Of a DNA stretch of 42,342 bases, positions 1-42,342 are shown one piece after another; within the stretch, counting starts at the first letter, position 1; every line of letters starts with the position of its first letter. Source of the stretch: Thermoanaerobaculia bacterium (GTDB taxonomy: Bacteria > Acidobacteriota > Thermoanaerobaculia > Multivoradales > JAHEKO01); assembly GCA_041575955.1 (NCBI GenBank), contig JBFGLX010000002.1, positions 1-42,342 on the forward strand, given 5' to 3'. The translations under genes were made by a program, and so were the position numbers. The notes beneath the pieces were generated by a model. It worked only from the letters and a program-made list of their open reading frames with translations. It made no database searches and was not told where the DNA came from.

Positions 1-2955
1 GGCGCGGTGATCGACAAGACCGGCCGCGGCACGATCATCGACCTCTTCCAGCTCAACCCGTTCGTCGATCCGGCGTTCAACACCTCGGGGCTGTGCGGCG
101 GCCCGACGCCGAACTGGCAGGACGTGGACTGTCTCGACGGCTCGAACCCCACCCAGAGCCTGATGAAGACCGTGGCCGAGAGCGTCGGCATCTTCGTCGA
201 CGTCAGCGGCACGAACGTGTCGAGCTGCTCGGCGGCGCTGATCGACTCGGACCTGATCCTGACCGCGGCGCACTGCATCAACGACGAAGGCATCGCGTCG
301 GGCTCGTTCACCCTCGACTTCGAGCTCGCCTGCGGCCCGGCCACGCCGCCGGGCTACAACCCGAAGTTCTACAAGGTGCTCGGTCCGCCGCCGGTGCGCT
401 CCGGCTTCGCGTCGCCGCCGGCGTCGAGCCTGGACTACGCCGTCCTGCAGATCGACACCAGCCCGGGCCTCAGCGCTCCGCCGCTCCAGATGCGGCCGGA
501 CCATCCCGGCACCGGCACCGAGGTGTTCGCCATCCACCACCCCCGCGGGGCGCCCAAGAAGGTCTCCCGCAAGCCGCTCGATCCGCAGTGCCAGGTGTTC
601 AGCAACCCGGATCTCAGCGTTGTCGATTTCGCCTGCGACATCGACAACGGCAGCTCGGGCTCGCCGCTGCTCGATCTCGCCGGCCGGATCGTCGGCGTCA
701 ACGACTGGCGGCTGGGGCCGTGCGTGCGGGCGCAGGCGACCACCGTGATCCGGCCGGACCTCATCTCGCCGGTGCCGCCGCCGGTCGACGTCGACACCAT
801 GCTGGTGTTCGATCGCTCGGGGAGCATGAGCATGACCGCTCCCGGCGGCGACACCAAGCTGGCGGACGCCAAGGAGGCGGCGGGGCTGTTCTACGACCTC
901 TTGCGCACCGACGCCAGCCACAAGGCCGGCCTGGTCACCTTCAGCGACACCCTGTCCACCGACCACGACCTCGCTCCGATCACGCCGGGCGCCAAGGACA
1001 CCCTGCTGGGCGTGCCTCACGGCTCGGGCGGCAAGGTCGGGGCGATCACCGCCGGCGGCCTGACGACGATCGGCGGCGGCCTCGAGCGCGCGCAGCAGCG
1101 GCTCGACCTCCTGGGCGGCGTCAACACGCCGACCATCCTGCTCATGACCGATGGCCTGCAGAACCGGGCGCCGATGGTCGCCGACGTCGAGCCGGGGCTC
1201 GCCGGAACGCGCATCTGCGCGGTCGGCTTCGGCAGCGAGGCGAGCCTCGACGGGCCGCTCCTGACCCGGCTGGCGCGCGATCACGGCGGGCTCTACACCC
1301 GCGCCGACCGGGGGCTCGATCTCAAGAAGTTCTTCGCCCTCTGCTTCGGCAACATCTTCGAGAGCGGCATCTCGATGGACCCGACCTATCGCCTGGCGCA
1401 GGGGCAGACGGTCTCGCAGGTGATCGACATTCCGGTCTGCGGCGAGACCAGCCTGACCGCCGTCGTCGCCTGGGAGACCTCGGCCACCCGGCTCTTCCTG
1501 CGTCTCGAGAGCCCGGCCGGCGCGATCGTCGGCGCGGCGACGCCGGGGGTCACCGCCTCCTCCGGCCTGACCTGGGCCTACCTGCGGTTGCCGCTGCCGT
1601 TCAACGGCGAGCGTGACGGCATCTGGAGGCTGACGGCGTTCCGGCTCGAGGGCACCGGCGAGTTCGGCGATCCCCTCAACGCGGAGGAGTTCGTCGCCGT
1701 GTCGGTCGTCGACGGCGGACCGAAGCTCCAGGCGGTGCCCCTGCCGACCCTCTACACCGGCGACCTCCTGGCGCCGCTCGTGACCCTGCGCGACGACAGC
1801 GGACGGATCTACCATGCGGACATCGCGGTCGAGCTCGAGCGCCCCACCGAAGGCACCGGCAACCTGCTGACGAGGTCGGGCCTGGGCCCGGCGATCACCA
1901 TCGACGGCGATCAGCTCGACGCGCGCACCAGCACGCTGCTGAGCCTGGAGCGCGACCAGGCGGGCCCGCTGATTCCGACCTCGATCCTCAACCTCGCCCT
2001 CAAGGACGACGGCGACAACGACGAGGGCGCGCTCGAGGAGGACGGCAGCTTCGGGGCGCGTCTCGAGGACACGCTGACGCGGGAGGGGCACTACACGTTC
2101 CACGCCGTCGCCTCCTACGGCGAGGAGTGCGCGGCGCGCCGCGAGCACTTCTGGAGCGCTTACGTGTCGGTCGGGATCGATCCCGGAGCGACCGACGTGG
2201 ACGTCCGGCCGGCGGGCACGCTACCCGACGGACGTGAGCGGGTGACGCTGGTCTTCACGCCGCGCGACCGCTACGGCAACTACGTCGGCCCCGGCCGCGG
2301 CGACTCGTTCGAGATCGAGCCGCGCCCGGGCAGCGAGCCGCTCGGCGATCCGACCGATCTGGGCGACGGCAGCTACGAAGTGGACGTCGCCTGGGACCCG
2401 GGCTCCGGCGAGCCGCCCGGCTTCGGCGTCGGCCAGCCCGACCGGGCGCCGGTCGACGTCGCCGGCGAGCCGCCGGTCGAGCCGGTCGCCCCCGACCGCG
2501 GGCGCGCCTGGGGCCTGGCCTTCGGCTCGGCGATCCCGGCGGGCAGCTCGAATCTCACGCTCGACCCGGGCTTCGGCGCCCTGGTCAGCTACCGGCATCG
2601 GCTGGCGCCGCGGGCCTCGCTGGTCGCCGGCCTCGGCTACGCCGGCTTCGACGGCGACGGCGTGCCCGATCTGGCGCTCTTCGACCTCGGCGTCGCGGGA
2701 CGCTACGACAGCCGCCCCGATCCGGCGACCCGCTTTTTCGTCAAGGGCGGGCTCGGCTACTACGGACCGGAGACCGACTTCGGCAACGGTACCGGCGGGG
2801 CGCACCTGGGGGTGGGCGTCAGCGTGCCGATCCGGGGCCCGGCCGCCCATCCACCGCTCGAGCTCGAGCTGTCGCTCGAAGGGCATCGGCTGTTCGACGG
2901 CCGGCGCGAGCCCGATTTCCTGCGCGCGCTCGTCGGGCTCGTCGTGCGCCACTGA
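1..2955 (+). CDS. Multidomain protein, 5' end probably outside the window: trypsin-like serine peptidase + von Willebrand factor A domain + Ig-like middle region + C-terminal OMP-like beta-barrel
   Basis: The frame of ORF 7..2955 is open back to base 1 and no signal peptide is visible, so the gene is likely 5'-truncated. Chymotrypsin-fold triad motifs are present: LILTAAHC (His codon 271-273), DYAVLQI (Asp) and DNGSSGSPLL (Ser about 655-657). The vWA MIDAS motif LVFDRSGSMS starts about 799, followed by LLMTDGLQN. The last ~150 aa (from ~2500) show a Gly/aromatic alternating strand pattern (GLGYAGFDGDG, FFVKGGLGYYG, GAHLGVGVSV). Confidence 0.8.
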   Translation, partial: GAVIDKTGRGTIIDLFQLNPFVDPAFNTSGLCGGPTPNWQDVDCLDGSNPTQSLMKTVAESVGIFVDVSGTNVSSCSAALIDSDLILTAAHCINDEGIASGSFTLDFELACGPATPPGYNPKFYKVLGPPPVRSGFASPPASSLDYAVLQIDTSPGLSAPPLQMRPDHPGTGTEVFAIHHPRGAPKKVSRKPLDPQCQVFSNPDLSVVDFACDIDNGSSGSPLLDLAGRIVGVNDWRLGPCVRAQATTVIRPDLISPVPPPVDVDTMLVFDRSGSMSMTAPGGDTKLADAKEAAGLFYDLLRTDASHKAGLVTFSDTLSTDHDLAPITPGAKDTLLGVPHGSGGKVGAITAGGLTTIGGGLERAQQRLDLLGGVNTPTILLMTDGLQNRAPMVADVEPGLAGTRICAVGFGSEASLDGPLLTRLARDHGGLYTRADRGLDLKKFFALCFGNIFESGISMDPTYRLAQGQTVSQVIDIPVCGETSLTAVVAWETSATRLFLRLESPAGAIVGAATPGVTASSGLTWAYLRLPLPFNGERDGIWRLTAFRLEGTGEFGDPLNAEEFVAVSVVDGGPKLQAVPLPTLYTGDLLAPLVTLRDDSGRIYHADIAVELERPTEGTGNLLTRSGLGPAITIDGDQLDARTSTLLSLERDQAGPLIPTSILNLALKDDGDNDEGALEEDGSFGARLEDTLTREGHYTFHAVASYGEECAARREHFWSAYVSVGIDPGATDVDVRPAGTLPDGRERVTLVFTPRDRYGNYVGPGRGDSFEIEPRPGSEPLGDPTDLGDGSYEVDVAWDPGSGEPPGFGVGQPDRAPVDVAGEPPVEPVAPDRGRAWGLAFGSAIPAGSSNLTLDPGFGALVSYRHRLAPRASLVAGLGYAGFDGDGVPDLALFDLGVAGRYDSRPDPATRFFVKGGLGYYGPETDFGNGTGGAHLGVGVSVPIRGPAAHPPLELELSLEGHRLFDGRREPDFLRALVGLVVRH

Positions 2956-2974
2956 CGGCGGGTGGGCCCGGGGT

Positions 2975-3727
2975 CTACCCGCTGAGGGTCTTGTCGACGT
3001 AGGCGCGGATGGCGCGCCGGGTGGACGCGGCCCGCCAGATTCGCTCCACTTCGGCGTCGGCCGTCGCCGCCGCTGCGATGCGGTCGAGGGCCGGGCGGCG
3101 GATCTGGAGCTTGGTCAGGGCGTAGGTCTGGCGATCGACCGAGCCGAGACCGGTGGTGACCTCGGTGGCGCGGTCGAGCAGCCGCTCGGGGGGCACGACC
3201 TCGTCGACCAGCCCCAGCCGCAGCGCCTCGTCCACCCCTGTGGTCCCGGCCAGCAGCACCGCCTCCTGCAGCCGGCGGTCGCCGGTCACGAAGCGCAGGA
3301 TCTCGAGCGCGGCCGTGGGGTAGGGCACGCCGACCTTGAGCTCCGGGACGCCCACGGTGACCTCGCCGGCGGCGGCGATGCGCCGGTCGCAGGCGCAGGC
3401 CAGGATGCAGCCGCCGGCGACGGCGTGGCCGTTGAGCGCCGCCACCACCGGCAGCGGGCTGCGAAACACCCGCCCGAGGCCGCGCGCGATGAGCGGCACG
3501 AAGCGCTCGAGGTAGGTCTCGTCCTCGGCCAGCACCCGGCGGAGGTCCACCCCGGCCGAGAAGATCCGCCCCTGCCCGGTCAGCACCAGCGCGCGGCAGG
3601 ACGGATCCGCCTCGGCCGCGTCGAGCTCGGCCATCAGGCCGTCGAAGAGCTCGACGTCGAAGGCGTTGGCCTTGCCGTGCGCCATCCGGACCACCCGGAC
3701 GCCTTGCTGATTCTGCCCTTCGAACAT
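2975..3727 (-). CDS. Enoyl-CoA hydratase/isomerase (crotonase) family protein
   Basis: 250-aa ORF. The ATG at 3727 is preceded by GAGGAG. Crotonase motifs are ALVLTGQGRIFSAGVDL and the oxyanion-hole region LNGHAVAGGCILACACD. Confidence 0.85.
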   Translation of the reverse strand: MFEGQNQQGVRVVRMAHGKANAFDVELFDGLMAELDAAEADPSCRALVLTGQGRIFSAGVDLRRVLAEDETYLERFVPLIARGLGRVFRSPLPVVAALNGHAVAGGCILACACDRRIAAAGEVTVGVPELKVGVPYPTAALEILRFVTGDRRLQEAVLLAGTTGVDEALRLGLVDEVVPPERLLDRATEVTTGLGSVDRQTYALTKLQIRRPALDRIAAAATADAEVERIWRAASTRRAIRAYVDKTLSG

Positions 3728-3879
3728 CGGCTCCTCGTTCTCAGACTACCGGAAACGTGCTCGCCCAGAAGGATCTCGATCTCATCGGCTCGCACTCGCG
3801 CGAAGCTTCGCCCAGGAAGCTGCGGGAGACGAGGTAGGAAGGCCGTCGGCTCGCGCGCGCCTGGCGGGCGTCGTGCCGG

Positions 3880-5817
3880 TTACGGGCTCGCCGCGGCGGC
3901 AGGCGTCCGTTTCACCGCCCGCCGGTCGATGTCCGCCTCGGGCAGGAGCTCGTTGAGCGCCATCCGGATCTGGCCGTTGGCGCCGTCCTGGGCGAGCGCG
4001 GCGAGCCGCGCCAGCGCCGGCTCGAGCTCGCCCGGGGGCGCCGGCTGGAGCTTGCCGACGAAGATCTTCGGGTGCCGGGTGCGGTCGCACTGCTCGCCGG
4101 CGAGCTCGAGCTCCTCGAACAGCTTCTCGCCCGGTCCCAGGCCGGTGAAGACGACCGGGACCTGGTCGTTGCCCGACAGGGCGATCATGTCGCGGGCGAG
4201 GTCGAGGATCTTGACCGGCTCGCCCATGTCGAGGATGAGGATCTCGCCGCCGCGGCCGATCGCGCCCGCCTGGAGCACCAGCTGGGCGGCCTCGGGGATG
4301 GTCATGAAGTAGCGGGTGACTTCGGGGTGGGTGACGGTCACCGGACCGCCGCGCTCGATCTGCTCGCGGAAGATCGGGATCACCGAGCCGGCCGAGCCCA
4401 TGACGTTGCCGAAGCGCACCGCCAGGAAGCGGGTGTCCGGGTACCTGGCGTCGAGCTCCTGGCAGGCGAGCTCGGCCAGCCGTTTGGAGGCCCCCATCAC
4501 CGAGGTCGGTCGCACCGCCTTGTCGGTCGAGATGAGCAGGAAGACCTCGACGCCGGCCTCGCCGGCGAGCCGGCCGAGCCGGTCGACCGCGAGCACGTTG
4601 TTCTTGATCGCCTCGTCCGGGTGCCGCTCCATCAGCGACACGTGCTTGTGGGCCGCAGCGTGGATCAGCAGCTCCGGCGAGCAGGCGCTCAGGATCCGCC
4701 GCATGCGTGGCTCGTCGGAGACGTCGGCGACCAGCGGCTCGATCTGCAGCTGCGGCCAGAGGTCGCGCAGCCGCCGATCGCTCTCGAACAGCGCCGCCTC
4801 GGAGCGCTCGACCAGGGTGAGCTTGCGCGGGCTGAACCGCGCCGCCTGCAGCGCCAGCTCCGAGCCGATCGAGCCGCCGGCGCCGGTGACCAGGACCGCC
4901 TTGCCGGTCAGGAAGCTCTCCAGCGTCTTCTGCTCGAGCCGCACCGGCTCGCGGCCGAGCAGGTCCTCGATCTGGATGTCGCGAATCCGGCTGATCGAGA
5001 CGTGCCCGGTGAGGATCTCGTAGAGCCCCGGGATGATGCGGACGTGGAGGCCGGCGCGCTCGCAGGTGTCGACGATGCGGCGGATGGTGCCGGCGCCGGC
5101 GGTGGCCATGGTGATGATGACTTGGCTGACCTCGAGCTGCTTCGCCAGGCGGGGGATGTCCGCGGTCGTGCCGAGGACCTTGACGCCCTGAATGACGGTG
5201 CCCTTCTTTTGCGGGTCGTCGTCGACGAAACCGATCGGCTGGATGTCGCCGGCGCCGCGGACGACGAGCTCCTTGACCGCCTGGACGCCGGCGCCGCCCG
5301 CGCCGGCGAGCAGGACCTGGGCGCGCCGGGCGCCGGCGCCGCGCTTGTCGGTCTGGCGGCGGCGCTCGGTGCGCTCGTAGAGCGAGCGCCGGAAGACCCG
5401 CAGCGCCAGCACGCCGCCGAAGGCGCAGACGGTGTCGATCAGGATCACCGACAGCGGCACCCGCCACTCGGCGAAGGCGTCGGGCAAGCCCAGCCGCAGC
5501 AGCAGCAGGGGGGCCGCCGAGTAGACCGCCCCGCGCAGGAACGTGCGCACCTCGGCCATGCCGACATAGCGCCAGACGAACTGATAGACGCCCGTGAAGA
5601 GCAGAATCAGGAACTGCACCAGGACGACCACCGGCAGCTGGATCAACATCCGCAGCCGATACTCTTCGGGAATCTGGAAATCGAAGCGCAGCAGGTAGGA
5701 GAGGGCGAATGCGGCGCTGAGCACCACCAGGTCGAGGACCAGGTGCAGCTGCCGCCGGTAGTGCTGCGTCCAGGAGCTGGAGCTCAGATCGGCCGCGCTC
5801 TTTTCGGTTTCGGTCAC
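3880..5817 (-). CDS. Membrane-bound UDP-sugar 4,6-dehydratase, CapD/WbpM/PglF family
   Basis: This is the C-terminal 645 codons of ORF 3880..6855. The GTG at 5817 overlaps the upstream stop (GTGA). It has N-terminal TM helices (LVLDLVVLSAAFALSYLL, LIQLPVVVLVQFLILLF), Rossmann motifs (VLLAGAGGAG, VLVTGAGGSIGSEL) and the family signature STDKAVRPTSVMGASKRLAE. Confidence 0.9.
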   Translation of the reverse strand: MTETEKSAADLSSSSWTQHYRRQLHLVLDLVVLSAAFALSYLLRFDFQIPEEYRLRMLIQLPVVVLVQFLILLFTGVYQFVWRYVGMAEVRTFLRGAVYSAAPLLLLRLGLPDAFAEWRVPLSVILIDTVCAFGGVLALRVFRRSLYERTERRRQTDKRGAGARRAQVLLAGAGGAGVQAVKELVVRGAGDIQPIGFVDDDPQKKGTVIQGVKVLGTTADIPRLAKQLEVSQVIITMATAGAGTIRRIVDTCERAGLHVRIIPGLYEILTGHVSISRIRDIQIEDLLGREPVRLEQKTLESFLTGKAVLVTGAGGSIGSELALQAARFSPRKLTLVERSEAALFESDRRLRDLWPQLQIEPLVADVSDEPRMRRILSACSPELLIHAAAHKHVSLMERHPDEAIKNNVLAVDRLGRLAGEAGVEVFLLISTDKAVRPTSVMGASKRLAELACQELDARYPDTRFLAVRFGNVMGSAGSVIPIFREQIERGGPVTVTHPEVTRYFMTIPEAAQLVLQAGAIGRGGEILILDMGEPVKILDLARDMIALSGNDQVPVVFTGLGPGEKLFEELELAGEQCDRTRHPKIFVGKLQPAPPGELEPALARLAALAQDGANGQIRMALNELLPEADIDRRAVKRTPAAAASP

Positions 5818-6755
5818 GGGGATTTTATCGATCCTAACGCAGCCGGGGCTTCCCGCGGCTGTTGGGCTCGCCACTTCAGACGGGCCAGCGGCCAGATGCC
5901 GCCGACCAGCAGGCGGGCCAGATGCTTCGCGGAGCGTGGATTGTACGCCACGGCCTGGCGAAAGTGGTATCGCATCCGGTCCTTGAGACCCAGCCGGGCG
6001 GCGCGCACCCCGGCGACCGCGTGGTAGGCGGCCAGCGTCTCGGGATCTCGCGCAAGCCGAGCGGCGTGGCGCTCGAGGATCTTCTCCGTGCCGCGAAGAT
6101 AGCGCTCCGCGTCCTTGCTGAGCCGCGTGCCGGCGTGGAGATGGCGGCGCACGAGTACCCGATCGATGACGGCGGTGGGCGCGTTCTGCCCGGCGCACCA
6201 ATCGGTCAGCCGGAATCCGAGCTCGGTGTTCTCCGAGCTGGTCAGCTCCTCGTCGTAGCCACCGACATCCTCGAACGCTTGGCGCCGCACGGTGAAGGTG
6301 CCGGCGAGAAAGAGGCCGGTGTAGTCGTGGAAGAGCGGACCCAGCGGATGGGGCAGGAGAGCCGAGCCCTCGCGTCCCCGTTCGTCGATCTCCTGCATAC
6401 CGCAGAAGATCAGCGCCGGTCCGGCCGGCCGCTCCGCTTCCGACGTCAGGGCCGACAGCCAGTCGGGAAGCACTTCGTCGTCGCTGTCGAGGAACGTGAC
6501 GAACTCGCCGCCGGCCACGCTGGCGCCCAGGTTGCGGGCCGCCGCGGCGCCGGCATGGTCCTGCGATTCGATCCGGACCGATCCGCCGAATCGCTCCCGG
6601 ATCGACCGAGCCATGCCGTCGGTCGAGCCGTCGTCGGCCACGATGATCTCGAAGCCGCGCGCGTCCTGGGCGAGGACGCTCTCCACCGCCCGAACGAGCA
6701 GCTCCTTTCGGTTGTGGACCGGGATGATGACCGAGACGCGCATCCGCCGGCTCAC
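5814..6755 (-). CDS. Family 2 glycosyltransferase
   Basis: Motifs are VSVIIPVHNRKELLVRAVESVL, IIVADDGSTDG and DxD in FLDSDDEVLPDW. The GTG at 6755 overlaps the sulfotransferase stop (GTGA). An alternative ATG at 6743 would give MRVSVIIP. Confidence 0.88.
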   Translation of the reverse strand: MSRRMRVSVIIPVHNRKELLVRAVESVLAQDARGFEIIVADDGSTDGMARSIRERFGGSVRIESQDHAGAAAARNLGASVAGGEFVTFLDSDDEVLPDWLSALTSEAERPAGPALIFCGMQEIDERGREGSALLPHPLGPLFHDYTGLFLAGTFTVRRQAFEDVGGYDEELTSSENTELGFRLTDWCAGQNAPTAVIDRVLVRRHLHAGTRLSKDAERYLRGTEKILERHAARLARDPETLAAYHAVAGVRAARLGLKDRMRYHFRQAVAYNPRSAKHLARLLVGGIWPLARLKWRAQQPREAPAALGSIKSP

Positions 6756-7669
6756 CCGCTGACGAGATCGGGCCAGGGAGGCGTGCGCCCCACCAGGACT
6801 CCCAGCCGCTCGACGTCGGGCCGGAAATGCCGTCGCAACAGCTCCACCGAATCACGGTCCGGCTTGCCGCCCGGAGCGGAATCGACCGCCTGGTGCCTCC
6901 AGTACCAGCGCAGGACGCCGTCCCTTCGGGCTTTCGGCAGGAGCCTCCAGAAAAGCCGCGGGAGCTGGGCGGCTCGGAGCCATCTCACCGGTCCGCGGAG
7001 ATCCCGACTCCTGCTGCCCACGTTGTAGCGGGCGTCCAGGTTCGGCGGCCGAAAGCCCGCGGCCAGTCCGAGGAACTCCAGCACCCGGTCGAGCTCGGTC
7101 CCCGTTCGCTCGGCATAGGTCTCGGTAAACAGCACGAGCAGCCTCTCCCTGGGCAGGTATCCGTACCAATCTTCCAGCAGGCGGCCGTACTCGCTGGTCA
7201 CGACGTAGGTGTCGATACGATCGTCGGAGGCCCAGGGCAGCGAGCGCGCCCGCTCGGCGTGCTCGGGCCGCACCTGTTCGGCCACCACCGCCGCGAAGTC
7301 CCGCCGCTCCCGGCCCCGCCTCACCTCCATACGGTAGGCGGAGTAGGTGCGATCGATGGGGTTCCTGAGCATGGCGATCAGCCGGGCCGAGGGACAGTCG
7401 CGGGCGATGCGCCGGATCGAGCGGACCCCGTCCTCCATGTACTGGGGCGTGATCGTTCCCCACAGGGCGTCGGCGTCGGCTCCGGCGAAGAAGCGGTCCA
7501 GGTACCAGCCCAGGCCCTTCTCGTACCAATCGTCGCGCGCGAAGAAGGGTATCTCCTTCTCCGGCGGCAGATGGATGCGGCGGTGCCGCCGCAGGTGCTC
7601 GAAGAGCGTCGTGGTCCCGCTCTTGCGAGCTCCGACGACGAGGAAGTCGAGTCCGTTCCGGTGCGTCAC
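6752..7669 (-). CDS. PAPS-dependent sulfotransferase family protein
   Basis: This is the C-terminal 305 codons of ORF 6752..8239. The GTG at 7669 overlaps the flippase stop (GTGA). The 5'-PSB loop is FLVVGARKSGTTTLFEHL and the 3'-PB motif is LRNPIDRTYSAYRM. Confidence 0.85.
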   Translation of the reverse strand: MTHRNGLDFLVVGARKSGTTTLFEHLRRHRRIHLPPEKEIPFFARDDWYEKGLGWYLDRFFAGADADALWGTITPQYMEDGVRSIRRIARDCPSARLIAMLRNPIDRTYSAYRMEVRRGRERRDFAAVVAEQVRPEHAERARSLPWASDDRIDTYVVTSEYGRLLEDWYGYLPRERLLVLFTETYAERTGTELDRVLEFLGLAAGFRPPNLDARYNVGSRSRDLRGPVRWLRAAQLPRLFWRLLPKARRDGVLRWYWRHQAVDSAPGGKPDRDSVELLRRHFRPDVERLGVLVGRTPPWPDLVSG

Positions 7670-9162
7670 CGGCCGGCTCCGACGGGGTCGTGGCTTCGCT
7701 CTCCCGCCCGCAGCGCCCGCAGCGCTCTGGCGAGGGATCTTCGGGCCGGGGGGCAGAGGGTGAGAAAGAGCCCGTAGCTCATCAGGAAGGAACCGGCGAT
7801 CTGCAAGGCTGCCGCATGCGTGGGGTCGAGGGTGGCGGGCCAGCGGACCGCCGCCAACAGCGCGCCCGTCAAGGCGATCGCCAGGAGAGCGCCAAGGTAG
7901 AGGCGCGTCAGCGGTCCGCGCGAGATCGCCGCGGTCCGGACAACCGTCTCGATCTGTACCGGCAGGTAGAGGGCGCTCGTGGCGACGAGGCTGGCGGCGA
8001 CTCCGAGAACGCCCCACGGAAGGCCCGCCGCGACCGCCACGACCGTCAGTGCCGCGCGCCCGATTTGCAGCCGGAAGAGACGATCCGACCTCCCCATCGC
8101 GAGCAGCACCGATCCGCCGACATGCAGAGTCGACTGGAAGAGGGCCACGCCGCAGAGGACCTGAAGCACCGGAACGGCGCCTCGCCACTGCTCTCCGAGG
8201 AGCAGTGGGACGATCGCGGGCGCCGCGACGGCGACCCACGCTATCCCCGGCCAGATAAAGGCGATGAGGACGCCGACGCTGCGCAGGTAGCCTTCCTGGA
8301 GACGGCGGCGCTGCTCGCTGATGGTCGACATGACCGAGAAAAGGACTCTACCAGCGGGGCGGGAGACGTACTGAAGCGGCAGCACGACGGCCTGGTACGA
8401 GAGGCTGTAGAGGCCGAGGGGAGCGCTGCCCACGAACTTGCCGATCAGGATGCTGTCGATGTTGCTGGTCACGAACCTCAGGAAGCCGGCTCCGGTGAGG
8501 AACTTCCCGAAGTCCCAGAGCTCGAGGAGCTCGGCCTTCGACCAGCCGAGGCCGGGACGCCACCCGCTGGCGAAAACCGCCACCGCGAGGGAGATGGCGG
8601 CGGCGACCACCGCCCCGAGGGCGAGCGCCTGGGCGCCGCCTCCCGCCCGGGCCGCGGCGACGGCGGCGAGCCCGCCGCCGCCCACCGCTAGTACCGCGGC
8701 GACTCCGAGCGCGCGGAAGGTGAGGTCGCGCTGCAGCCGGGCGACGAAGACCGTCCCCACGCAGTCGAAGAGGGCGACCAGGGCCATCAGCCTCACCAGG
8801 CCGCCGACGCTCTCTTCGCCGAAGAACGCGGCGAGAAGAGGGGCGGCGACCCAGAACAGCCCCCCGAAGACGAGACCGATGGCCACGCTGGTCCAGAAGG
8901 CGGTGTTCAAGCACGATTGGCTGACCCTGTTCCTCTGCACGAGAGCGGAGCCGATGCCGAGGGCGCCGAGCGCCAGCGTCAGCGAGACCGGCAGCATGGC
9001 CATGGCCAGCAGGCCGAAGTCCTCGGGCGCCAGGATCCGGGCCAGGACGACTCGGAAGACGAGATGCACCAGCTGCCGTGCGACCTGGCTGCCGACCATC
9101 CAGGCGGTGCCGACGCTGGTCGCTCCGAGCAGCGAGGTCCGTTCGTCGCGCCGGTCCGACAT
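7666..9162 (-). CDS. wzx: Polysaccharide flippase, Wzx-like (MOP superfamily)
   Basis: 498-aa ORF starting at the ATG at 9162. It is hydrophobic throughout, with about 12-14 TM segments. The N-terminus VARQLVHLVFRVVLARILAPEDFGLLAMA is typical of polysaccharide biosynthesis/Wzx proteins. Confidence 0.8.
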   Translation of the reverse strand: MSDRRDERTSLLGATSVGTAWMVGSQVARQLVHLVFRVVLARILAPEDFGLLAMAMLPVSLTLALGALGIGSALVQRNRVSQSCLNTAFWTSVAIGLVFGGLFWVAAPLLAAFFGEESVGGLVRLMALVALFDCVGTVFVARLQRDLTFRALGVAAVLAVGGGGLAAVAAARAGGGAQALALGAVVAAAISLAVAVFASGWRPGLGWSKAELLELWDFGKFLTGAGFLRFVTSNIDSILIGKFVGSAPLGLYSLSYQAVVLPLQYVSRPAGRVLFSVMSTISEQRRRLQEGYLRSVGVLIAFIWPGIAWVAVAAPAIVPLLLGEQWRGAVPVLQVLCGVALFQSTLHVGGSVLLAMGRSDRLFRLQIGRAALTVVAVAAGLPWGVLGVAASLVATSALYLPVQIETVVRTAAISRGPLTRLYLGALLAIALTGALLAAVRWPATLDPTHAAALQIAGSFLMSYGLFLTLCPPARRSLARALRALRAGERSHDPVGAGR

Positions 9163-9312
9163 GGCTAGGCCGTCGGAGATCGTGGCTGGTCGAGTTCCTC
9201 GGGCTCGCGCATTTTCATCGATCGAGCCTTCCGTGCCAGGCTAGCGCCGAGCTTACCTTGCGCCGCCCGGACCGAGTCAATTGCACCCTCCACAAGTCGC
9301 GGGGCGGAGGCT

Positions 9313-10362
9313 CTACCGGACTCTGCGCGAGAGCTCATGACGGAACTTCGACCACTGCCGGCGGCGAAGGGCGCGCCAGGCGGCTCGCCACCGGAGCCGC
9401 CGCCGGTAGCGGGGCGAGGAGAACGCGGCGGCGGTGTGGCGGAGCAGCGCGAGGCCGTCGGCGCCGGCGGCGGTTGGCTCGCCGGCCTCGAGCGCCCGGC
9501 AGAGCGCCGCCGCCGCGCCCAGCTCGCGCCGGGAGACCGAGCTTCGTACCCACGCGGCCCCTTCGTGCGGCAGCTCTCCCAGCGGGGCGTCGTCGATCGC
9601 CTCGCCCAGGTCGATCAGATCGCCGACCAGACGGGTCACCGGGTAGGCGGTCGGGCTGAGGCCATGCTGGTCGAGGGCGTGCGTCAGGGCATGGGCGGCT
9701 AGCAGCGCAGGCGCCGGCAGGTCGAGACCGTCGATGCCCGGGGCGGGGCGCAGCACACCCGCGCTGAGCAGATCCGCCACCGTGGCGGACCCCCCGCCGG
9801 CGACCGCGAGCCCCGGGATCTGCCGGTGAAGCTCGAGCTCGCCCAGCGACCGATCGGCCAGGGGCGGCAGGTGATGACGCTCTCCCGGCCCCGAGCGCCC
9901 GAAGCCGGACGCCTCGAGCGCCGCCTGAAGCTCGGCGGCGCGGTCGGCCTCGGCGAGCAGATCGACGTCGACCAGGGGCCGGCTGCCCCAGGCGGAGACG
10001 CCCGATTCGAGCAGCGCCATGCCCTTGAGCGCGACCAGACGGATTCCGAGCTCCACCGCCCGCGCGGCAGCCCGACGGGTCACCTCGCGCAGCAGGAGCG
10101 TTCGAGCCGCCAGCCCGGTGCGCGAGCGCCAGAGCGCGTCGACGATCTCGATCGGCAGCTCGCGCTCGGCGTCGGCACGCGGCAGCCGGCTCGCGATCCG
10201 CTCTCGCAGTGCCAGGACGCTCGCCCAGTGAAGCGCGAGCTCGGGCTGCCGGAGCTCGAACGGTCTCCCCGAAAGCGGGCCGAACGCCCGGGCGAGCGCC
10301 CAGTCGAGCTCGGCCGGGAGCTCGAATCCCGGCGGCCGGAAACGGAAGCTGTCGGGATGCAT
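9313..10362 (-). CDS. Nucleotidyltransferase family protein (PF14907/NTP_transf_5-like)
   Basis: Motifs are LVALKGMALLESGVSAWGSRPLVDVDLLA and HHLPPLADRSLGELELHRQIP. I preferred the ATG at 10362, which has GAGG 6 nt upstream. The TTG at 10431 would overlap the upstream gene by 41 nt. Confidence 0.7.
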   Translation of the reverse strand: MHPDSFRFRPPGFELPAELDWALARAFGPLSGRPFELRQPELALHWASVLALRERIASRLPRADAERELPIEIVDALWRSRTGLAARTLLLREVTRRAAARAVELGIRLVALKGMALLESGVSAWGSRPLVDVDLLAEADRAAELQAALEASGFGRSGPGERHHLPPLADRSLGELELHRQIPGLAVAGGGSATVADLLSAGVLRPAPGIDGLDLPAPALLAAHALTHALDQHGLSPTAYPVTRLVGDLIDLGEAIDDAPLGELPHEGAAWVRSSVSRRELGAAAALCRALEAGEPTAAGADGLALLRHTAAAFSSPRYRRRLRWRAAWRALRRRQWSKFRHELSRRVR

Positions 10363-10390
10363 GAGACGCCTCGGCGCGGCCCTGAACCCG

Positions 10391-11535
<1,145 letters not shown>

Positions 11536-11539
<4 letters not shown>

Positions 11540-12153
11540 CGTGCCGGCACTCCCTTGACGCTGGCGCCGGCGGCCACGTCGCGCACCACCGCCGCGCCGG
11601 AGCCGACCACCGCCCAGTCGCCGATGGCCAGCCCGGGGAGCACCGAGCAGCCGATTCCCAGCAATGCCCCGGTACCGGCGGCGACGCCACCGGCGAGCCG
11701 CGCCCCGGGGGCGACGTGGACGAGGTCGCCGAGCGCGCAGTCGTGATCGACCGAGGCGGCGGTATTGACGATCGCGTGACGGCCGACGCTCGAGTCGGGC
11801 TGCAGGACGGCCCCGGCGAAGACCACGCTGCCGGCGCCCAGGCGCACGCTGTCGTGCACGACGGCGGACGGGTGCGCCACCGTCTGCCAGTCGAGCTCGA
11901 GCTCGGCCAGCTCGGTGGCGAGCTCGCCCCGCCGCCGGTTGTCGCCGATGGCGAGGACCGCGCGCCGAATCCCGAGCCGGGCCAGCTCCTCGGCCCATCC
12001 GACCACCTCGACCCCGAGGACCGTCGTGCCCCACAGCGCCCGGTCCCGGTCGAAGACCCCGGCGACCTCGCGACCGGCCGCCTTCAGGGTGGCGACCACC
12101 ACCTTCCCGTGGCCGCCGCCCCCGACCACCGCGACGCTGTCACCGCCGCTCAT
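11536..12153 (-). CDS. Sugar N-acetyltransferase, NeuD/PglD-like (left-handed beta-helix)
   Basis: The start is MSGGDSVAVVGGGGHGKVV, with the ATG at 12153 overlapping the upstream stop (ATGA). Hexapeptide repeats are visible: VGRHAIVNTAASVDHDCALGDLVHVAPGARLAGGVAAGTGALLGIGCSV. Confidence 0.85.
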
Positions 12154-12797
12154 CCGCGATCTCCGGGTACGCCGGGGAAGCGGGGCATGGTGGCGTGCCC
12201 GGAGGCACTGACGCCGTCGCCGCTGACGATCTTCCAGAGCGTAATGAAGAGGATCTTGAGGTCGAGCCACAGACCTACCCGATCCACGTACCAGACGTCC
12301 ATCTCCAGGCGCTCGCGCCATGACGTTTCGTTGCGGCCGTTGATCTGCGCCCAGCCGGTGATGCCGGGCCGCACCTCGTGGCGCCGCGACTGCTCCGCGC
12401 TGTATCGCTCCAGGTACTCCTCGAGCAGCGGCCGCGGCCCCACCAGGCTCATCTCGCCCCGCGCGACGTTGACCAGCTCCGGCAGCTCATCCAGCGACCA
12501 GCGGCGCAGGCGGCGGCCGAGCGGCGTCAGCCGGCGGTCGTCCGCAAGCAGGCGGCCGCGATCGTCCCGCTCGTCGGTCATCGTGCGGAACTTGAAGAGG
12601 GTGAAGATACGCCCGTCCCGCCCCGGCCGGCGCTGCCGGAAGAGGACCGGCGCGCCCAGGCGGAGACGCACCAGGCCGGCGATGGCCAGCAGCAGCGGCA
12701 GGAGCAGCACGAGCCCCACGATCGACAGCAGTAGGTCGAGGATCCGCTTGCCAAGGGCGCGATAGAAACCCGGCATCGTCTGACCTGCATTATCCAC
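12150..12797 (-). CDS. Undecaprenyl-phosphate sugar phosphotransferase, small PglC/WbaP-C-type
   Basis: It has a single N-terminal hairpin helix (ILDLLLSIVGLVLLLPLLLAIAG). Family motifs are FTLFKFRTM, LDELPELVNVARGEMSLVGPRP and PGITGWAQINGRN. The GTG is at 12797; an alternative ATG is at 12776. Confidence 0.9.
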   Translation of the reverse strand: MDNAGQTMPGFYRALGKRILDLLLSIVGLVLLLPLLLAIAGLVRLRLGAPVLFRQRRPGRDGRIFTLFKFRTMTDERDDRGRLLADDRRLTPLGRRLRRWSLDELPELVNVARGEMSLVGPRPLLEEYLERYSAEQSRRHEVRPGITGWAQINGRNETSWRERLEMDVWYVDRVGLWLDLKILFITLWKIVSGDGVSASGHATMPRFPGVPGDRG

Positions 12798-13965
12798 GAG
12801 TCTCGCCGCCTTCCGGCTCCCCGAGCAGTCGCGCGTACTCGGTCTCGAGCGCCCGCCAGACCCGCTCGGGACGGTAGCGATCGGCCACCCGCTGGTGAGC
12901 GGCGCAGCCGTGCCGCCGCGCCAGGTCGCCGTCCTCGAGATAGCGCACCAGGGCGCGCGCGAGATCGTCGCTCTTTCCGGGCTCGATCAGGGCGCCGGTA
13001 ACCCCGTCCTCGATCGCGTCGACGGTGCCGGTCACCCGGTAGCCGACCGTCGGCACCCGCGCCGCGGCGGCCTCGAGCGGCGCGTTGGGCATGCCCTCGC
13101 GATACGAGGGGAAGGCCAGAACGTCCATCAGCGGATAGTAGGGCGCCGGGTCGTCGACCCGCCCGAGGCCGAGCACCCGCCCGTCGTCCGAGATCCAGCG
13201 ACGGGTCGCCGCCGACACCCGGTCGCCCGCCTCGTGCCCGCCGATCAGCAGGAGACGGGCCTCCGGCAGCGCGGTCTCGATCCGGGCGAACGCCGCCCGG
13301 AGGTCCTCCACCCCCTTGTCGCGGGTCAGCCTGCCGACGAAACCGACCACCGGCGCGCGCCCGAGATCGAGCTCGCGGCGCAGCCGGTCGGTGACCGTCG
13401 GCGGCGTCTCGGCGAAGCGCGCCAGATCGACGCCGTTGGAGGAGCCGTCGGCCAGCACGGTCGCGGCCTCCGGCCGGCAGAGGCGCAGCTCCACACACCT
13501 CCGGCGCAGGCTCTCGCTGACGCAGACGACCCGGTGGGCGCCGGCGCAGGCGAGCCGCTCGGTCACGGTCAGCGCCCGGTGGCGGAGCCCCGAGGTGGTC
13601 TCGAGCCGCAGTCCGCGCAGGGTGTAGATGCGAGCCGGGACCCGCGCCAGCCGGGCGGCGGTGATGCCCAGAACGCCGGCCTTGGGCGTGCTGGCGTTGA
13701 CGATGTGCGGCCGTAGCCGGCGCAGCTCGCGGGCGATCCGGAAGAGCGAGATCAGGTCGGCGGCGGGAGAGATCTCACGCGCCATCGGGATCCGGCGTAC
13801 GCTGTAGGCGGGGTCGGGCTCGGTGGTGGCGGGCTCGTCGGCGGTGGAGGTCACCAGGGTCACCTCGAAGCCGCGCTGCCGCATCCACTCGAGCTGGCCG
13901 CGCAGCAGCAGACGGGAAGTCATCGGGTGGGTGACCAGGTAGACCAGTCGGCCGCGGCCGGGCAT
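12790..13965 (-). CDS. Family 4 glycosyltransferase
   Basis: The start is MPGRGRLVYLVTHP, with the ATG at 13965 sharing 1 nt with the upstream stop (TGATG). The C-terminal motif is DVLAFPSYREGMPNAPLEAAAARVPTVGYRVTGTVDAIEDGVTGALIE (EX7E type). Confidence 0.85.
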   Translation of the reverse strand: MPGRGRLVYLVTHPMTSRLLLRGQLEWMRQRGFEVTLVTSTADEPATTEPDPAYSVRRIPMAREISPAADLISLFRIARELRRLRPHIVNASTPKAGVLGITAARLARVPARIYTLRGLRLETTSGLRHRALTVTERLACAGAHRVVCVSESLRRRCVELRLCRPEAATVLADGSSNGVDLARFAETPPTVTDRLRRELDLGRAPVVGFVGRLTRDKGVEDLRAAFARIETALPEARLLLIGGHEAGDRVSAATRRWISDDGRVLGLGRVDDPAPYYPLMDVLAFPSYREGMPNAPLEAAAARVPTVGYRVTGTVDAIEDGVTGALIEPGKSDDLARALVRYLEDGDLARRHGCAAHQRVADRYRPERVWRALETEYARLLGEPEGGETRG

Positions 13966-14735
13966 CAGCGCGCGAGCCTCCGCAGGCCCGCGGCCGCCCA
14001 CTCCTCGAGCCAGACCGAGCTCTCGAGCATCGGCGTGAGCGACCACGGCATGTCGCGCCGCAGAGGCAAGCGCGAGAGGCGGTAGCGATCGAAGTGGCCG
14101 GGCCGGTTGCGCCGCCCGCCGGCGGCGACCGCGCTGTCGTAGGTCTGGGCCGCCAGCGCCTTGACCCGCGGCGACCAGAGCGCCCTGGGGTAGCAGAACG
14201 AGGTCACGGCGTTGCCGGTCTCCCGCTCCAGCCGCCGCCGCGATCCGTCGAGCTCTTCGCGGCAGACCCGGTCGGAGAGCCGCCGCAGGTCGGGGTGGCT
14301 CGAGCTGTGGGATCCGATCGTCACCAGGCCGGACGCGGCCACCTCGCGGATCTGCTCCCAGCTCATCGCGGGCAGGTGCTCCGCGCCGGCGAGCGGCGCC
14401 GGCGCCGAGCCGTCGACGAAGCCGACCGGCACGTAGAGCACCGCGGGCAGCCGCCGCTCCCGAAGCAGCGGCCAGGCGACCTCGTAGAAGTTGCGGAAGG
14501 CGTCGTCGAAGGTCAAGGCGATGCGATGGTCGCGGTCGCGGCGGCCTGCCGCGAGCCGTTCTAGCGCCCGGCTCAGCGGCAGCACCCGGCCGCTCGCCGC
14601 AAGCTCGTCGAGCTGCGTCCGGAAGGCGTCCGCGGGCAGGTCGACCGCCGCCTTTGTTCCGGCTCCGACGAGGTGGTAGGCGAGGATGGTGATGCCGCCC
14701 GTGGCCGCCGGCAGGGCCCGGTTGAGGGTACGCAA
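13965..14735 (-). CDS. Polysaccharide deacetylase (NodB-homology) family protein
   Basis: This is the C-terminal part of ORF 13965..16940. Motifs are ITILAYHLV, RIALTFDDAFRNFYEVAWPLL, PAVLYVPVG and IGSHSSSHPDL. The start is uncertain. The TTG at 14735 is the first standard start codon after the upstream stop at 14756-14758. Confidence 0.75.
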   Translation of the reverse strand: MRTLNRALPAATGGITILAYHLVGAGTKAAVDLPADAFRTQLDELAASGRVLPLSRALERLAAGRRDRDHRIALTFDDAFRNFYEVAWPLLRERRLPAVLYVPVGFVDGSAPAPLAGAEHLPAMSWEQIREVAASGLVTIGSHSSSHPDLRRLSDRVCREELDGSRRRLERETGNAVTSFCYPRALWSPRVKALAAQTYDSAVAAGGRRNRPGHFDRYRLSRLPLRRDMPWSLTPMLESSVWLEEWAAAGLRRLAR

Positions 14736-14755
14736 CAGCGCGCGGCCGAGTCGGT

Positions 14756-16060
14756 CTATCGGCGCGCCCAGAGCCGCTCCCTTTCCGGGGGTGACGGGTC
14801 GTCGCCTCGGGTCGCGCCGCGCGCCTCGAGCGGGGCGATCGCGGGCGCCGCAGCCGCCCGTGGGCGGCGCGTGAACAGAGCGGCCGACCCGAGCAGCAGG
14901 AAGAGGAACGCGAACAGCGGGCTGCGCTGGCGGGCGATGATCCCCAGGTTGCCGAAGGTCAGGCCGATCATCAGCGTGTAGCCGAGCAAGAACGGCAGGG
15001 CGAACTGCAGCAGGCGGTGGCGGCGCCAGTAAACCAGGCCGATGCGTAGATCGCGGCGGTGCCGGAAAATGAAGAACCAGAGCAAGCCGATCTCGAGGCC
15101 CGACAGCAGGGCCATCGTGTTGTGTATGTCCCAGGGGAAGGGCCGCATCCAGATGTTGACGAAGGCCATGGGCACGGCGGTGATGCCCGATGGTACCGCG
15201 CCGAGGCTGCTGCCGCCGAGCAGGGTCTGCTGCGCCCGGTAGGAGACGAACTCCTGTATGCCCTCGAGGTCGGCGTCGATCAGGCCGAACTCGGCGCTGA
15301 GCAGGCGGAAGGTCGCCACCAGCACCGTGGCCAGGACCAGCGTCTGCAGCAGCCGGCCCGGCGTCAGCCGGCGCCAGGAGGCGAGCCAGAGACCGATCCC
15401 GGTGGCCGCGACCAGCGCCAGCGCGACGTGGGGCCGGATCGAGAACGTGACCCCCAGGCCGGCCAGGTAGGGGAGCCAGCGAACTCGTTCGCCGTCGCCC
15501 GCGAAGCCGAGGAAGACCAGGCCCATGGCGAAGACGATGACCGACTCCTTGCCGACGCTCGAGGGCCAGAACCAGAGCGACGGCCAGAGCCAGATGAGTG
15601 TCGCAAAGGCGATGCCGGCGCGCGACCCGGCGAGGCGATAGACCGCCAGCGCCATCATGTAGAGTCCGGCGAAGGCGAGCAGCGAAAAGACCAGGAACTC
15701 GCCGCGCATGGTCGGGCCGATGGCGGCCAGCACCACGCCCGAGAGATTGCGCAGCGCCGAGGTGCCCCACCAGACCCGGTCGCCGCCCAGCCACTGGTCG
15801 GCCGAGAAGACGGTGAAGTCCAGCTCCCAGACCTTGCGGGCCAGAATCCAGCCGGCGCCGTAGTAGCCGCTGGCGTCGCCCACGCCGTCGTAGAGGCGCT
15901 GGAGCACTTCGTAGCGGGCGGTGCTCCCGACGATGCGGAGTGCCACCGCGCCCAGGAACAAGCGCTGTGGAAAGGGGAAGCTCGCGCGGCTGCTGAGCGC
16001 CCATGCGAGCACCATCGCGAGCGCGCCGATCAGGAGGAAGCCGAGCAGGTCGTAGCCCAT
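14756..16060 (-). CDS. Polytopic membrane protein, putative Wzy/EpsG-like polysaccharide polymerase
   Basis: 434-aa ORF starting at the ATG at 16060, with about 10-12 hydrophobic helices. Its position inside the glycosyltransferase operon fits a polymerase. I recognised no soluble-domain motif, so the function is inferred from context. Confidence 0.55.
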   Translation of the reverse strand: MGYDLLGFLLIGALAMVLAWALSSRASFPFPQRLFLGAVALRIVGSTARYEVLQRLYDGVGDASGYYGAGWILARKVWELDFTVFSADQWLGGDRVWWGTSALRNLSGVVLAAIGPTMRGEFLVFSLLAFAGLYMMALAVYRLAGSRAGIAFATLIWLWPSLWFWPSSVGKESVIVFAMGLVFLGFAGDGERVRWLPYLAGLGVTFSIRPHVALALVAATGIGLWLASWRRLTPGRLLQTLVLATVLVATFRLLSAEFGLIDADLEGIQEFVSYRAQQTLLGGSSLGAVPSGITAVPMAFVNIWMRPFPWDIHNTMALLSGLEIGLLWFFIFRHRRDLRIGLVYWRRHRLLQFALPFLLGYTLMIGLTFGNLGIIARQRSPLFAFLFLLLGSAALFTRRPRAAAAPAIAPLEARGATRGDDPSPPERERLWARR

Positions 16061-16075
16061 GACGTCTGGCTCGGG

Positions 16076-17101
16076 CTAGAAGATCTCCAGATCGCCGACC
16101 GACAGCTGCCAGCAGTCGCTGGCGAGCTCGGCGTCGCCGAGACGGCTGCCGGTCAGGGGGCGGATCATCAGCGACGGTCCCGAAGGCGCGCGCCGGAACT
16201 TCGCCGCCCGCAGGGCGGTCGCCTCCGTCGATCCGCTGGGCGCCGCCGCCACTAGATAGTCGATGTCGCACTCCGCTTGGAGCCGCTCGATCAGCGATGC
16301 GAGCAGGCGCTGCCGCTCGGCGCCCTCGCCCCGCTCCAGGATCTCGCTGATCAGGAGCTCTCTCATCGACCGGCGCATCCGGGTGCGAAAGACGATCGCC
16401 GTCGACGCGTCGCCGGCGGCCGTCCACAGGCTCCGGTACTCGACTCCGGGGATCTCCGCATAGCGCCAGCGCAGGTAGTCGCGGTCTCGAGGGGTGTGGA
16501 GCCGCGTCTGCCAGCCCCGATCGTACTCCGAGAGCAGAGTGTCGAGCTGTGACCACTGCAGCAGGTCGCCGACCGGCGGCAGAGCGCTCAGATCCGCCAC
16601 CGGCCGCGCCCGATCGCCGCGCAGCGCGGCGCCCGCCATCCGCAGCGGTTTGAGCGGCCGCACGAAAAGCGCGGGCTTGAGGGCTGGGCGCCAGCCCAGC
16701 TTGCGGTAGCCGGCGCCGCTTCGCCGGTTGGGAGTGTTGAAGACGAAGTCGCAGCCGTCCGCGGTGAGGCTTTCGAGCGACTCCCGGGTCAGCCGCCAGA
16801 AGATCCCCCGGCGCTGCCAATCGGGATGCGTGGCAGTGTCGACGGCGCGGACGGCTTCGAGCAGCCGCTCTCCGAGCCGCCAGCGCCAGCGCAGGAAGGT
16901 CCGGAGTCCCACGATGCGCTCGCCGGCCAGCGCCACCCATGAGGGCGAGACTCCGAACGGATTCGCCCGATGCTTCCAGTCCCAGAACTCGGCGGTGCGC
17001 GGAGTGCTGCCGGGGCCGAGCGCCGACTGGAGGAGGTCCAGGATCGGCTCGCGGTCGTCGCGAGTCGCCTCGCGGACGGTGATCTCGTTGGCGTCGCTCA
17101 T
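16076..17101 (-). CDS. GNAT-family acyl/acetyltransferase
   Basis: The start is MSDANEITVREATRDD, with the ATG at 17101 overlapping the upstream stop (ATGA). The GNAT core is ERIVGLRTFLRWRW...VRAVDTATHPDWQRRGIFWRLTRESL. Confidence 0.75.
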   Translation of the reverse strand: MSDANEITVREATRDDREPILDLLQSALGPGSTPRTAEFWDWKHRANPFGVSPSWVALAGERIVGLRTFLRWRWRLGERLLEAVRAVDTATHPDWQRRGIFWRLTRESLESLTADGCDFVFNTPNRRSGAGYRKLGWRPALKPALFVRPLKPLRMAGAALRGDRARPVADLSALPPVGDLLQWSQLDTLLSEYDRGWQTRLHTPRDRDYLRWRYAEIPGVEYRSLWTAAGDASTAIVFRTRMRRSMRELLISEILERGEGAERQRLLASLIERLQAECDIDYLVAAAPSGSTEATALRAAKFRRAPSGPSLMIRPLTGSRLGDAELASDCWQLSVGDLEIF

Positions 17102-18222
17102 CGGCCGAGGACCTCCTGGTAGAGCGCTTCCAACCCTCGCTGCATGGCGCGGGAGGAGAAGTTCGCGGTCACTGCTTCGACGGCCGCGCTCGCCATCTGG
17201 CGGCGCCGTTCGGGCGCCCCGAGCAGCTCCGCCGTCGCCGCCGCGAGCCGGCCGGCATCGGCATCCTCGACCAGCAGGCCGGTGCGGCCGTCGATGACCG
17301 CCTCGGGGATGCCGCCGACGGCGGTGGCGACCACCGGCACGGCCGCCGCCATCGCCTCCAGCAGCACCAGCGGCAAGCCCTCGAAGCGCGACGAGATGAG
17401 CAGGACATCGAGCGCCGAGAGCGCCGGGCGCACGTCCTCCAGCAGTCCGGTGAAGCGGACCGCGCCTCCGAGGGAGAGGGCGGTGGCGCGCGCCTCGAGC
17501 GCCCGACGCTCGGGCCCGTCGCCGACCAGCACGAACCGGCAGTCCGGCACCCGCCGGCGCAGCTCGGCGGCGGCCTCCAGCCAGAGGTCGAGACGCTTCT
17601 CCGGGCGAAAGACGGCGATCTGGCCCACCAGCGGCGCCAGGGGATCGATTCCCAGCCGCTCTCGAAAGCTCCGGGCCGCCTCCGGATCGCGCACCAGCTC
17701 TTCGACCGGCACTCCGTTTCGGACCACGCGGATCGGCACGCGGTCGCCCACGTTCCGTCGCAGCGACTCCTCGACCGCGCTCGAGACCGCGATCACCTGT
17801 CGCTGCAGCCGCCAGGTCGCCCGGTTGGCCCGCCGGCTCCACGGGTGGTGGCGCTCCTGCAGGTTGTGCTCGGTGTAGACCACCGGCAGGCCGGCGCGCC
17901 GGCCCGCTAGCCGGGCGACCGCGGCGCTCAGCGGCAGGTGTGCGTGGATCAGGTCGATCCGGCGTTGCCGCATCAGGCGGGCGAGCCGGCCGACCGAAAG
18001 CGCCATGCCGAGGGGACCGCGTGCCCGGATCAGGGTGACCTCGCCGCCCAGGCCGCGCAGCACGCCGGCCAGGGCTCCCTTCCGTTCGAGGAAATAGACG
18101 TAGCTGAGGCGGAAGCGGTCGCGATCGACATGGCGCTCGCCTTGCTCCAACAGCCTCTCGGCGCCGCCCCGTCCGAGCCCCTTGATCACGTGCAGCACGT
18201 GAATCCGATCCTCCGGAGTCAA
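17098..18222 (-). CDS. Family 4 glycosyltransferase
   Basis: 374 aa. The TTG at 18222 overlaps the upstream stop (TTGA). Motifs are RIHVLHVIKGLGRGGAERLL and the C-terminal DVLLISSRFEGLPLVLLEAMAAAVPVVATAVGGIPEAVIDGRTGLLVE. Confidence 0.88.
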   Translation of the reverse strand: MTPEDRIHVLHVIKGLGRGGAERLLEQGERHVDRDRFRLSYVYFLERKGALAGVLRGLGGEVTLIRARGPLGMALSVGRLARLMRQRRIDLIHAHLPLSAAVARLAGRRAGLPVVYTEHNLQERHHPWSRRANRATWRLQRQVIAVSSAVEESLRRNVGDRVPIRVVRNGVPVEELVRDPEAARSFRERLGIDPLAPLVGQIAVFRPEKRLDLWLEAAAELRRRVPDCRFVLVGDGPERRALEARATALSLGGAVRFTGLLEDVRPALSALDVLLISSRFEGLPLVLLEAMAAAVPVVATAVGGIPEAVIDGRTGLLVEDADAGRLAAATAELLGAPERRRQMASAAVEAVTANFSSRAMQRGLEALYQEVLGR

Positions 18223-19379
18223 GCCGAGGCCTCCCGGACCCGCCGTCCGAGCGCTTCGCGGTAAAAGGCTTCGTGCGCCTCGGCAGCCGCCTCGATCGAA
18301 AGCGAGCTCTGTCGCGAGTGTCGCGCCGCCTGATCACCCATGCGCCGGCGGCGCTCGGGATCGGCGAGCAGGTCGAACAGCGCCCGCGTGAGGGCCGGGG
18401 CGTCGTCGCATTCGACCAGCAATCCGGTCTCGCCGTCGAGCACCACTTCGTCGGTCGCGCCTGCCCGGGTCGCGACCATCGCGCGGCCGGCGGCGGCCGC
18501 TTCGCGGAGGATGCCGGGCACGCCTTCGGTATCGCTCGTGAGGGCGACCAGGTCGCTGGCCGAGAGGAGGTTGCCGATATCGGCGCGCGCGCCGAGGAAG
18601 CGCACGTTGTCGCCGATGCCCAGCTCGTCGGCCAGACCGCGCAGGGTGGCGTCGAGGTCGCCGCCGCCGGCGATCCACAGAGTCGCGGTCGGCAGCCGGC
18701 GGAGGCCGGCGGCGAAAGCGCGTAGCAGCCGATCGACGCGCTTTTCGGGAGCGAGGGCGCCGGCGTAGAGCGCCACCGCGGAGTCGAGCGCCGTGTCGAG
18801 CTCGTCGCGCACCGCTTCGCGGCTGGCGGTCGGCTCGAGTCGGCGCCGGTCGACGCCCCGGGGAATCCAGCGGACGACCCGAGCGTTCGGGCACAACCGC
18901 TCGAGCTCCGGCACGAAGCGCCTGGCGACCGTGACGACAGCCGTCACGCTCGGGAAGATCCAGCGTGAGTAGAGCCAGCGCCGCGGCGCTCCCCGGACCC
19001 AGACCCCCGGTTGGCCGATGCTGCTGTAGACGAACAGCGGTCGCGCGCCGCTGCGGTCGAGCGCCAGCGCGAGCGCCGCGTACCTGATGGTCTTGCCGCC
19101 GCTGACCTGCAAGACGTCCGGTCGGAAATCGGCGAGCGCTCGCCGCAGCCTCCAGATGATCCCGGGGTCCCAGCCCAGCAGGCGCTCGGGCCACCGCCCG
19201 TGCCCGCGGCCCAGGTGAATCTCGGCCGGCGCCGGCGGCAGACCCTGGTCTCCGGAGGGCAGGTAGAGGTAGATCTCCAGCAGTTCGTGACCGCGCCGGC
19301 CGAGCTCCTCGGCCAGTTGACGCGAAAAGATCTCGCCCCCGCGACGTTGGGACCTCGGATTGAGCAGCGCGACCCTCAC
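18219..19379 (-). CDS. Family 4 glycosyltransferase
   Basis: This is the C-terminal 386 codons of ORF 18219..20585. The GTG at 19379 overlaps the upstream stop (GTGA). Motifs are VRVALLNPRSQRRGGEIF and DLVALTSDTEGVPGILREAAAAGRAMVATRAGATDEVVLDGETGLLVE. Confidence 0.85.
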   Translation of the reverse strand: MRVALLNPRSQRRGGEIFSRQLAEELGRRGHELLEIYLYLPSGDQGLPPAPAEIHLGRGHGRWPERLLGWDPGIIWRLRRALADFRPDVLQVSGGKTIRYAALALALDRSGARPLFVYSSIGQPGVWVRGAPRRWLYSRWIFPSVTAVVTVARRFVPELERLCPNARVVRWIPRGVDRRRLEPTASREAVRDELDTALDSAVALYAGALAPEKRVDRLLRAFAAGLRRLPTATLWIAGGGDLDATLRGLADELGIGDNVRFLGARADIGNLLSASDLVALTSDTEGVPGILREAAAAGRAMVATRAGATDEVVLDGETGLLVECDDAPALTRALFDLLADPERRRRMGDQAARHSRQSSLSIEAAAEAHEAFYREALGRRVREASA

Positions 19380-20551
19380 GTCCACGTCGCCTCCGCCGAG
19401 CGGTGCGCCGAGCCCGCGACCCGGCGATAGAGATCGACGAACGCCGGAACGGTCTTCCGGAGATCGAATCGGTCGAGGAACATCTCGCGGTTCCTGCCGC
19501 CCAGGGCGCGGCGCATCGCCGCGTCGGTCGCGACCCTGTCGAGCGCCTTGGCCAGGCCCTCGACCGAGTCGGGCTCGACCAGCAACGCGCCGTCGCCGTC
19601 CGGGAAGATCTCCCGCACGGAGGGAATGCTCGTCGCCACGACCGGCAGCGCCATCGCCATGGCCTCGAGCACCGCGCCCGGGAAGCCCTCGAGCCGCGAT
19701 GGAAACGCGAAGACGTCCGCGGCGGCGAGAAGGCCGGTGACGGCGTCGACGTGTCCGGCCACTCGAATGTGCTCGCTCAGCTCGTGGCGGTCGATGAACC
19801 CGGCCAGCTCGCCGGTGCACGGGCCCTCGCCGCCGGCGATGATCAGTCGTACCGGCAGCCCCGCCGCGAGCAGGCGGCGTACGGCTTCGAGCAGGACGAT
19901 CTGGCCCTTGTGGAAGGTCTGGCGTCCGACGTTCACGATCAGGATCTCGTTCTCCCCGATGCCCCACCCGAGGCGCGCTTCGGCACGCTCGCGTCGGCTC
20001 GGCTCGCCGAAACGCTCGATGTCGCGCCCGCGCCGGATCACCGTCACCCGCTCCGGCGGCAGCTTGAGCCGCCTGACCGCGGAGTCCTTGGCGGCCTGCG
20101 AGACGGCGTGAAAATGCTCGTTCAGATGGCGGCCGGTCCAGCCGTCGATCCAGCGCACCGCGGTGAAGCGCCAGCGGGGGAGTCTGGGATCCGCGAAGCG
20201 CTCGGGCTCGTAGCTGACGCTGACCAGGCTGCTCAAGACCGGGATGCCCGAGCGCCATGCCGCCAGGCGGCCGACGACGTCGGCGTAGAAGAGGGTCGTG
20301 TGCAGCAGGTCGGGCCGCCAGTCGAGGAGCCGGTGGCGCAGCTCGGTGCAGCGCCGGGGCCAGCCGCCCGGCGGCAGGAGCTCGACCTCGGTGCCGCTCG
20401 CGCGCACCAGATCGGCAAATCCCCGCTCGGGCTCCGACAGCACGAAAACACGGAGCTCGAGGCCCGCGCGCGCCAGGTGGGGCAGCATCTCCGCGAGCGA
20501 CCGCTCCGAGCCGCCGGCGCCGAGGCTGTCGATGAGATGAGCGATCCTCAA
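19376..20551 (-). CDS. Family 4 glycosyltransferase (first gene of the minus-strand operon)
   Basis: 391 aa with a TTG start at 20551 (MRIAHLIDSLGAGGSERSL). The C-terminal motif is DVFAFPSRLEGFPGAVLEAMAMALPVVATSIPSVREIFPDGDGALLVE. Confidence 0.88.
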   Translation of the reverse strand: MRIAHLIDSLGAGGSERSLAEMLPHLARAGLELRVFVLSEPERGFADLVRASGTEVELLPPGGWPRRCTELRHRLLDWRPDLLHTTLFYADVVGRLAAWRSGIPVLSSLVSVSYEPERFADPRLPRWRFTAVRWIDGWTGRHLNEHFHAVSQAAKDSAVRRLKLPPERVTVIRRGRDIERFGEPSRRERAEARLGWGIGENEILIVNVGRQTFHKGQIVLLEAVRRLLAAGLPVRLIIAGGEGPCTGELAGFIDRHELSEHIRVAGHVDAVTGLLAAADVFAFPSRLEGFPGAVLEAMAMALPVVATSIPSVREIFPDGDGALLVEPDSVEGLAKALDRVATDAAMRRALGGRNREMFLDRFDLRKTVPAFVDLYRRVAGSAHRSAEATWT

Positions 20552-20613
20552 TGTCGACCTCGAGATCGCGGGCGGGTGTGGACATTTCGGCCGCCGGATG
20601 GAGAATGGGCGCG

Positions 20614-21510
20614 ATGGGCGGGAATCGAGCAGCCGAAAGCTACGCGGAGCGCCGCTCCCGCTTCGAGCGGTTCTTCGACGCCGCCGGGCGGCGCCTGGTC
20701 TGGGTCGGGGCCGCGGCGGACGCCGAGTTCTGGGATCGCCGGTGGCTGGAGGGCGAGCCCGTGGCCTACGACGTCGAGCCGAGCCGGCGCGGCCTGGTGG
20801 TGCGCGAGACGACGAGGTTGGTAGAGCCGGGCGCGTTGATTCTCGAAGGCGGCTGCGGGCTGGCGGTCGAAAGCTGGCGCCTGCACCGGCTCGGCTACTG
20901 CACCCTGGCGCTCGACTACGCGCTCAAGACGCTGCGCCAGGTGGCGAGCCAGGTCCCCGAGGTGCGCCCGCTCGCCGGTGACGTCGGTGCGCTGCCGCTT
21001 GCCGACGGCTCTGTCGACGCCTACTGGTCGCTCGGGGTCATCGAGCACTTCTACGGCGGTTACGGCGCGATCCGCGACGAGATGCGCCGGGTGGTGCGAC
21101 CTGGAGGCCACCTGTTCCTGACCTTCCCGTCGATGAGCTGGCTGCGGCGCGCGAAGGCGCGGCTCGGCCTCTACCCGCCGTGGACGCCGTCCGAGGGCCG
21201 TCTCGAGCGCTTCTATCAATACGGCCTCGCCGCCGACCGGGTGGCCGAGGAGTTCGAGGCCAGCGGCTTTGAAACGGTGCGCACAGCGAACTACCTCGGT
21301 GTCAGCGGATTGTGCGAGGAGCTCGGCGCGTTCGGCAGGTCGCTCGACCGCTGGCTCACGGGCCGGGCCCGGCACAGACGGCTTTTGCGCGCCGCCCTCG
21401 ACGCCCTGGTGCGGCCGGTCAGCCACCATATTCATCTGCTCGTGCTCCGCCGATCGGCTTCCTCGAGCGGTGGAGCGGGCGCCACGCCGCCGCCACCAGC
21501 TGGCGAGTGA
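20614..21510 (+). CDS. Class I SAM-dependent methyltransferase
   Basis: Motif I is LILEGGCGLAVESWRL, post-I is TLALDY, and a further motif is VRPGGHLFLTFP. The start is chosen at the ATG at 20614, which has GGAGA about 9 nt upstream. ATGs at 20551 and 20605 are alternatives. Confidence 0.8.
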   Translation: MGGNRAAESYAERRSRFERFFDAAGRRLVWVGAAADAEFWDRRWLEGEPVAYDVEPSRRGLVVRETTRLVEPGALILEGGCGLAVESWRLHRLGYCTLALDYALKTLRQVASQVPEVRPLAGDVGALPLADGSVDAYWSLGVIEHFYGGYGAIRDEMRRVVRPGGHLFLTFPSMSWLRRAKARLGLYPPWTPSEGRLERFYQYGLAADRVAEEFEASGFETVRTANYLGVSGLCEELGAFGRSLDRWLTGRARHRRLLRAALDALVRPVSHHIHLLVLRRSASSSGGAGATPPPPAGE

Positions 21511-21614
21511 GGAGAACGAATCCAAGGGGGATCTGGCCGCCGCCGAGCCACGCGACCCCCGCGGCCGATTTCGAAAGAAGAGACGCGCTCGGTGGGGGCT
21601 TTGCGTTTGCAGGC

Positions 21615-22379
21615 TCAGGGACGAGAGGGAGTGGCCGGCGGCAAGTCTTCCTGCTCGACGATCTGGGTCATGACCGCGGCGCCGGCGATCGCGCCGGCGG
21701 TCGGTAGCACCCAGTCGGGCAGGAGCGCCACGACGCAGGCCCGGCAGAACTCGTCCGCGCGGATGACGTCGTCGTGATCGATGCGCGTGACGATGCCGTC
21801 GCAGAGCCAATGGTAGACCCGCTCGCCGTACTGCTCCTCGTGGGTCTCGCCAATGGTCAGGTTTCGCGACCAGCCTTGCTCGAACTCGTCGAGCTCGACT
21901 TCGCAGTCGTCGGAGTCTCTCACCTGCACGAGGCGCGTCGGCGACCTGGCGAGGCGCTCGCCCGTGCCGTCGTGGACAGCTACGTAGTACTCGGCAAACT
22001 CGTGCTCCTGGTCCTCCAACAGCTCCTCGAGCCACTCGCGGTCGTGGCCCTCCATCCAGTCGCGGTGCTGGAGAACGTCCCACCACTCGTCGTCCAGCTC
22101 GAGCTGTTCCCGATCCTCGGGCTTGGGGAAGACCGTCCAGTAGCGGCCCTCGCCCTGGGCGAAGAAATAGTCGTAATAGAAGGCTCCCTCGGGGTTGAGG
22201 CGTCGGAAGTAGAGGCGCACCGTGCTGCCTCCGGTCTCGGGGGAGACCGAGGCCCGGATCACGGCATTGCGCTCGTTGGGAAGGCAGTCCGGTTCGCTCA
22301 CCTCGATCTTCGGCCCCTCCGCGAACGCGGTGGCCGGCACCAGGGTCGCCAGGAGTGCCAGCAAGAAGCGCCATTTCAT
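21615..22379 (-). CDS. Secreted or membrane-anchored acidic protein of unknown function
   Basis: The ATG at 22379 is preceded by GGAGG. The signal peptide is MKWRFLLALLATLVPATAFA/EGP. The central region is highly acidic and Trp-rich (DDEWWDVLQHRDWMEGHDREWLEELLEDQEHEF). There is a C-terminal hydrophobic segment (VVALLPDWVLPTAGAIAGAAVM). I recognised no family. Confidence 0.6.
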   Translation of the reverse strand: MKWRFLLALLATLVPATAFAEGPKIEVSEPDCLPNERNAVIRASVSPETGGSTVRLYFRRLNPEGAFYYDYFFAQGEGRYWTVFPKPEDREQLELDDEWWDVLQHRDWMEGHDREWLEELLEDQEHEFAEYYVAVHDGTGERLARSPTRLVQVRDSDDCEVELDEFEQGWSRNLTIGETHEEQYGERVYHWLCDGIVTRIDHDDVIRADEFCRACVVALLPDWVLPTAGAIAGAAVMTQIVEQEDLPPATPSRP

Positions 22380-22470
22380 CGGATCAGATACCTCCAGAGC
22401 TCTCTTCGCTCGTAAGCCTAACGTGGTCTCGAGCAGGTTCGTCAAGGACGTATTCCGCACGCCGCTCGTG

Positions 22471-23451
22471 TCAGCCCGCACTCTCCTCGCTCAGAATGCG
22501 CTTCATGTACCTGCGCACTTCGCGGTTCTGCTTGAGGGCGGGCAGCGCTCGGCGCAGCGTCGTCGCCGCAGCGTCGAGCTGATCGGTCTCGAACAGGGCG
22601 ACCGAGAGGTAGAAGAGTTGCAGCGGCTGCTCCTGGATCAGCTCGCCGACCCGGTCGTAGTAGCGCACGGCATCCGCAAACGAGCCGCTGCGGGCGGCGA
22701 GAGCCGCGGCCACCCTCTGCATGTCCGAGCGCTCCGGGTAGCGATCGGCCAGCTCGCTCGCGCGCTCGAACCCCGCACGGAGCTTCTTGTCGCTCGCCTT
22801 GCCGGACGCCAGCCGATCGAGGCCGTCGAGGGCCGCCAGCTCCGTGGCCGTCGGCGCCGCGGCCGCACCCGGCTGGCGGCACTCGCCGTCGCCCGTCCAG
22901 GAGACGCAGAGCCGAGGCCGGGAGATGGGCTTGGCTTCGACCGGCCCGGCGGGGACCCGCTCGACCTCGACCGGCGTTGCCTGGACCGCGGCGACCTCGA
23001 CCGGGTCGACCTCGGCTGCCGGCTCGGCGGGCGCTGGCGCCGGTACGGCCCCGAGGATGGCGGTCCCCAGGTGGCTCCGCGCGGCGGTCTCGAGCTGGCC
23101 GCGCACCTCCGCTCCGAGCGCGGCGCTCGAGTAGGAGCGGAAGCGCGTCTCGAGCTCGGCCAGCCGGCCGTAGGAGTGCGCGAAGCCCTCGAGATCGCCG
23201 GCCGAGCTCTGGGTCAGGGCGAGGTGGGCGAGCGCCCGCGCCAGCTCCTCGGGCGTCTCGAGCAGCCCGAAGGCGGCGATCCGAAGCTCTTCCCGGGCGC
23301 GCGAATGGTCACCCCGCTCGTACGAGCGGACGCCCTCCTCGAGCAGCTGCCGGTAGAACGGATCGACCTCGGCGCCGAGCGGCAGGCACGACAGGAGAGT
23401 CACCGCCAGCCAGGCGATGCCGGTTCCGAGGGCGACTCGCGGTCCGCTCAC
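22471..23451 (-). CDS. Putative lipoprotein with TPR-like helical repeats
   Basis: The GTG at 23451 overlaps the Wzc stop (GTGA). The N-terminus GIAWLAVTLLSCLPLG carries the lipobox-like LLSC. Helical repeat regions flank a Pro/Ala/Val-rich linker. Confidence 0.6.
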   Translation of the reverse strand: MSGPRVALGTGIAWLAVTLLSCLPLGAEVDPFYRQLLEEGVRSYERGDHSRAREELRIAAFGLLETPEELARALAHLALTQSSAGDLEGFAHSYGRLAELETRFRSYSSAALGAEVRGQLETAARSHLGTAILGAVPAPAPAEPAAEVDPVEVAAVQATPVEVERVPAGPVEAKPISRPRLCVSWTGDGECRQPGAAAAPTATELAALDGLDRLASGKASDKKLRAGFERASELADRYPERSDMQRVAAALAARSGSFADAVRYYDRVGELIQEQPLQLFYLSVALFETDQLDAAATTLRRALPALKQNREVRRYMKRILSEESAG

Positions 23452-25736
23452 GCGGCCGACCCCGGAGCCCGGTCCCGAGTCTCGGAATAGGCCTCGTAAG
23501 ACTGGTAGCGGCGACTGTAGGTGTCGCCGGTAAGAGGGCGATAGCGGTTCAGCACAGCGCCGAGAACGCGGATCCCGCCGAGCCGCAGGCGCTCGGCGCA
23601 GCTCTCGGCATCCTCGCGCAGGGTCTTGCTGGCCTGGAGGCAGAGGACCACGCCGTCGCACTGGGCGCCGATCACCATCGCGTCGGTGACCACCAGCGCG
23701 GGCGGAGTGTCGACGACGACCAGCTCGAAGTCGCTGGACACTCGCGCCAGGATGTCCGCCATCCGATCCGAGCCCAGCAGCTCGGACGGGTTGGGCGGGT
23801 GGGGTCCGGACGGGCAGAGATAGAGGTTCTCGACCTCGGTCGGGATGTAGAGCGCCGCCGGGTCGGTGCCTTCGGCGAGCAGGTGCACCAGACCGACCGA
23901 GTTCGACCGGCGGAAGATCCGGTGCAGTCGCGGCCGCCGCAGGTCGCCGTCGATCAGCAGGGTGCGGCGGCCGAGCTGGGCCATGACCGTGGCCAGGTTG
24001 ACTGCGGTGGCGGTCTTGCCGTCTCCCGACTCGGGGGAGGTGATTGCGATCAGGCCCAGCTTCTCGGCGCTCGACAGAAGCAGGGCGGTGCGCATCGAGC
24101 GGTAGGCCTCGGAGACCGCCGAGCGGGGACTCCGCTCGGGCAGCAGCTCGATGTCGGGCGACTCGTCGCGCTCGTCGATTCGGGCGACCTTGCGGGGGTC
24201 CACGCCGCGCGGTCGGGTGGCCGCTTGGTAGTAGCCGTAGCGGGCGCCGCCGCCCGGGAAATCGACGTCGGGAACCACCGCCAGTACCGGCAGGCCGAGC
24301 CTCTGTTGAAGCTCGGTCGGGTCCTTGACCGTCCGATCGATGAGCTGCAGCAGCAGGACGAGGCCGATCCCCAGGCTGATCCCCAGCGCGAACCCGACGG
24401 CCAGGTTGCGCCCGAGAGATGGGCGAAAGGGGCTCAGCGGCGTCAGCGCCCGATCGATGACCCGCATGTTGGTCTCGCGCTCGGTCTGCAGCCGGGCCCG
24501 AACGCCCGCCTCCGACAGTCGGCGGAGCATCTCCTCGAGTAGCTTGCGGCGATTCTGGATCTCCATCTCCAGATTCCGGAACTCGACCGCCGAGGCGTTC
24601 CGGTCCATCGCCTCGGCCTTGACCCGGGCGATCTCCGTCTGCAGCGACTGCTCGCGCCGCAGGGCGGTCTGGTACTCGGCGTAGGCGGCGCTGCGCGCCT
24701 TGCGCGCCTGCTCCTCGATCAAGCTGTCGAGGTGCTGCCGCCCCTCGTCGATCCTGGCCTTGAGATCGACCATCTCCGGCCACTCGGGTTTGTAGGTGCG
24801 CAGGCGCGTCTCGTAGTCGGCTTCCAGCTTGAGTTGCTCGCGCCGCAGCTCGTTGACCAGGCCGCCGGATTCGCGGTTGGCCAGAGCGTCGGCCGGCGAC
24901 TGCTTGAACTCGTCGTAGCGAGCCTCCTTCTCGAGGCGGCCGTCGAGAGCGTCAATGAAGTCCTCGTTCAGACGATCGAGCTGCTGCAGGGTGACGTTGG
25001 ACTGCGGATCCAGGTTCAGGATGTCGGTCGAACGACCGTACGTCTGGAGCTGCTGCTCCTTCTCGTTGATTTCCTCCTTCAGGGTGTCGATCTGCTTGCT
25101 GAGGAAATCGGAGGCCCGTCCGACGGTGGCCGACCGCGTCTCGATGCCCCAATCGATGAAGGCGTCGGCGACTCCGTTGGCGATGCGCGAGGCGAGCTCG
25201 GCGTCGGAGCCGACGAAGGAGACGCGCACCAGCTCGGTTTCCTTGATCGGGTCGACGCTCAGGCCGGAGAGGACGCGGTTGGCGAGCCGGGCCAGCACCG
25301 CCTCGTCGGCGGCGGCGCTCATCTCGGTATCGGCCGCCGAGCCGGTCAGGAGCTGGCGCGGCGTCGAGTTGAAGCTCGTCTCGTCCATCAGGCCGAGATC
25401 GAGCACCACCCGCTCCGCCAGCCCACGGCTCTCCAGCAGGCGGTACTGGGTGGGGTAGTACTTCATGCCGATCCACGCCTCGAGCCAGGGGTTGGGATCG
25501 GTGGTTACCGCCATCGCGCTGCGCTGCTCGATCTGCAGGGTGGTGGTGGCGCGGTAGCTCTTGGGCGTGATCAAGAAGTGGATGAGCCCGCCCAGCAGGC
25601 AGAGGGCGGTCGCCGCCGCGATCAGCCGCCAGCGCTCGCGCACGATGCGCAGGTAGTGGTGCCAAACGAGGGCGCCGTCCTCTGCGCCGTCGGGTCCCGT
25701 GGCTGCGTACGGATCGATCGGCCGGCCGGCGGTCAA
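23448..25736 (-). CDS. wzc: Polysaccharide co-polymerase / tyrosine autokinase (Wzc/GumC/EpsB type, PCP-2a)
   Basis: 762 aa. It has an N-terminal Wzz-like TM plus coiled-coil periplasmic domain. Walker A is ITSPESGDGKTATAVNLA, Walker A' is LLIDGDLRRP and Walker B is ELVVVDTPP. The C-terminal Tyr cluster is RYRPLTGDTYSRRYQSYEAYSE. The TTG at 25736 overlaps the Wza stop (TTGA). Confidence 0.9.
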   Translation of the reverse strand: MTAGRPIDPYAATGPDGAEDGALVWHHYLRIVRERWRLIAAATALCLLGGLIHFLITPKSYRATTTLQIEQRSAMAVTTDPNPWLEAWIGMKYYPTQYRLLESRGLAERVVLDLGLMDETSFNSTPRQLLTGSAADTEMSAAADEAVLARLANRVLSGLSVDPIKETELVRVSFVGSDAELASRIANGVADAFIDWGIETRSATVGRASDFLSKQIDTLKEEINEKEQQLQTYGRSTDILNLDPQSNVTLQQLDRLNEDFIDALDGRLEKEARYDEFKQSPADALANRESGGLVNELRREQLKLEADYETRLRTYKPEWPEMVDLKARIDEGRQHLDSLIEEQARKARSAAYAEYQTALRREQSLQTEIARVKAEAMDRNASAVEFRNLEMEIQNRRKLLEEMLRRLSEAGVRARLQTERETNMRVIDRALTPLSPFRPSLGRNLAVGFALGISLGIGLVLLLQLIDRTVKDPTELQQRLGLPVLAVVPDVDFPGGGARYGYYQAATRPRGVDPRKVARIDERDESPDIELLPERSPRSAVSEAYRSMRTALLLSSAEKLGLIAITSPESGDGKTATAVNLATVMAQLGRRTLLIDGDLRRPRLHRIFRRSNSVGLVHLLAEGTDPAALYIPTEVENLYLCPSGPHPPNPSELLGSDRMADILARVSSDFELVVVDTPPALVVTDAMVIGAQCDGVVLCLQASKTLREDAESCAERLRLGGIRVLGAVLNRYRPLTGDTYSRRYQSYEAYSETRDRAPGSAA

Positions 25737-26581
25737 AAGAAGGACTCCTTGATCACGACGACGTCGCCGTCACGCATCTCGATGTCGGCGTCCTTGCCGG
25801 CGAGCAGCCGCTTGTAGTTGACCACGATCTCGTCGACCTGGCCGCCAGCCCGCTGGCGTCGGATCCGGATCTTGGCGGCCGCCCTGTCGGTGAGGCCGCC
25901 GGCCTTGGCGAGCACCGCCAGCAGGGTGACCGTTTCGCTGCTGCGAAAGGTCACCGCTCCGGGAGACTGGACCTCGCCCAGGCAGAAGACGTTCACGTCA
26001 ACCGCCACCGGCACGTTGATCAGGTCGGCGGCGAAGATCGGGATGTTGTAGCGGGCGTCGCCCCGCACCAGCAAAGAATCGAGGTCGATGGTCAGCTGGT
26101 CGGACAGGCCGTTCTGGGCGCGACGCAGGATGTGCACACGATCGCCGTGATTGCTGGCCAAGCCACCGGCCGCGGTCAGCGCCTCGAGTAGCGTCCAGCG
26201 GCCGGAGAGTTCCAGGTTGCCGGGCGAGTTGACCGCCCCGATCACCGAGGTCGGCTGAGAGCGGAACTCGCTGATGCGCACGGTCACCGAGGCCCTCTGT
26301 AGATAGGAGCGCTCGAGATCGGCCCTGATGCGGGCCGCCGCCTCCTGCTCGGTAAAGCCGCGCACGGAGAAACTACCCAGAAGTGGCAGGTTGATCGTGC
26401 CCTCTTCGGTGACTCGGAGGTCGACGTTGAGAGTCGGTTCTTCAAACACGCGAACTTCCAGGAGGTCCTTCGGCCCTATCCGGTAGCTGCTGGCCGCGGA
26501 AGGCTCTTGAGCGCCGGCCGGGACAGCCAGACAAGCAACCAGACTCGTGACGGCCAGGCCGCCTGCAATCCTCGCCATCAC
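25733..26581 (-). CDS. wza: Outer-membrane polysaccharide export protein (Wza-like; Poly_export + SLBB)
   Basis: Motifs are YRIGPKDLLEVRVFEEPTLNVDLRVTEEGTINLPLLGSFSVRGFTEQEAAARI plus SLBB-like GDRVHILR and DGDVVVIK. The N-terminus carries a lipobox-like LVAC. The start is the GTG at 26581 or the ATG at 26578. Confidence 0.88.
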   Translation of the reverse strand: MMARIAGGLAVTSLVACLAVPAGAQEPSAASSYRIGPKDLLEVRVFEEPTLNVDLRVTEEGTINLPLLGSFSVRGFTEQEAAARIRADLERSYLQRASVTVRISEFRSQPTSVIGAVNSPGNLELSGRWTLLEALTAAGGLASNHGDRVHILRRAQNGLSDQLTIDLDSLLVRGDARYNIPIFAADLINVPVAVDVNVFCLGEVQSPGAVTFRSSETVTLLAVLAKAGGLTDRAAAKIRIRRQRAGGQVDEIVVNYKRLLAGKDADIEMRDGDVVVIKESFF

Positions 26582-26597
26582 TCTGGCTCTAACAGTA

Positions 26598-26611
26598 GCC
26601 GAAATTTCGGC
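26598..26611. promoter_or_regulatory. 14-bp perfect palindrome in the AT-rich spacer between the OM-barrel gene and wza
   Basis: GCCGAAATTTCGGC is its own reverse complement. It lies in the 67-nt intercistronic gap 26582-26648. Confidence 0.25.
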
Positions 26612-26648
26612 GGATCTTTGTGAAGCACTCCACTGCCTAAAATGAGGG

Positions 26649-27926
26649 TTACCAGGGCTGGAAATCGCCCCCGAGCCGCAGTCCGAGATGGACGACCGCG
26701 ACCGAGCGGTCGAGACCCGGCTGGTTGGAGTCGAAATCGGTGCTCGAGGCGGCGAGGGTCAACAGCAGCCGCGGGGAGGGCTCGAAGTCGAGCTCACCGC
26801 CGAACGACGTAACGTCGTCTTCGCGGGACGTGACGGCTCGGGAGACGCTTCGGTAGCGGTTGGACCCGGACTCGCCGTAGGCGCGGACGTGGAAGCGGCG
26901 GCCCCAGGGAGTGCCGACCGAGAGTCCGACCCGATCTTCGGCAAAGAACTGATCGTCGCCCGCGATGGAATACACCAGGCTCCGCGCGCCGTAGGCGTCG
27001 AGCTGTAACCGATGCCCCGCCTGCCATCCGGCGCGCAGCGAGCCGGTCAGCTCCGAGAACGTCCGCCGGCTCGGGGCTTCGAACTCGACCTCCCGCTGAA
27101 CGGCCGAGAGCGCCAGACTGAGCCCCTCCCGGTGGTAGTCGATCTCCAACAGCGGCCCGAGGGCGGTGTTCGAGCGTCCGAACGGATCGAGCGGGAAGTC
27201 GGACTCGGAGCCTTCGGCGCCGAGGCCGATCCGTAGATCCGACCTGAATCGGTAGGCGAGCCCCAGCCGACCGATCGCTTCGTCCCGGTCGAGCAGCTCG
27301 ACCCGGATCGGAGAGCGGTTCCCCTGGTGCTCGAACTCGCGCGCCTCGATCGCGCCGAACAGCTCGAACGGTCCGCGGAAGTCGACGGCGGCTCGAATCG
27401 AGGCGCGGTGGGTCTGGATGTCGAACGGCACGAGCGCCTCCGCGTTGAGGAACCGCTGGCGCTCCTCGCGTCGAGCGTCGGCGATCAGCGTCAGGCGGTT
27501 GAAGAAGCCGAAGACGCCGGCGCCGTAGTTGAGCCGCTCTTCGCGGAGCTGATCGAGGTCTTGCCACCAGACGTACTCGGGCAGCAGGTAAGCCGACACG
27601 ATCACGTCGGGGCCGAAGTTCGAATACGCGACCAGCCCGGCGCCGACCGTGGCCGTCAGGTCGGAGATTCGTTCGCCGTCGTCGCTGGCGCCGAACACGT
27701 TGTCGTTGTAGCCGACGTCGCCCACCCTGAAGCGGGGGTCGAGCTTCAGCGCTCCCAGGGTCCAGCGGGCAGCTTCTACACCTGCCTCGACCCGCTCCCG
27801 GGTCGGCTTCTGGGGCACCCCAAGGCTGCCTGGAGCCGTGTACTGCGGGAACTGGGCGTCGACGCTCGCGGCGCACGACAGACCCACTATCAGCAACCGA
27901 GTTGCGACGGAAATATGCATGTCCAT
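26649..27926 (-). CDS. Outer-membrane beta-barrel protein (EpsL/BBP2-like)
   Basis: The ATG is at 27926. The signal peptide is MDMHISVATRLLIVGLSCAASVDA/QF. The body has alternating strand patterns and Gly/Asp/Arg turns, and the C-terminus ends in an aromatic residue (GGDFQPW). Its position upstream of wza-wzc fits this role. Confidence 0.7.
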   Translation of the reverse strand: MDMHISVATRLLIVGLSCAASVDAQFPQYTAPGSLGVPQKPTRERVEAGVEAARWTLGALKLDPRFRVGDVGYNDNVFGASDDGERISDLTATVGAGLVAYSNFGPDVIVSAYLLPEYVWWQDLDQLREERLNYGAGVFGFFNRLTLIADARREERQRFLNAEALVPFDIQTHRASIRAAVDFRGPFELFGAIEAREFEHQGNRSPIRVELLDRDEAIGRLGLAYRFRSDLRIGLGAEGSESDFPLDPFGRSNTALGPLLEIDYHREGLSLALSAVQREVEFEAPSRRTFSELTGSLRAGWQAGHRLQLDAYGARSLVYSIAGDDQFFAEDRVGLSVGTPWGRRFHVRAYGESGSNRYRSVSRAVTSREDDVTSFGGELDFEPSPRLLLTLAASSTDFDSNQPGLDRSVAVVHLGLRLGGDFQPW

Positions 27927-27961
27927 GGGATAATCGGGCTTCGGACCGTGCGCAGGCTGCA

Positions 27962-29353
27962 ATGATACCTCGCTTTCGCCAGAAACCAACCTGGGCGACC
28001 CTGGCCCTCGCGCTGCTCCTGATCTGGGCGCCGCTGCCGTTCGCCAGCGTCACCCCGGCCGGGCTGCTGGCGCTGCGCGTCGGCAGCTTCGCGGTGCTGG
28101 CGTTGGCGCTCTGGAGCGAAGGCGCCGACCTCCGGGGCCGCGGGATCGCGGCGCCGGTCGGCGCCCTGCTGACGATCGCCGCGATCGGCGTGCTCCAGGC
28201 GCTGCCGCTACCAGCCGAGGTGGTCGGGGTGCTGTCGCCGGAGCGGCTCGAGCTCGCCGCCGACGCGACGGCCGGGAGCGGCGCGCCGGCTTCGCTGTCG
28301 CTCTCGCTGGCGCCATCGCAGTCGCTGTCGACCGGGCTGACCTTCGTGGCTGTCGCCGCTGCGTTCGTCGCCGGCGCGCTCCTGGGCGGCGACCGCCAGG
28401 GTCGACGCTGGCTGCTCGGCTCGATCCTGGCGGCGGCTCTCTTTCAGCTGCTCTACGGTTTCCGGCATGTAGCGGCCGGATCGAGGTCGGTTTGGGGGGT
28501 CGAGGTGGCCCGCGAGGCATCGCGCCTGCGCGGCACGTTCGTCAATCCCGCACACGTCGCGCCCTACCTGGAGATGGCGCTGGCACTGGGCTTTGCGCTG
28601 GCGTGGTGGGCGCTCCGGCGGGCGCAGCGGAGCGAGCCGAGATGGGAATGGCGCCTGGCGCTGGCGATCGGGCCGATGCTGGTGTGGCTGGCCCTCTTCG
28701 CGGGCGTGGCGCTCACGCGGTCGCGGGCCGGCCTGCTCGCGGCCGCCGCGGCAACCCTGGTGCAGGGCTTCGTCTTGGCCGCGTACTACCGGCGCTGGCG
28801 CCTGTTGCCGGTCGGCTTGGTGGCGCTGGCCGGCGGCCTCGGTCTGGTGGCCTGGATCGGGCTCGAGAGGGGCCTGGGGCGGCTGCTCGGAACGTCTCTC
28901 CACAGCGTCACCACCAGTGCGAGGCTGGAGGTCTGGAGCGGCACCGCGGAGCTCTGGCGACGCTTTCCGGTCACGGGCATCGGTCTCGGCGGCTTCGAGA
29001 GCGCCTTCCCGATGGTCGAGCGCGAGAGCCTGGCCACCGTCAGCTGGCAGCATGCCCACAACGACTGGCTGGAGCTGCTGGCCACCGGCGGGGCGTTGGC
29101 GGTGATCGTCGCCCTGATCGGACTGGGCTTCCTGATCCGGCGACTCCAAGCCGCTCTGCTCTCGAGCCGCAGTCACGAGGCCGCGGCCGCGGCGGTCGGA
29201 GGCCTCGGAGCGCTAGCCGCGCTCGGCTTTCACGAGCTGCTCGACTTCGGCCTCACGCTGCCAGCCAACTCCTTTACCCTGGCGGTCCTGCTGGGCGTCG
29301 CCGTCGCGGGCGACTCCGGCCTGGCCCCGGTCCGCCCCGACGTCCGGCGCTAG
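27962..29353 (+). CDS. Wzy_C-domain membrane protein (O-antigen ligase / O-oligosaccharyltransferase / polymerase family)
   Basis: The ATG is at 27962. The protein has about 10-12 TM helices and the characteristic loop region ALTRSRAGLLAAAAATL ... GIGLGGFESAF ... HAHNDWLELLATGG. Confidence 0.8.
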   Translation: MIPRFRQKPTWATLALALLLIWAPLPFASVTPAGLLALRVGSFAVLALALWSEGADLRGRGIAAPVGALLTIAAIGVLQALPLPAEVVGVLSPERLELAADATAGSGAPASLSLSLAPSQSLSTGLTFVAVAAAFVAGALLGGDRQGRRWLLGSILAAALFQLLYGFRHVAAGSRSVWGVEVAREASRLRGTFVNPAHVAPYLEMALALGFALAWWALRRAQRSEPRWEWRLALAIGPMLVWLALFAGVALTRSRAGLLAAAAATLVQGFVLAAYYRRWRLLPVGLVALAGGLGLVAWIGLERGLGRLLGTSLHSVTTSARLEVWSGTAELWRRFPVTGIGLGGFESAFPMVERESLATVSWQHAHNDWLELLATGGALAVIVALIGLGFLIRRLQAALLSSRSHEAAAAAVGGLGALAALGFHELLDFGLTLPANSFTLAVLLGVAVAGDSGLAPVRPDVRR

Positions 29354-30991
29354 ACCCATCCGGGCCCCGGCCAGCGCCACCGCGACCGGCCGGACGGTGC
29401 CGCCGGTCTTGACGCGGAGCGTCAGGCGGTGGAGCTCGGGAGAGACCGGCAGCTCGAGATCGAAGGTCGCGGAGGACCGTGGCGACCGCTCGATCGCCAC
29501 CAGACGGCCGTCCCATTCGAGCTCGACCACCACGCCGTAGCGGGGGGCGTCGGTGATCTCGACCGAGAGCCCCGAGGCCGGGGCCGACGGCAGCAGGGTC
29601 AGGGAGAACTCCCGATCGCCGTGCTCCCACGCCGACGCCGGCCAGCTCGACCGGCCCAGCGCATCGAGCTGGGCGTCGGCGTGCCGCGTCGCGTCGGCGT
29701 CGCCCCGCGCGCGAGCGACCTCGCGCGCCGCGATCCAATAGCGCGGCCGGCGATGCCACGCTCTCGACAGCCGCGCCAGGGCGTCGCGGGCAGCACCGTC
29801 GCGGCCGGTGCGGGCGAGGTGCTCGGCCTTGAGCAGGTGGTACCCGGCCCAGGCCTCGCCCATTGCGAAGCGCCGCTCCAGGAGCTCGGCGCGGGGCAGG
29901 TCGCCGGCGATCAGGAACGTCAGCGCGCGCCGATCCGGTGGCGGGTCGGCGGCCAGTCGGGCAAGCCGGCTCAACACCGGCGCCTCGAAGGGACATTCGC
30001 GCAGCAGGCAGAGCTCGAGCGCCCATTCGAGCCAGGTGGCAAAGACATCTGCCGCCGCCTCGCCGACCGGCCCCGGCGGCAGGAGCTCCAGGCTGCGCTG
30101 CAGACGCGGCGCGAAGTCGGCGGCTCGCGGCGTCAGCGCGATCTCCCACAGCAGCCGGTCGCGGGCGCGCTGCCGCTCCCCGCCCTCGAGCTGCGACCGG
30201 ATCTCGTCGAGCGAGCGGTCGAGGTCGGCGCCGAGCGTCTCGTACCACTTTTGTCGGGCCGTGATGTAGAACTCCCAGTCTCTGGCTTCGGTGAAGATCT
30301 CCTGGAGGATTTTCCAGGCCCACGGACGTTCGGGCACCAGCGCCAGCGCCTGGCTGCGAGACGGCGCGACCCGCAGCCAGTCGCGGATGAGCAGCCGGTA
30401 GGTGTCGCGATCGTGAAACGCGCGGCTCATCAGGGCGGTCGCCGCCTCCCGGCGCTCGCCGGTGAGCGACGACCAGTTGCCCAGGTAGGCGGCGGTCAGG
30501 AAGCGGACCGGCCCGGTCTCGACCGGCGCGAGCCGGTGGGCCGCCAGCAGCGGCTCCTCCCAGAGCTCCGGCTCGGCCATCAGCCGCGCGTCGCGCTCGC
30601 GGTAGAGCTGCAGGTAGGTCGCCCCGCCCAGGACCATCGGCGCTTGCCACGACGCCGGGCGCTGCGGCCAGGCGGCCCGCGCGATGGCCGCCGACTCGGA
30701 CAGCCGCTGCGTGCCGCGCTCGACCTCCAGACGTGCCTGCTCGAGGTCGAGCTCCGCCATCCAGGCGCGATCGAGCTCGAGGCTGAGCAGGGCGCGCGCC
30801 ACCCGCAGCTCGGCATCGACCGGGTCGTAACGACGCCGGACCTCGGCGCGCAGCTCGGGGAAGCGCTGGTCCAGGGCGTGACGGTCGATGCGCGCGAGCG
30901 CCCGCTCGCGGCCCGCGACATGGTGCCGGAAGTCGAGTACGGCCAGGGTGATCGCGGACGCGGCCAGCGCGATGAGGACCGGGCGCTTCAA
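29213..30991 (-). CDS. Membrane-anchored protein of unknown function, translationally coupled to the lasso B1 gene
   Basis: 592-aa ORF. The TTG at 30991 overlaps the B1 stop (TTGA). It has an N-terminal TM (RPVLIALAASAITLAVL), a long helical Arg/Ala/Leu/Trp-rich region and a C-terminal beta-rich segment (FSLTLLPSAPASGLSVEITDAPRYGVVVELEWDGRLVAI). I recognised no family motif. Confidence 0.6.
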   Translation of the reverse strand: MKRPVLIALAASAITLAVLDFRHHVAGRERALARIDRHALDQRFPELRAEVRRRYDPVDAELRVARALLSLELDRAWMAELDLEQARLEVERGTQRLSESAAIARAAWPQRPASWQAPMVLGGATYLQLYRERDARLMAEPELWEEPLLAAHRLAPVETGPVRFLTAAYLGNWSSLTGERREAATALMSRAFHDRDTYRLLIRDWLRVAPSRSQALALVPERPWAWKILQEIFTEARDWEFYITARQKWYETLGADLDRSLDEIRSQLEGGERQRARDRLLWEIALTPRAADFAPRLQRSLELLPPGPVGEAAADVFATWLEWALELCLLRECPFEAPVLSRLARLAADPPPDRRALTFLIAGDLPRAELLERRFAMGEAWAGYHLLKAEHLARTGRDGAARDALARLSRAWHRRPRYWIAAREVARARGDADATRHADAQLDALGRSSWPASAWEHGDREFSLTLLPSAPASGLSVEITDAPRYGVVVELEWDGRLVAIERSPRSSATFDLELPVSPELHRLTLRVKTGGTVRPVAVALAGARMGLAPDVGADRGQAGVARDGDAQQDRQGKGVGWQREAEVEQLVKAERG

Positions 30992-31278
30992 GGCCGGCTC
31001 GGGGCGGTCAGGTGGCGGTCGAGGTCCCTGAGCAGCTCCTCGAGATCCCGCCTGGCGGTGTCGCGATCGACCTCGAACGTCTCGATCAGGCGTTGCTCGA
31101 GAAGCGCTCGACGGGTCGCTCCGCCAGCGATCTGATCGAGCACGAACATGCCGGTGCGGTTGAGGCTCAAGACTCTCATGTCGGCCGTGTCGACCACCAC
31201 TCCGCTGCCGTCGGCGAGCGTCTTGTGCCGGTACCGAGCCGAGCCGAGCAGCGCGGAGAGCGCCTCGATCGGTCTCAT
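30988..31278 (-). CDS. PqqD-family RiPP recognition element protein (lasso peptide B1)
   Basis: 96 codons starting at the ATG at 31278, which overlaps the B2 stop (ATGA). The sequence is MRPIEALSALLGSARYRHKTLADGSGVVVDTADMRVLSLNRTGMFVLDQIAGGATRRALLEQRLIETFEVDRDTARRDLEELLRDL. This gives three beta-strands followed by a winged-helix-like pattern, typical of PqqD. Confidence 0.8.
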   Translation of the reverse strand: MRPIEALSALLGSARYRHKTLADGSGVVVDTADMRVLSLNRTGMFVLDQIAGGATRRALLEQRLIETFEVDRDTARRDLEELLRDLDRHLTAPSRP

Positions 31279-31718
31279 CGGGCGCGCTCGAGCGGCAAGG
31301 CCACGACCTCCTCGAAGGCGACGTCGTCCGGCTCGGCCGGCGTCAGCGCCCGATCCGCCACGCTCAACCAGGCGTGGCCGTCGAGCAGGTCTCCGGTCGC
31401 CCACGGGCGGCGAAAGCCGATCCGCACGGCGACCCCGGGCGTGTCCGCCACCAGGGCGCCGGCGACGAGCGAGCGCAGCAGGCAGGTGTCGCGTCGTCCG
31501 GCCAGCAGCCGGCCGAGCCGCGCCGTGCGGGCCGCGGCCCAGACCGCGTCCGCGGGGGCGACCCGCTCGGGCAGGCCTCTCGCCGCCAGCAGCCGGTCGC
31601 GAGTCTCGGTCCAGCCGGCGCCACCGGCCAGGCGCTGGGCCGTCGTATGCAGGCGCCAGGCGCTTGCCAGCAGGTGGGCCCGGTGGAGCAGCCGGCGAAC
31701 GCCACGGTCGTGAGTCAT
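31275..31718 (-). CDS. Lasso peptide biosynthesis B2 protein (transglutaminase-like leader peptidase)
   Basis: 147 aa starting at the ATG at 31718. The catalytic Cys motif is RRDTCLLRSLVAGALV, followed by GVAVRIGF and the His motif LDGHAWLSV. This matches the McjB C-terminal domain (Transglut_core3) pattern. Confidence 0.85.
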   Translation of the reverse strand: MTHDRGVRRLLHRAHLLASAWRLHTTAQRLAGGAGWTETRDRLLAARGLPERVAPADAVWAAARTARLGRLLAGRRDTCLLRSLVAGALVADTPGVAVRIGFRRPWATGDLLDGHAWLSVADRALTPAEPDDVAFEEVVALPLERAR

Positions 31719-31728
31719 CGGACGGATC

Positions 31729-32709
31729 TTACGGCAGCGAGTCGGCGACGGCTGCGAGACATTCCTCGGTCGACTCGAGGAGCGACCGGCCGAGGCGGAG
31801 CTCGATCGCCGGCAGCTCCTCGGCGAAGCGGGTCATGATATCGAACAGCCGGCGACGGCGATCGGCGAAGCGGTCGTCGGTCACGTAGAGCGCGGAGGTG
31901 CCGCGCAACAGAGCGGCGAGCGCCTCGGCCTGGGCGAGCGGCCGTGCCACCGGGCCTTCGCCATCGGACAGGCGCTCGAGCAGGATCAGGCAGTCGGGCT
32001 CGGTCGAAAGCCGGAAGGCCCCTGGAGAGCGTTCACGGTCGATTCGGATGCGTCCATCGGCCGCCTCCTGGCTCGCGAGGCCGCGGGCGTGAAGGGCTGG
32101 CAAAAGCGCTGCCGAGCCCGGACGCAGCCAGAGGCTGCGGCGCGCCGCTCGCACCAGTGGCCGGCGGTCGGCCCGTCCCAGGATCAAGCTGTCGTCGGAG
32201 ATCACCCGGCCGCCGCAGGCCGCCACCGCCGCCGCCACCGTCGACTTGCCCGAGCCGGTGTCGCCGATGAGCAGCAGCCGGCGGCCGCGCAGCTCGACCG
32301 CGGCGGCGTGCAGGAAGCACTCGCCGCCGGCGGCAAGCGCGTCGCCCAGGGCGGCCTCGACCAGCGGCTCGAGGCAGGCCGGCCGCTCGAGCGCGCCGGC
32401 GACGAGCTCGACAGTCGATTCCTCGGTGCCGGGGGAGAGCAGCACCCGGCCGCAGGGGTTGCGCAGCACGCCGGATCCCGCCTCGGGCCGCCACTCGACC
32501 GGTTGAACCGCGTCACCGGCGGCCGGCGGGGGTCCGGCGGCCGCGCGCCACCGAATGAGAAAGGATCCGCCACCGGAGGTCCCGGCCGCGAGCTCGGCCA
32601 TCCATCTGCCGACCAGGAGGTCGGGCACCGCCGACGGCGCGCTCTCGAGCGCCAGGACGCCGGCCAGCGGCGGGAAGCGCAGATACACGATCGAGTCGCC
32701 GGCGTCCAC
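31729..32709 (-). CDS. HPr kinase-like serine kinase (HprK-related, RiPP-associated)
   Basis: 326 aa starting at the GTG at 32709. The P-loop is LLLIGDTGSGKSTVAAAVAACGGRVISDDS. The size and position, next to the B2 and B1 genes, match lasso-associated kinases. Confidence 0.75.
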   Translation of the reverse strand: MDAGDSIVYLRFPPLAGVLALESAPSAVPDLLVGRWMAELAAGTSGGGSFLIRWRAAAGPPPAAGDAVQPVEWRPEAGSGVLRNPCGRVLLSPGTEESTVELVAGALERPACLEPLVEAALGDALAAGGECFLHAAAVELRGRRLLLIGDTGSGKSTVAAAVAACGGRVISDDSLILGRADRRPLVRAARRSLWLRPGSAALLPALHARGLASQEAADGRIRIDRERSPGAFRLSTEPDCLILLERLSDGEGPVARPLAQAEALAALLRGTSALYVTDDRFADRRRRLFDIMTRFAEELPAIELRLGRSLLESTEECLAAVADSLP

Positions 32710-32825
32710 GGCCCGAGTCTACCGACCGCCCGCCGCGCCCGGATGGGGTGCCCGAGCCCTCCGGACGGCGGAAGGAGTCGGGATAGAGTCTCCTTGTCAG
32801 CGGCCGAGCCGTCGACGCCAGCCGG

Positions 32826-34625
32826 ATGAGTGCTATCGCCGCCATCTTCCGCCGCGACCGCGGTCCGGTCTCGGAGAGAGCGCTCGCCGCCCTGGCGGAT
32901 CGTCTCGCCCATCGAGGGCCGGACGGGCGCGACTTGGCGATCGAAGGCGCGGCCGGGATCGCCCACCTGCACGCCTGGGTGACGCCCGAGGAGATCGGCG
33001 AGCGGCAGCCGCTGCGCTCGGGCGGCCGGCTTCTGGCCTTCGACGGCCGGATCGACAACCGCGCCGAGTTGATCACCGCCCTGGAGCTCGAGCGCTCCGA
33101 TCGCTCGCCCTCCGACGCCGAGCTGGCCCTGGCGGCGCACGAGGCGTGGGGAGAGGGGTTCTGCCGCCGGCTCGTCGGTCCCTACGCCCTGGCGCTCCTC
33201 GAGCCCGCCGCCCGGCGCGGGTTCCTGGCCCGCGATCCTCTCGGCGATCGCACCCTCTTTTACGCCGAGCTGGGCGCGGAGATCGTGATCTCGTCGGAGG
33301 AGGCGAGCCTGCTCGGGCATCCGGGCGTCTCCGTGGAGCTCGACGAGTCGCGGTTGGCGCACTACTTCGCGGCCGCCGTGCCGGGCGACGGGTCGACCTT
33401 CTTCCGCGGCGTGACCGAGCTCTTGCCCGGCACCCTGCTGAGAATCGGCGAGGGCCCGGTCACCGCGGAACGGCTCTGGTCGCCGCCGGCGGACGGCCGG
33501 GAAGCGATTCGGGACGGAACCGCACTGGCCGAGGAATACCGCGAGCTTCTGACGCTCGCGGTCGAGAGCCGGCTGCGCTCGCCGGCGCCGGCCGCGGTGC
33601 TGATGAGCGGCGGCCTCGATTCGACTTCGGTCGCCGCGCTGGCGGCCGAGTCGGTCGACCGCCGGGCCGAAGCCCAAAGGCCGCGGTCGATCTCCTGGGT
33701 TTTCGACTCGACCCCCGGCTGCGACGAACGGGAGTTCATCCGGCCGGTGGTCGAGCGGTGGCGCCTGGATGCGCGCGAGTTTCGCGGCGACGAGCTCGGG
33801 CCGCTGCCCGACGGTCGCGAGCTCTGCCTCAACCCCAGCAGCCCGGAGGAGAACCCCTACCGGCGTCTCAAGTCCCGCGCCTACTCCGAAGCGGTGAGCG
33901 CGGGCAGCAGCGTCCTGCTCAGTGGCGGCTCGGCGGACGCCCTCTATACCGGATACGAACGCTGGTTCGCGGATCTGATCGCCGCCGGCAGACCGGTCGC
34001 GGCCGCCGGCGAGCTGCTCGCCGACCTGTGGCGGTTCGGGGCGCGCTCCGGTTTGCGGAGCGCCGGCTTCGGCCGCTGGTGGCGGGCGCTCCGACCACGA
34101 CGCCCGCCACCCGAGTGGCTGACACCTTGGGCGCGGGGGGTGCTCGAGCGCCAGGCGTCGCGGATCGAGCCGGCGGACGCGCGGCTGCTCGCCGCCGCCG
34201 GCCCGCGCCCCGCCCGCGGCATCTCGCTCGAAATCTTCTACGCCGGCCGCTGCGGCGTCGACCTCCGCCATCCGTATCGCGACCTCCGGCTGGTCGAGTT
34301 CATGCTCTCGCTGCCGGCCTGGGAGCTCTATCGAAACGGGAGGTTCAAGGAGATCGCCCGGCGGGCGCTCGTGGGGCTTCTGCCGGAGGCGGTGCGAACG
34401 CGCACCCGGAGGACGTCGCTCACGCCGCTGTTCGATCGGGCGCTGCGCGGACCGAATCGAGCCGCCTGGGAGGGATTGCTCCGGTCGAGCGGCGCGCTCT
34501 GGCCGCGCTTCGTGAGCAGCGCGTGGGTCGAGGCGGCGTTGAATCGATCCGCGGGTCCGGCCGGCGACGTGGCTCTCTGGAACTGCATGAGCTTCGAGCT
34601 CTGGCGCCGCCGCTTCGGCCGCTGA
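32826..34625 (+). CDS. Asparagine synthetase B-like lasso peptide cyclase (C protein)
   Basis: 599 aa starting at the ATG at 32826. The N-terminus MSAIAAIF lacks the catalytic Cys2 of glutamine-hydrolysing AsnB enzymes. The PP-loop is AVLMSGGLDSTSVAAL. The gene is divergent from kinase-B2-B1 and upstream of the precursor. Confidence 0.85.
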   Translation: MSAIAAIFRRDRGPVSERALAALADRLAHRGPDGRDLAIEGAAGIAHLHAWVTPEEIGERQPLRSGGRLLAFDGRIDNRAELITALELERSDRSPSDAELALAAHEAWGEGFCRRLVGPYALALLEPAARRGFLARDPLGDRTLFYAELGAEIVISSEEASLLGHPGVSVELDESRLAHYFAAAVPGDGSTFFRGVTELLPGTLLRIGEGPVTAERLWSPPADGREAIRDGTALAEEYRELLTLAVESRLRSPAPAAVLMSGGLDSTSVAALAAESVDRRAEAQRPRSISWVFDSTPGCDEREFIRPVVERWRLDAREFRGDELGPLPDGRELCLNPSSPEENPYRRLKSRAYSEAVSAGSSVLLSGGSADALYTGYERWFADLIAAGRPVAAAGELLADLWRFGARSGLRSAGFGRWWRALRPRRPPPEWLTPWARGVLERQASRIEPADARLLAAAGPRPARGISLEIFYAGRCGVDLRHPYRDLRLVEFMLSLPAWELYRNGRFKEIARRALVGLLPEAVRTRTRRTSLTPLFDRALRGPNRAAWEGLLRSSGALWPRFVSSAWVEAALNRSAGPAGDVALWNCMSFELWRRRFGR

Positions 34626-34832
34626 GGTCGGAAAGCGCGGCGCGGAACCGGGGGTGCTCGTCTTTTCGACTCGCCGCAATTCTGGCTCTCGAGCCGCTTC
34701 GCGCGCCACGGTTGTGGAGCAGTTCACTGTTTGTCGAGCGCGAGTTCCTAAAAATGGTGAGCAGGGTGCGTTTGTCTTCCGTCAGCAGAGACGTCATGTA
34801 CAATTCCGTTCAGCTTGAAGAGAGAGCTACGT
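34626..34832 (+). promoter_or_regulatory. AT-enriched spacer upstream of the precursor gene; probable promoter / 5' UTR
   Basis: My hand count over 34741-34832 gives about 49% G+C, against visibly much higher flanks. Candidate -10 hexamers are TAAAAT (34749-34754) and TACAAT (34799-34804). Neither has a well-spaced -35 element. A purine-rich GAAGAGAGAG precedes the ATG. Confidence 0.3.
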
Positions 34833-35018
34833 ATGAGACCGATCGACGCCGGCAAGAGCGCGGACGGCCAAGAGCGTCGCGGGCGCCCGCCGCGCCTCCC
34901 CTACGAGAAGCCGGAGATCGTCGAGCGCGGTCGCCTGGTCGAAGTGGCCCTCGGTGGCAGCCCCGGAGCGGGCGACAGCGGCTCCGGCGCGTTCGTCGAA
35001 GACCTCCCGACCGGCTAA
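34833..35018 (+). CDS. Putative lasso peptide precursor (A peptide), 61 aa
   Basis: The sequence is MRPIDAGKSADGQERRGRPPRLPYEKPEIVERGRLVEVALGGSPGAGDSGSGAFVEDLPTG. The leader segment YEKPEIVERGRLVEVAL fits the YxxPxLx3Gx5Tx spacing. The predicted core has Gly1 and Asp8. The gene lies in an AT-enriched spacer after the cyclase. A TTG at 34815 is an alternative start. Confidence 0.7.
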   Translation: MRPIDAGKSADGQERRGRPPRLPYEKPEIVERGRLVEVALGGSPGAGDSGSGAFVEDLPTG

Positions 35019-35056
35019 CCCCACCGGGAGCGACGACCTACCACTAGCAGATGAGT

Positions 35057-35079
35057 GGCCGGGGGCAGTGTGCCCGGCC
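35057..35079 (+). promoter_or_regulatory. Stem-loop between the precursor gene and the adhesin gene
   Basis: GGCCGGG (35057-35063) pairs perfectly with CCCGGCC (35073-35079) around a 9-nt loop. There is no following T-run, so it is not a canonical intrinsic terminator. Confidence 0.35.
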
Positions 35080-35175
35080 CGAGAGAGGAGCAGATTGGTG
35101 TCGAGCGTGTTCCCGGAGTGCAGCAGCTCACGCAGGAGGGCCGGGGCCGGAGAGGTGCCGCGATCGCGACCTGCG

Positions 35176-38100
35176 ATGACGCGTCGGTTCGCTGCTGGGC
35201 GCCTCGCCGCGAGCGCGGCAGCCCTATTCGCGGCCCTGTCGCTGCTGCCCGGGGGCGCCTCCGCCCTGCCGCCGCAGCCCGAGGCCTACTGCTTCGCGGT
35301 TGCGGACTCCGGCGACAACCTGGTCTTTATCAATAAGGATGGTGACGGCTTCGTCGACATGGGACCGACGGGCACCGGGGCGATGGAGGCGATTGCTTTC
35401 AACCCGGACGACGGCAACCTCTACGCCGTCAACGGCGACGACTTCGGCTTCCTGGACTACGACGACTCCTTCGACGGCGACGGCAACGACTCGGAGTTCA
35501 TCCAGATCTCCGCCGACGTCGGGAGCTGCACCCTGCCGGGCGGCGCCCCGCTCGCCATCAACGACATCGATGGCCTGCAGTTCGACGTCACCCGCACCGA
35601 CGCATCGACCGGCACGTTCGTCCTCTGGGCTACCGCCCGCGACGGCGACGGCTCCGCTCCCGACGACGTCCTGTTCCAGATCGACCCGGCCACCGGCCTC
35701 GTGGACACCACGCCGACGCCCGGCTTCACCGGCGGCGCCACCTGCGTGCGCATCAGCGGCCCCGGGATCAACGTCGACGTCGACGACGTCGCCGCCAAGC
35801 CGACCGACGGCATCATCTACGTGGTCAACAACATCGGTGGCGGCACCGACCAGCTGGTCGAGGTCGATCCGGTGACCGGGCTCGGTACCGTCGTCGGCTT
35901 CTTCGACAACACCAACCCGCCGCCGGCGACCGTCTCGGACATGGAGGGCATGTCGTTCGGCGCCGACGGTACCCTGCACGGCACCACCGGCGCCTCGGGG
36001 ACCAGCCCGAACGACTTCTGGACCATCGGCACGCCCGACGGCGAGACCACCCTGATCGCGCCCTTCCCGTCCCTGGGCGACTACGAGGCGGTGGCCTGCC
36101 TGACCGACAACCTGATCACCGGGACCGTGTTCTTCGACATCGACGAGGACGGCGTGTACGAGCCGGCCGACGGCGATTCGGGCTTCACCGGCGCCACCGT
36201 CCGCGTCTACATCGACAACAACGACGACGGCCTCGTCGACGCCGGCGACTCGCTGCTCTGCGACAATCCGGGCGGCGGCTTCAATCTGGCCTGTCCGGTC
36301 ACCGACCCGAACGGCGACTGGGTGTTTCCGGTCGGCCAGGGCAACTTCGTGATGGAAGTCGACGTGGCGACCCTGCCGGCGGGCGCGACCCTCACCACCG
36401 ACAACGCCGAAGAGGCCGACTTCGGAGTGCTCGACTTCGGTCTCGAGGACCCGGACAACGACTACGGTTTCATCCTGCCGGAGGGGTCGGGAGACCTCGA
36501 CATCACCAAGACCTCCGACGCCGGCGGCCCGGTGGTCCAGGGACAGACCCTGACCTACACCCTCACGGTCCAGAACAACAGCGGCGCGAACCACACCGGC
36601 ATCAGGGTCACCGACGTCCTGCCCGCGGGCGTGACCTACGTGCCCCAGAGCACCGTCGTCACCGGCCCGCTCGAGCTCTACGCGCTCGATGAGTTCGGCG
36701 CCGCCCTCTACAGCAACCGCGACGGGCCCCATCCCTGGGCGATCGACTGGCTGGAGACCAACGACGACGGCTCGCCGACCACCGGCAGCATCGACGTCGC
36801 CGCCGGCGAGCTGCGCTTCACCGGCTCGGGCGGGGCGCCGCTGCGCCAGATCGAGCGCCAGGTGGATCTCACCGGCGCCTCGGCGGCGGTGCTGCTGTTC
36901 GATTGGCGCTGCCAGGGCGACATGGAAGCGGCCCAGGACTTCGTGTTCGTCGAGGTCTCGGGCAACGGCGGGGCGAGCTACACGACCCTCGACACCCGGG
37001 AGGGTGAGGTCCACATGTGTCTCGAGCCCGGCGACGCGGACTCCGGCTCGGTCGCCTACGACATCTCGGCCTTCGCGGCCGTCAACACGCGGATCCGGCT
37101 CGGGTTCACGATCAGCGCCACCGACGAGTTCTTCTTCGTCGACAACCTGGAAGTGCGCTTCGCCGAGACCTTCCGCGACCAGTTCGGCACGGTCTCCTAC
37201 GCCAACAACGACGGCTCGCTCTCGTGGGCCACGAGCTGGCTGGAGATCGGCGAGGCCGACGGCCCCGGCTCGGGCGACATCCAGGTCACCGCGGACGAGG
37301 ACTTCGGCGCGCTGCAGGTCCTGCGTATCCGCGACAACGACAACGGCGGCGAGGGGGTCCAGCGGGAGGCCGACCTGTCGCCCTATCAGACGGCGACCCT
37401 TTCGTTCGCCTATCGCCGCAGCGACCTGGACGACCTCAACGACTTCGTGACCGTCGAGGTCTCCGGCGACGGCGGCGCCAACTGGGTCGAGCTCGACCGC
37501 TTCGTGGGTCCCGCCGCGGACGATCCGGCGTACACCACGATCAGCTACGACATCTCGGACTTCGCCTCGCCCACTACCCGGGTCCGCTTCCTGAGCTCGC
37601 CGAGCCTGGGCGGCAACGACGAGGTCTACTTCGACGACGTGACGATCAGCGCCCGTGCCCCGATCGCCGGCACCAAGGACAACGATCCGGGCGGCGCCAA
37701 TCCCCCCGACCTGGTGGACGGGGTGCCGCCCGGCCTGGTGGAGCCGGCCGACGGCTTCCTGCTCCCCGACGGCAACAGTCTGACCGTGACCTTCCAGGTG
37801 ACGGTGGACAACCCGCTGACGCCCTTTGCCGCAAGCCTGCTCAACCTGGCGGTGGTCAACAGCACCGAAAGCAGCGTGCCGGAGGTCGCCCGCCACGTCG
37901 ATCCGGTGGTGAGCGGTGCGCTCGGCGACCGGGTCTGGCTCGACGTCGACGGCGATGGCGTGCAGGACGTCGGCGAGCCCGGGCTGCCGAACGTCGAGGT
38001 CACCCTGTTCGACGCCGGCGCCGACGGCCTGCCGGGGGGCGGCGACGACACCGCTCTGGCCACGGCCCTGACCGGCATGAACGGCGAATACCTGTTCGAG

Positions 38101-41100
38101 CATCTGGCTCCCGGCCCCTACTTCGTCGACGTCACCGACGCCACGGTGCCGGCGGGCCTCGTCCTGGCGCCGGGCAGCACCGATCCGAGCGCGGTCTTCA
38201 CCGTCTCCCAGAGCGAGATTTTCCTGACCGCCGACTTCGGTTACGCCAACGCCAGCGCCGCGAGCGCGATCATCGGCGACTACCTCTGGAACGACCTCGA
38301 CCGCGACGGCATCCAGGATCCGGGCGAGATCGGCATCGGCGGGGTCACGCTCGAGCTGGTCGATCTCTCGACCGGCCTGACCGTGGGCGCCCCGGTCACC
38401 ACCACGGCCGACGGCAGGTACCTGTTCACCGGGGTCCCGCCCGGCGAGTACGAGGTGCGGGTGACCGACACCGGCTCGGTGCTCTCCGGCTCCTCGCCGA
38501 CGGTCGGTCCGCAGAGCGAGGGCGGCTTCGTCAGCGCGCCGGTGACCGTCATCGCCGGCCAGGTGGTCGACGATCTCGACTTCGGCTTCGCGTCCGACGC
38601 CTGTCTGCCGCGGATCGACTTCGACGTCGACGCGCTCGGTAACCCGATCGTTGCGGGTCAGTTCCTGGACGACGAGTGGGCGGCCTGGGGAGTCACCCTC
38701 TCTGTTGTGGCCAACCCCGACGGCGACCCGTCAACCCCGCCTGACCCGGGCCCGCTCATGGCCTTCGACAGCTTCAACCCGACCGGCGCCGACGACGATC
38801 TCGGCTCGCCAAACGAGACCTGCACGCCCGCCGGCCCGGGTCAGGGCGCCGACGGCGAAGTGGGCATGCCGGGCGAGAACTGCACGTTCCAAAGCAACCT
38901 GCTGATCATCAGCGAGGATGGCGACCAGAGCGACCCCGACGACTCCGGCTTCGGCGGCACGATCACCTTCGACTTCGCCGCCGACGTCGAGATCGAGGCG
39001 GTCGAGTTTCTCGACGCCGAGAACACTTCCGACAGCGTCGAGCTGTTCGACCAGTTCTCGACCTCGATCTTCTTCAGCAACCTGACGGCCCCCGGCGATA
39101 ACGCCTACGAGCTGCTACCGGTGGACACCGCCGGCGCGCGCCAGATGGTGGTCACCTTCCCGTCCAGCGGCGCCATCGCCGCGGTCGACTTCTGCCTGGG
39201 CAGCCTGCGCGACAAGGTCTGGCTGGACGCCGACGGCGACGGCTTCTTCGACATTCTCGGTCCGGACGGCCTGCCGGGCACCGGCGACGAGGAGACGCCG
39301 ATCGCCGGCGTGACCGTCGATCTCTTGAACGCCTCCGGCGAGGTGATCGCCACCACCATCACCGACGCCGGCGGCAACATCCGGTTCGACGGCCTCGACG
39401 ACGGCGACTACACGATCGTGATCACCGACACCGACGGCGTGCTGAACCCCTACGGCGGCACCACCACGCCCGCCCAGAACGAGCAGCTCGCGGTGACGAT
39501 CACCGGCGGCGTCGACGTGGTCGGGGTGAACTTCGGCTACAACTCCCCGGGCACGATCGGCGACACGGTGTTCAACGATCCGGACGGCGACGGCATCCAG
39601 GATCCGGGCGAGGCCGGGATCGCCGGTGTGAAGGTCGAGCTCTGGCGGGACGCCGACGGCAACGGCATCTTCGACAACACGGTCGACATCCTGGTCGGCT
39701 CGCAGATGACCGCCGCGGACGGCAGCTACCTCTACTCCGGCCTGACCCGCGGCACCTACTTCGCCAGCATCGACGACTCCCAGCCCGTGCTCGCCGGCTA
39801 CACGCCGACCACGAACGACGAGGAGACCGGCCCCAACGCTCCGGGGACCCAGATCGAGACGCCGCTGGTCGCACTGGGCGACTCGTTCCTGGACGCCGAC
39901 TTCGGCTACAGGAACGCCACCCTGGCCGACATCTCGGGCACGGTCTTCGAGGACCTCGACCGCGACGGCGTCGAGGAGGCGGGCGAAGGCGGTTTCGGCG
40001 GCGTCACGGTCGAGCTGCGCGACTGCTCGGGCAACGTGCTGGCCACGGCCACGACCGACGCCATGGGCGACTACTCCTTCCCCGACCTGCCCGCGGGCTG
40101 CTACCGGGTGGCGGTGACCGACGATTTCGGGGTGCTGGTCGGCTACGCGCTCACCAGCGGTCTCGACACCATCGAGGTGAACCTCGCGGCGAGCGACGTC
40201 GGCGACGTCGACTTCGGCTACGTTCGCGATCCTGGTGGCGCCTCGATCGGCGACGCCGTCTGGCTCGACGAGAACGCCGACGGCATCCAGAGCGCCGCCG
40301 AGGCGGGGCTCTCGGGCGTCACGCTGGATCTCTGGCTCGACGACGGCGACGGCATCCTCGACACCAGCGGCGCCACCGACACGCTGATCGCGACCACCAT
40401 CACCGACGCCAACGGCGAATACCTGTTCCCGGGTCTCGCCGCCGGGAAGTACTTCGTGGATCTCGACACGACCACGCTGCCGGCGAACCTGACCGAGACG
40501 GCCTATCCGGGCGGCTTCGACCCCGCGGCCCTGACCGCGATCAGCGAGGGCGAGAACTACGACCAGGCCGACTTCGGCTACCTGCCCGACGCCGGCACCG
40601 CGGTGCTCGGCGACCGGGTCTGGTACGACACCGACGGCGACGGCCTCCAGGACCCGGGCGAGATCGGCATCGGGGGCGTCGACATCCAGCTCTCGGGCCC
40701 GTCGTGCACGCCGGGGCTGTGCACGGTGACCACCGGACCCGACGGCACCTGGCTGGCGACCGGGCTGGCGCCGGGCGAGTACATCGTCCACGTCGACACC
40801 TCGACGCTGCCGGCCGGGTACAACACGACGCCCACCAACAACGGCGGCGACGACACCTACACGATCACGGTGGCGGCGGGCGACCTCTTCGCCCACCTCG
40901 ACTTCGGCTTCGACGGCGGCTCGACCGGCTCGATCGGCAACTTCGTCTGGTTCGACGACGACGGCGACGGCGTCGTCACCGCGGGCGAGATCGGCGTCGA
41001 GGGGGTGACCATCAACCTGGTGCGCGACACCAACGGCAACGGCGTGATCGACCCCGGCGAGCCGATCCTCGACACCGTCCGCACCGACGCGGCGGGCGGC

Positions 41101-42342
41101 TACACCTTCTCGGGCCTGCCGCTGTCGGACGCCGGCGACGGCGATGCGAGCGACGCCGACTACCTGATCGACGTCACCGACATCGACGAGCTGCTGATCA
41201 CCACCAACAAGACCAGCGGCGCGGCCGACACGGACAACAACAGCCAGGACGATCCCTACGACGTGGTGCTGACCGCGGGCTCGCCGACCAGCGTCACCGC
41301 CGACTTCGGCTACGCGCCGTCGGCGGGCATGGGCTCGATCGGCAGCCAGGTCTGGCACGACCTCGACCTCGACGGGCTGTTCGAGCCGCTGGGCGCCGAC
41401 GGCCTGCCGAACACGGCCGACGACGAGTCGGGCTTCGAGGGCGTGACGGTCCAGCTGTGGCTCGACGACGGCGACGGCTCCTTCGAGCCGTTCACGGGCG
41501 ACGACAACCTGCTGCGCTCGATCACCACCGACGCCAACGGCGAGTACGAGTTCGACGGCCTGCCGTCGAGCACCTACTTCGTCACCGTCAGCGACGTCAA
41601 CGGCGTCCTGGCGGGCTTCGTCCAGACGCCGATCGGCGGGCCGTTCTCCTGTCCGGGCGCCGACGACACCAGCAAGGTGGATCCCTGCATCGTGACCCTT
41701 ACCGGCGGCGCCGCGTCCGACGTCACCGCCGACTTCGGCTATGCCGCCGATCCGGTCGGCTTCGTGCTTTCGATCTCGGGCACCGTGTTCGAGGACGAGG
41801 ACCAGGACGCCCTGCACGACGAGCTCGGCGAGGGCACCGTGCCGGGGGCGATCCTGCTGCTCTACAACGATCTCGACGGCGACGGCGTGCTCGACCCGGG
41901 CGAGCCCCTGATCGGCACCACCATCTCCGACGCCAGCGGCGACTACCTGTTCGACAATCTGCCGCCGGGCGACTACCTGGTCGCGGTCGATCCCGACGGG
42001 ACGCCGGTCGAAGATTGGATCCAGACCACCCAGTCGGGCAGCGGCGGGCTGCAGCCGGTGACGCTGGTCGACGCCGATGTGGCCGACCGGGACTTCGGCT
42101 TCTGGAGCGGTGGCTTCGTCACCACGCCGGTGACGCTCGTGGGCTTCGAGGCGACGGGTGGCGGCCACGTCACCTTCCGCTGGACGACGGCGACCGAGGT
42201 CGGCAACGTCGGCTTCAATATTTGGGCGGTCGAGCGCGACGGCATGGTGCGTCTCAACGACGAGCTGATCCCGTCGGCGGGCGGCGATTCGCTCGAGCCG
42301 ACGAGCTACGCCTTCGAGGCTTCGGGAGTCGCGGCCGAGACC
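35176..42342 (+). CDS. Giant secreted repeat protein / adhesin with SdrD-B (Cna-B-like) repeats, 3' end outside the window
   Basis: I translated frame 1 by hand from 35041 to 42342 and found no stop after the TAA at 35016-35018. The ORF is absent from the supplied track because it has no stop in the window. The ATG at 35176 gives the signal peptide MTRRFAAGRLAASAAALFAALSLLPGGASA/LP. A DUF11-like segment is present (DLDITKTSDAGGPVVQGQTLTYTLTVQNNSGANHTGIRVTDVLPAGVTYV). There are 11 repeats of the type GDRVWLDVDGDGVQDVGEPGLPNVEVTLFD...GEYLF..L.PG.Y.V.V...DFGY. Confidence 0.9.
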   Translation, partial: MTRRFAAGRLAASAAALFAALSLLPGGASALPPQPEAYCFAVADSGDNLVFINKDGDGFVDMGPTGTGAMEAIAFNPDDGNLYAVNGDDFGFLDYDDSFDGDGNDSEFIQISADVGSCTLPGGAPLAINDIDGLQFDVTRTDASTGTFVLWATARDGDGSAPDDVLFQIDPATGLVDTTPTPGFTGGATCVRISGPGINVDVDDVAAKPTDGIIYVVNNIGGGTDQLVEVDPVTGLGTVVGFFDNTNPPPATVSDMEGMSFGADGTLHGTTGASGTSPNDFWTIGTPDGETTLIAPFPSLGDYEAVACLTDNLITGTVFFDIDEDGVYEPADGDSGFTGATVRVYIDNNDDGLVDAGDSLLCDNPGGGFNLACPVTDPNGDWVFPVGQGNFVMEVDVATLPAGATLTTDNAEEADFGVLDFGLEDPDNDYGFILPEGSGDLDITKTSDAGGPVVQGQTLTYTLTVQNNSGANHTGIRVTDVLPAGVTYVPQSTVVTGPLELYALDEFGAALYSNRDGPHPWAIDWLETNDDGSPTTGSIDVAAGELRFTGSGGAPLRQIERQVDLTGASAAVLLFDWRCQGDMEAAQDFVFVEVSGNGGASYTTLDTREGEVHMCLEPGDADSGSVAYDISAFAAVNTRIRLGFTISATDEFFFVDNLEVRFAETFRDQFGTVSYANNDGSLSWATSWLEIGEADGPGSGDIQVTADEDFGALQVLRIRDNDNGGEGVQREADLSPYQTATLSFAYRRSDLDDLNDFVTVEVSGDGGANWVELDRFVGPAADDPAYTTISYDISDFASPTTRVRFLSSPSLGGNDEVYFDDVTISARAPIAGTKDNDPGGANPPDLVDGVPPGLVEPADGFLLPDGNSLTVTFQVTVDNPLTPFAASLLNLAVVNSTESSVPEVARHVDPVVSGALGDRVWLDVDGDGVQDVGEPGLPNVEVTLFDAGADGLPGGGDDTALATALTGMNGEYLFEHLAPGPYFVDVTDATVPAGLVLAPGSTDPSAVFTVSQSEIFLTADFGYANASAASAIIGDYLWNDLDRDGIQDPGEIGIGGVTLELVDLSTGLTVGAPVTTTADGRYLFTGVPPGEYEVRVTDTGSVLSGSSPTVGPQSEGGFVSAPVTVIAGQVVDDLDFGFASDACLPRIDFDVDALGNPIVAGQFLDDEWAAWGVTLSVVANPDGDPSTPPDPGPLMAFDSFNPTGADDDLGSPNETCTPAGPGQGADGEVGMPGENCTFQSNLLIISEDGDQSDPDDSGFGGTITFDFAADVEIEAVEFLDAENTSDSVELFDQFSTSIFFSNLTAPGDNAYELLPVDTAGARQMVVTFPSSGAIAAVDFCLGSLRDKVWLDADGDGFFDILGPDGLPGTGDEETPIAGVTVDLLNASGEVIATTITDAGGNIRFDGLDDGDYTIVITDTDGVLNPYGGTTTPAQNEQLAVTITGGVDVVGVNFGYNSPGTIGDTVFNDPDGDGIQDPGEAGIAGVKVELWRDADGNGIFDNTVDILVGSQMTAADGSYLYSGLTRGTYFASIDDSQPVLAGYTPTTNDEETGPNAPGTQIETPLVALGDSFLDADFGYRNATLADISGTVFEDLDRDGVEEAGEGGFGGVTVELRDCSGNVLATATTDAMGDYSFPDLPAGCYRVAVTDDFGVLVGYALTSGLDTIEVNLAASDVGDVDFGYVRDPGGASIGDAVWLDENADGIQSAAEAGLSGVTLDLWLDDGDGILDTSGATDTLIATTITDANGEYLFPGLAAGKYFVDLDTTTLPANLTETAYPGGFDPAALTAISEGENYDQADFGYLPDAGTAVLGDRVWYDTDGDGLQDPGEIGIGGVDIQLSGPSCTPGLCTVTTGPDGTWLATGLAPGEYIVHVDTSTLPAGYNTTPTNNGGDDTYTITVAAGDLFAHLDFGFDGGSTGSIGNFVWFDDDGDGVVTAGEIGVEGVTINLVRDTNGNGVIDPGEPILDTVRTDAAGGYTFSGLPLSDAGDGDASDADYLIDVTDIDELLITTNKTSGAADTDNNSQDDPYDVVLTAGSPTSVTADFGYAPSAGMGSIGSQVWHDLDLDGLFEPLGADGLPNTADDESGFEGVTVQLWLDDGDGSFEPFTGDDNLLRSITTDANGEYEFDGLPSSTYFVTVSDVNGVLAGFVQTPIGGPFSCPGADDTSKVDPCIVTLTGGAASDVTADFGYAADPVGFVLSISGTVFEDEDQDALHDELGEGTVPGAILLLYNDLDGDGVLDPGEPLIGTTISDASGDYLFDNLPPGDYLVAVDPDGTPVEDWIQTTQSGSGGLQPVTLVDADVADRDFGFWSGGFVTTPVTLVGFEATGGGHVTFRWTTATEVGNVGFNIWAVERDGMVRLNDELIPSAGGDSLEPTSYAFEASGVAAET
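36124..36470 (+). repeat. First SdrD-B/Cna-B-like domain of the adhesin
   Basis: ITGTVFFDIDEDGVYEPADGDSGFTGATVRVYIDNNDDG ... GDWVFPVGQGNFVMEVDVATLPAG ... ADFGV. Confidence 0.65.
36676..37653 (+). repeat. Tandem duplication of a ~160-aa module inside the adhesin (jelly-roll-like, family not recognised)
   Basis: Module 1 runs LDEFGAALYSNRDGPHPWAIDWLETNDDGSPTTGSIDV ... VFVEVSGNGGASYTTL ... TRIRLGFTISATDEFFFVDNLEV. Module 2 runs RDQFGTVSYANNDGSLSWATSWLEIGEADGPGSGDIQV ... VTVEVSGDGGANWVEL ... TRVRFLSSPSLGGNDEVYFDDVTI. Confidence 0.7.
37915..38590 (+). repeat. Two tandem SdrD-B-like domains
   Basis: The repeat starts are LGDRVWLDVDGDGVQD (about 37918) and IIGDYLWNDLDRDGIQDPGEIGIGGVTLELVD (about 38269). 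Each ends in DFGY/DFGF. Confidence 0.8.
39199..42105 (+). repeat. Eight tandem SdrD-B-like domains (degenerate, protein-level repeats of about 105-145 aa)
   Basis: Repeat starts are at about 39199 (RDKVWLDADGDG), 39553 (GDTVFNDPDGDGIQDPGE), 39925 (SGTVFEDLDRDGVEE), 40243 (GDAVWLDENADGIQ), 40603 (GDRVWYDTDGDGLQDPGE), 40927 (GNFVWFDDDGDG), 41335 (GSQVWHDLDLDG) and 41770 (SGTVFEDEDQD). Each contains GxY.F..L..G.Y and ends in DFGY/F. Confidence 0.8.

Follow-up and report, generated by a model that had tools for sequence, protein, structure and literature searches.

A split-B lasso peptide gene cluster with an HprK-like kinase, set between a polysaccharide export module and a giant Peptidase_C25 adhesin in a Thermoanaerobaculia bacterium

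Lasso peptide gene clusters with a tailoring kinase are already on record, as are phosphorylation of Ser3 of the core, leaders without Thr at position -2, and the embedding of such clusters in polysaccharide loci of Bacilli. The paeninodin/pseudomycoidin type of Firmicutes and the SyanK type of Sphingomonadales (Zhu et al. 2016; Zyubko et al. 2019) are recounted in PMC8498205, according to which paeninodin-type kinases target a C-terminal Ser, an N gene is part of paeninodin/pseudomycoidin clusters, and sulfotransferase genes occur in paeninodin-like clusters. The bsf cluster of Bradymonas sediminis FA350 (BsfA/B1/B2/C/K; Duan et al. 2023, PMC10368454) encodes a kinase that phosphorylates core Ser3, and the same study puts lasso precursors with Ile, Val, or Ala at -2 on record. 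Core Ser3 is likewise the target of LppK, the kinase of linear polyphosphorylated peptides (LPPs), whose clusters, along with paeninodin-like ones, lie within capsular polysaccharide loci of Bacilli and are speculated by the authors to serve biofilms (Nat Commun 2026, PMC13381572). Large surface proteins have their own link to the C25 peptidase family through PorU of the type IX secretion system, a sortase that is a member of the C25 family (Gorasia et al. 2015, PMC4560394). No literature report of a partnership between lasso clusters and C25 adhesins was found.

The locus described here (Table 1) lies in a 42,342-nucleotide stretch of Thermoanaerobaculia DNA, referred to as the window. The five ORFs that the initial annotation listed are all present at the coordinates and on the strands it gave, and its assignment to a split-B (B1 and B2) cluster with an AsnB-type cyclase, a precursor, and an HprK-like kinase is borne out: this is a genuine lasso peptide gene cluster. 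That the locus is functional, as was also claimed, is a presumption in which the product is predicted from the genes. The reading that best explains the whole, and that we hold with considerable confidence, is a complete split-B lasso pathway that is tied to a C25 surface protein, coupled to gene X, and has a probable surface role. In agreement with the annotation, neither an ABC exporter nor an isopeptidase was found among the ORFs scanned within the 42 kb, and the missing exporter counts against this explanation. The C-A genes do diverge from K-B2-B1 as described, but the layout is unusual only as a clade-specific rearrangement, since relatives of the locus are colinear (C25 protein-C-A-K-B1-B2). 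Promoters are presumed to face both ways in the K/C intergenic region, where no match to the sigma-70 consensus was found.

Table 1. Position and character of the features discussed.
Feature	Position	Strand	Description
Sulfotransferase-domain gene	6752..7650	-	inside EPS cluster; start approximate (internal start in ORF 6752-8239)
NTP_transf_5 nucleotidyltransferase	9313..10431	-	inside EPS cluster; accessory candidate
Polysaccharide export module	23448..27989	-	EpsL-like barrel, Wza, and Wzc
Wzc chain-length/tyrosine kinase	23448-25736	-	
Wza/Poly_export	25733-26581	-	
EpsL-like outer-membrane barrel	26649-27989	-	
Wzy_C-domain membrane protein	27902..29353	+	O-antigen ligase/polymerase-like; convergent with X
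Gene X, 592 aa	29213..30991	-	N-terminal TM helix, TPR-like solenoid, C-terminal beta-sandwich; TTG start overlaps B1 stop (TTGA)
B1, 96 aa	30988..31278	-	PqqD-like RiPP recognition element; start overlaps B2 stop (ATGA)
B2, 147 aa	31275..31718	-	transglutaminase-like leader peptidase; Cys79/His115
K, 326 aa	31729..32709	-	HprK/PEPCK-fold P-loop kinase; GDTGSGKST at residues 149-157
K/C intergenic region, 116 nt	32710..32825	.	divergent; between K GTG 32709 and C ATG 32826
Lasso cyclase C, 599 aa	32826..34625	+	AsnB-like ATP-dependent lactam synthetase; PP-loop SGGLDS, no Cys2 nucleophile
Precursor gene A, 61 aa	34833..35018	+	conserved ORF; purine-rich stretch before ATG
Leader of A, residues 1-40	34833-34952	+	ends YEKPEIVERGRLVEVAL, Ala at -2
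Core of A, residues 41-61	34953-35015	+	GGSPGAGDSGSGAFVEDLPTG
Giant secreted adhesin	35176..42342	+	cut by window end; signal peptide, DUF11/CLIPPER, 10 SdrD_B repeats

The precursor has the lasso-type leader that was claimed for the 61-codon ORF, in the exact form YxxPxI-x3-G-x5-A-x|G, followed by a G1...D8 core, and both are conserved; the profile lasso_leader_L3 matches it weakly (E=0.055). Counterparts of A were found in nine close relatives and about 18 more distant loci, all with the canonical spacing of Tyr-17, Pro-14, Ile-12, Gly-8, G1, and D8. Nine members of the A family share invariant Y24, P27, G33, A39, G41, P44, G45, D48, and S49, and the wider family, encoded directly 3′ of the cyclase gene, has the core G[GTS]S[PG]Gxx[DE]S. 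In precursors of the cyclase clade the ring is near-invariant (G[GT]SPGxGDS) and the tail variable, and a G1-D8 macrolactam is predicted for the window. The lasso precursor motif occurs a single time in the window, and A has no overlap with the adhesin gene. The ORF of A also has an alternative TTG start at 34815. The candidate plugs for an 8-membered ring are Phe/Leu14 and Glu16 only, so that stable threading is not assured. Two further features count against the preferred explanation: Ala(-2), which is invariant in the clade, stands where B enzymes usually need Thr, and at one related locus (L090) no precursor was found, though adhesin-C<>K-B2-B1-X is retained.

The enzymes range from well-scoring to borderline family members, and B2, K, and the cyclase each fall below the curated cut-off of their model, which also counts against the preferred explanation. 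B1 is the PqqD-like protein it was taken for (PF05402 E=3.1e-11, 43.9 bits vs a cut-off of 23.4; NCBIfam lasso_PqqD_Strm 2.1e-9). For B2, the McjB-type assignment holds in its Cys/His dyad, as both residues are invariant and take the same alignment positions as the Cys/His pair of BsfB2; the Transglut_core3 match falls just short (E=4.6e-5, 23.7 bits; cut-off 26), that to lasso_biosyn_B2 is 2.9e-4, and orthologues in L007, L090, and L177 have precomputed Transglut_core3 matches. The cyclase is the divergent AsnB homologue with SGGLDS and without Cys2 that had been described; Cys2 is absent from every orthologue, and five orthologues begin with MSA[IFL]AAI. In profile searches it matches Asn_synthase at 5e-33, and among NCBIfam models lass_lactam_cya comes first with 290 bits, followed by asn_synth_AEB at 199 and the XrtA/EPS amidotransferase at 148, all scores being under the models' own cut-offs.

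K contains the HprK-type P-loop reported for it and has an HprK/PEPCK-type fold. Its sequence matches are weak (Hpr_kinase_C 1.8e-4, HprK_rel_A 1.3e-8, L. casei HprK/P 1.1e-3), while its AF2 model (pLDDT 89.5) matches PEPCK (E 1e-10) and HprK/P (E 3e-7). Invariant in 11 homologues are His134, the P-loop G149-x4-GKST157, and D172-D173. The analogy drawn with paeninodin-type kinases breaks down at its key point: none of the nine close precursors ends in Ser, so C-terminal phosphorylation of that type cannot apply here and was ruled out. Among the about 18 distant relatives only L102 has the C-terminal Ser; the distant kinase loci examined do have it.

Gene X encodes a membrane TPR protein that belongs to the Wzy_C/Wza polysaccharide module, and its family comprises 374 representatives. 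Its last ~50 residues are found in the window only and are disordered in the model. A convergent Wzy_C gene follows X in all eight distinct loci with downstream DNA recovered. The B2/B1 and B1/X overlaps, 4 nt each, are kept in L007, L008, and L177; K-B2-B1 is translationally coupled to X and co-transcribed with this EPS-module gene. In the window's clade, the operon is also joined to a Wzx/Wzy polysaccharide export module by fusion with its gene X. The NTP_transf_5 gene is possibly a lasso accessory enzyme, and K-NTP_transf_5 gene pairs are found at many sphingomonad loci; the sulfotransferase gene is another possible accessory.

The cluster had been described as wedged between EPS genes and an adhesin, a wording that the comparison does not sustain because this arrangement is found again in four other lineages (L007, L008/L009, L177, and L090, the last with no precursor detected), with kinases and cyclases 45-64% identical to those of the window. 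EPS-X-B1-B2-K<>C-(C25)-A-adhesin synteny is found in four lineages with cyclase identities of 55-64%, and L090 (cyclase 61%), as a fifth, retains the adhesin along with the enzyme genes. The neighbourhood is conserved and not due to chance. In a near-identical contig (L001) the adhesin is 3134 aa long and has a Peptidase_C25 domain at its end. Such a domain ends a giant SdrD_B protein at 17 of the 21 cyclase-clade loci with usable flank, and at 12 of these 17 its end precedes the start of the same-strand cyclase gene by 3-445 nt; these counts overstate independent lineages because the loci were gathered by cyclase similarity with near-duplicates (L107/L108, L121/L122) included. Control loci have Peptidase_C25 in 3 of 134 cases (1.89 Mb in all). 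The catalytic His (GHS) and Cys (QWGCW) of the C25 domain are invariant. Relatives such as L100 carry just the C25 protein together with C and A, lacking K, B1, and B2 over a range of 10 kb, so that the minimal C25-C-A partnership is independent of a nearby kinase, a point that weighs against the preferred explanation. Through its C-terminal Peptidase_C25 domain, the giant adhesin is a conserved partner of the cyclase/precursor family, and in several bacterial lineages this peptide family adjoins giant proteins that have a gingipain-like protease at their end, which suggests a cell-surface role.

Family knowledge suggests a pathway in which B1 would bind the 61-aa precursor at its YxxPxI leader and K would phosphorylate the still-linear peptide, most likely at core Ser/Thr3, with Ser9 as the alternative. 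B2 would cleave after Ala(-2)-Leu(-1), and the cyclase would adenylate Asp8 and link it to Gly1, so that an 8-residue lactam ring encloses the tail. Most probably, the product is a surface or biofilm-associated factor made together with adhesin and polysaccharide; a free-standing antibiotic with its own exporter is less likely.

It is extremely unlikely that there is no lasso pathway at all and that an EPS amidotransferase, an EPS-associated 'HPr-rel-A'-type system, and a chance GC-rich 61-codon ORF adjoin each other. The sub-threshold scores of cyclase, B2, and K would fit, as would the secondary XrtA/PEP-CTERM amidotransferase match, the X-family genes that adjoin PqqD or NTP_transf_5 genes in cyclase-free EPS loci, and the many sphingomonad K-NTP_transf_5 pairs that lack a cyclase. 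However, the lasso-cyclase model gives roughly double the score of the EPS amidotransferase model, the Cys2 missing from all orthologues is required for glutamine hydrolysis, and the small ORF, whose motif is unique in the window, is conserved as protein in more than 25 loci with exact leader spacing and a Gly1/Asp8 core. A genuine cluster that is silent or decayed here, with Ala(-2) and the missing exporter marking a non-productive remnant, is also very unlikely: Thr(-2) normally matters for processing, and the related bsf cluster gave no mature lasso peptide in five hosts (PMC10368454), but Ala(-2) is fixed in the clade, the enzymes have diverged to 45-63% identity with every catalytic residue kept, the GC3 of all genes is typical of coding sequence, and near-identical copies exist in several MAGs and sequencing runs. 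As for the site of phosphorylation, analogy with BsfK and LppK makes Ser/Thr3 the likely target. That K acts instead on Ser9, or on a sugar, the adhesin, or another non-precursor target, is unlikely, even though Ser9 is invariant in the whole family, position 3 is Ser or Thr, and LppK refuses S3T (PMC13381572) while L007 has Thr3. K is also equally distant (~27-35% identity over the P-loop core) from BsfK and the Firmicute and sphingomonad kinases, so the phosphosite is not transferable by homology. Yet Ser3 is the site in both kinases for which a target away from the C-terminus is known, A and BsfA have the pattern G1-x-S3-x4-D8 in common, K shares a single operon with B2 and B1, and BsfK is stimulated by B1 (PMC10368454).

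A possible, if rather unlikely, reading makes the lasso peptide a dedicated partner of the adhesin's Peptidase_C25, either as cognate inhibitor or regulator of this cysteine peptidase or as its substrate, which C25 would process or attach, in the manner of a PorU-like sortase, to the adhesin or polysaccharide. The surface neighbourhood would then reflect physical interaction beyond co-regulation. Enzyme-inhibiting lasso peptides are known. The C25 gene often lies on the same strand less than 100 nt from the cyclase, across lineages with cyclases 34-51% identical to the window's, and the minimal L100 set stands among housekeeping genes. L008, L091, and L177 place a separate C25 protein between C and A, with A still adjoining the adhesin, and Anaerolineae loci combine an RRE, a kinase, and a C25 protein without a cyclase. 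A near-invariant ring with a variable tail fits a conserved binding partner, and C25 keeps its catalytic His and Cys. The basis of this reading is nevertheless genomic, and biofilm co-regulation explains the adjacency equally well. Moreover, the core offers neither Lys nor a free N-terminal amine as transpeptidation acceptor, the Ala-Leu|Gly cleavage site is not of the Arg/Lys type, and, with B2 present, C25 is not needed as leader peptidase in the window.

The closest described relative, bsf, has the same split B1/B2, AsnB-type cyclase, and HprK-like kinase, a 21-residue core with G1, S3, and D8, and, at leader position -2, a residue other than Thr. BsfK targets an internal Ser (Ser3) instead of a C-terminal one, and the mature product is unseen in both systems. 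The two differ in the -2 residue (Ile in bsf, Ala in the window) and in the D (ABC) and N genes of bsf, neither of which adjoins the window's lasso genes; no D-type ABC gene was detected in the window. Identity is limited (34% over 114 residues for K and BsfK, 38% over 68 residues for B2), and linkage to a C25 adhesin or EPS is not described for bsf. The paeninodin, pseudomycoidin, and SyanK types, in the account of PMC8498205, share the split B and an HprK-like kinase acting on the linear precursor, and nucleotidyltransferases and sulfotransferases are frequent accessories there, which in the window lie 21-25 kb away; their clusters carry an ABC exporter, and their defining C-terminal Ser is missing in nine close members of the window's family. 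PorU resembles the present case in linking a gingipain-family (C25) domain to surface display of large proteins and to surface polysaccharide, and is a lead only; in the window's family, C25 forms the C-terminal end of the very adhesin. LPP clusters share an RRE, an HprK-like kinase acting on Ser3, and embedding in a polysaccharide locus. Unlike the window's genes, they lack a cyclase, use a SipW-like signal peptidase, are confined to Bacillota, and do not involve a giant C25 adhesin, whereas the window's tie to the polysaccharide module takes the form of translational coupling to gene X.

At a G+C content of about 71%, the 42,342-base window contains many spurious open reading frames (ORFs), and its real genes were therefore chosen by third-position GC. 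All five ORFs of the initial annotation are real and lie where it placed them: the precursor gene (A), the AsnB-like lasso cyclase (C), the HprK-like kinase (K), the PqqD-like RRE (B1), and the transglutaminase-like leader peptidase (B2). The divergent arrangement of C-A against K-B2-B1 is likewise present. One gene, X, which codes for a 592-aa membrane TPR protein, was missing from the first gene list. A promoter scan of 32600-35300 returned no sigma-70 consensus, and the single terminator-like site in this interval sits inside C and is no better than chance. The spacer between A and the giant SdrD_B/DUF11 adhesin has a fold z-score of -0.2, and these scans are uninformative on transcription units.

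Coordinates of lasso, surface, and polysaccharide features in the window
Feature	Position	Strand	Remarks
K	31729-32709	-	First of four near-gapless minus-strand genes
B2	31275-31718	-	10 nt from K
B1	30988-31278	-	Start overlaps B2 stop (ATGA)
X	29213-30991	-	TTG start overlaps B1 stop (TTGA)
C-terminal extension of X	29213-29353	-	
C	32826-34625	+	116 nt from K
A	34833-35018	+	After C
Adhesin	ATG at 35176	+	158 nt beyond A, no overlap with A; signal peptide after ATG
Sulfotransferase-domain gene	about 6752-7650	-	Inside the polysaccharide (EPS) cluster
NTP_transf_5 nucleotidyltransferase	9313-10431	-	Inside the EPS cluster, 21 kb from the lasso genes
DegT-type aminotransferase, PglD-like acetyltransferase, Bac_transf initiating transferase	10391-12797	-	In a row
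Protein of at least 982 aa	7-2955	+	Cut at window start; trypsin-like peptidase domain, then VWA domain

The biosynthetic proteins carry the hallmarks of a lasso pathway. B1 matches Pfam PqqD (PF05402) with 43.9 bits against a cut-off of 23.4, as its description as PqqD-like had implied. B2 scores 23.7 bits with Transglut_core3 (PF13471), 2.3 bits below the cut-off, and also matches the NCBIfam model lasso_biosyn_B2; its orthologues have recorded Transglut_core3 matches. Neither its Cys79 nor its His115 varies, and both line up with BsfB2 of the Bradymonas sediminis lasso cluster (bsf), a protein studied experimentally; this bears out the proposed McjB-type Cys...His peptidase. The third residue of the triad, Asp, could not be placed.

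C contains the expected SGGLDS PP-loop and begins with MSA[IFL]AAI in five orthologues, with no Cys2. C thus lacks the N-terminal Cys nucleophile that glutamine hydrolysis requires. Placement of C by NCBIfam model scores, standing in for a phylogeny, gives the best value to lasso cyclase (290 bits), followed by asparagine synthase (199) and the XrtA/EPS amidotransferase (148), all three below the models' own cut-offs (525 for lasso cyclase). The score of 148 bits with the EPS/PEP-CTERM glutamine amidotransferase model TIGR03108 compares with a cut-off of 817. Judged by the model scores, which favor lasso cyclase, and by the missing Cys2, C does not group with the EPS amidotransferases. The reading that C is such an amidotransferase and that no lasso peptide is made is thus highly improbable, being contradicted by these two features and by the conserved precursor. 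A decayed remnant is also very unlikely, since all catalytic residues are kept across 45-63% identity. With high confidence, the locus encodes an authentic split-B lasso pathway that includes a kinase and is maintained by selection.

A encodes a 61-aa product made up of the leader MRPIDAGKSADGQERRGRPPRLPYEKPEIVERGRLVEVAL and the core GGSPGAGDSGSGAFVEDLPTG. The leader motif, Y24-x2-P27-x-I29-x3-G33-x5-A39-x-G41, has canonical spacing, with Tyr(-17), Pro(-14), Ile(-12), and Gly(-8) in accord with the leader rule from which Duan et al. derived the point of cleavage (PMC10368454). This spacing defines a 21-residue core with Gly1 and Asp8, which agrees with the Gly, Ala, Ser, or Cys start and the ring-forming Asp/Glu at position 7-9 of lasso cores. 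Eight further close precursors, from a protein search and from neighboring loci, all conform to ...YEKPEIV[DE]RGxLxxxAL/GG[ST]PGxGDSG[GS]G.... (the slash separates leader and core). G1 and D8 are invariant in the nine close relatives, and about 18 distant ones retain D/E8, locus L119 (Asn at position 8) being the one exception. The lasso-type leader first recognized in this ORF is conserved in close and distant relatives alike. Position -2 is Ala instead of Thr and is invariant in the close relatives. Most distant precursors have Thr there, and Ala is confined to the window's clade and a few others, so Ala(-2) is derived within a family that is otherwise canonical; precursors with Ile, Val, or Ala at -2 are on record (PMC10368454).

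Nearly all loci with a cyclase at least about 34% identical to that of the window have a precursor beside C, mostly directly downstream. Their cores follow G[GTS]S[PG]Gxx[DE]S (e.g., ...DIAL/GGSPGRGDSGATFIQQPP, ...ELTH/GGSPGTGDSGSPGTRRPV, and ...GLTL/GTSPGVPDSGVGGGEFNLNP), such that the ring is close to invariant and the tail is free. A window-wide search for a second precursor or another lasso leader motif found none, the motif occurring once. A metagenome scan with the precursor alignment yielded 285 pattern matches, none of them confirmed, and one with the cyclase-orthologue alignment yielded 80 loci. The core stretch G-D-S-G-G-[G]-x-[LF]-[VT] (34953-35015) resembles the GDSGGP active-site motif of trypsin-family serine proteases. 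This likeness is probably a coincidence, noted because the partner is a peptidase and the window opens with a trypsin-like protein, which is, as far as can be told, unrelated to the lasso cluster. A search of the adhesin sequence for ring-like motifs gave one unrelated GDSG only.

K has weak sequence matches to HprK_rel_A (1.3e-8), Hpr_kinase_C (1.8e-4), and the L. casei HprK/P (1.1e-3). Its AlphaFold2 (AF2) model (pLDDT 89.5) matches PEP carboxykinase (E 1e-10, TM 0.5) and HprK/P (E 3e-7), which belong to one fold superfamily, that of HprK. His134, the P-loop GxxGxGKST (G149-x4-GKST), and Asp172-Asp173 are invariant in eleven homologues, consistent with the HprK-type P-loop kinase of the initial annotation. 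Its analogy with paeninodin-type kinases breaks down at the substrate residue. In the published paeninodin, ThcoK, and SyanK systems, the kinase phosphorylates the linear precursor at its C-terminal Ser (PMC8498205), and predicted precursors of distant kinase loci in Firmicutes and Sphingomonadales end in Ser. In contrast, the nine close precursors terminate in G, I, V, V, T, V, V, P, and V, with Ser in none of the nine; the C-terminal Ser mechanism therefore cannot apply to this family.

Two characterized kinases point to a different residue. BsfK of B. sediminis acts on Ser3 of the core GTSGNEVDGSTPADRGNNPGD, whose precursor has Ile at -2 (PMC10368454), and LppK of the linear polyphosphorylated peptides acts on core Ser3 and does not accept S3T (PMC13381572). 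As both modify Ser3, this residue is favored, and K is tentatively proposed, by analogy, to phosphorylate Ser3 of the core. The BsfA and window cores have G1-x-S3-x4-D8 in common, and position 3 is a conserved Ser, replaced by Thr in locus L007. This Thr3, given that LppK refuses S3T, speaks for Ser9, the strictly invariant hydroxyl of the core, as the target in place of Ser3, an alternative that appears less likely. K is equally distant from BsfK and the Firmicute and sphingomonad kinases (about 27-35% identity over the P-loop core by pairwise BLAST), so that homology assigns neither Ser3 nor Ser9. Among the matches listed from a search of the GTDB representatives with the kinase alignment, only distant HprK-like kinases appear (at most 34% identity across the matched region). 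These mostly match a generic P-loop pattern, though several NCBI MAGs hold close relatives of K, and the lineage of K may be missing or masked in the GTDB representative collection.

By exact look-up, the window proteins recur in several near-identical MAG contigs and sequencing runs. The same gene order is found in L007, L008/L009, L090, and L177 (the latter part of a 5.1-Mb contig), with kinases 45-57% and cyclases 55-64% identical to those of the window. The polysaccharide side comprises a flippase, Wzc, Wza, an EpsL-like barrel, and Wzy_C, then X, B1, B2, and K. The divergent side comprises C, in some loci a separate 1,060-aa Peptidase_C25 protein, A, and an adhesin of 3,100-3,300 aa; where the extra C25 gene intervenes, A stays beside the adhesin and not beside C. 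The glycan and adhesin setting described at the outset is therefore present, but it is no oddity, as these loci share it. L090 (kinase 45% identical) keeps adhesin-C divergent from K-B2-B1-X, and no precursor ORF was found in the 12.4 kb retrieved, including the 273-nt gap between adhesin and C (7608-7881), or in the DNA retrieved for L091. Cyclase relatives at 38-44% identity carry the names of Acidobacteriota (Thermoanaerobaculia), Anaerolineae, and "Deltaproteobacteria" MAGs, and these names would place the lasso family, which appears widely distributed, in these groups.

Sequence searches with X against Pfam, NCBIfam, and PDB gave no match. X belongs to a family of 374 representatives at 50% clustering (exhaustive HMMER search), nearly all of 540-570 aa and matched almost full-length. 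Its AF2 model (pLDDT 93.3) has an N-terminal transmembrane helix, a TPR-like solenoid (residues 47-445), and a beta-sandwich (461-540), for which Foldseek retrieves generic TPR structures only (TM 0.14-0.22). The window's X carries a C-terminal extension of about 50 aa, missing in orthologues and disordered in the model, which probably stems from a shifted stop. Through this extension, X and the convergent Wzy_C gene share 141 nt. In every locus with downstream DNA recovered, X is followed by a convergent Wzy_C gene. X homologues at 28-42% identity occur on four contigs, and Wzy_C is next, and convergent, in all three that extend past X, with an EpsL-like barrel after it in two of the three. 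Upstream of distant X genes (loci L092-L096), one locus has a divergent VanZ-like gene and a PqqD gene without kinase or cyclase, and another has a divergent NTP_transf_5 gene and no lasso cyclase. We infer that X is a Wzy_C companion and that K-B2-B1 have been fused onto its operon in the window's clade.

Kinase-type lasso genes adjoin polysaccharide genes in Alphaproteobacteria too, and glycan embedding is thus a recurring, already noticed theme. In Sphingomicrobium L044 (2330-13124), K, a lasso-type C, and a PqqD gene lie beside Wza, Wzc, and Wzy_C; the 383-aa gene at the position equivalent to X is unrelated to X. Sphingomonas L056 has K, C, a PqqD gene, and a predicted precursor ending in Ser beside a Wzy_C gene, and a Sphingomicrobium/Sphingomonas MAG (L025) has K alone beside Wza, Wzc, and Wzy_C. 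No ABC domain was detected in the scanned ORFs of the window, in line with the reported absence of an ABC exporter. The NTP_transf_5 and sulfotransferase genes of the window's EPS cluster flank the Wzx flippase. They represent the two other accessory enzyme types of paeninodin-like kinase lasso clusters (PMC8498205), and NTP_transf_5 directly follows the HprK-like kinase in many sphingomonad loci. The aminotransferase, acetyltransferase, and initiating transferase genes suggest a di-N-acetylated, bacillosamine-type amino sugar as the first unit of the window polysaccharide.

The link to gingipain-like Peptidase_C25 (C25) proteins is stronger than the glycan link and apparently new. Ad hoc HMMs built from our own alignments place a C25 domain in 17 of 21 cyclase-clade loci with at least 1 kb of flank, a set gathered by cyclase similarity and including some duplicates. 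In 12 of those loci, C25 and the cyclase share a strand, and 3-445 nt separate the end of C25 from the cyclase start downstream. The controls, 134 loci (1.89 Mb) built around other HprK-like kinases or lasso cyclases of greater distance, have C25 three times, and all three are RRE/kinase neighborhoods (two from Anaerolineae without cyclase, the third C25-K-B1-C). The C25 His (GHS) and Cys (QWGCW) are invariant. In L097, L100, and L116, C25 forms the C-terminus of a protein of 1,695-3,291 aa that resembles the window's adhesin in its DUF11 and SdrD_B repeats, and in L001, which is near-identical to the window, the adhesin ends in C25.

The usual order elsewhere is C25 protein-C-A-K-B1-B2 (L105) or C25-C-A-K (L103, L109). 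A minimal version, L100 (4901-12200), has only a 1,695-aa DUF11/SdrD_B/C25 protein, C, and A, with no K, B1, or B2 within 10 kb; its flanks are housekeeping genes for glycolysis (GAPDH, PGK, TIM), SecG, a Na/H exchanger, and DnaX. Two Anaerolineae MAGs (L031, 8060-13563; L079, 389-5960) combine a PqqD-like RRE, an HprK-like kinase, and a C25 protein without cyclase, and could harbor a linear phosphorylated-peptide system using a C25 peptidase. Nothing tying lasso clusters to C25 or gingipain-like adhesins was found in the searchable literature.

A cell-surface role tied to the adhesin and the polysaccharide is likely. A direct interaction of the lasso peptide with C25, as inhibitor, substrate, or attached moiety, is conceivable but doubtful. 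Equally speculative is the broader proposal that the G[GT]SPGxGDS-ring family partners giant C25-ended surface proteins, as inhibitor/regulator or as processed/attached substrate, perhaps bearing a phospho-glycan from the adjoining polysaccharide genes. If true, lasso peptides would have the physiological function of helping to build the cell surface or the biofilm matrix, in place of antibiosis. To our knowledge, the natural function of most lasso peptides is unknown. A concrete lead is offered by peptide genes with a near-invariant ring that are welded, in several lineages and different orders, to giant adhesins with an intact C25 cysteine peptidase and, in the window's clade, also to a polysaccharide export operon. 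The C25 partnership and the operon fusion make the purpose of lasso peptides directly testable in this family, opening the hypotheses of a peptide-C25 adhesin interaction and of phospho-glycosylation of the peptide. X, in turn, flags a large uncharacterized family of membrane TPR proteins that accompany Wzy_C.

Much of the chemistry has precedent. Split-B lasso clusters with HprK-like kinases (PMC8498205, PMC10368454), Ser3 phosphorylation (PMC10368454, PMC13381572), non-Thr(-2) leaders (PMC10368454), and lasso clusters embedded in polysaccharide loci of Bacilli (PMC13381572) have all been published, and the 2026 work on Bacilli only speculates on a biofilm role (PMC13381572). The chemistry of the window cluster is expected, and the interest of the cluster lies in its conserved partnership with giant C25 surface proteins and in the joining of its operon to a gene of the Wzy_C module. 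Known variation is widened by the Ala(-2) leader and by a kinase clade without a C-terminal Ser substrate. With paeninodin-type clusters, the window shares an HprK-like kinase with P-loop, catalytic His, and Asp, but it lacks their defining C-terminal Ser and their adjacent D (ABC exporter) and N (nucleotidyltransferase) genes, and for these reasons it should not be filed as paeninodin-type. The closest known system in logic is the bsf cluster of B. sediminis (PMC10368454).

Follow-up and report, generated by a model that had tools for sequence, protein, structure and literature searches.

PadeK, ThcoK, SyanK, and PsmK are HprK-homologous kinases that act on the linear precursors of lasso peptides, and in the state of knowledge up to 2019 the site of the lasso-peptide kinases was a C-terminal serine (PMC8498205). 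A nucleotidyltransferase (N) can in turn add sugars to the lasso-peptide phosphate (PMC8498205), and an N-type NTP_transf_5 enzyme phosphoglycosylates pseudomycoidin. The bsf cluster of Bradymonas sediminis FA350 encodes the precursor BsfA, which has a 21-aa core with Gly1 and Asp8, a C-terminal Asp, and Ile at leader position -2 (PMC10368454). BsfK phosphorylates BsfA on Ser3, which lies within the future ring, and this activity is stimulated by BsfB1. BsfB2 cuts BsfA C-terminal to Ile(-2)-Arg(-1) of the leader and leaves the I(-2)A variant uncleaved, and the mature BsfA lasso product has never been detected (PMC10368454).

In the window, which is the whole stretch of 42,342 nucleotides analyzed here, a small ORF at 34833..35018 (+ strand) is flanked by genes for a PqqD/B1 protein, a B2 protein, an Asn-synthase-type cyclase, and an HprK-fold kinase. 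We read this ORF, with a probability of about 0.78, as encoding the precursor (A) in a lasso-peptide pathway of the split-B, kinase-associated type.

The precursor gene and the enzymes encoded beside it

The precursor gene encodes 61 aa, MRPIDAGKSADGQERRGRPPRLPYEKPEIVERGRLVEVALGGSPGAGDSGSGAFVEDLPTG, and ends with the stop codon at 35016-35018; its assignment draws on the translation, family alignments, pN/pS, the sole motif match, and a profile search. The 40-aa leader (34833-34952) carries the segment Y24-x2-P27-x-I29-x3-G33-x5-A39-L40, with Tyr-17 at 34902 and Ala-2 at 34947-34949. This is the exact register of YxxPxLx3Gx5Tx, and the translation thus bears out the ORF, the sequence, and the leader spacing described in the initial annotation. 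The -2 residue is Ala39 in place of the canonical lasso Thr(-2). The 21-aa core (34953-35015), GGSPGAGDSGSGAFVEDLPTG, has the small residue 1 and the acidic residue at positions 7-9 of a lasso core, as Gly1 is Gly41 and the first acidic residue, Asp8, is Asp48 (34974-34976). The hydroxyl residues of the core are Ser3 (34959-34961), Ser9, Ser11, and Thr20, and the C terminus reads Pro-Thr-Gly, so that the C-terminal Ser that is the phosphoacceptor in paeninodin-type systems is absent. The candidates for a tail plug are modest, with Phe14 in the window peptide and Leu in its close homologues, and there is no obvious strong plug; Phe14 itself is not conserved and gives way to Leu in the nearest homologues.

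The ORF is a real, conserved gene. When all six frames of the window were scanned for the leader spacing combined with an acidic residue at core position 7-9 (Y..P.[LIVM]...G.....[TAIVSC].x6-8[DE]), this site alone matched, against a chance expectation of 0.03 matches per window (mean of 100 Markov-1 random windows). The pattern scan therefore offered no better precursor candidate within the window; the existence of one would, according to the initial annotation, have counted against its assignment. Compared across the window, L001, L008, and L009, which represent the four closest species, pS was 0.5-0.65 and pN 0.07-0.10, and the resulting pN/pS of 0.11-0.21 over 27 conserved codons indicates purifying selection. 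In addition, the three closest orthologues have an ATG that aligned with the one at 34833. A word-indexed protein search returned six homologous peptides of 60-70 aa, and tblastn detected the peptide in every syntenic locus fetched via the neighboring cyclase gene, including L009, where it is uncalled; the small ORF is thus kept in all syntenic loci, the check that had been proposed for it. Across the orthologues, the N terminus is variable, while the recognition motif and the ring are conserved, which is the pattern of a RiPP precursor. On the NCBIfam lasso leader model NF033521, residues 24-40 scored 13.9 bits (E 0.044), below the cutoff of 19, and a Thr(-2) relative from locus L013 scored 18.9 bits.

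A metagenome scan added 17 further loci and one false match (L026), which was excluded as it lies inside a long antisense ORF, and a profile search of genome contigs with the peptide alignment retrieved one locus only, in the Acidobacteriota MAG OFTM233. This is the nearest locus that carries a name, and the window itself probably comes from an Acidobacteriota member. In the precursor region, an Rfam search gave nothing at threshold, the best match being a sub-threshold Actino-pnp (E 0.12). A promoter and terminator scan of 34500-35300 found none, and RNA folding of the 101 nt 3' of the stop codon gave z = 0.28, which is not significant. The window is 71% G+C, a composition at which open frames are cheap.

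All four enzyme types of a split-B, kinase-associated pathway are present with their catalytic residues intact, and B1, B2, and C are co-located with the precursor. The lasso cyclase-like Asn-synthase homologue (C; 599 aa; 32826..34625, + strand) matches Pfam Asn_synthase, GATase_7, and GATase_6, and its best NCBIfam match is the lasso cyclase model NF033535 (290 bits; cutoff 525). Its N terminus, MSA, is without the Cys nucleophile (Cys2) of the glutamine-hydrolyzing AsnB, and its PP-loop, SGGLDS, lies at residue 261. The HprK/PEPCK-fold P-loop kinase (K; 326 aa; 31729..32709, - strand) has sub-threshold matches to Pfam Hpr_kinase_C and NCBIfam HprK_rel_A. Its AF2 model (pLDDT 89.5) retrieved PEPCK (E 1e-10) and HprK/P (E 3e-7) in Foldseek, and the cluster thus contains an HprK-homologous kinase, as paeninodin-type clusters do. 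The leader peptidase B2 (147 aa; 31275..31718, - strand), a transglutaminase-like Cys protease, was recognized by sub-threshold domain matches to Pfam Transglut_core3 (23.7 bits; cutoff 26) and NCBIfam lasso_biosyn_B2 (21.2 bits; cutoff 33). Its Cys (DTCLLRSL) and His (GHAWL), both of catalytic type, align with those of BsfB2 and of the homologous L013 B2, which at 66.6 bits is above the NCBIfam lasso B2 cutoff. The RRE protein B1 (96 aa; 30988..31278, - strand) belongs to the PqqD family (Pfam PqqD 43.8 bits; cutoff 23.4). B2, C, and the precursor all score below the curated NCBIfam lasso cutoffs.

K, B2, B1, and a conserved 592-aa protein (29213..30991, - strand) are encoded in a tightly packed series on the minus strand, divergent from C. 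The gap between K and B2 is 10 nt, the B1 ATG overlaps the B2 stop codon, and the start of the 592-aa gene overlaps the B1 stop codon. The 592-aa protein, which is kept after B1 in L001, L008, and L009, has one N-terminal hydrophobic segment by hydropathy analysis and gave no family match in Pfam or NCBIfam; its function is not assigned, and it is possibly an accessory or export component. No ABC exporter adjoins the window cluster.

With PqqD/B1, B2, the Asn-synthase-type cyclase, and the HprK-fold kinase at its flanks, the ORF is well supported as a probable precursor, and so are the predicted cleavage after Leu40 and the predicted Gly1-Asp8 ring. We infer the chemical steps, the phosphosite, and the threaded topology as follows. 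The PqqD RRE of B1 would bind the leader via Tyr-17, Pro-14, and Ile-12, and the HprK-fold kinase would phosphorylate the still-linear precursor on a ring-proximal serine. By analogy with BsfK and BsfA, Ser3 would have roughly even odds of being the phosphosite, whereas Ser9 is a possible but weaker candidate and some other site, or none, is unlikely. As Ser3 and Ser9 are both near-invariant, also in the kinase-less loci, the phosphosite is not inferable from conservation. The B1-B2 complex would cleave after Leu-1, with Ala-2 accommodated in an S2 pocket in which the usual Tyr is Val, and the Asn-synthase-like cyclase would adenylate Asp8 and join it to the amine of Gly1. The predicted product would be an 8-residue macrolactam around a 13-residue tail.

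The precursor family and its leader -2 position

A profile built from the seven closest peptides and run at E <= 1e-3 against 1.84 billion representative proteins retrieved 167 homologous clusters, all of them short (31-111 aa). At 50% identity, the family falls into at least 150 clusters, and the counts below were made on the best 150 of 167, in which the leader register could be parsed for 146. Gly1 is found in all 146 parsed members of these best 150, and the first acidic residue is at core position 8 in 140 of them. The Leu40/Gly41 cleavage site and the Gly1/Asp8 pair, both proposed in the initial annotation, thus coincide with the most conserved features of the family in the best 150 clusters. 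Likewise, the leader spacing is near-universal among the best 150 of 167, and the core starts with GG(S/T)PGxGD(S/T)G; the exact ring motif GG[ST]PGxGD[ST]G is present in 83 of these 150 matches. Among the 83 exact-motif representatives, Tyr-17 and Pro-14 are each retained in 82, and at core position 3 there are 79 Ser and 4 Thr. A ring that is near-invariant across a family is unusual for lasso peptides. No mature product is known from the window peptide's family. Searching the literature for the core motif as a string (GGSPGTGDSG and similar) gave no relevant paper, and the Acidobacteriaceae precursors listed in the supplement of Duan et al. differ from this family (PMC10368454). The family, large and uncharacterized and with a near-invariant ring, remains new.

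The -2 residue varies more than the ring. Among the 146 parsed members of the best 150 of 167, it is Thr in 127, Ala in 13, Val in 4, Ile in 1, and Leu in 1, so that Thr(-2) accounts for 87% and Ala(-2), the minority to which the window belongs, for ~9% of parsed members. Ala(-2) occurs together with Ile/Val(-12) in 12 of 13 parsed members, and Thr(-2) occurs with Leu(-12) in 107 of 127. Most members have a textbook lasso leader, for example the canonical Thr(-2) relative in L013 (YRKPHLDKLGDLRTLTL/GGSPGTGDSGGG...), and this anchors the cleavage site at Leu40/Gly41.

As cited in Duan et al., Kretsch et al. 2023 described a Tyr of the RRE that engages Thr(-2) and predicted precursors with Ile, Val, or Ala at -2 (PMC10368454). 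With Ile(-2) validated and Ala(-2) predicted elsewhere, Thr(-2) is no longer strictly defining. To locate the corresponding site in the window, we aligned its B1 to TfuB1 (PDB 6jx3, chain 6jx3_B), in which the residue is the Tyr of 'EYWQLN'. The B1 proteins of L013 and L021, both with Thr at leader -2, and BsfB1, with Ile at leader -2, have Tyr at this position, while the B1 proteins of the window, L001, L008, and L009 ('MRVLSLN'), all with Ala at leader -2, have Val (Val37 in the window B1). The Tyr-to-Val replacement is the change that would be expected if the S2 pocket had been remodeled for a small apolar residue, and its covariation with Ala(-2) represents one evolutionary event, not many. 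Because BsfB2 fails on the Ala(-2) form of BsfA, the B1/B2 pair of the window must differ in specificity. The naturally occurring Ala(-2) clade, in which the RRE has changed to match, remains new, and with its compensating Tyr-to-Val replacement it provides a natural test of the S2-pocket model of leader cleavage.

Kinase substrate, C25 linkage, and polysaccharide locus

The missing C-terminal Ser, to which the initial annotation had drawn attention in the window peptide, is a family-wide trait, as only 4 of the 146 parsed members among the best 150 of 167 end in Ser. It could accordingly be asked whether the peptide is a lasso precursor whose neighboring kinase acts elsewhere, on a polysaccharide-pathway component or on the giant surface protein encoded downstream. 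We consider this improbable. The cluster does lie inside a Wzx/Wzy-type polysaccharide locus, with genes for Wzz/GNVR, Poly_export, an EpsL-like protein, Wzy_C, a flippase, glycosyltransferases, and Bac_transf, a C-terminal Ser is dispensable throughout the family, and some loci without a nearby kinase keep both Ser3 and Ser9. However, the precursor is directly followed by a K homologue in at least nine further loci of the family (L013, L015, L020, L021, L022, L023, L025, L031, and L032), which makes the kinase a regular partner of the peptide family even though the C-terminal Ser is absent. Several compact C-A-K-B1-B2 operons, such as those in L013 and L021, have no polysaccharide genes in view, and in the window K is separated by 10 nt from B2, whose stop codon is in turn overlapped by B1. 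Moreover, lasso precursors are the substrates of the only relatives of this type of kinase that have been characterized (PMC10368454, PMC8498205).

The gene 3' of the precursor encodes a giant surface protein that is secreted and contains CLIPPER/DUF11 and SdrD_B repeats (35098..42342 and beyond the window, + strand; frame plot and Pfam). This gene has a GGAGG RBS and begins 79 nt past the stop codon of the precursor, and the spacing of ~80 nt is conserved. We compared the giant proteins by the gene calls in L003-L006: in the same-species locus L003 the protein has 3161-3187 aa and a C-terminal Peptidase_C25 domain, and in the window a C25 tblastn match lies at 42091-42339. Eighteen independent loci of the family had enough flanking sequence to be counted, and 17 of them, all but L030, encode a Peptidase_C25 protein within 10 kb; C25-C-A operons with gaps of 10-20 nt are common. 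C and the peptide gene are kept apart by a separate C25 gene in L001 and L009, and even so the peptide is encoded ~85 nt upstream of the giant gene. Five locus types (L010/12, L011, L016/18, L017, and L027) have C25-C-A with no K, B1, or B2 within 10 kb, so the peptide can exist without adjacent canonical B machinery.

The near-constant company of C25 genes, the frequent C25-C-A order, the five locus types devoid of B1, B2, or K, and the spacing kept in L001 and L009 are also what could be cited for a conserved unit made of the C25 protease, the Asn-synthase homologue, and the peptide, whose product would not be a threaded lasso. Such a product might be branched-cyclic, might have its leader cut by the C25 protein, or might be ligated via Asp8 or its C terminus to the surface protein or to polysaccharide; taken jointly, these options seem very improbable. 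Loci with no B1 close by retain the full RRE-binding motif (Y-17, P-14, and G-8) as well, an argument for the continued use of an RRE, and the window itself has intact B1 and B2. The single locus L032 includes C25, C, A, K, and B1, and L030 has K-C-A without a C25 gene. Furthermore, characterized gingipains prefer Arg or Lys at P1, unlike the precursor, in which the P1 residue is Leu.

Lastly, in a genome of 71% G+C, one might take the ORF for a chance frame, an upstream regulatory ORF, or the 5' UTR of the giant gene. This notion could appeal to the location of the ORF in the 470-nt gap before that gene, to a GC3 of 0.71-0.77 that is lower than in neighboring genes, and to a second frame also open from 34837, but it is effectively refuted by the conservation pattern, with near-saturated synonymous sites at a pN/pS of 0.11-0.21, 167 homologous short proteins across metagenomes, loci elsewhere in which the same peptide sits 3' of C without a giant gene, and an Rfam search of the region that returned no match.

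For the lasso precursor that we favor, the near-constant C25 linkage and the recurrent linkage to exopolysaccharide export are new and unexplained. The polysaccharide linkage seen in the window is repeated in L022 and L033. The polysaccharide locus of the window also contains, 21 kb off, a gene for an NTP_transf_5 nucleotidyltransferase of the 'N' type (PF14907; Pfam 55.6 bits; 9313..10431, - strand), whose part in the lasso system is uncertain. A tblastn search of the other loci found no NTP_transf_5 homologue within the 10-kb flanks, and in L033, which was fetched later, an NTP_transf_5 gene lies directly 3' of a family precursor.

It is conceivable, though in our estimation doubtful, that the precursor family is a dedicated partner of secreted C25 surface proteins and polysaccharide-export loci, making a peptide for the cell surface. 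If so, the (phospho-, possibly phosphoglycosyl-) lasso peptide would serve the cell surface rather than act as a diffusible antibiotic. Toward the C25 protease it could act as inhibitor, chaperone, or substrate, a PorU-like C25 transpeptidase could attach the peptide unit to exopolysaccharide, and the C25 protease could cut the leader in loci without B1 and B2. As lasso peptides are mostly without a known native function, the linkage to C25 proteins and exopolysaccharide points to a testable role at the cell surface.

Comparison with described lasso systems

Like the canonical class II lasso precursors, the window peptide has Y-17, P-14, a hydrophobic residue at -12, G-8, Gly1, and an acidic residue 8. 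However, the canonical precursors and the TfuB1/FusE RREs combine Thr(-2) with Tyr, whereas the window clade combines Ala(-2) with Val. The paeninodin-type, Sphingobium-type, and pseudomycoidin systems likewise encode an HprK-homologous kinase with A, B1, B2, and C, but their kinases require a C-terminal Ser (PMC8498205), and the window peptide ends in Gly.

The bsf cluster resembles the window in being a split-B lasso cluster with an HprK-like kinase, and BsfA resembles the window peptide in its 21-aa core, its Gly1-Asp8 pair, its Ser3, its lack of a C-terminal Ser, and its non-Thr(-2) residue. The leader register is identical, as BsfA 13-35 aligns with residues 21-43 of the window peptide. 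This register and the positions of Gly1, Asp8, Ser3, and Ser9 are invariants of the window peptide's family. K shares 34% identity with BsfK over the catalytic region (BLASTP E 1.5e-7) and keeps all eight BsfK catalytic residues (H134, G149, G152, G154, K155, S156, D172, and D173), so that the H-G-G-G-K-S-D-D kinase set and a Ser/Thr3 in a Gly1-Asp8 core, which together mark the BsfA type, are both present in the window. By BLASTP, BsfA matched the peptide at E 0.047, over the leader only, and BsfB2 matched B2 at E 0.003, while the comparison of BsfB1 with the window B1 was not significant. The cores are unlike and have no significant similarity (GTSGNEVDGS... in BsfA versus GGSPGAGDSG... in the window), the -2 residue is Ala in the window versus Ile in BsfA, and the B1 site is Val in the window versus Tyr in BsfB1. 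In contrast to bsf, the window cluster has no adjacent ABC transporter, its NTP_transf_5 gene is 21 kb off, and its genes are arranged in divergent units; it is also linked to a C25 surface protein and lies within a polysaccharide locus.

The initial annotation had held that a different kinase site would be new. This was pre-empted by the phosphorylation of BsfA on Ser3 by BsfK (PMC10368454), and with that precedent a non-C-terminal kinase site is not new in kind. Alongside BsfA, the family of the window peptide instead provides a second and much larger family in which ring-proximal serine phosphorylation can be studied.

A giant surface protein and Peptidase_C25 beside the precursor

The precursor gene (34833-35018) is followed, after 79 nt, by the start of a gene for a giant secreted protein (35098-42342, forward strand), which contains CLIPPER/DUF11, many SdrD_B repeats, and a C-terminal Peptidase_C25 domain with GHSG...WGC motifs; its counterpart in L003, a locus from the same species, lies at 10266-19829. 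A Peptidase_C25 protein is encoded within 10 kb of a family precursor in 17 of the 18 loci with adequate flanking sequence, and the single operon of Peptidase_C25, cyclase, and precursor genes is a frequent arrangement among the family loci. At L010/L012, L011, L016/L018, L017, and L027, this trio is present and no kinase, B1, or B2 gene was found within 10 kb. The leaders at all of these loci retain Tyr-17 and Pro-14, and Gly-8 is also retained except in L027. Either the B genes of these loci reside elsewhere in the genome, or a different protease cuts off the leader.

Possible upstream element and tail variants of the precursor

The box CATGTACAAT at 34795-34804 (TACAAT at 34799-34804), 28 nt 5' of the precursor ATG, could be a -10 element, and it is conserved in part in the related loci L008, L001, and L009. 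A consensus promoter scan of 34500-35300 found no full sigma-70 site near the precursor. In some precursors of the family the tail contains a pair of Cys residues, as in ...QRCPGCP or ...CDPSGFGCP (P0173, P0176, P0209, and P0229; L015); in others it is very long, and the core reaches up to 48-49 aa (L013 and L025). These tails suggest disulfide-bearing or extended subtypes.

The surrounding polysaccharide locus

The lasso genes are enclosed by a complete Wzx/Wzy-type polysaccharide locus (7666-29353), which comprises a flippase (7666-9162), Bac_transf (12150-12797), three GT4 glycosyltransferases, Wzz/GNVR-CbiA (23448-25736), Poly_export (25733-26581), an EpsL-like outer-membrane protein (26649-27989), and Wzy_C (27902-29353). 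The convergent Wzy_C ORF overlaps by ~140 nt the 3' end of a reverse-strand gene (29213-30991), whose start in turn overlaps the B1 stop codon. The encoded 592-aa protein has a single N-terminal hydrophobic segment and no match in Pfam or NCBIfam, and it is kept downstream of B1 in L001, L008, and L009. At the 5' end of the window, a 984-aa ORF with an open 5' end (1-2955, forward strand), encoding a trypsin-like peptidase domain and a VWA domain, appears unconnected with the precursor.

The same polysaccharide locus holds an NTP_transf_5 nucleotidyltransferase gene (PF14907; 9313-10431, reverse strand), 21 kb away from the lasso genes. In L033, an NTP_transf_5 gene directly follows the precursor, ahead of Wzz, Poly_export, and Wzy_C genes. 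The NTP_transf_5 gene of the window is of the "N" type found in kinase-containing lasso clusters.
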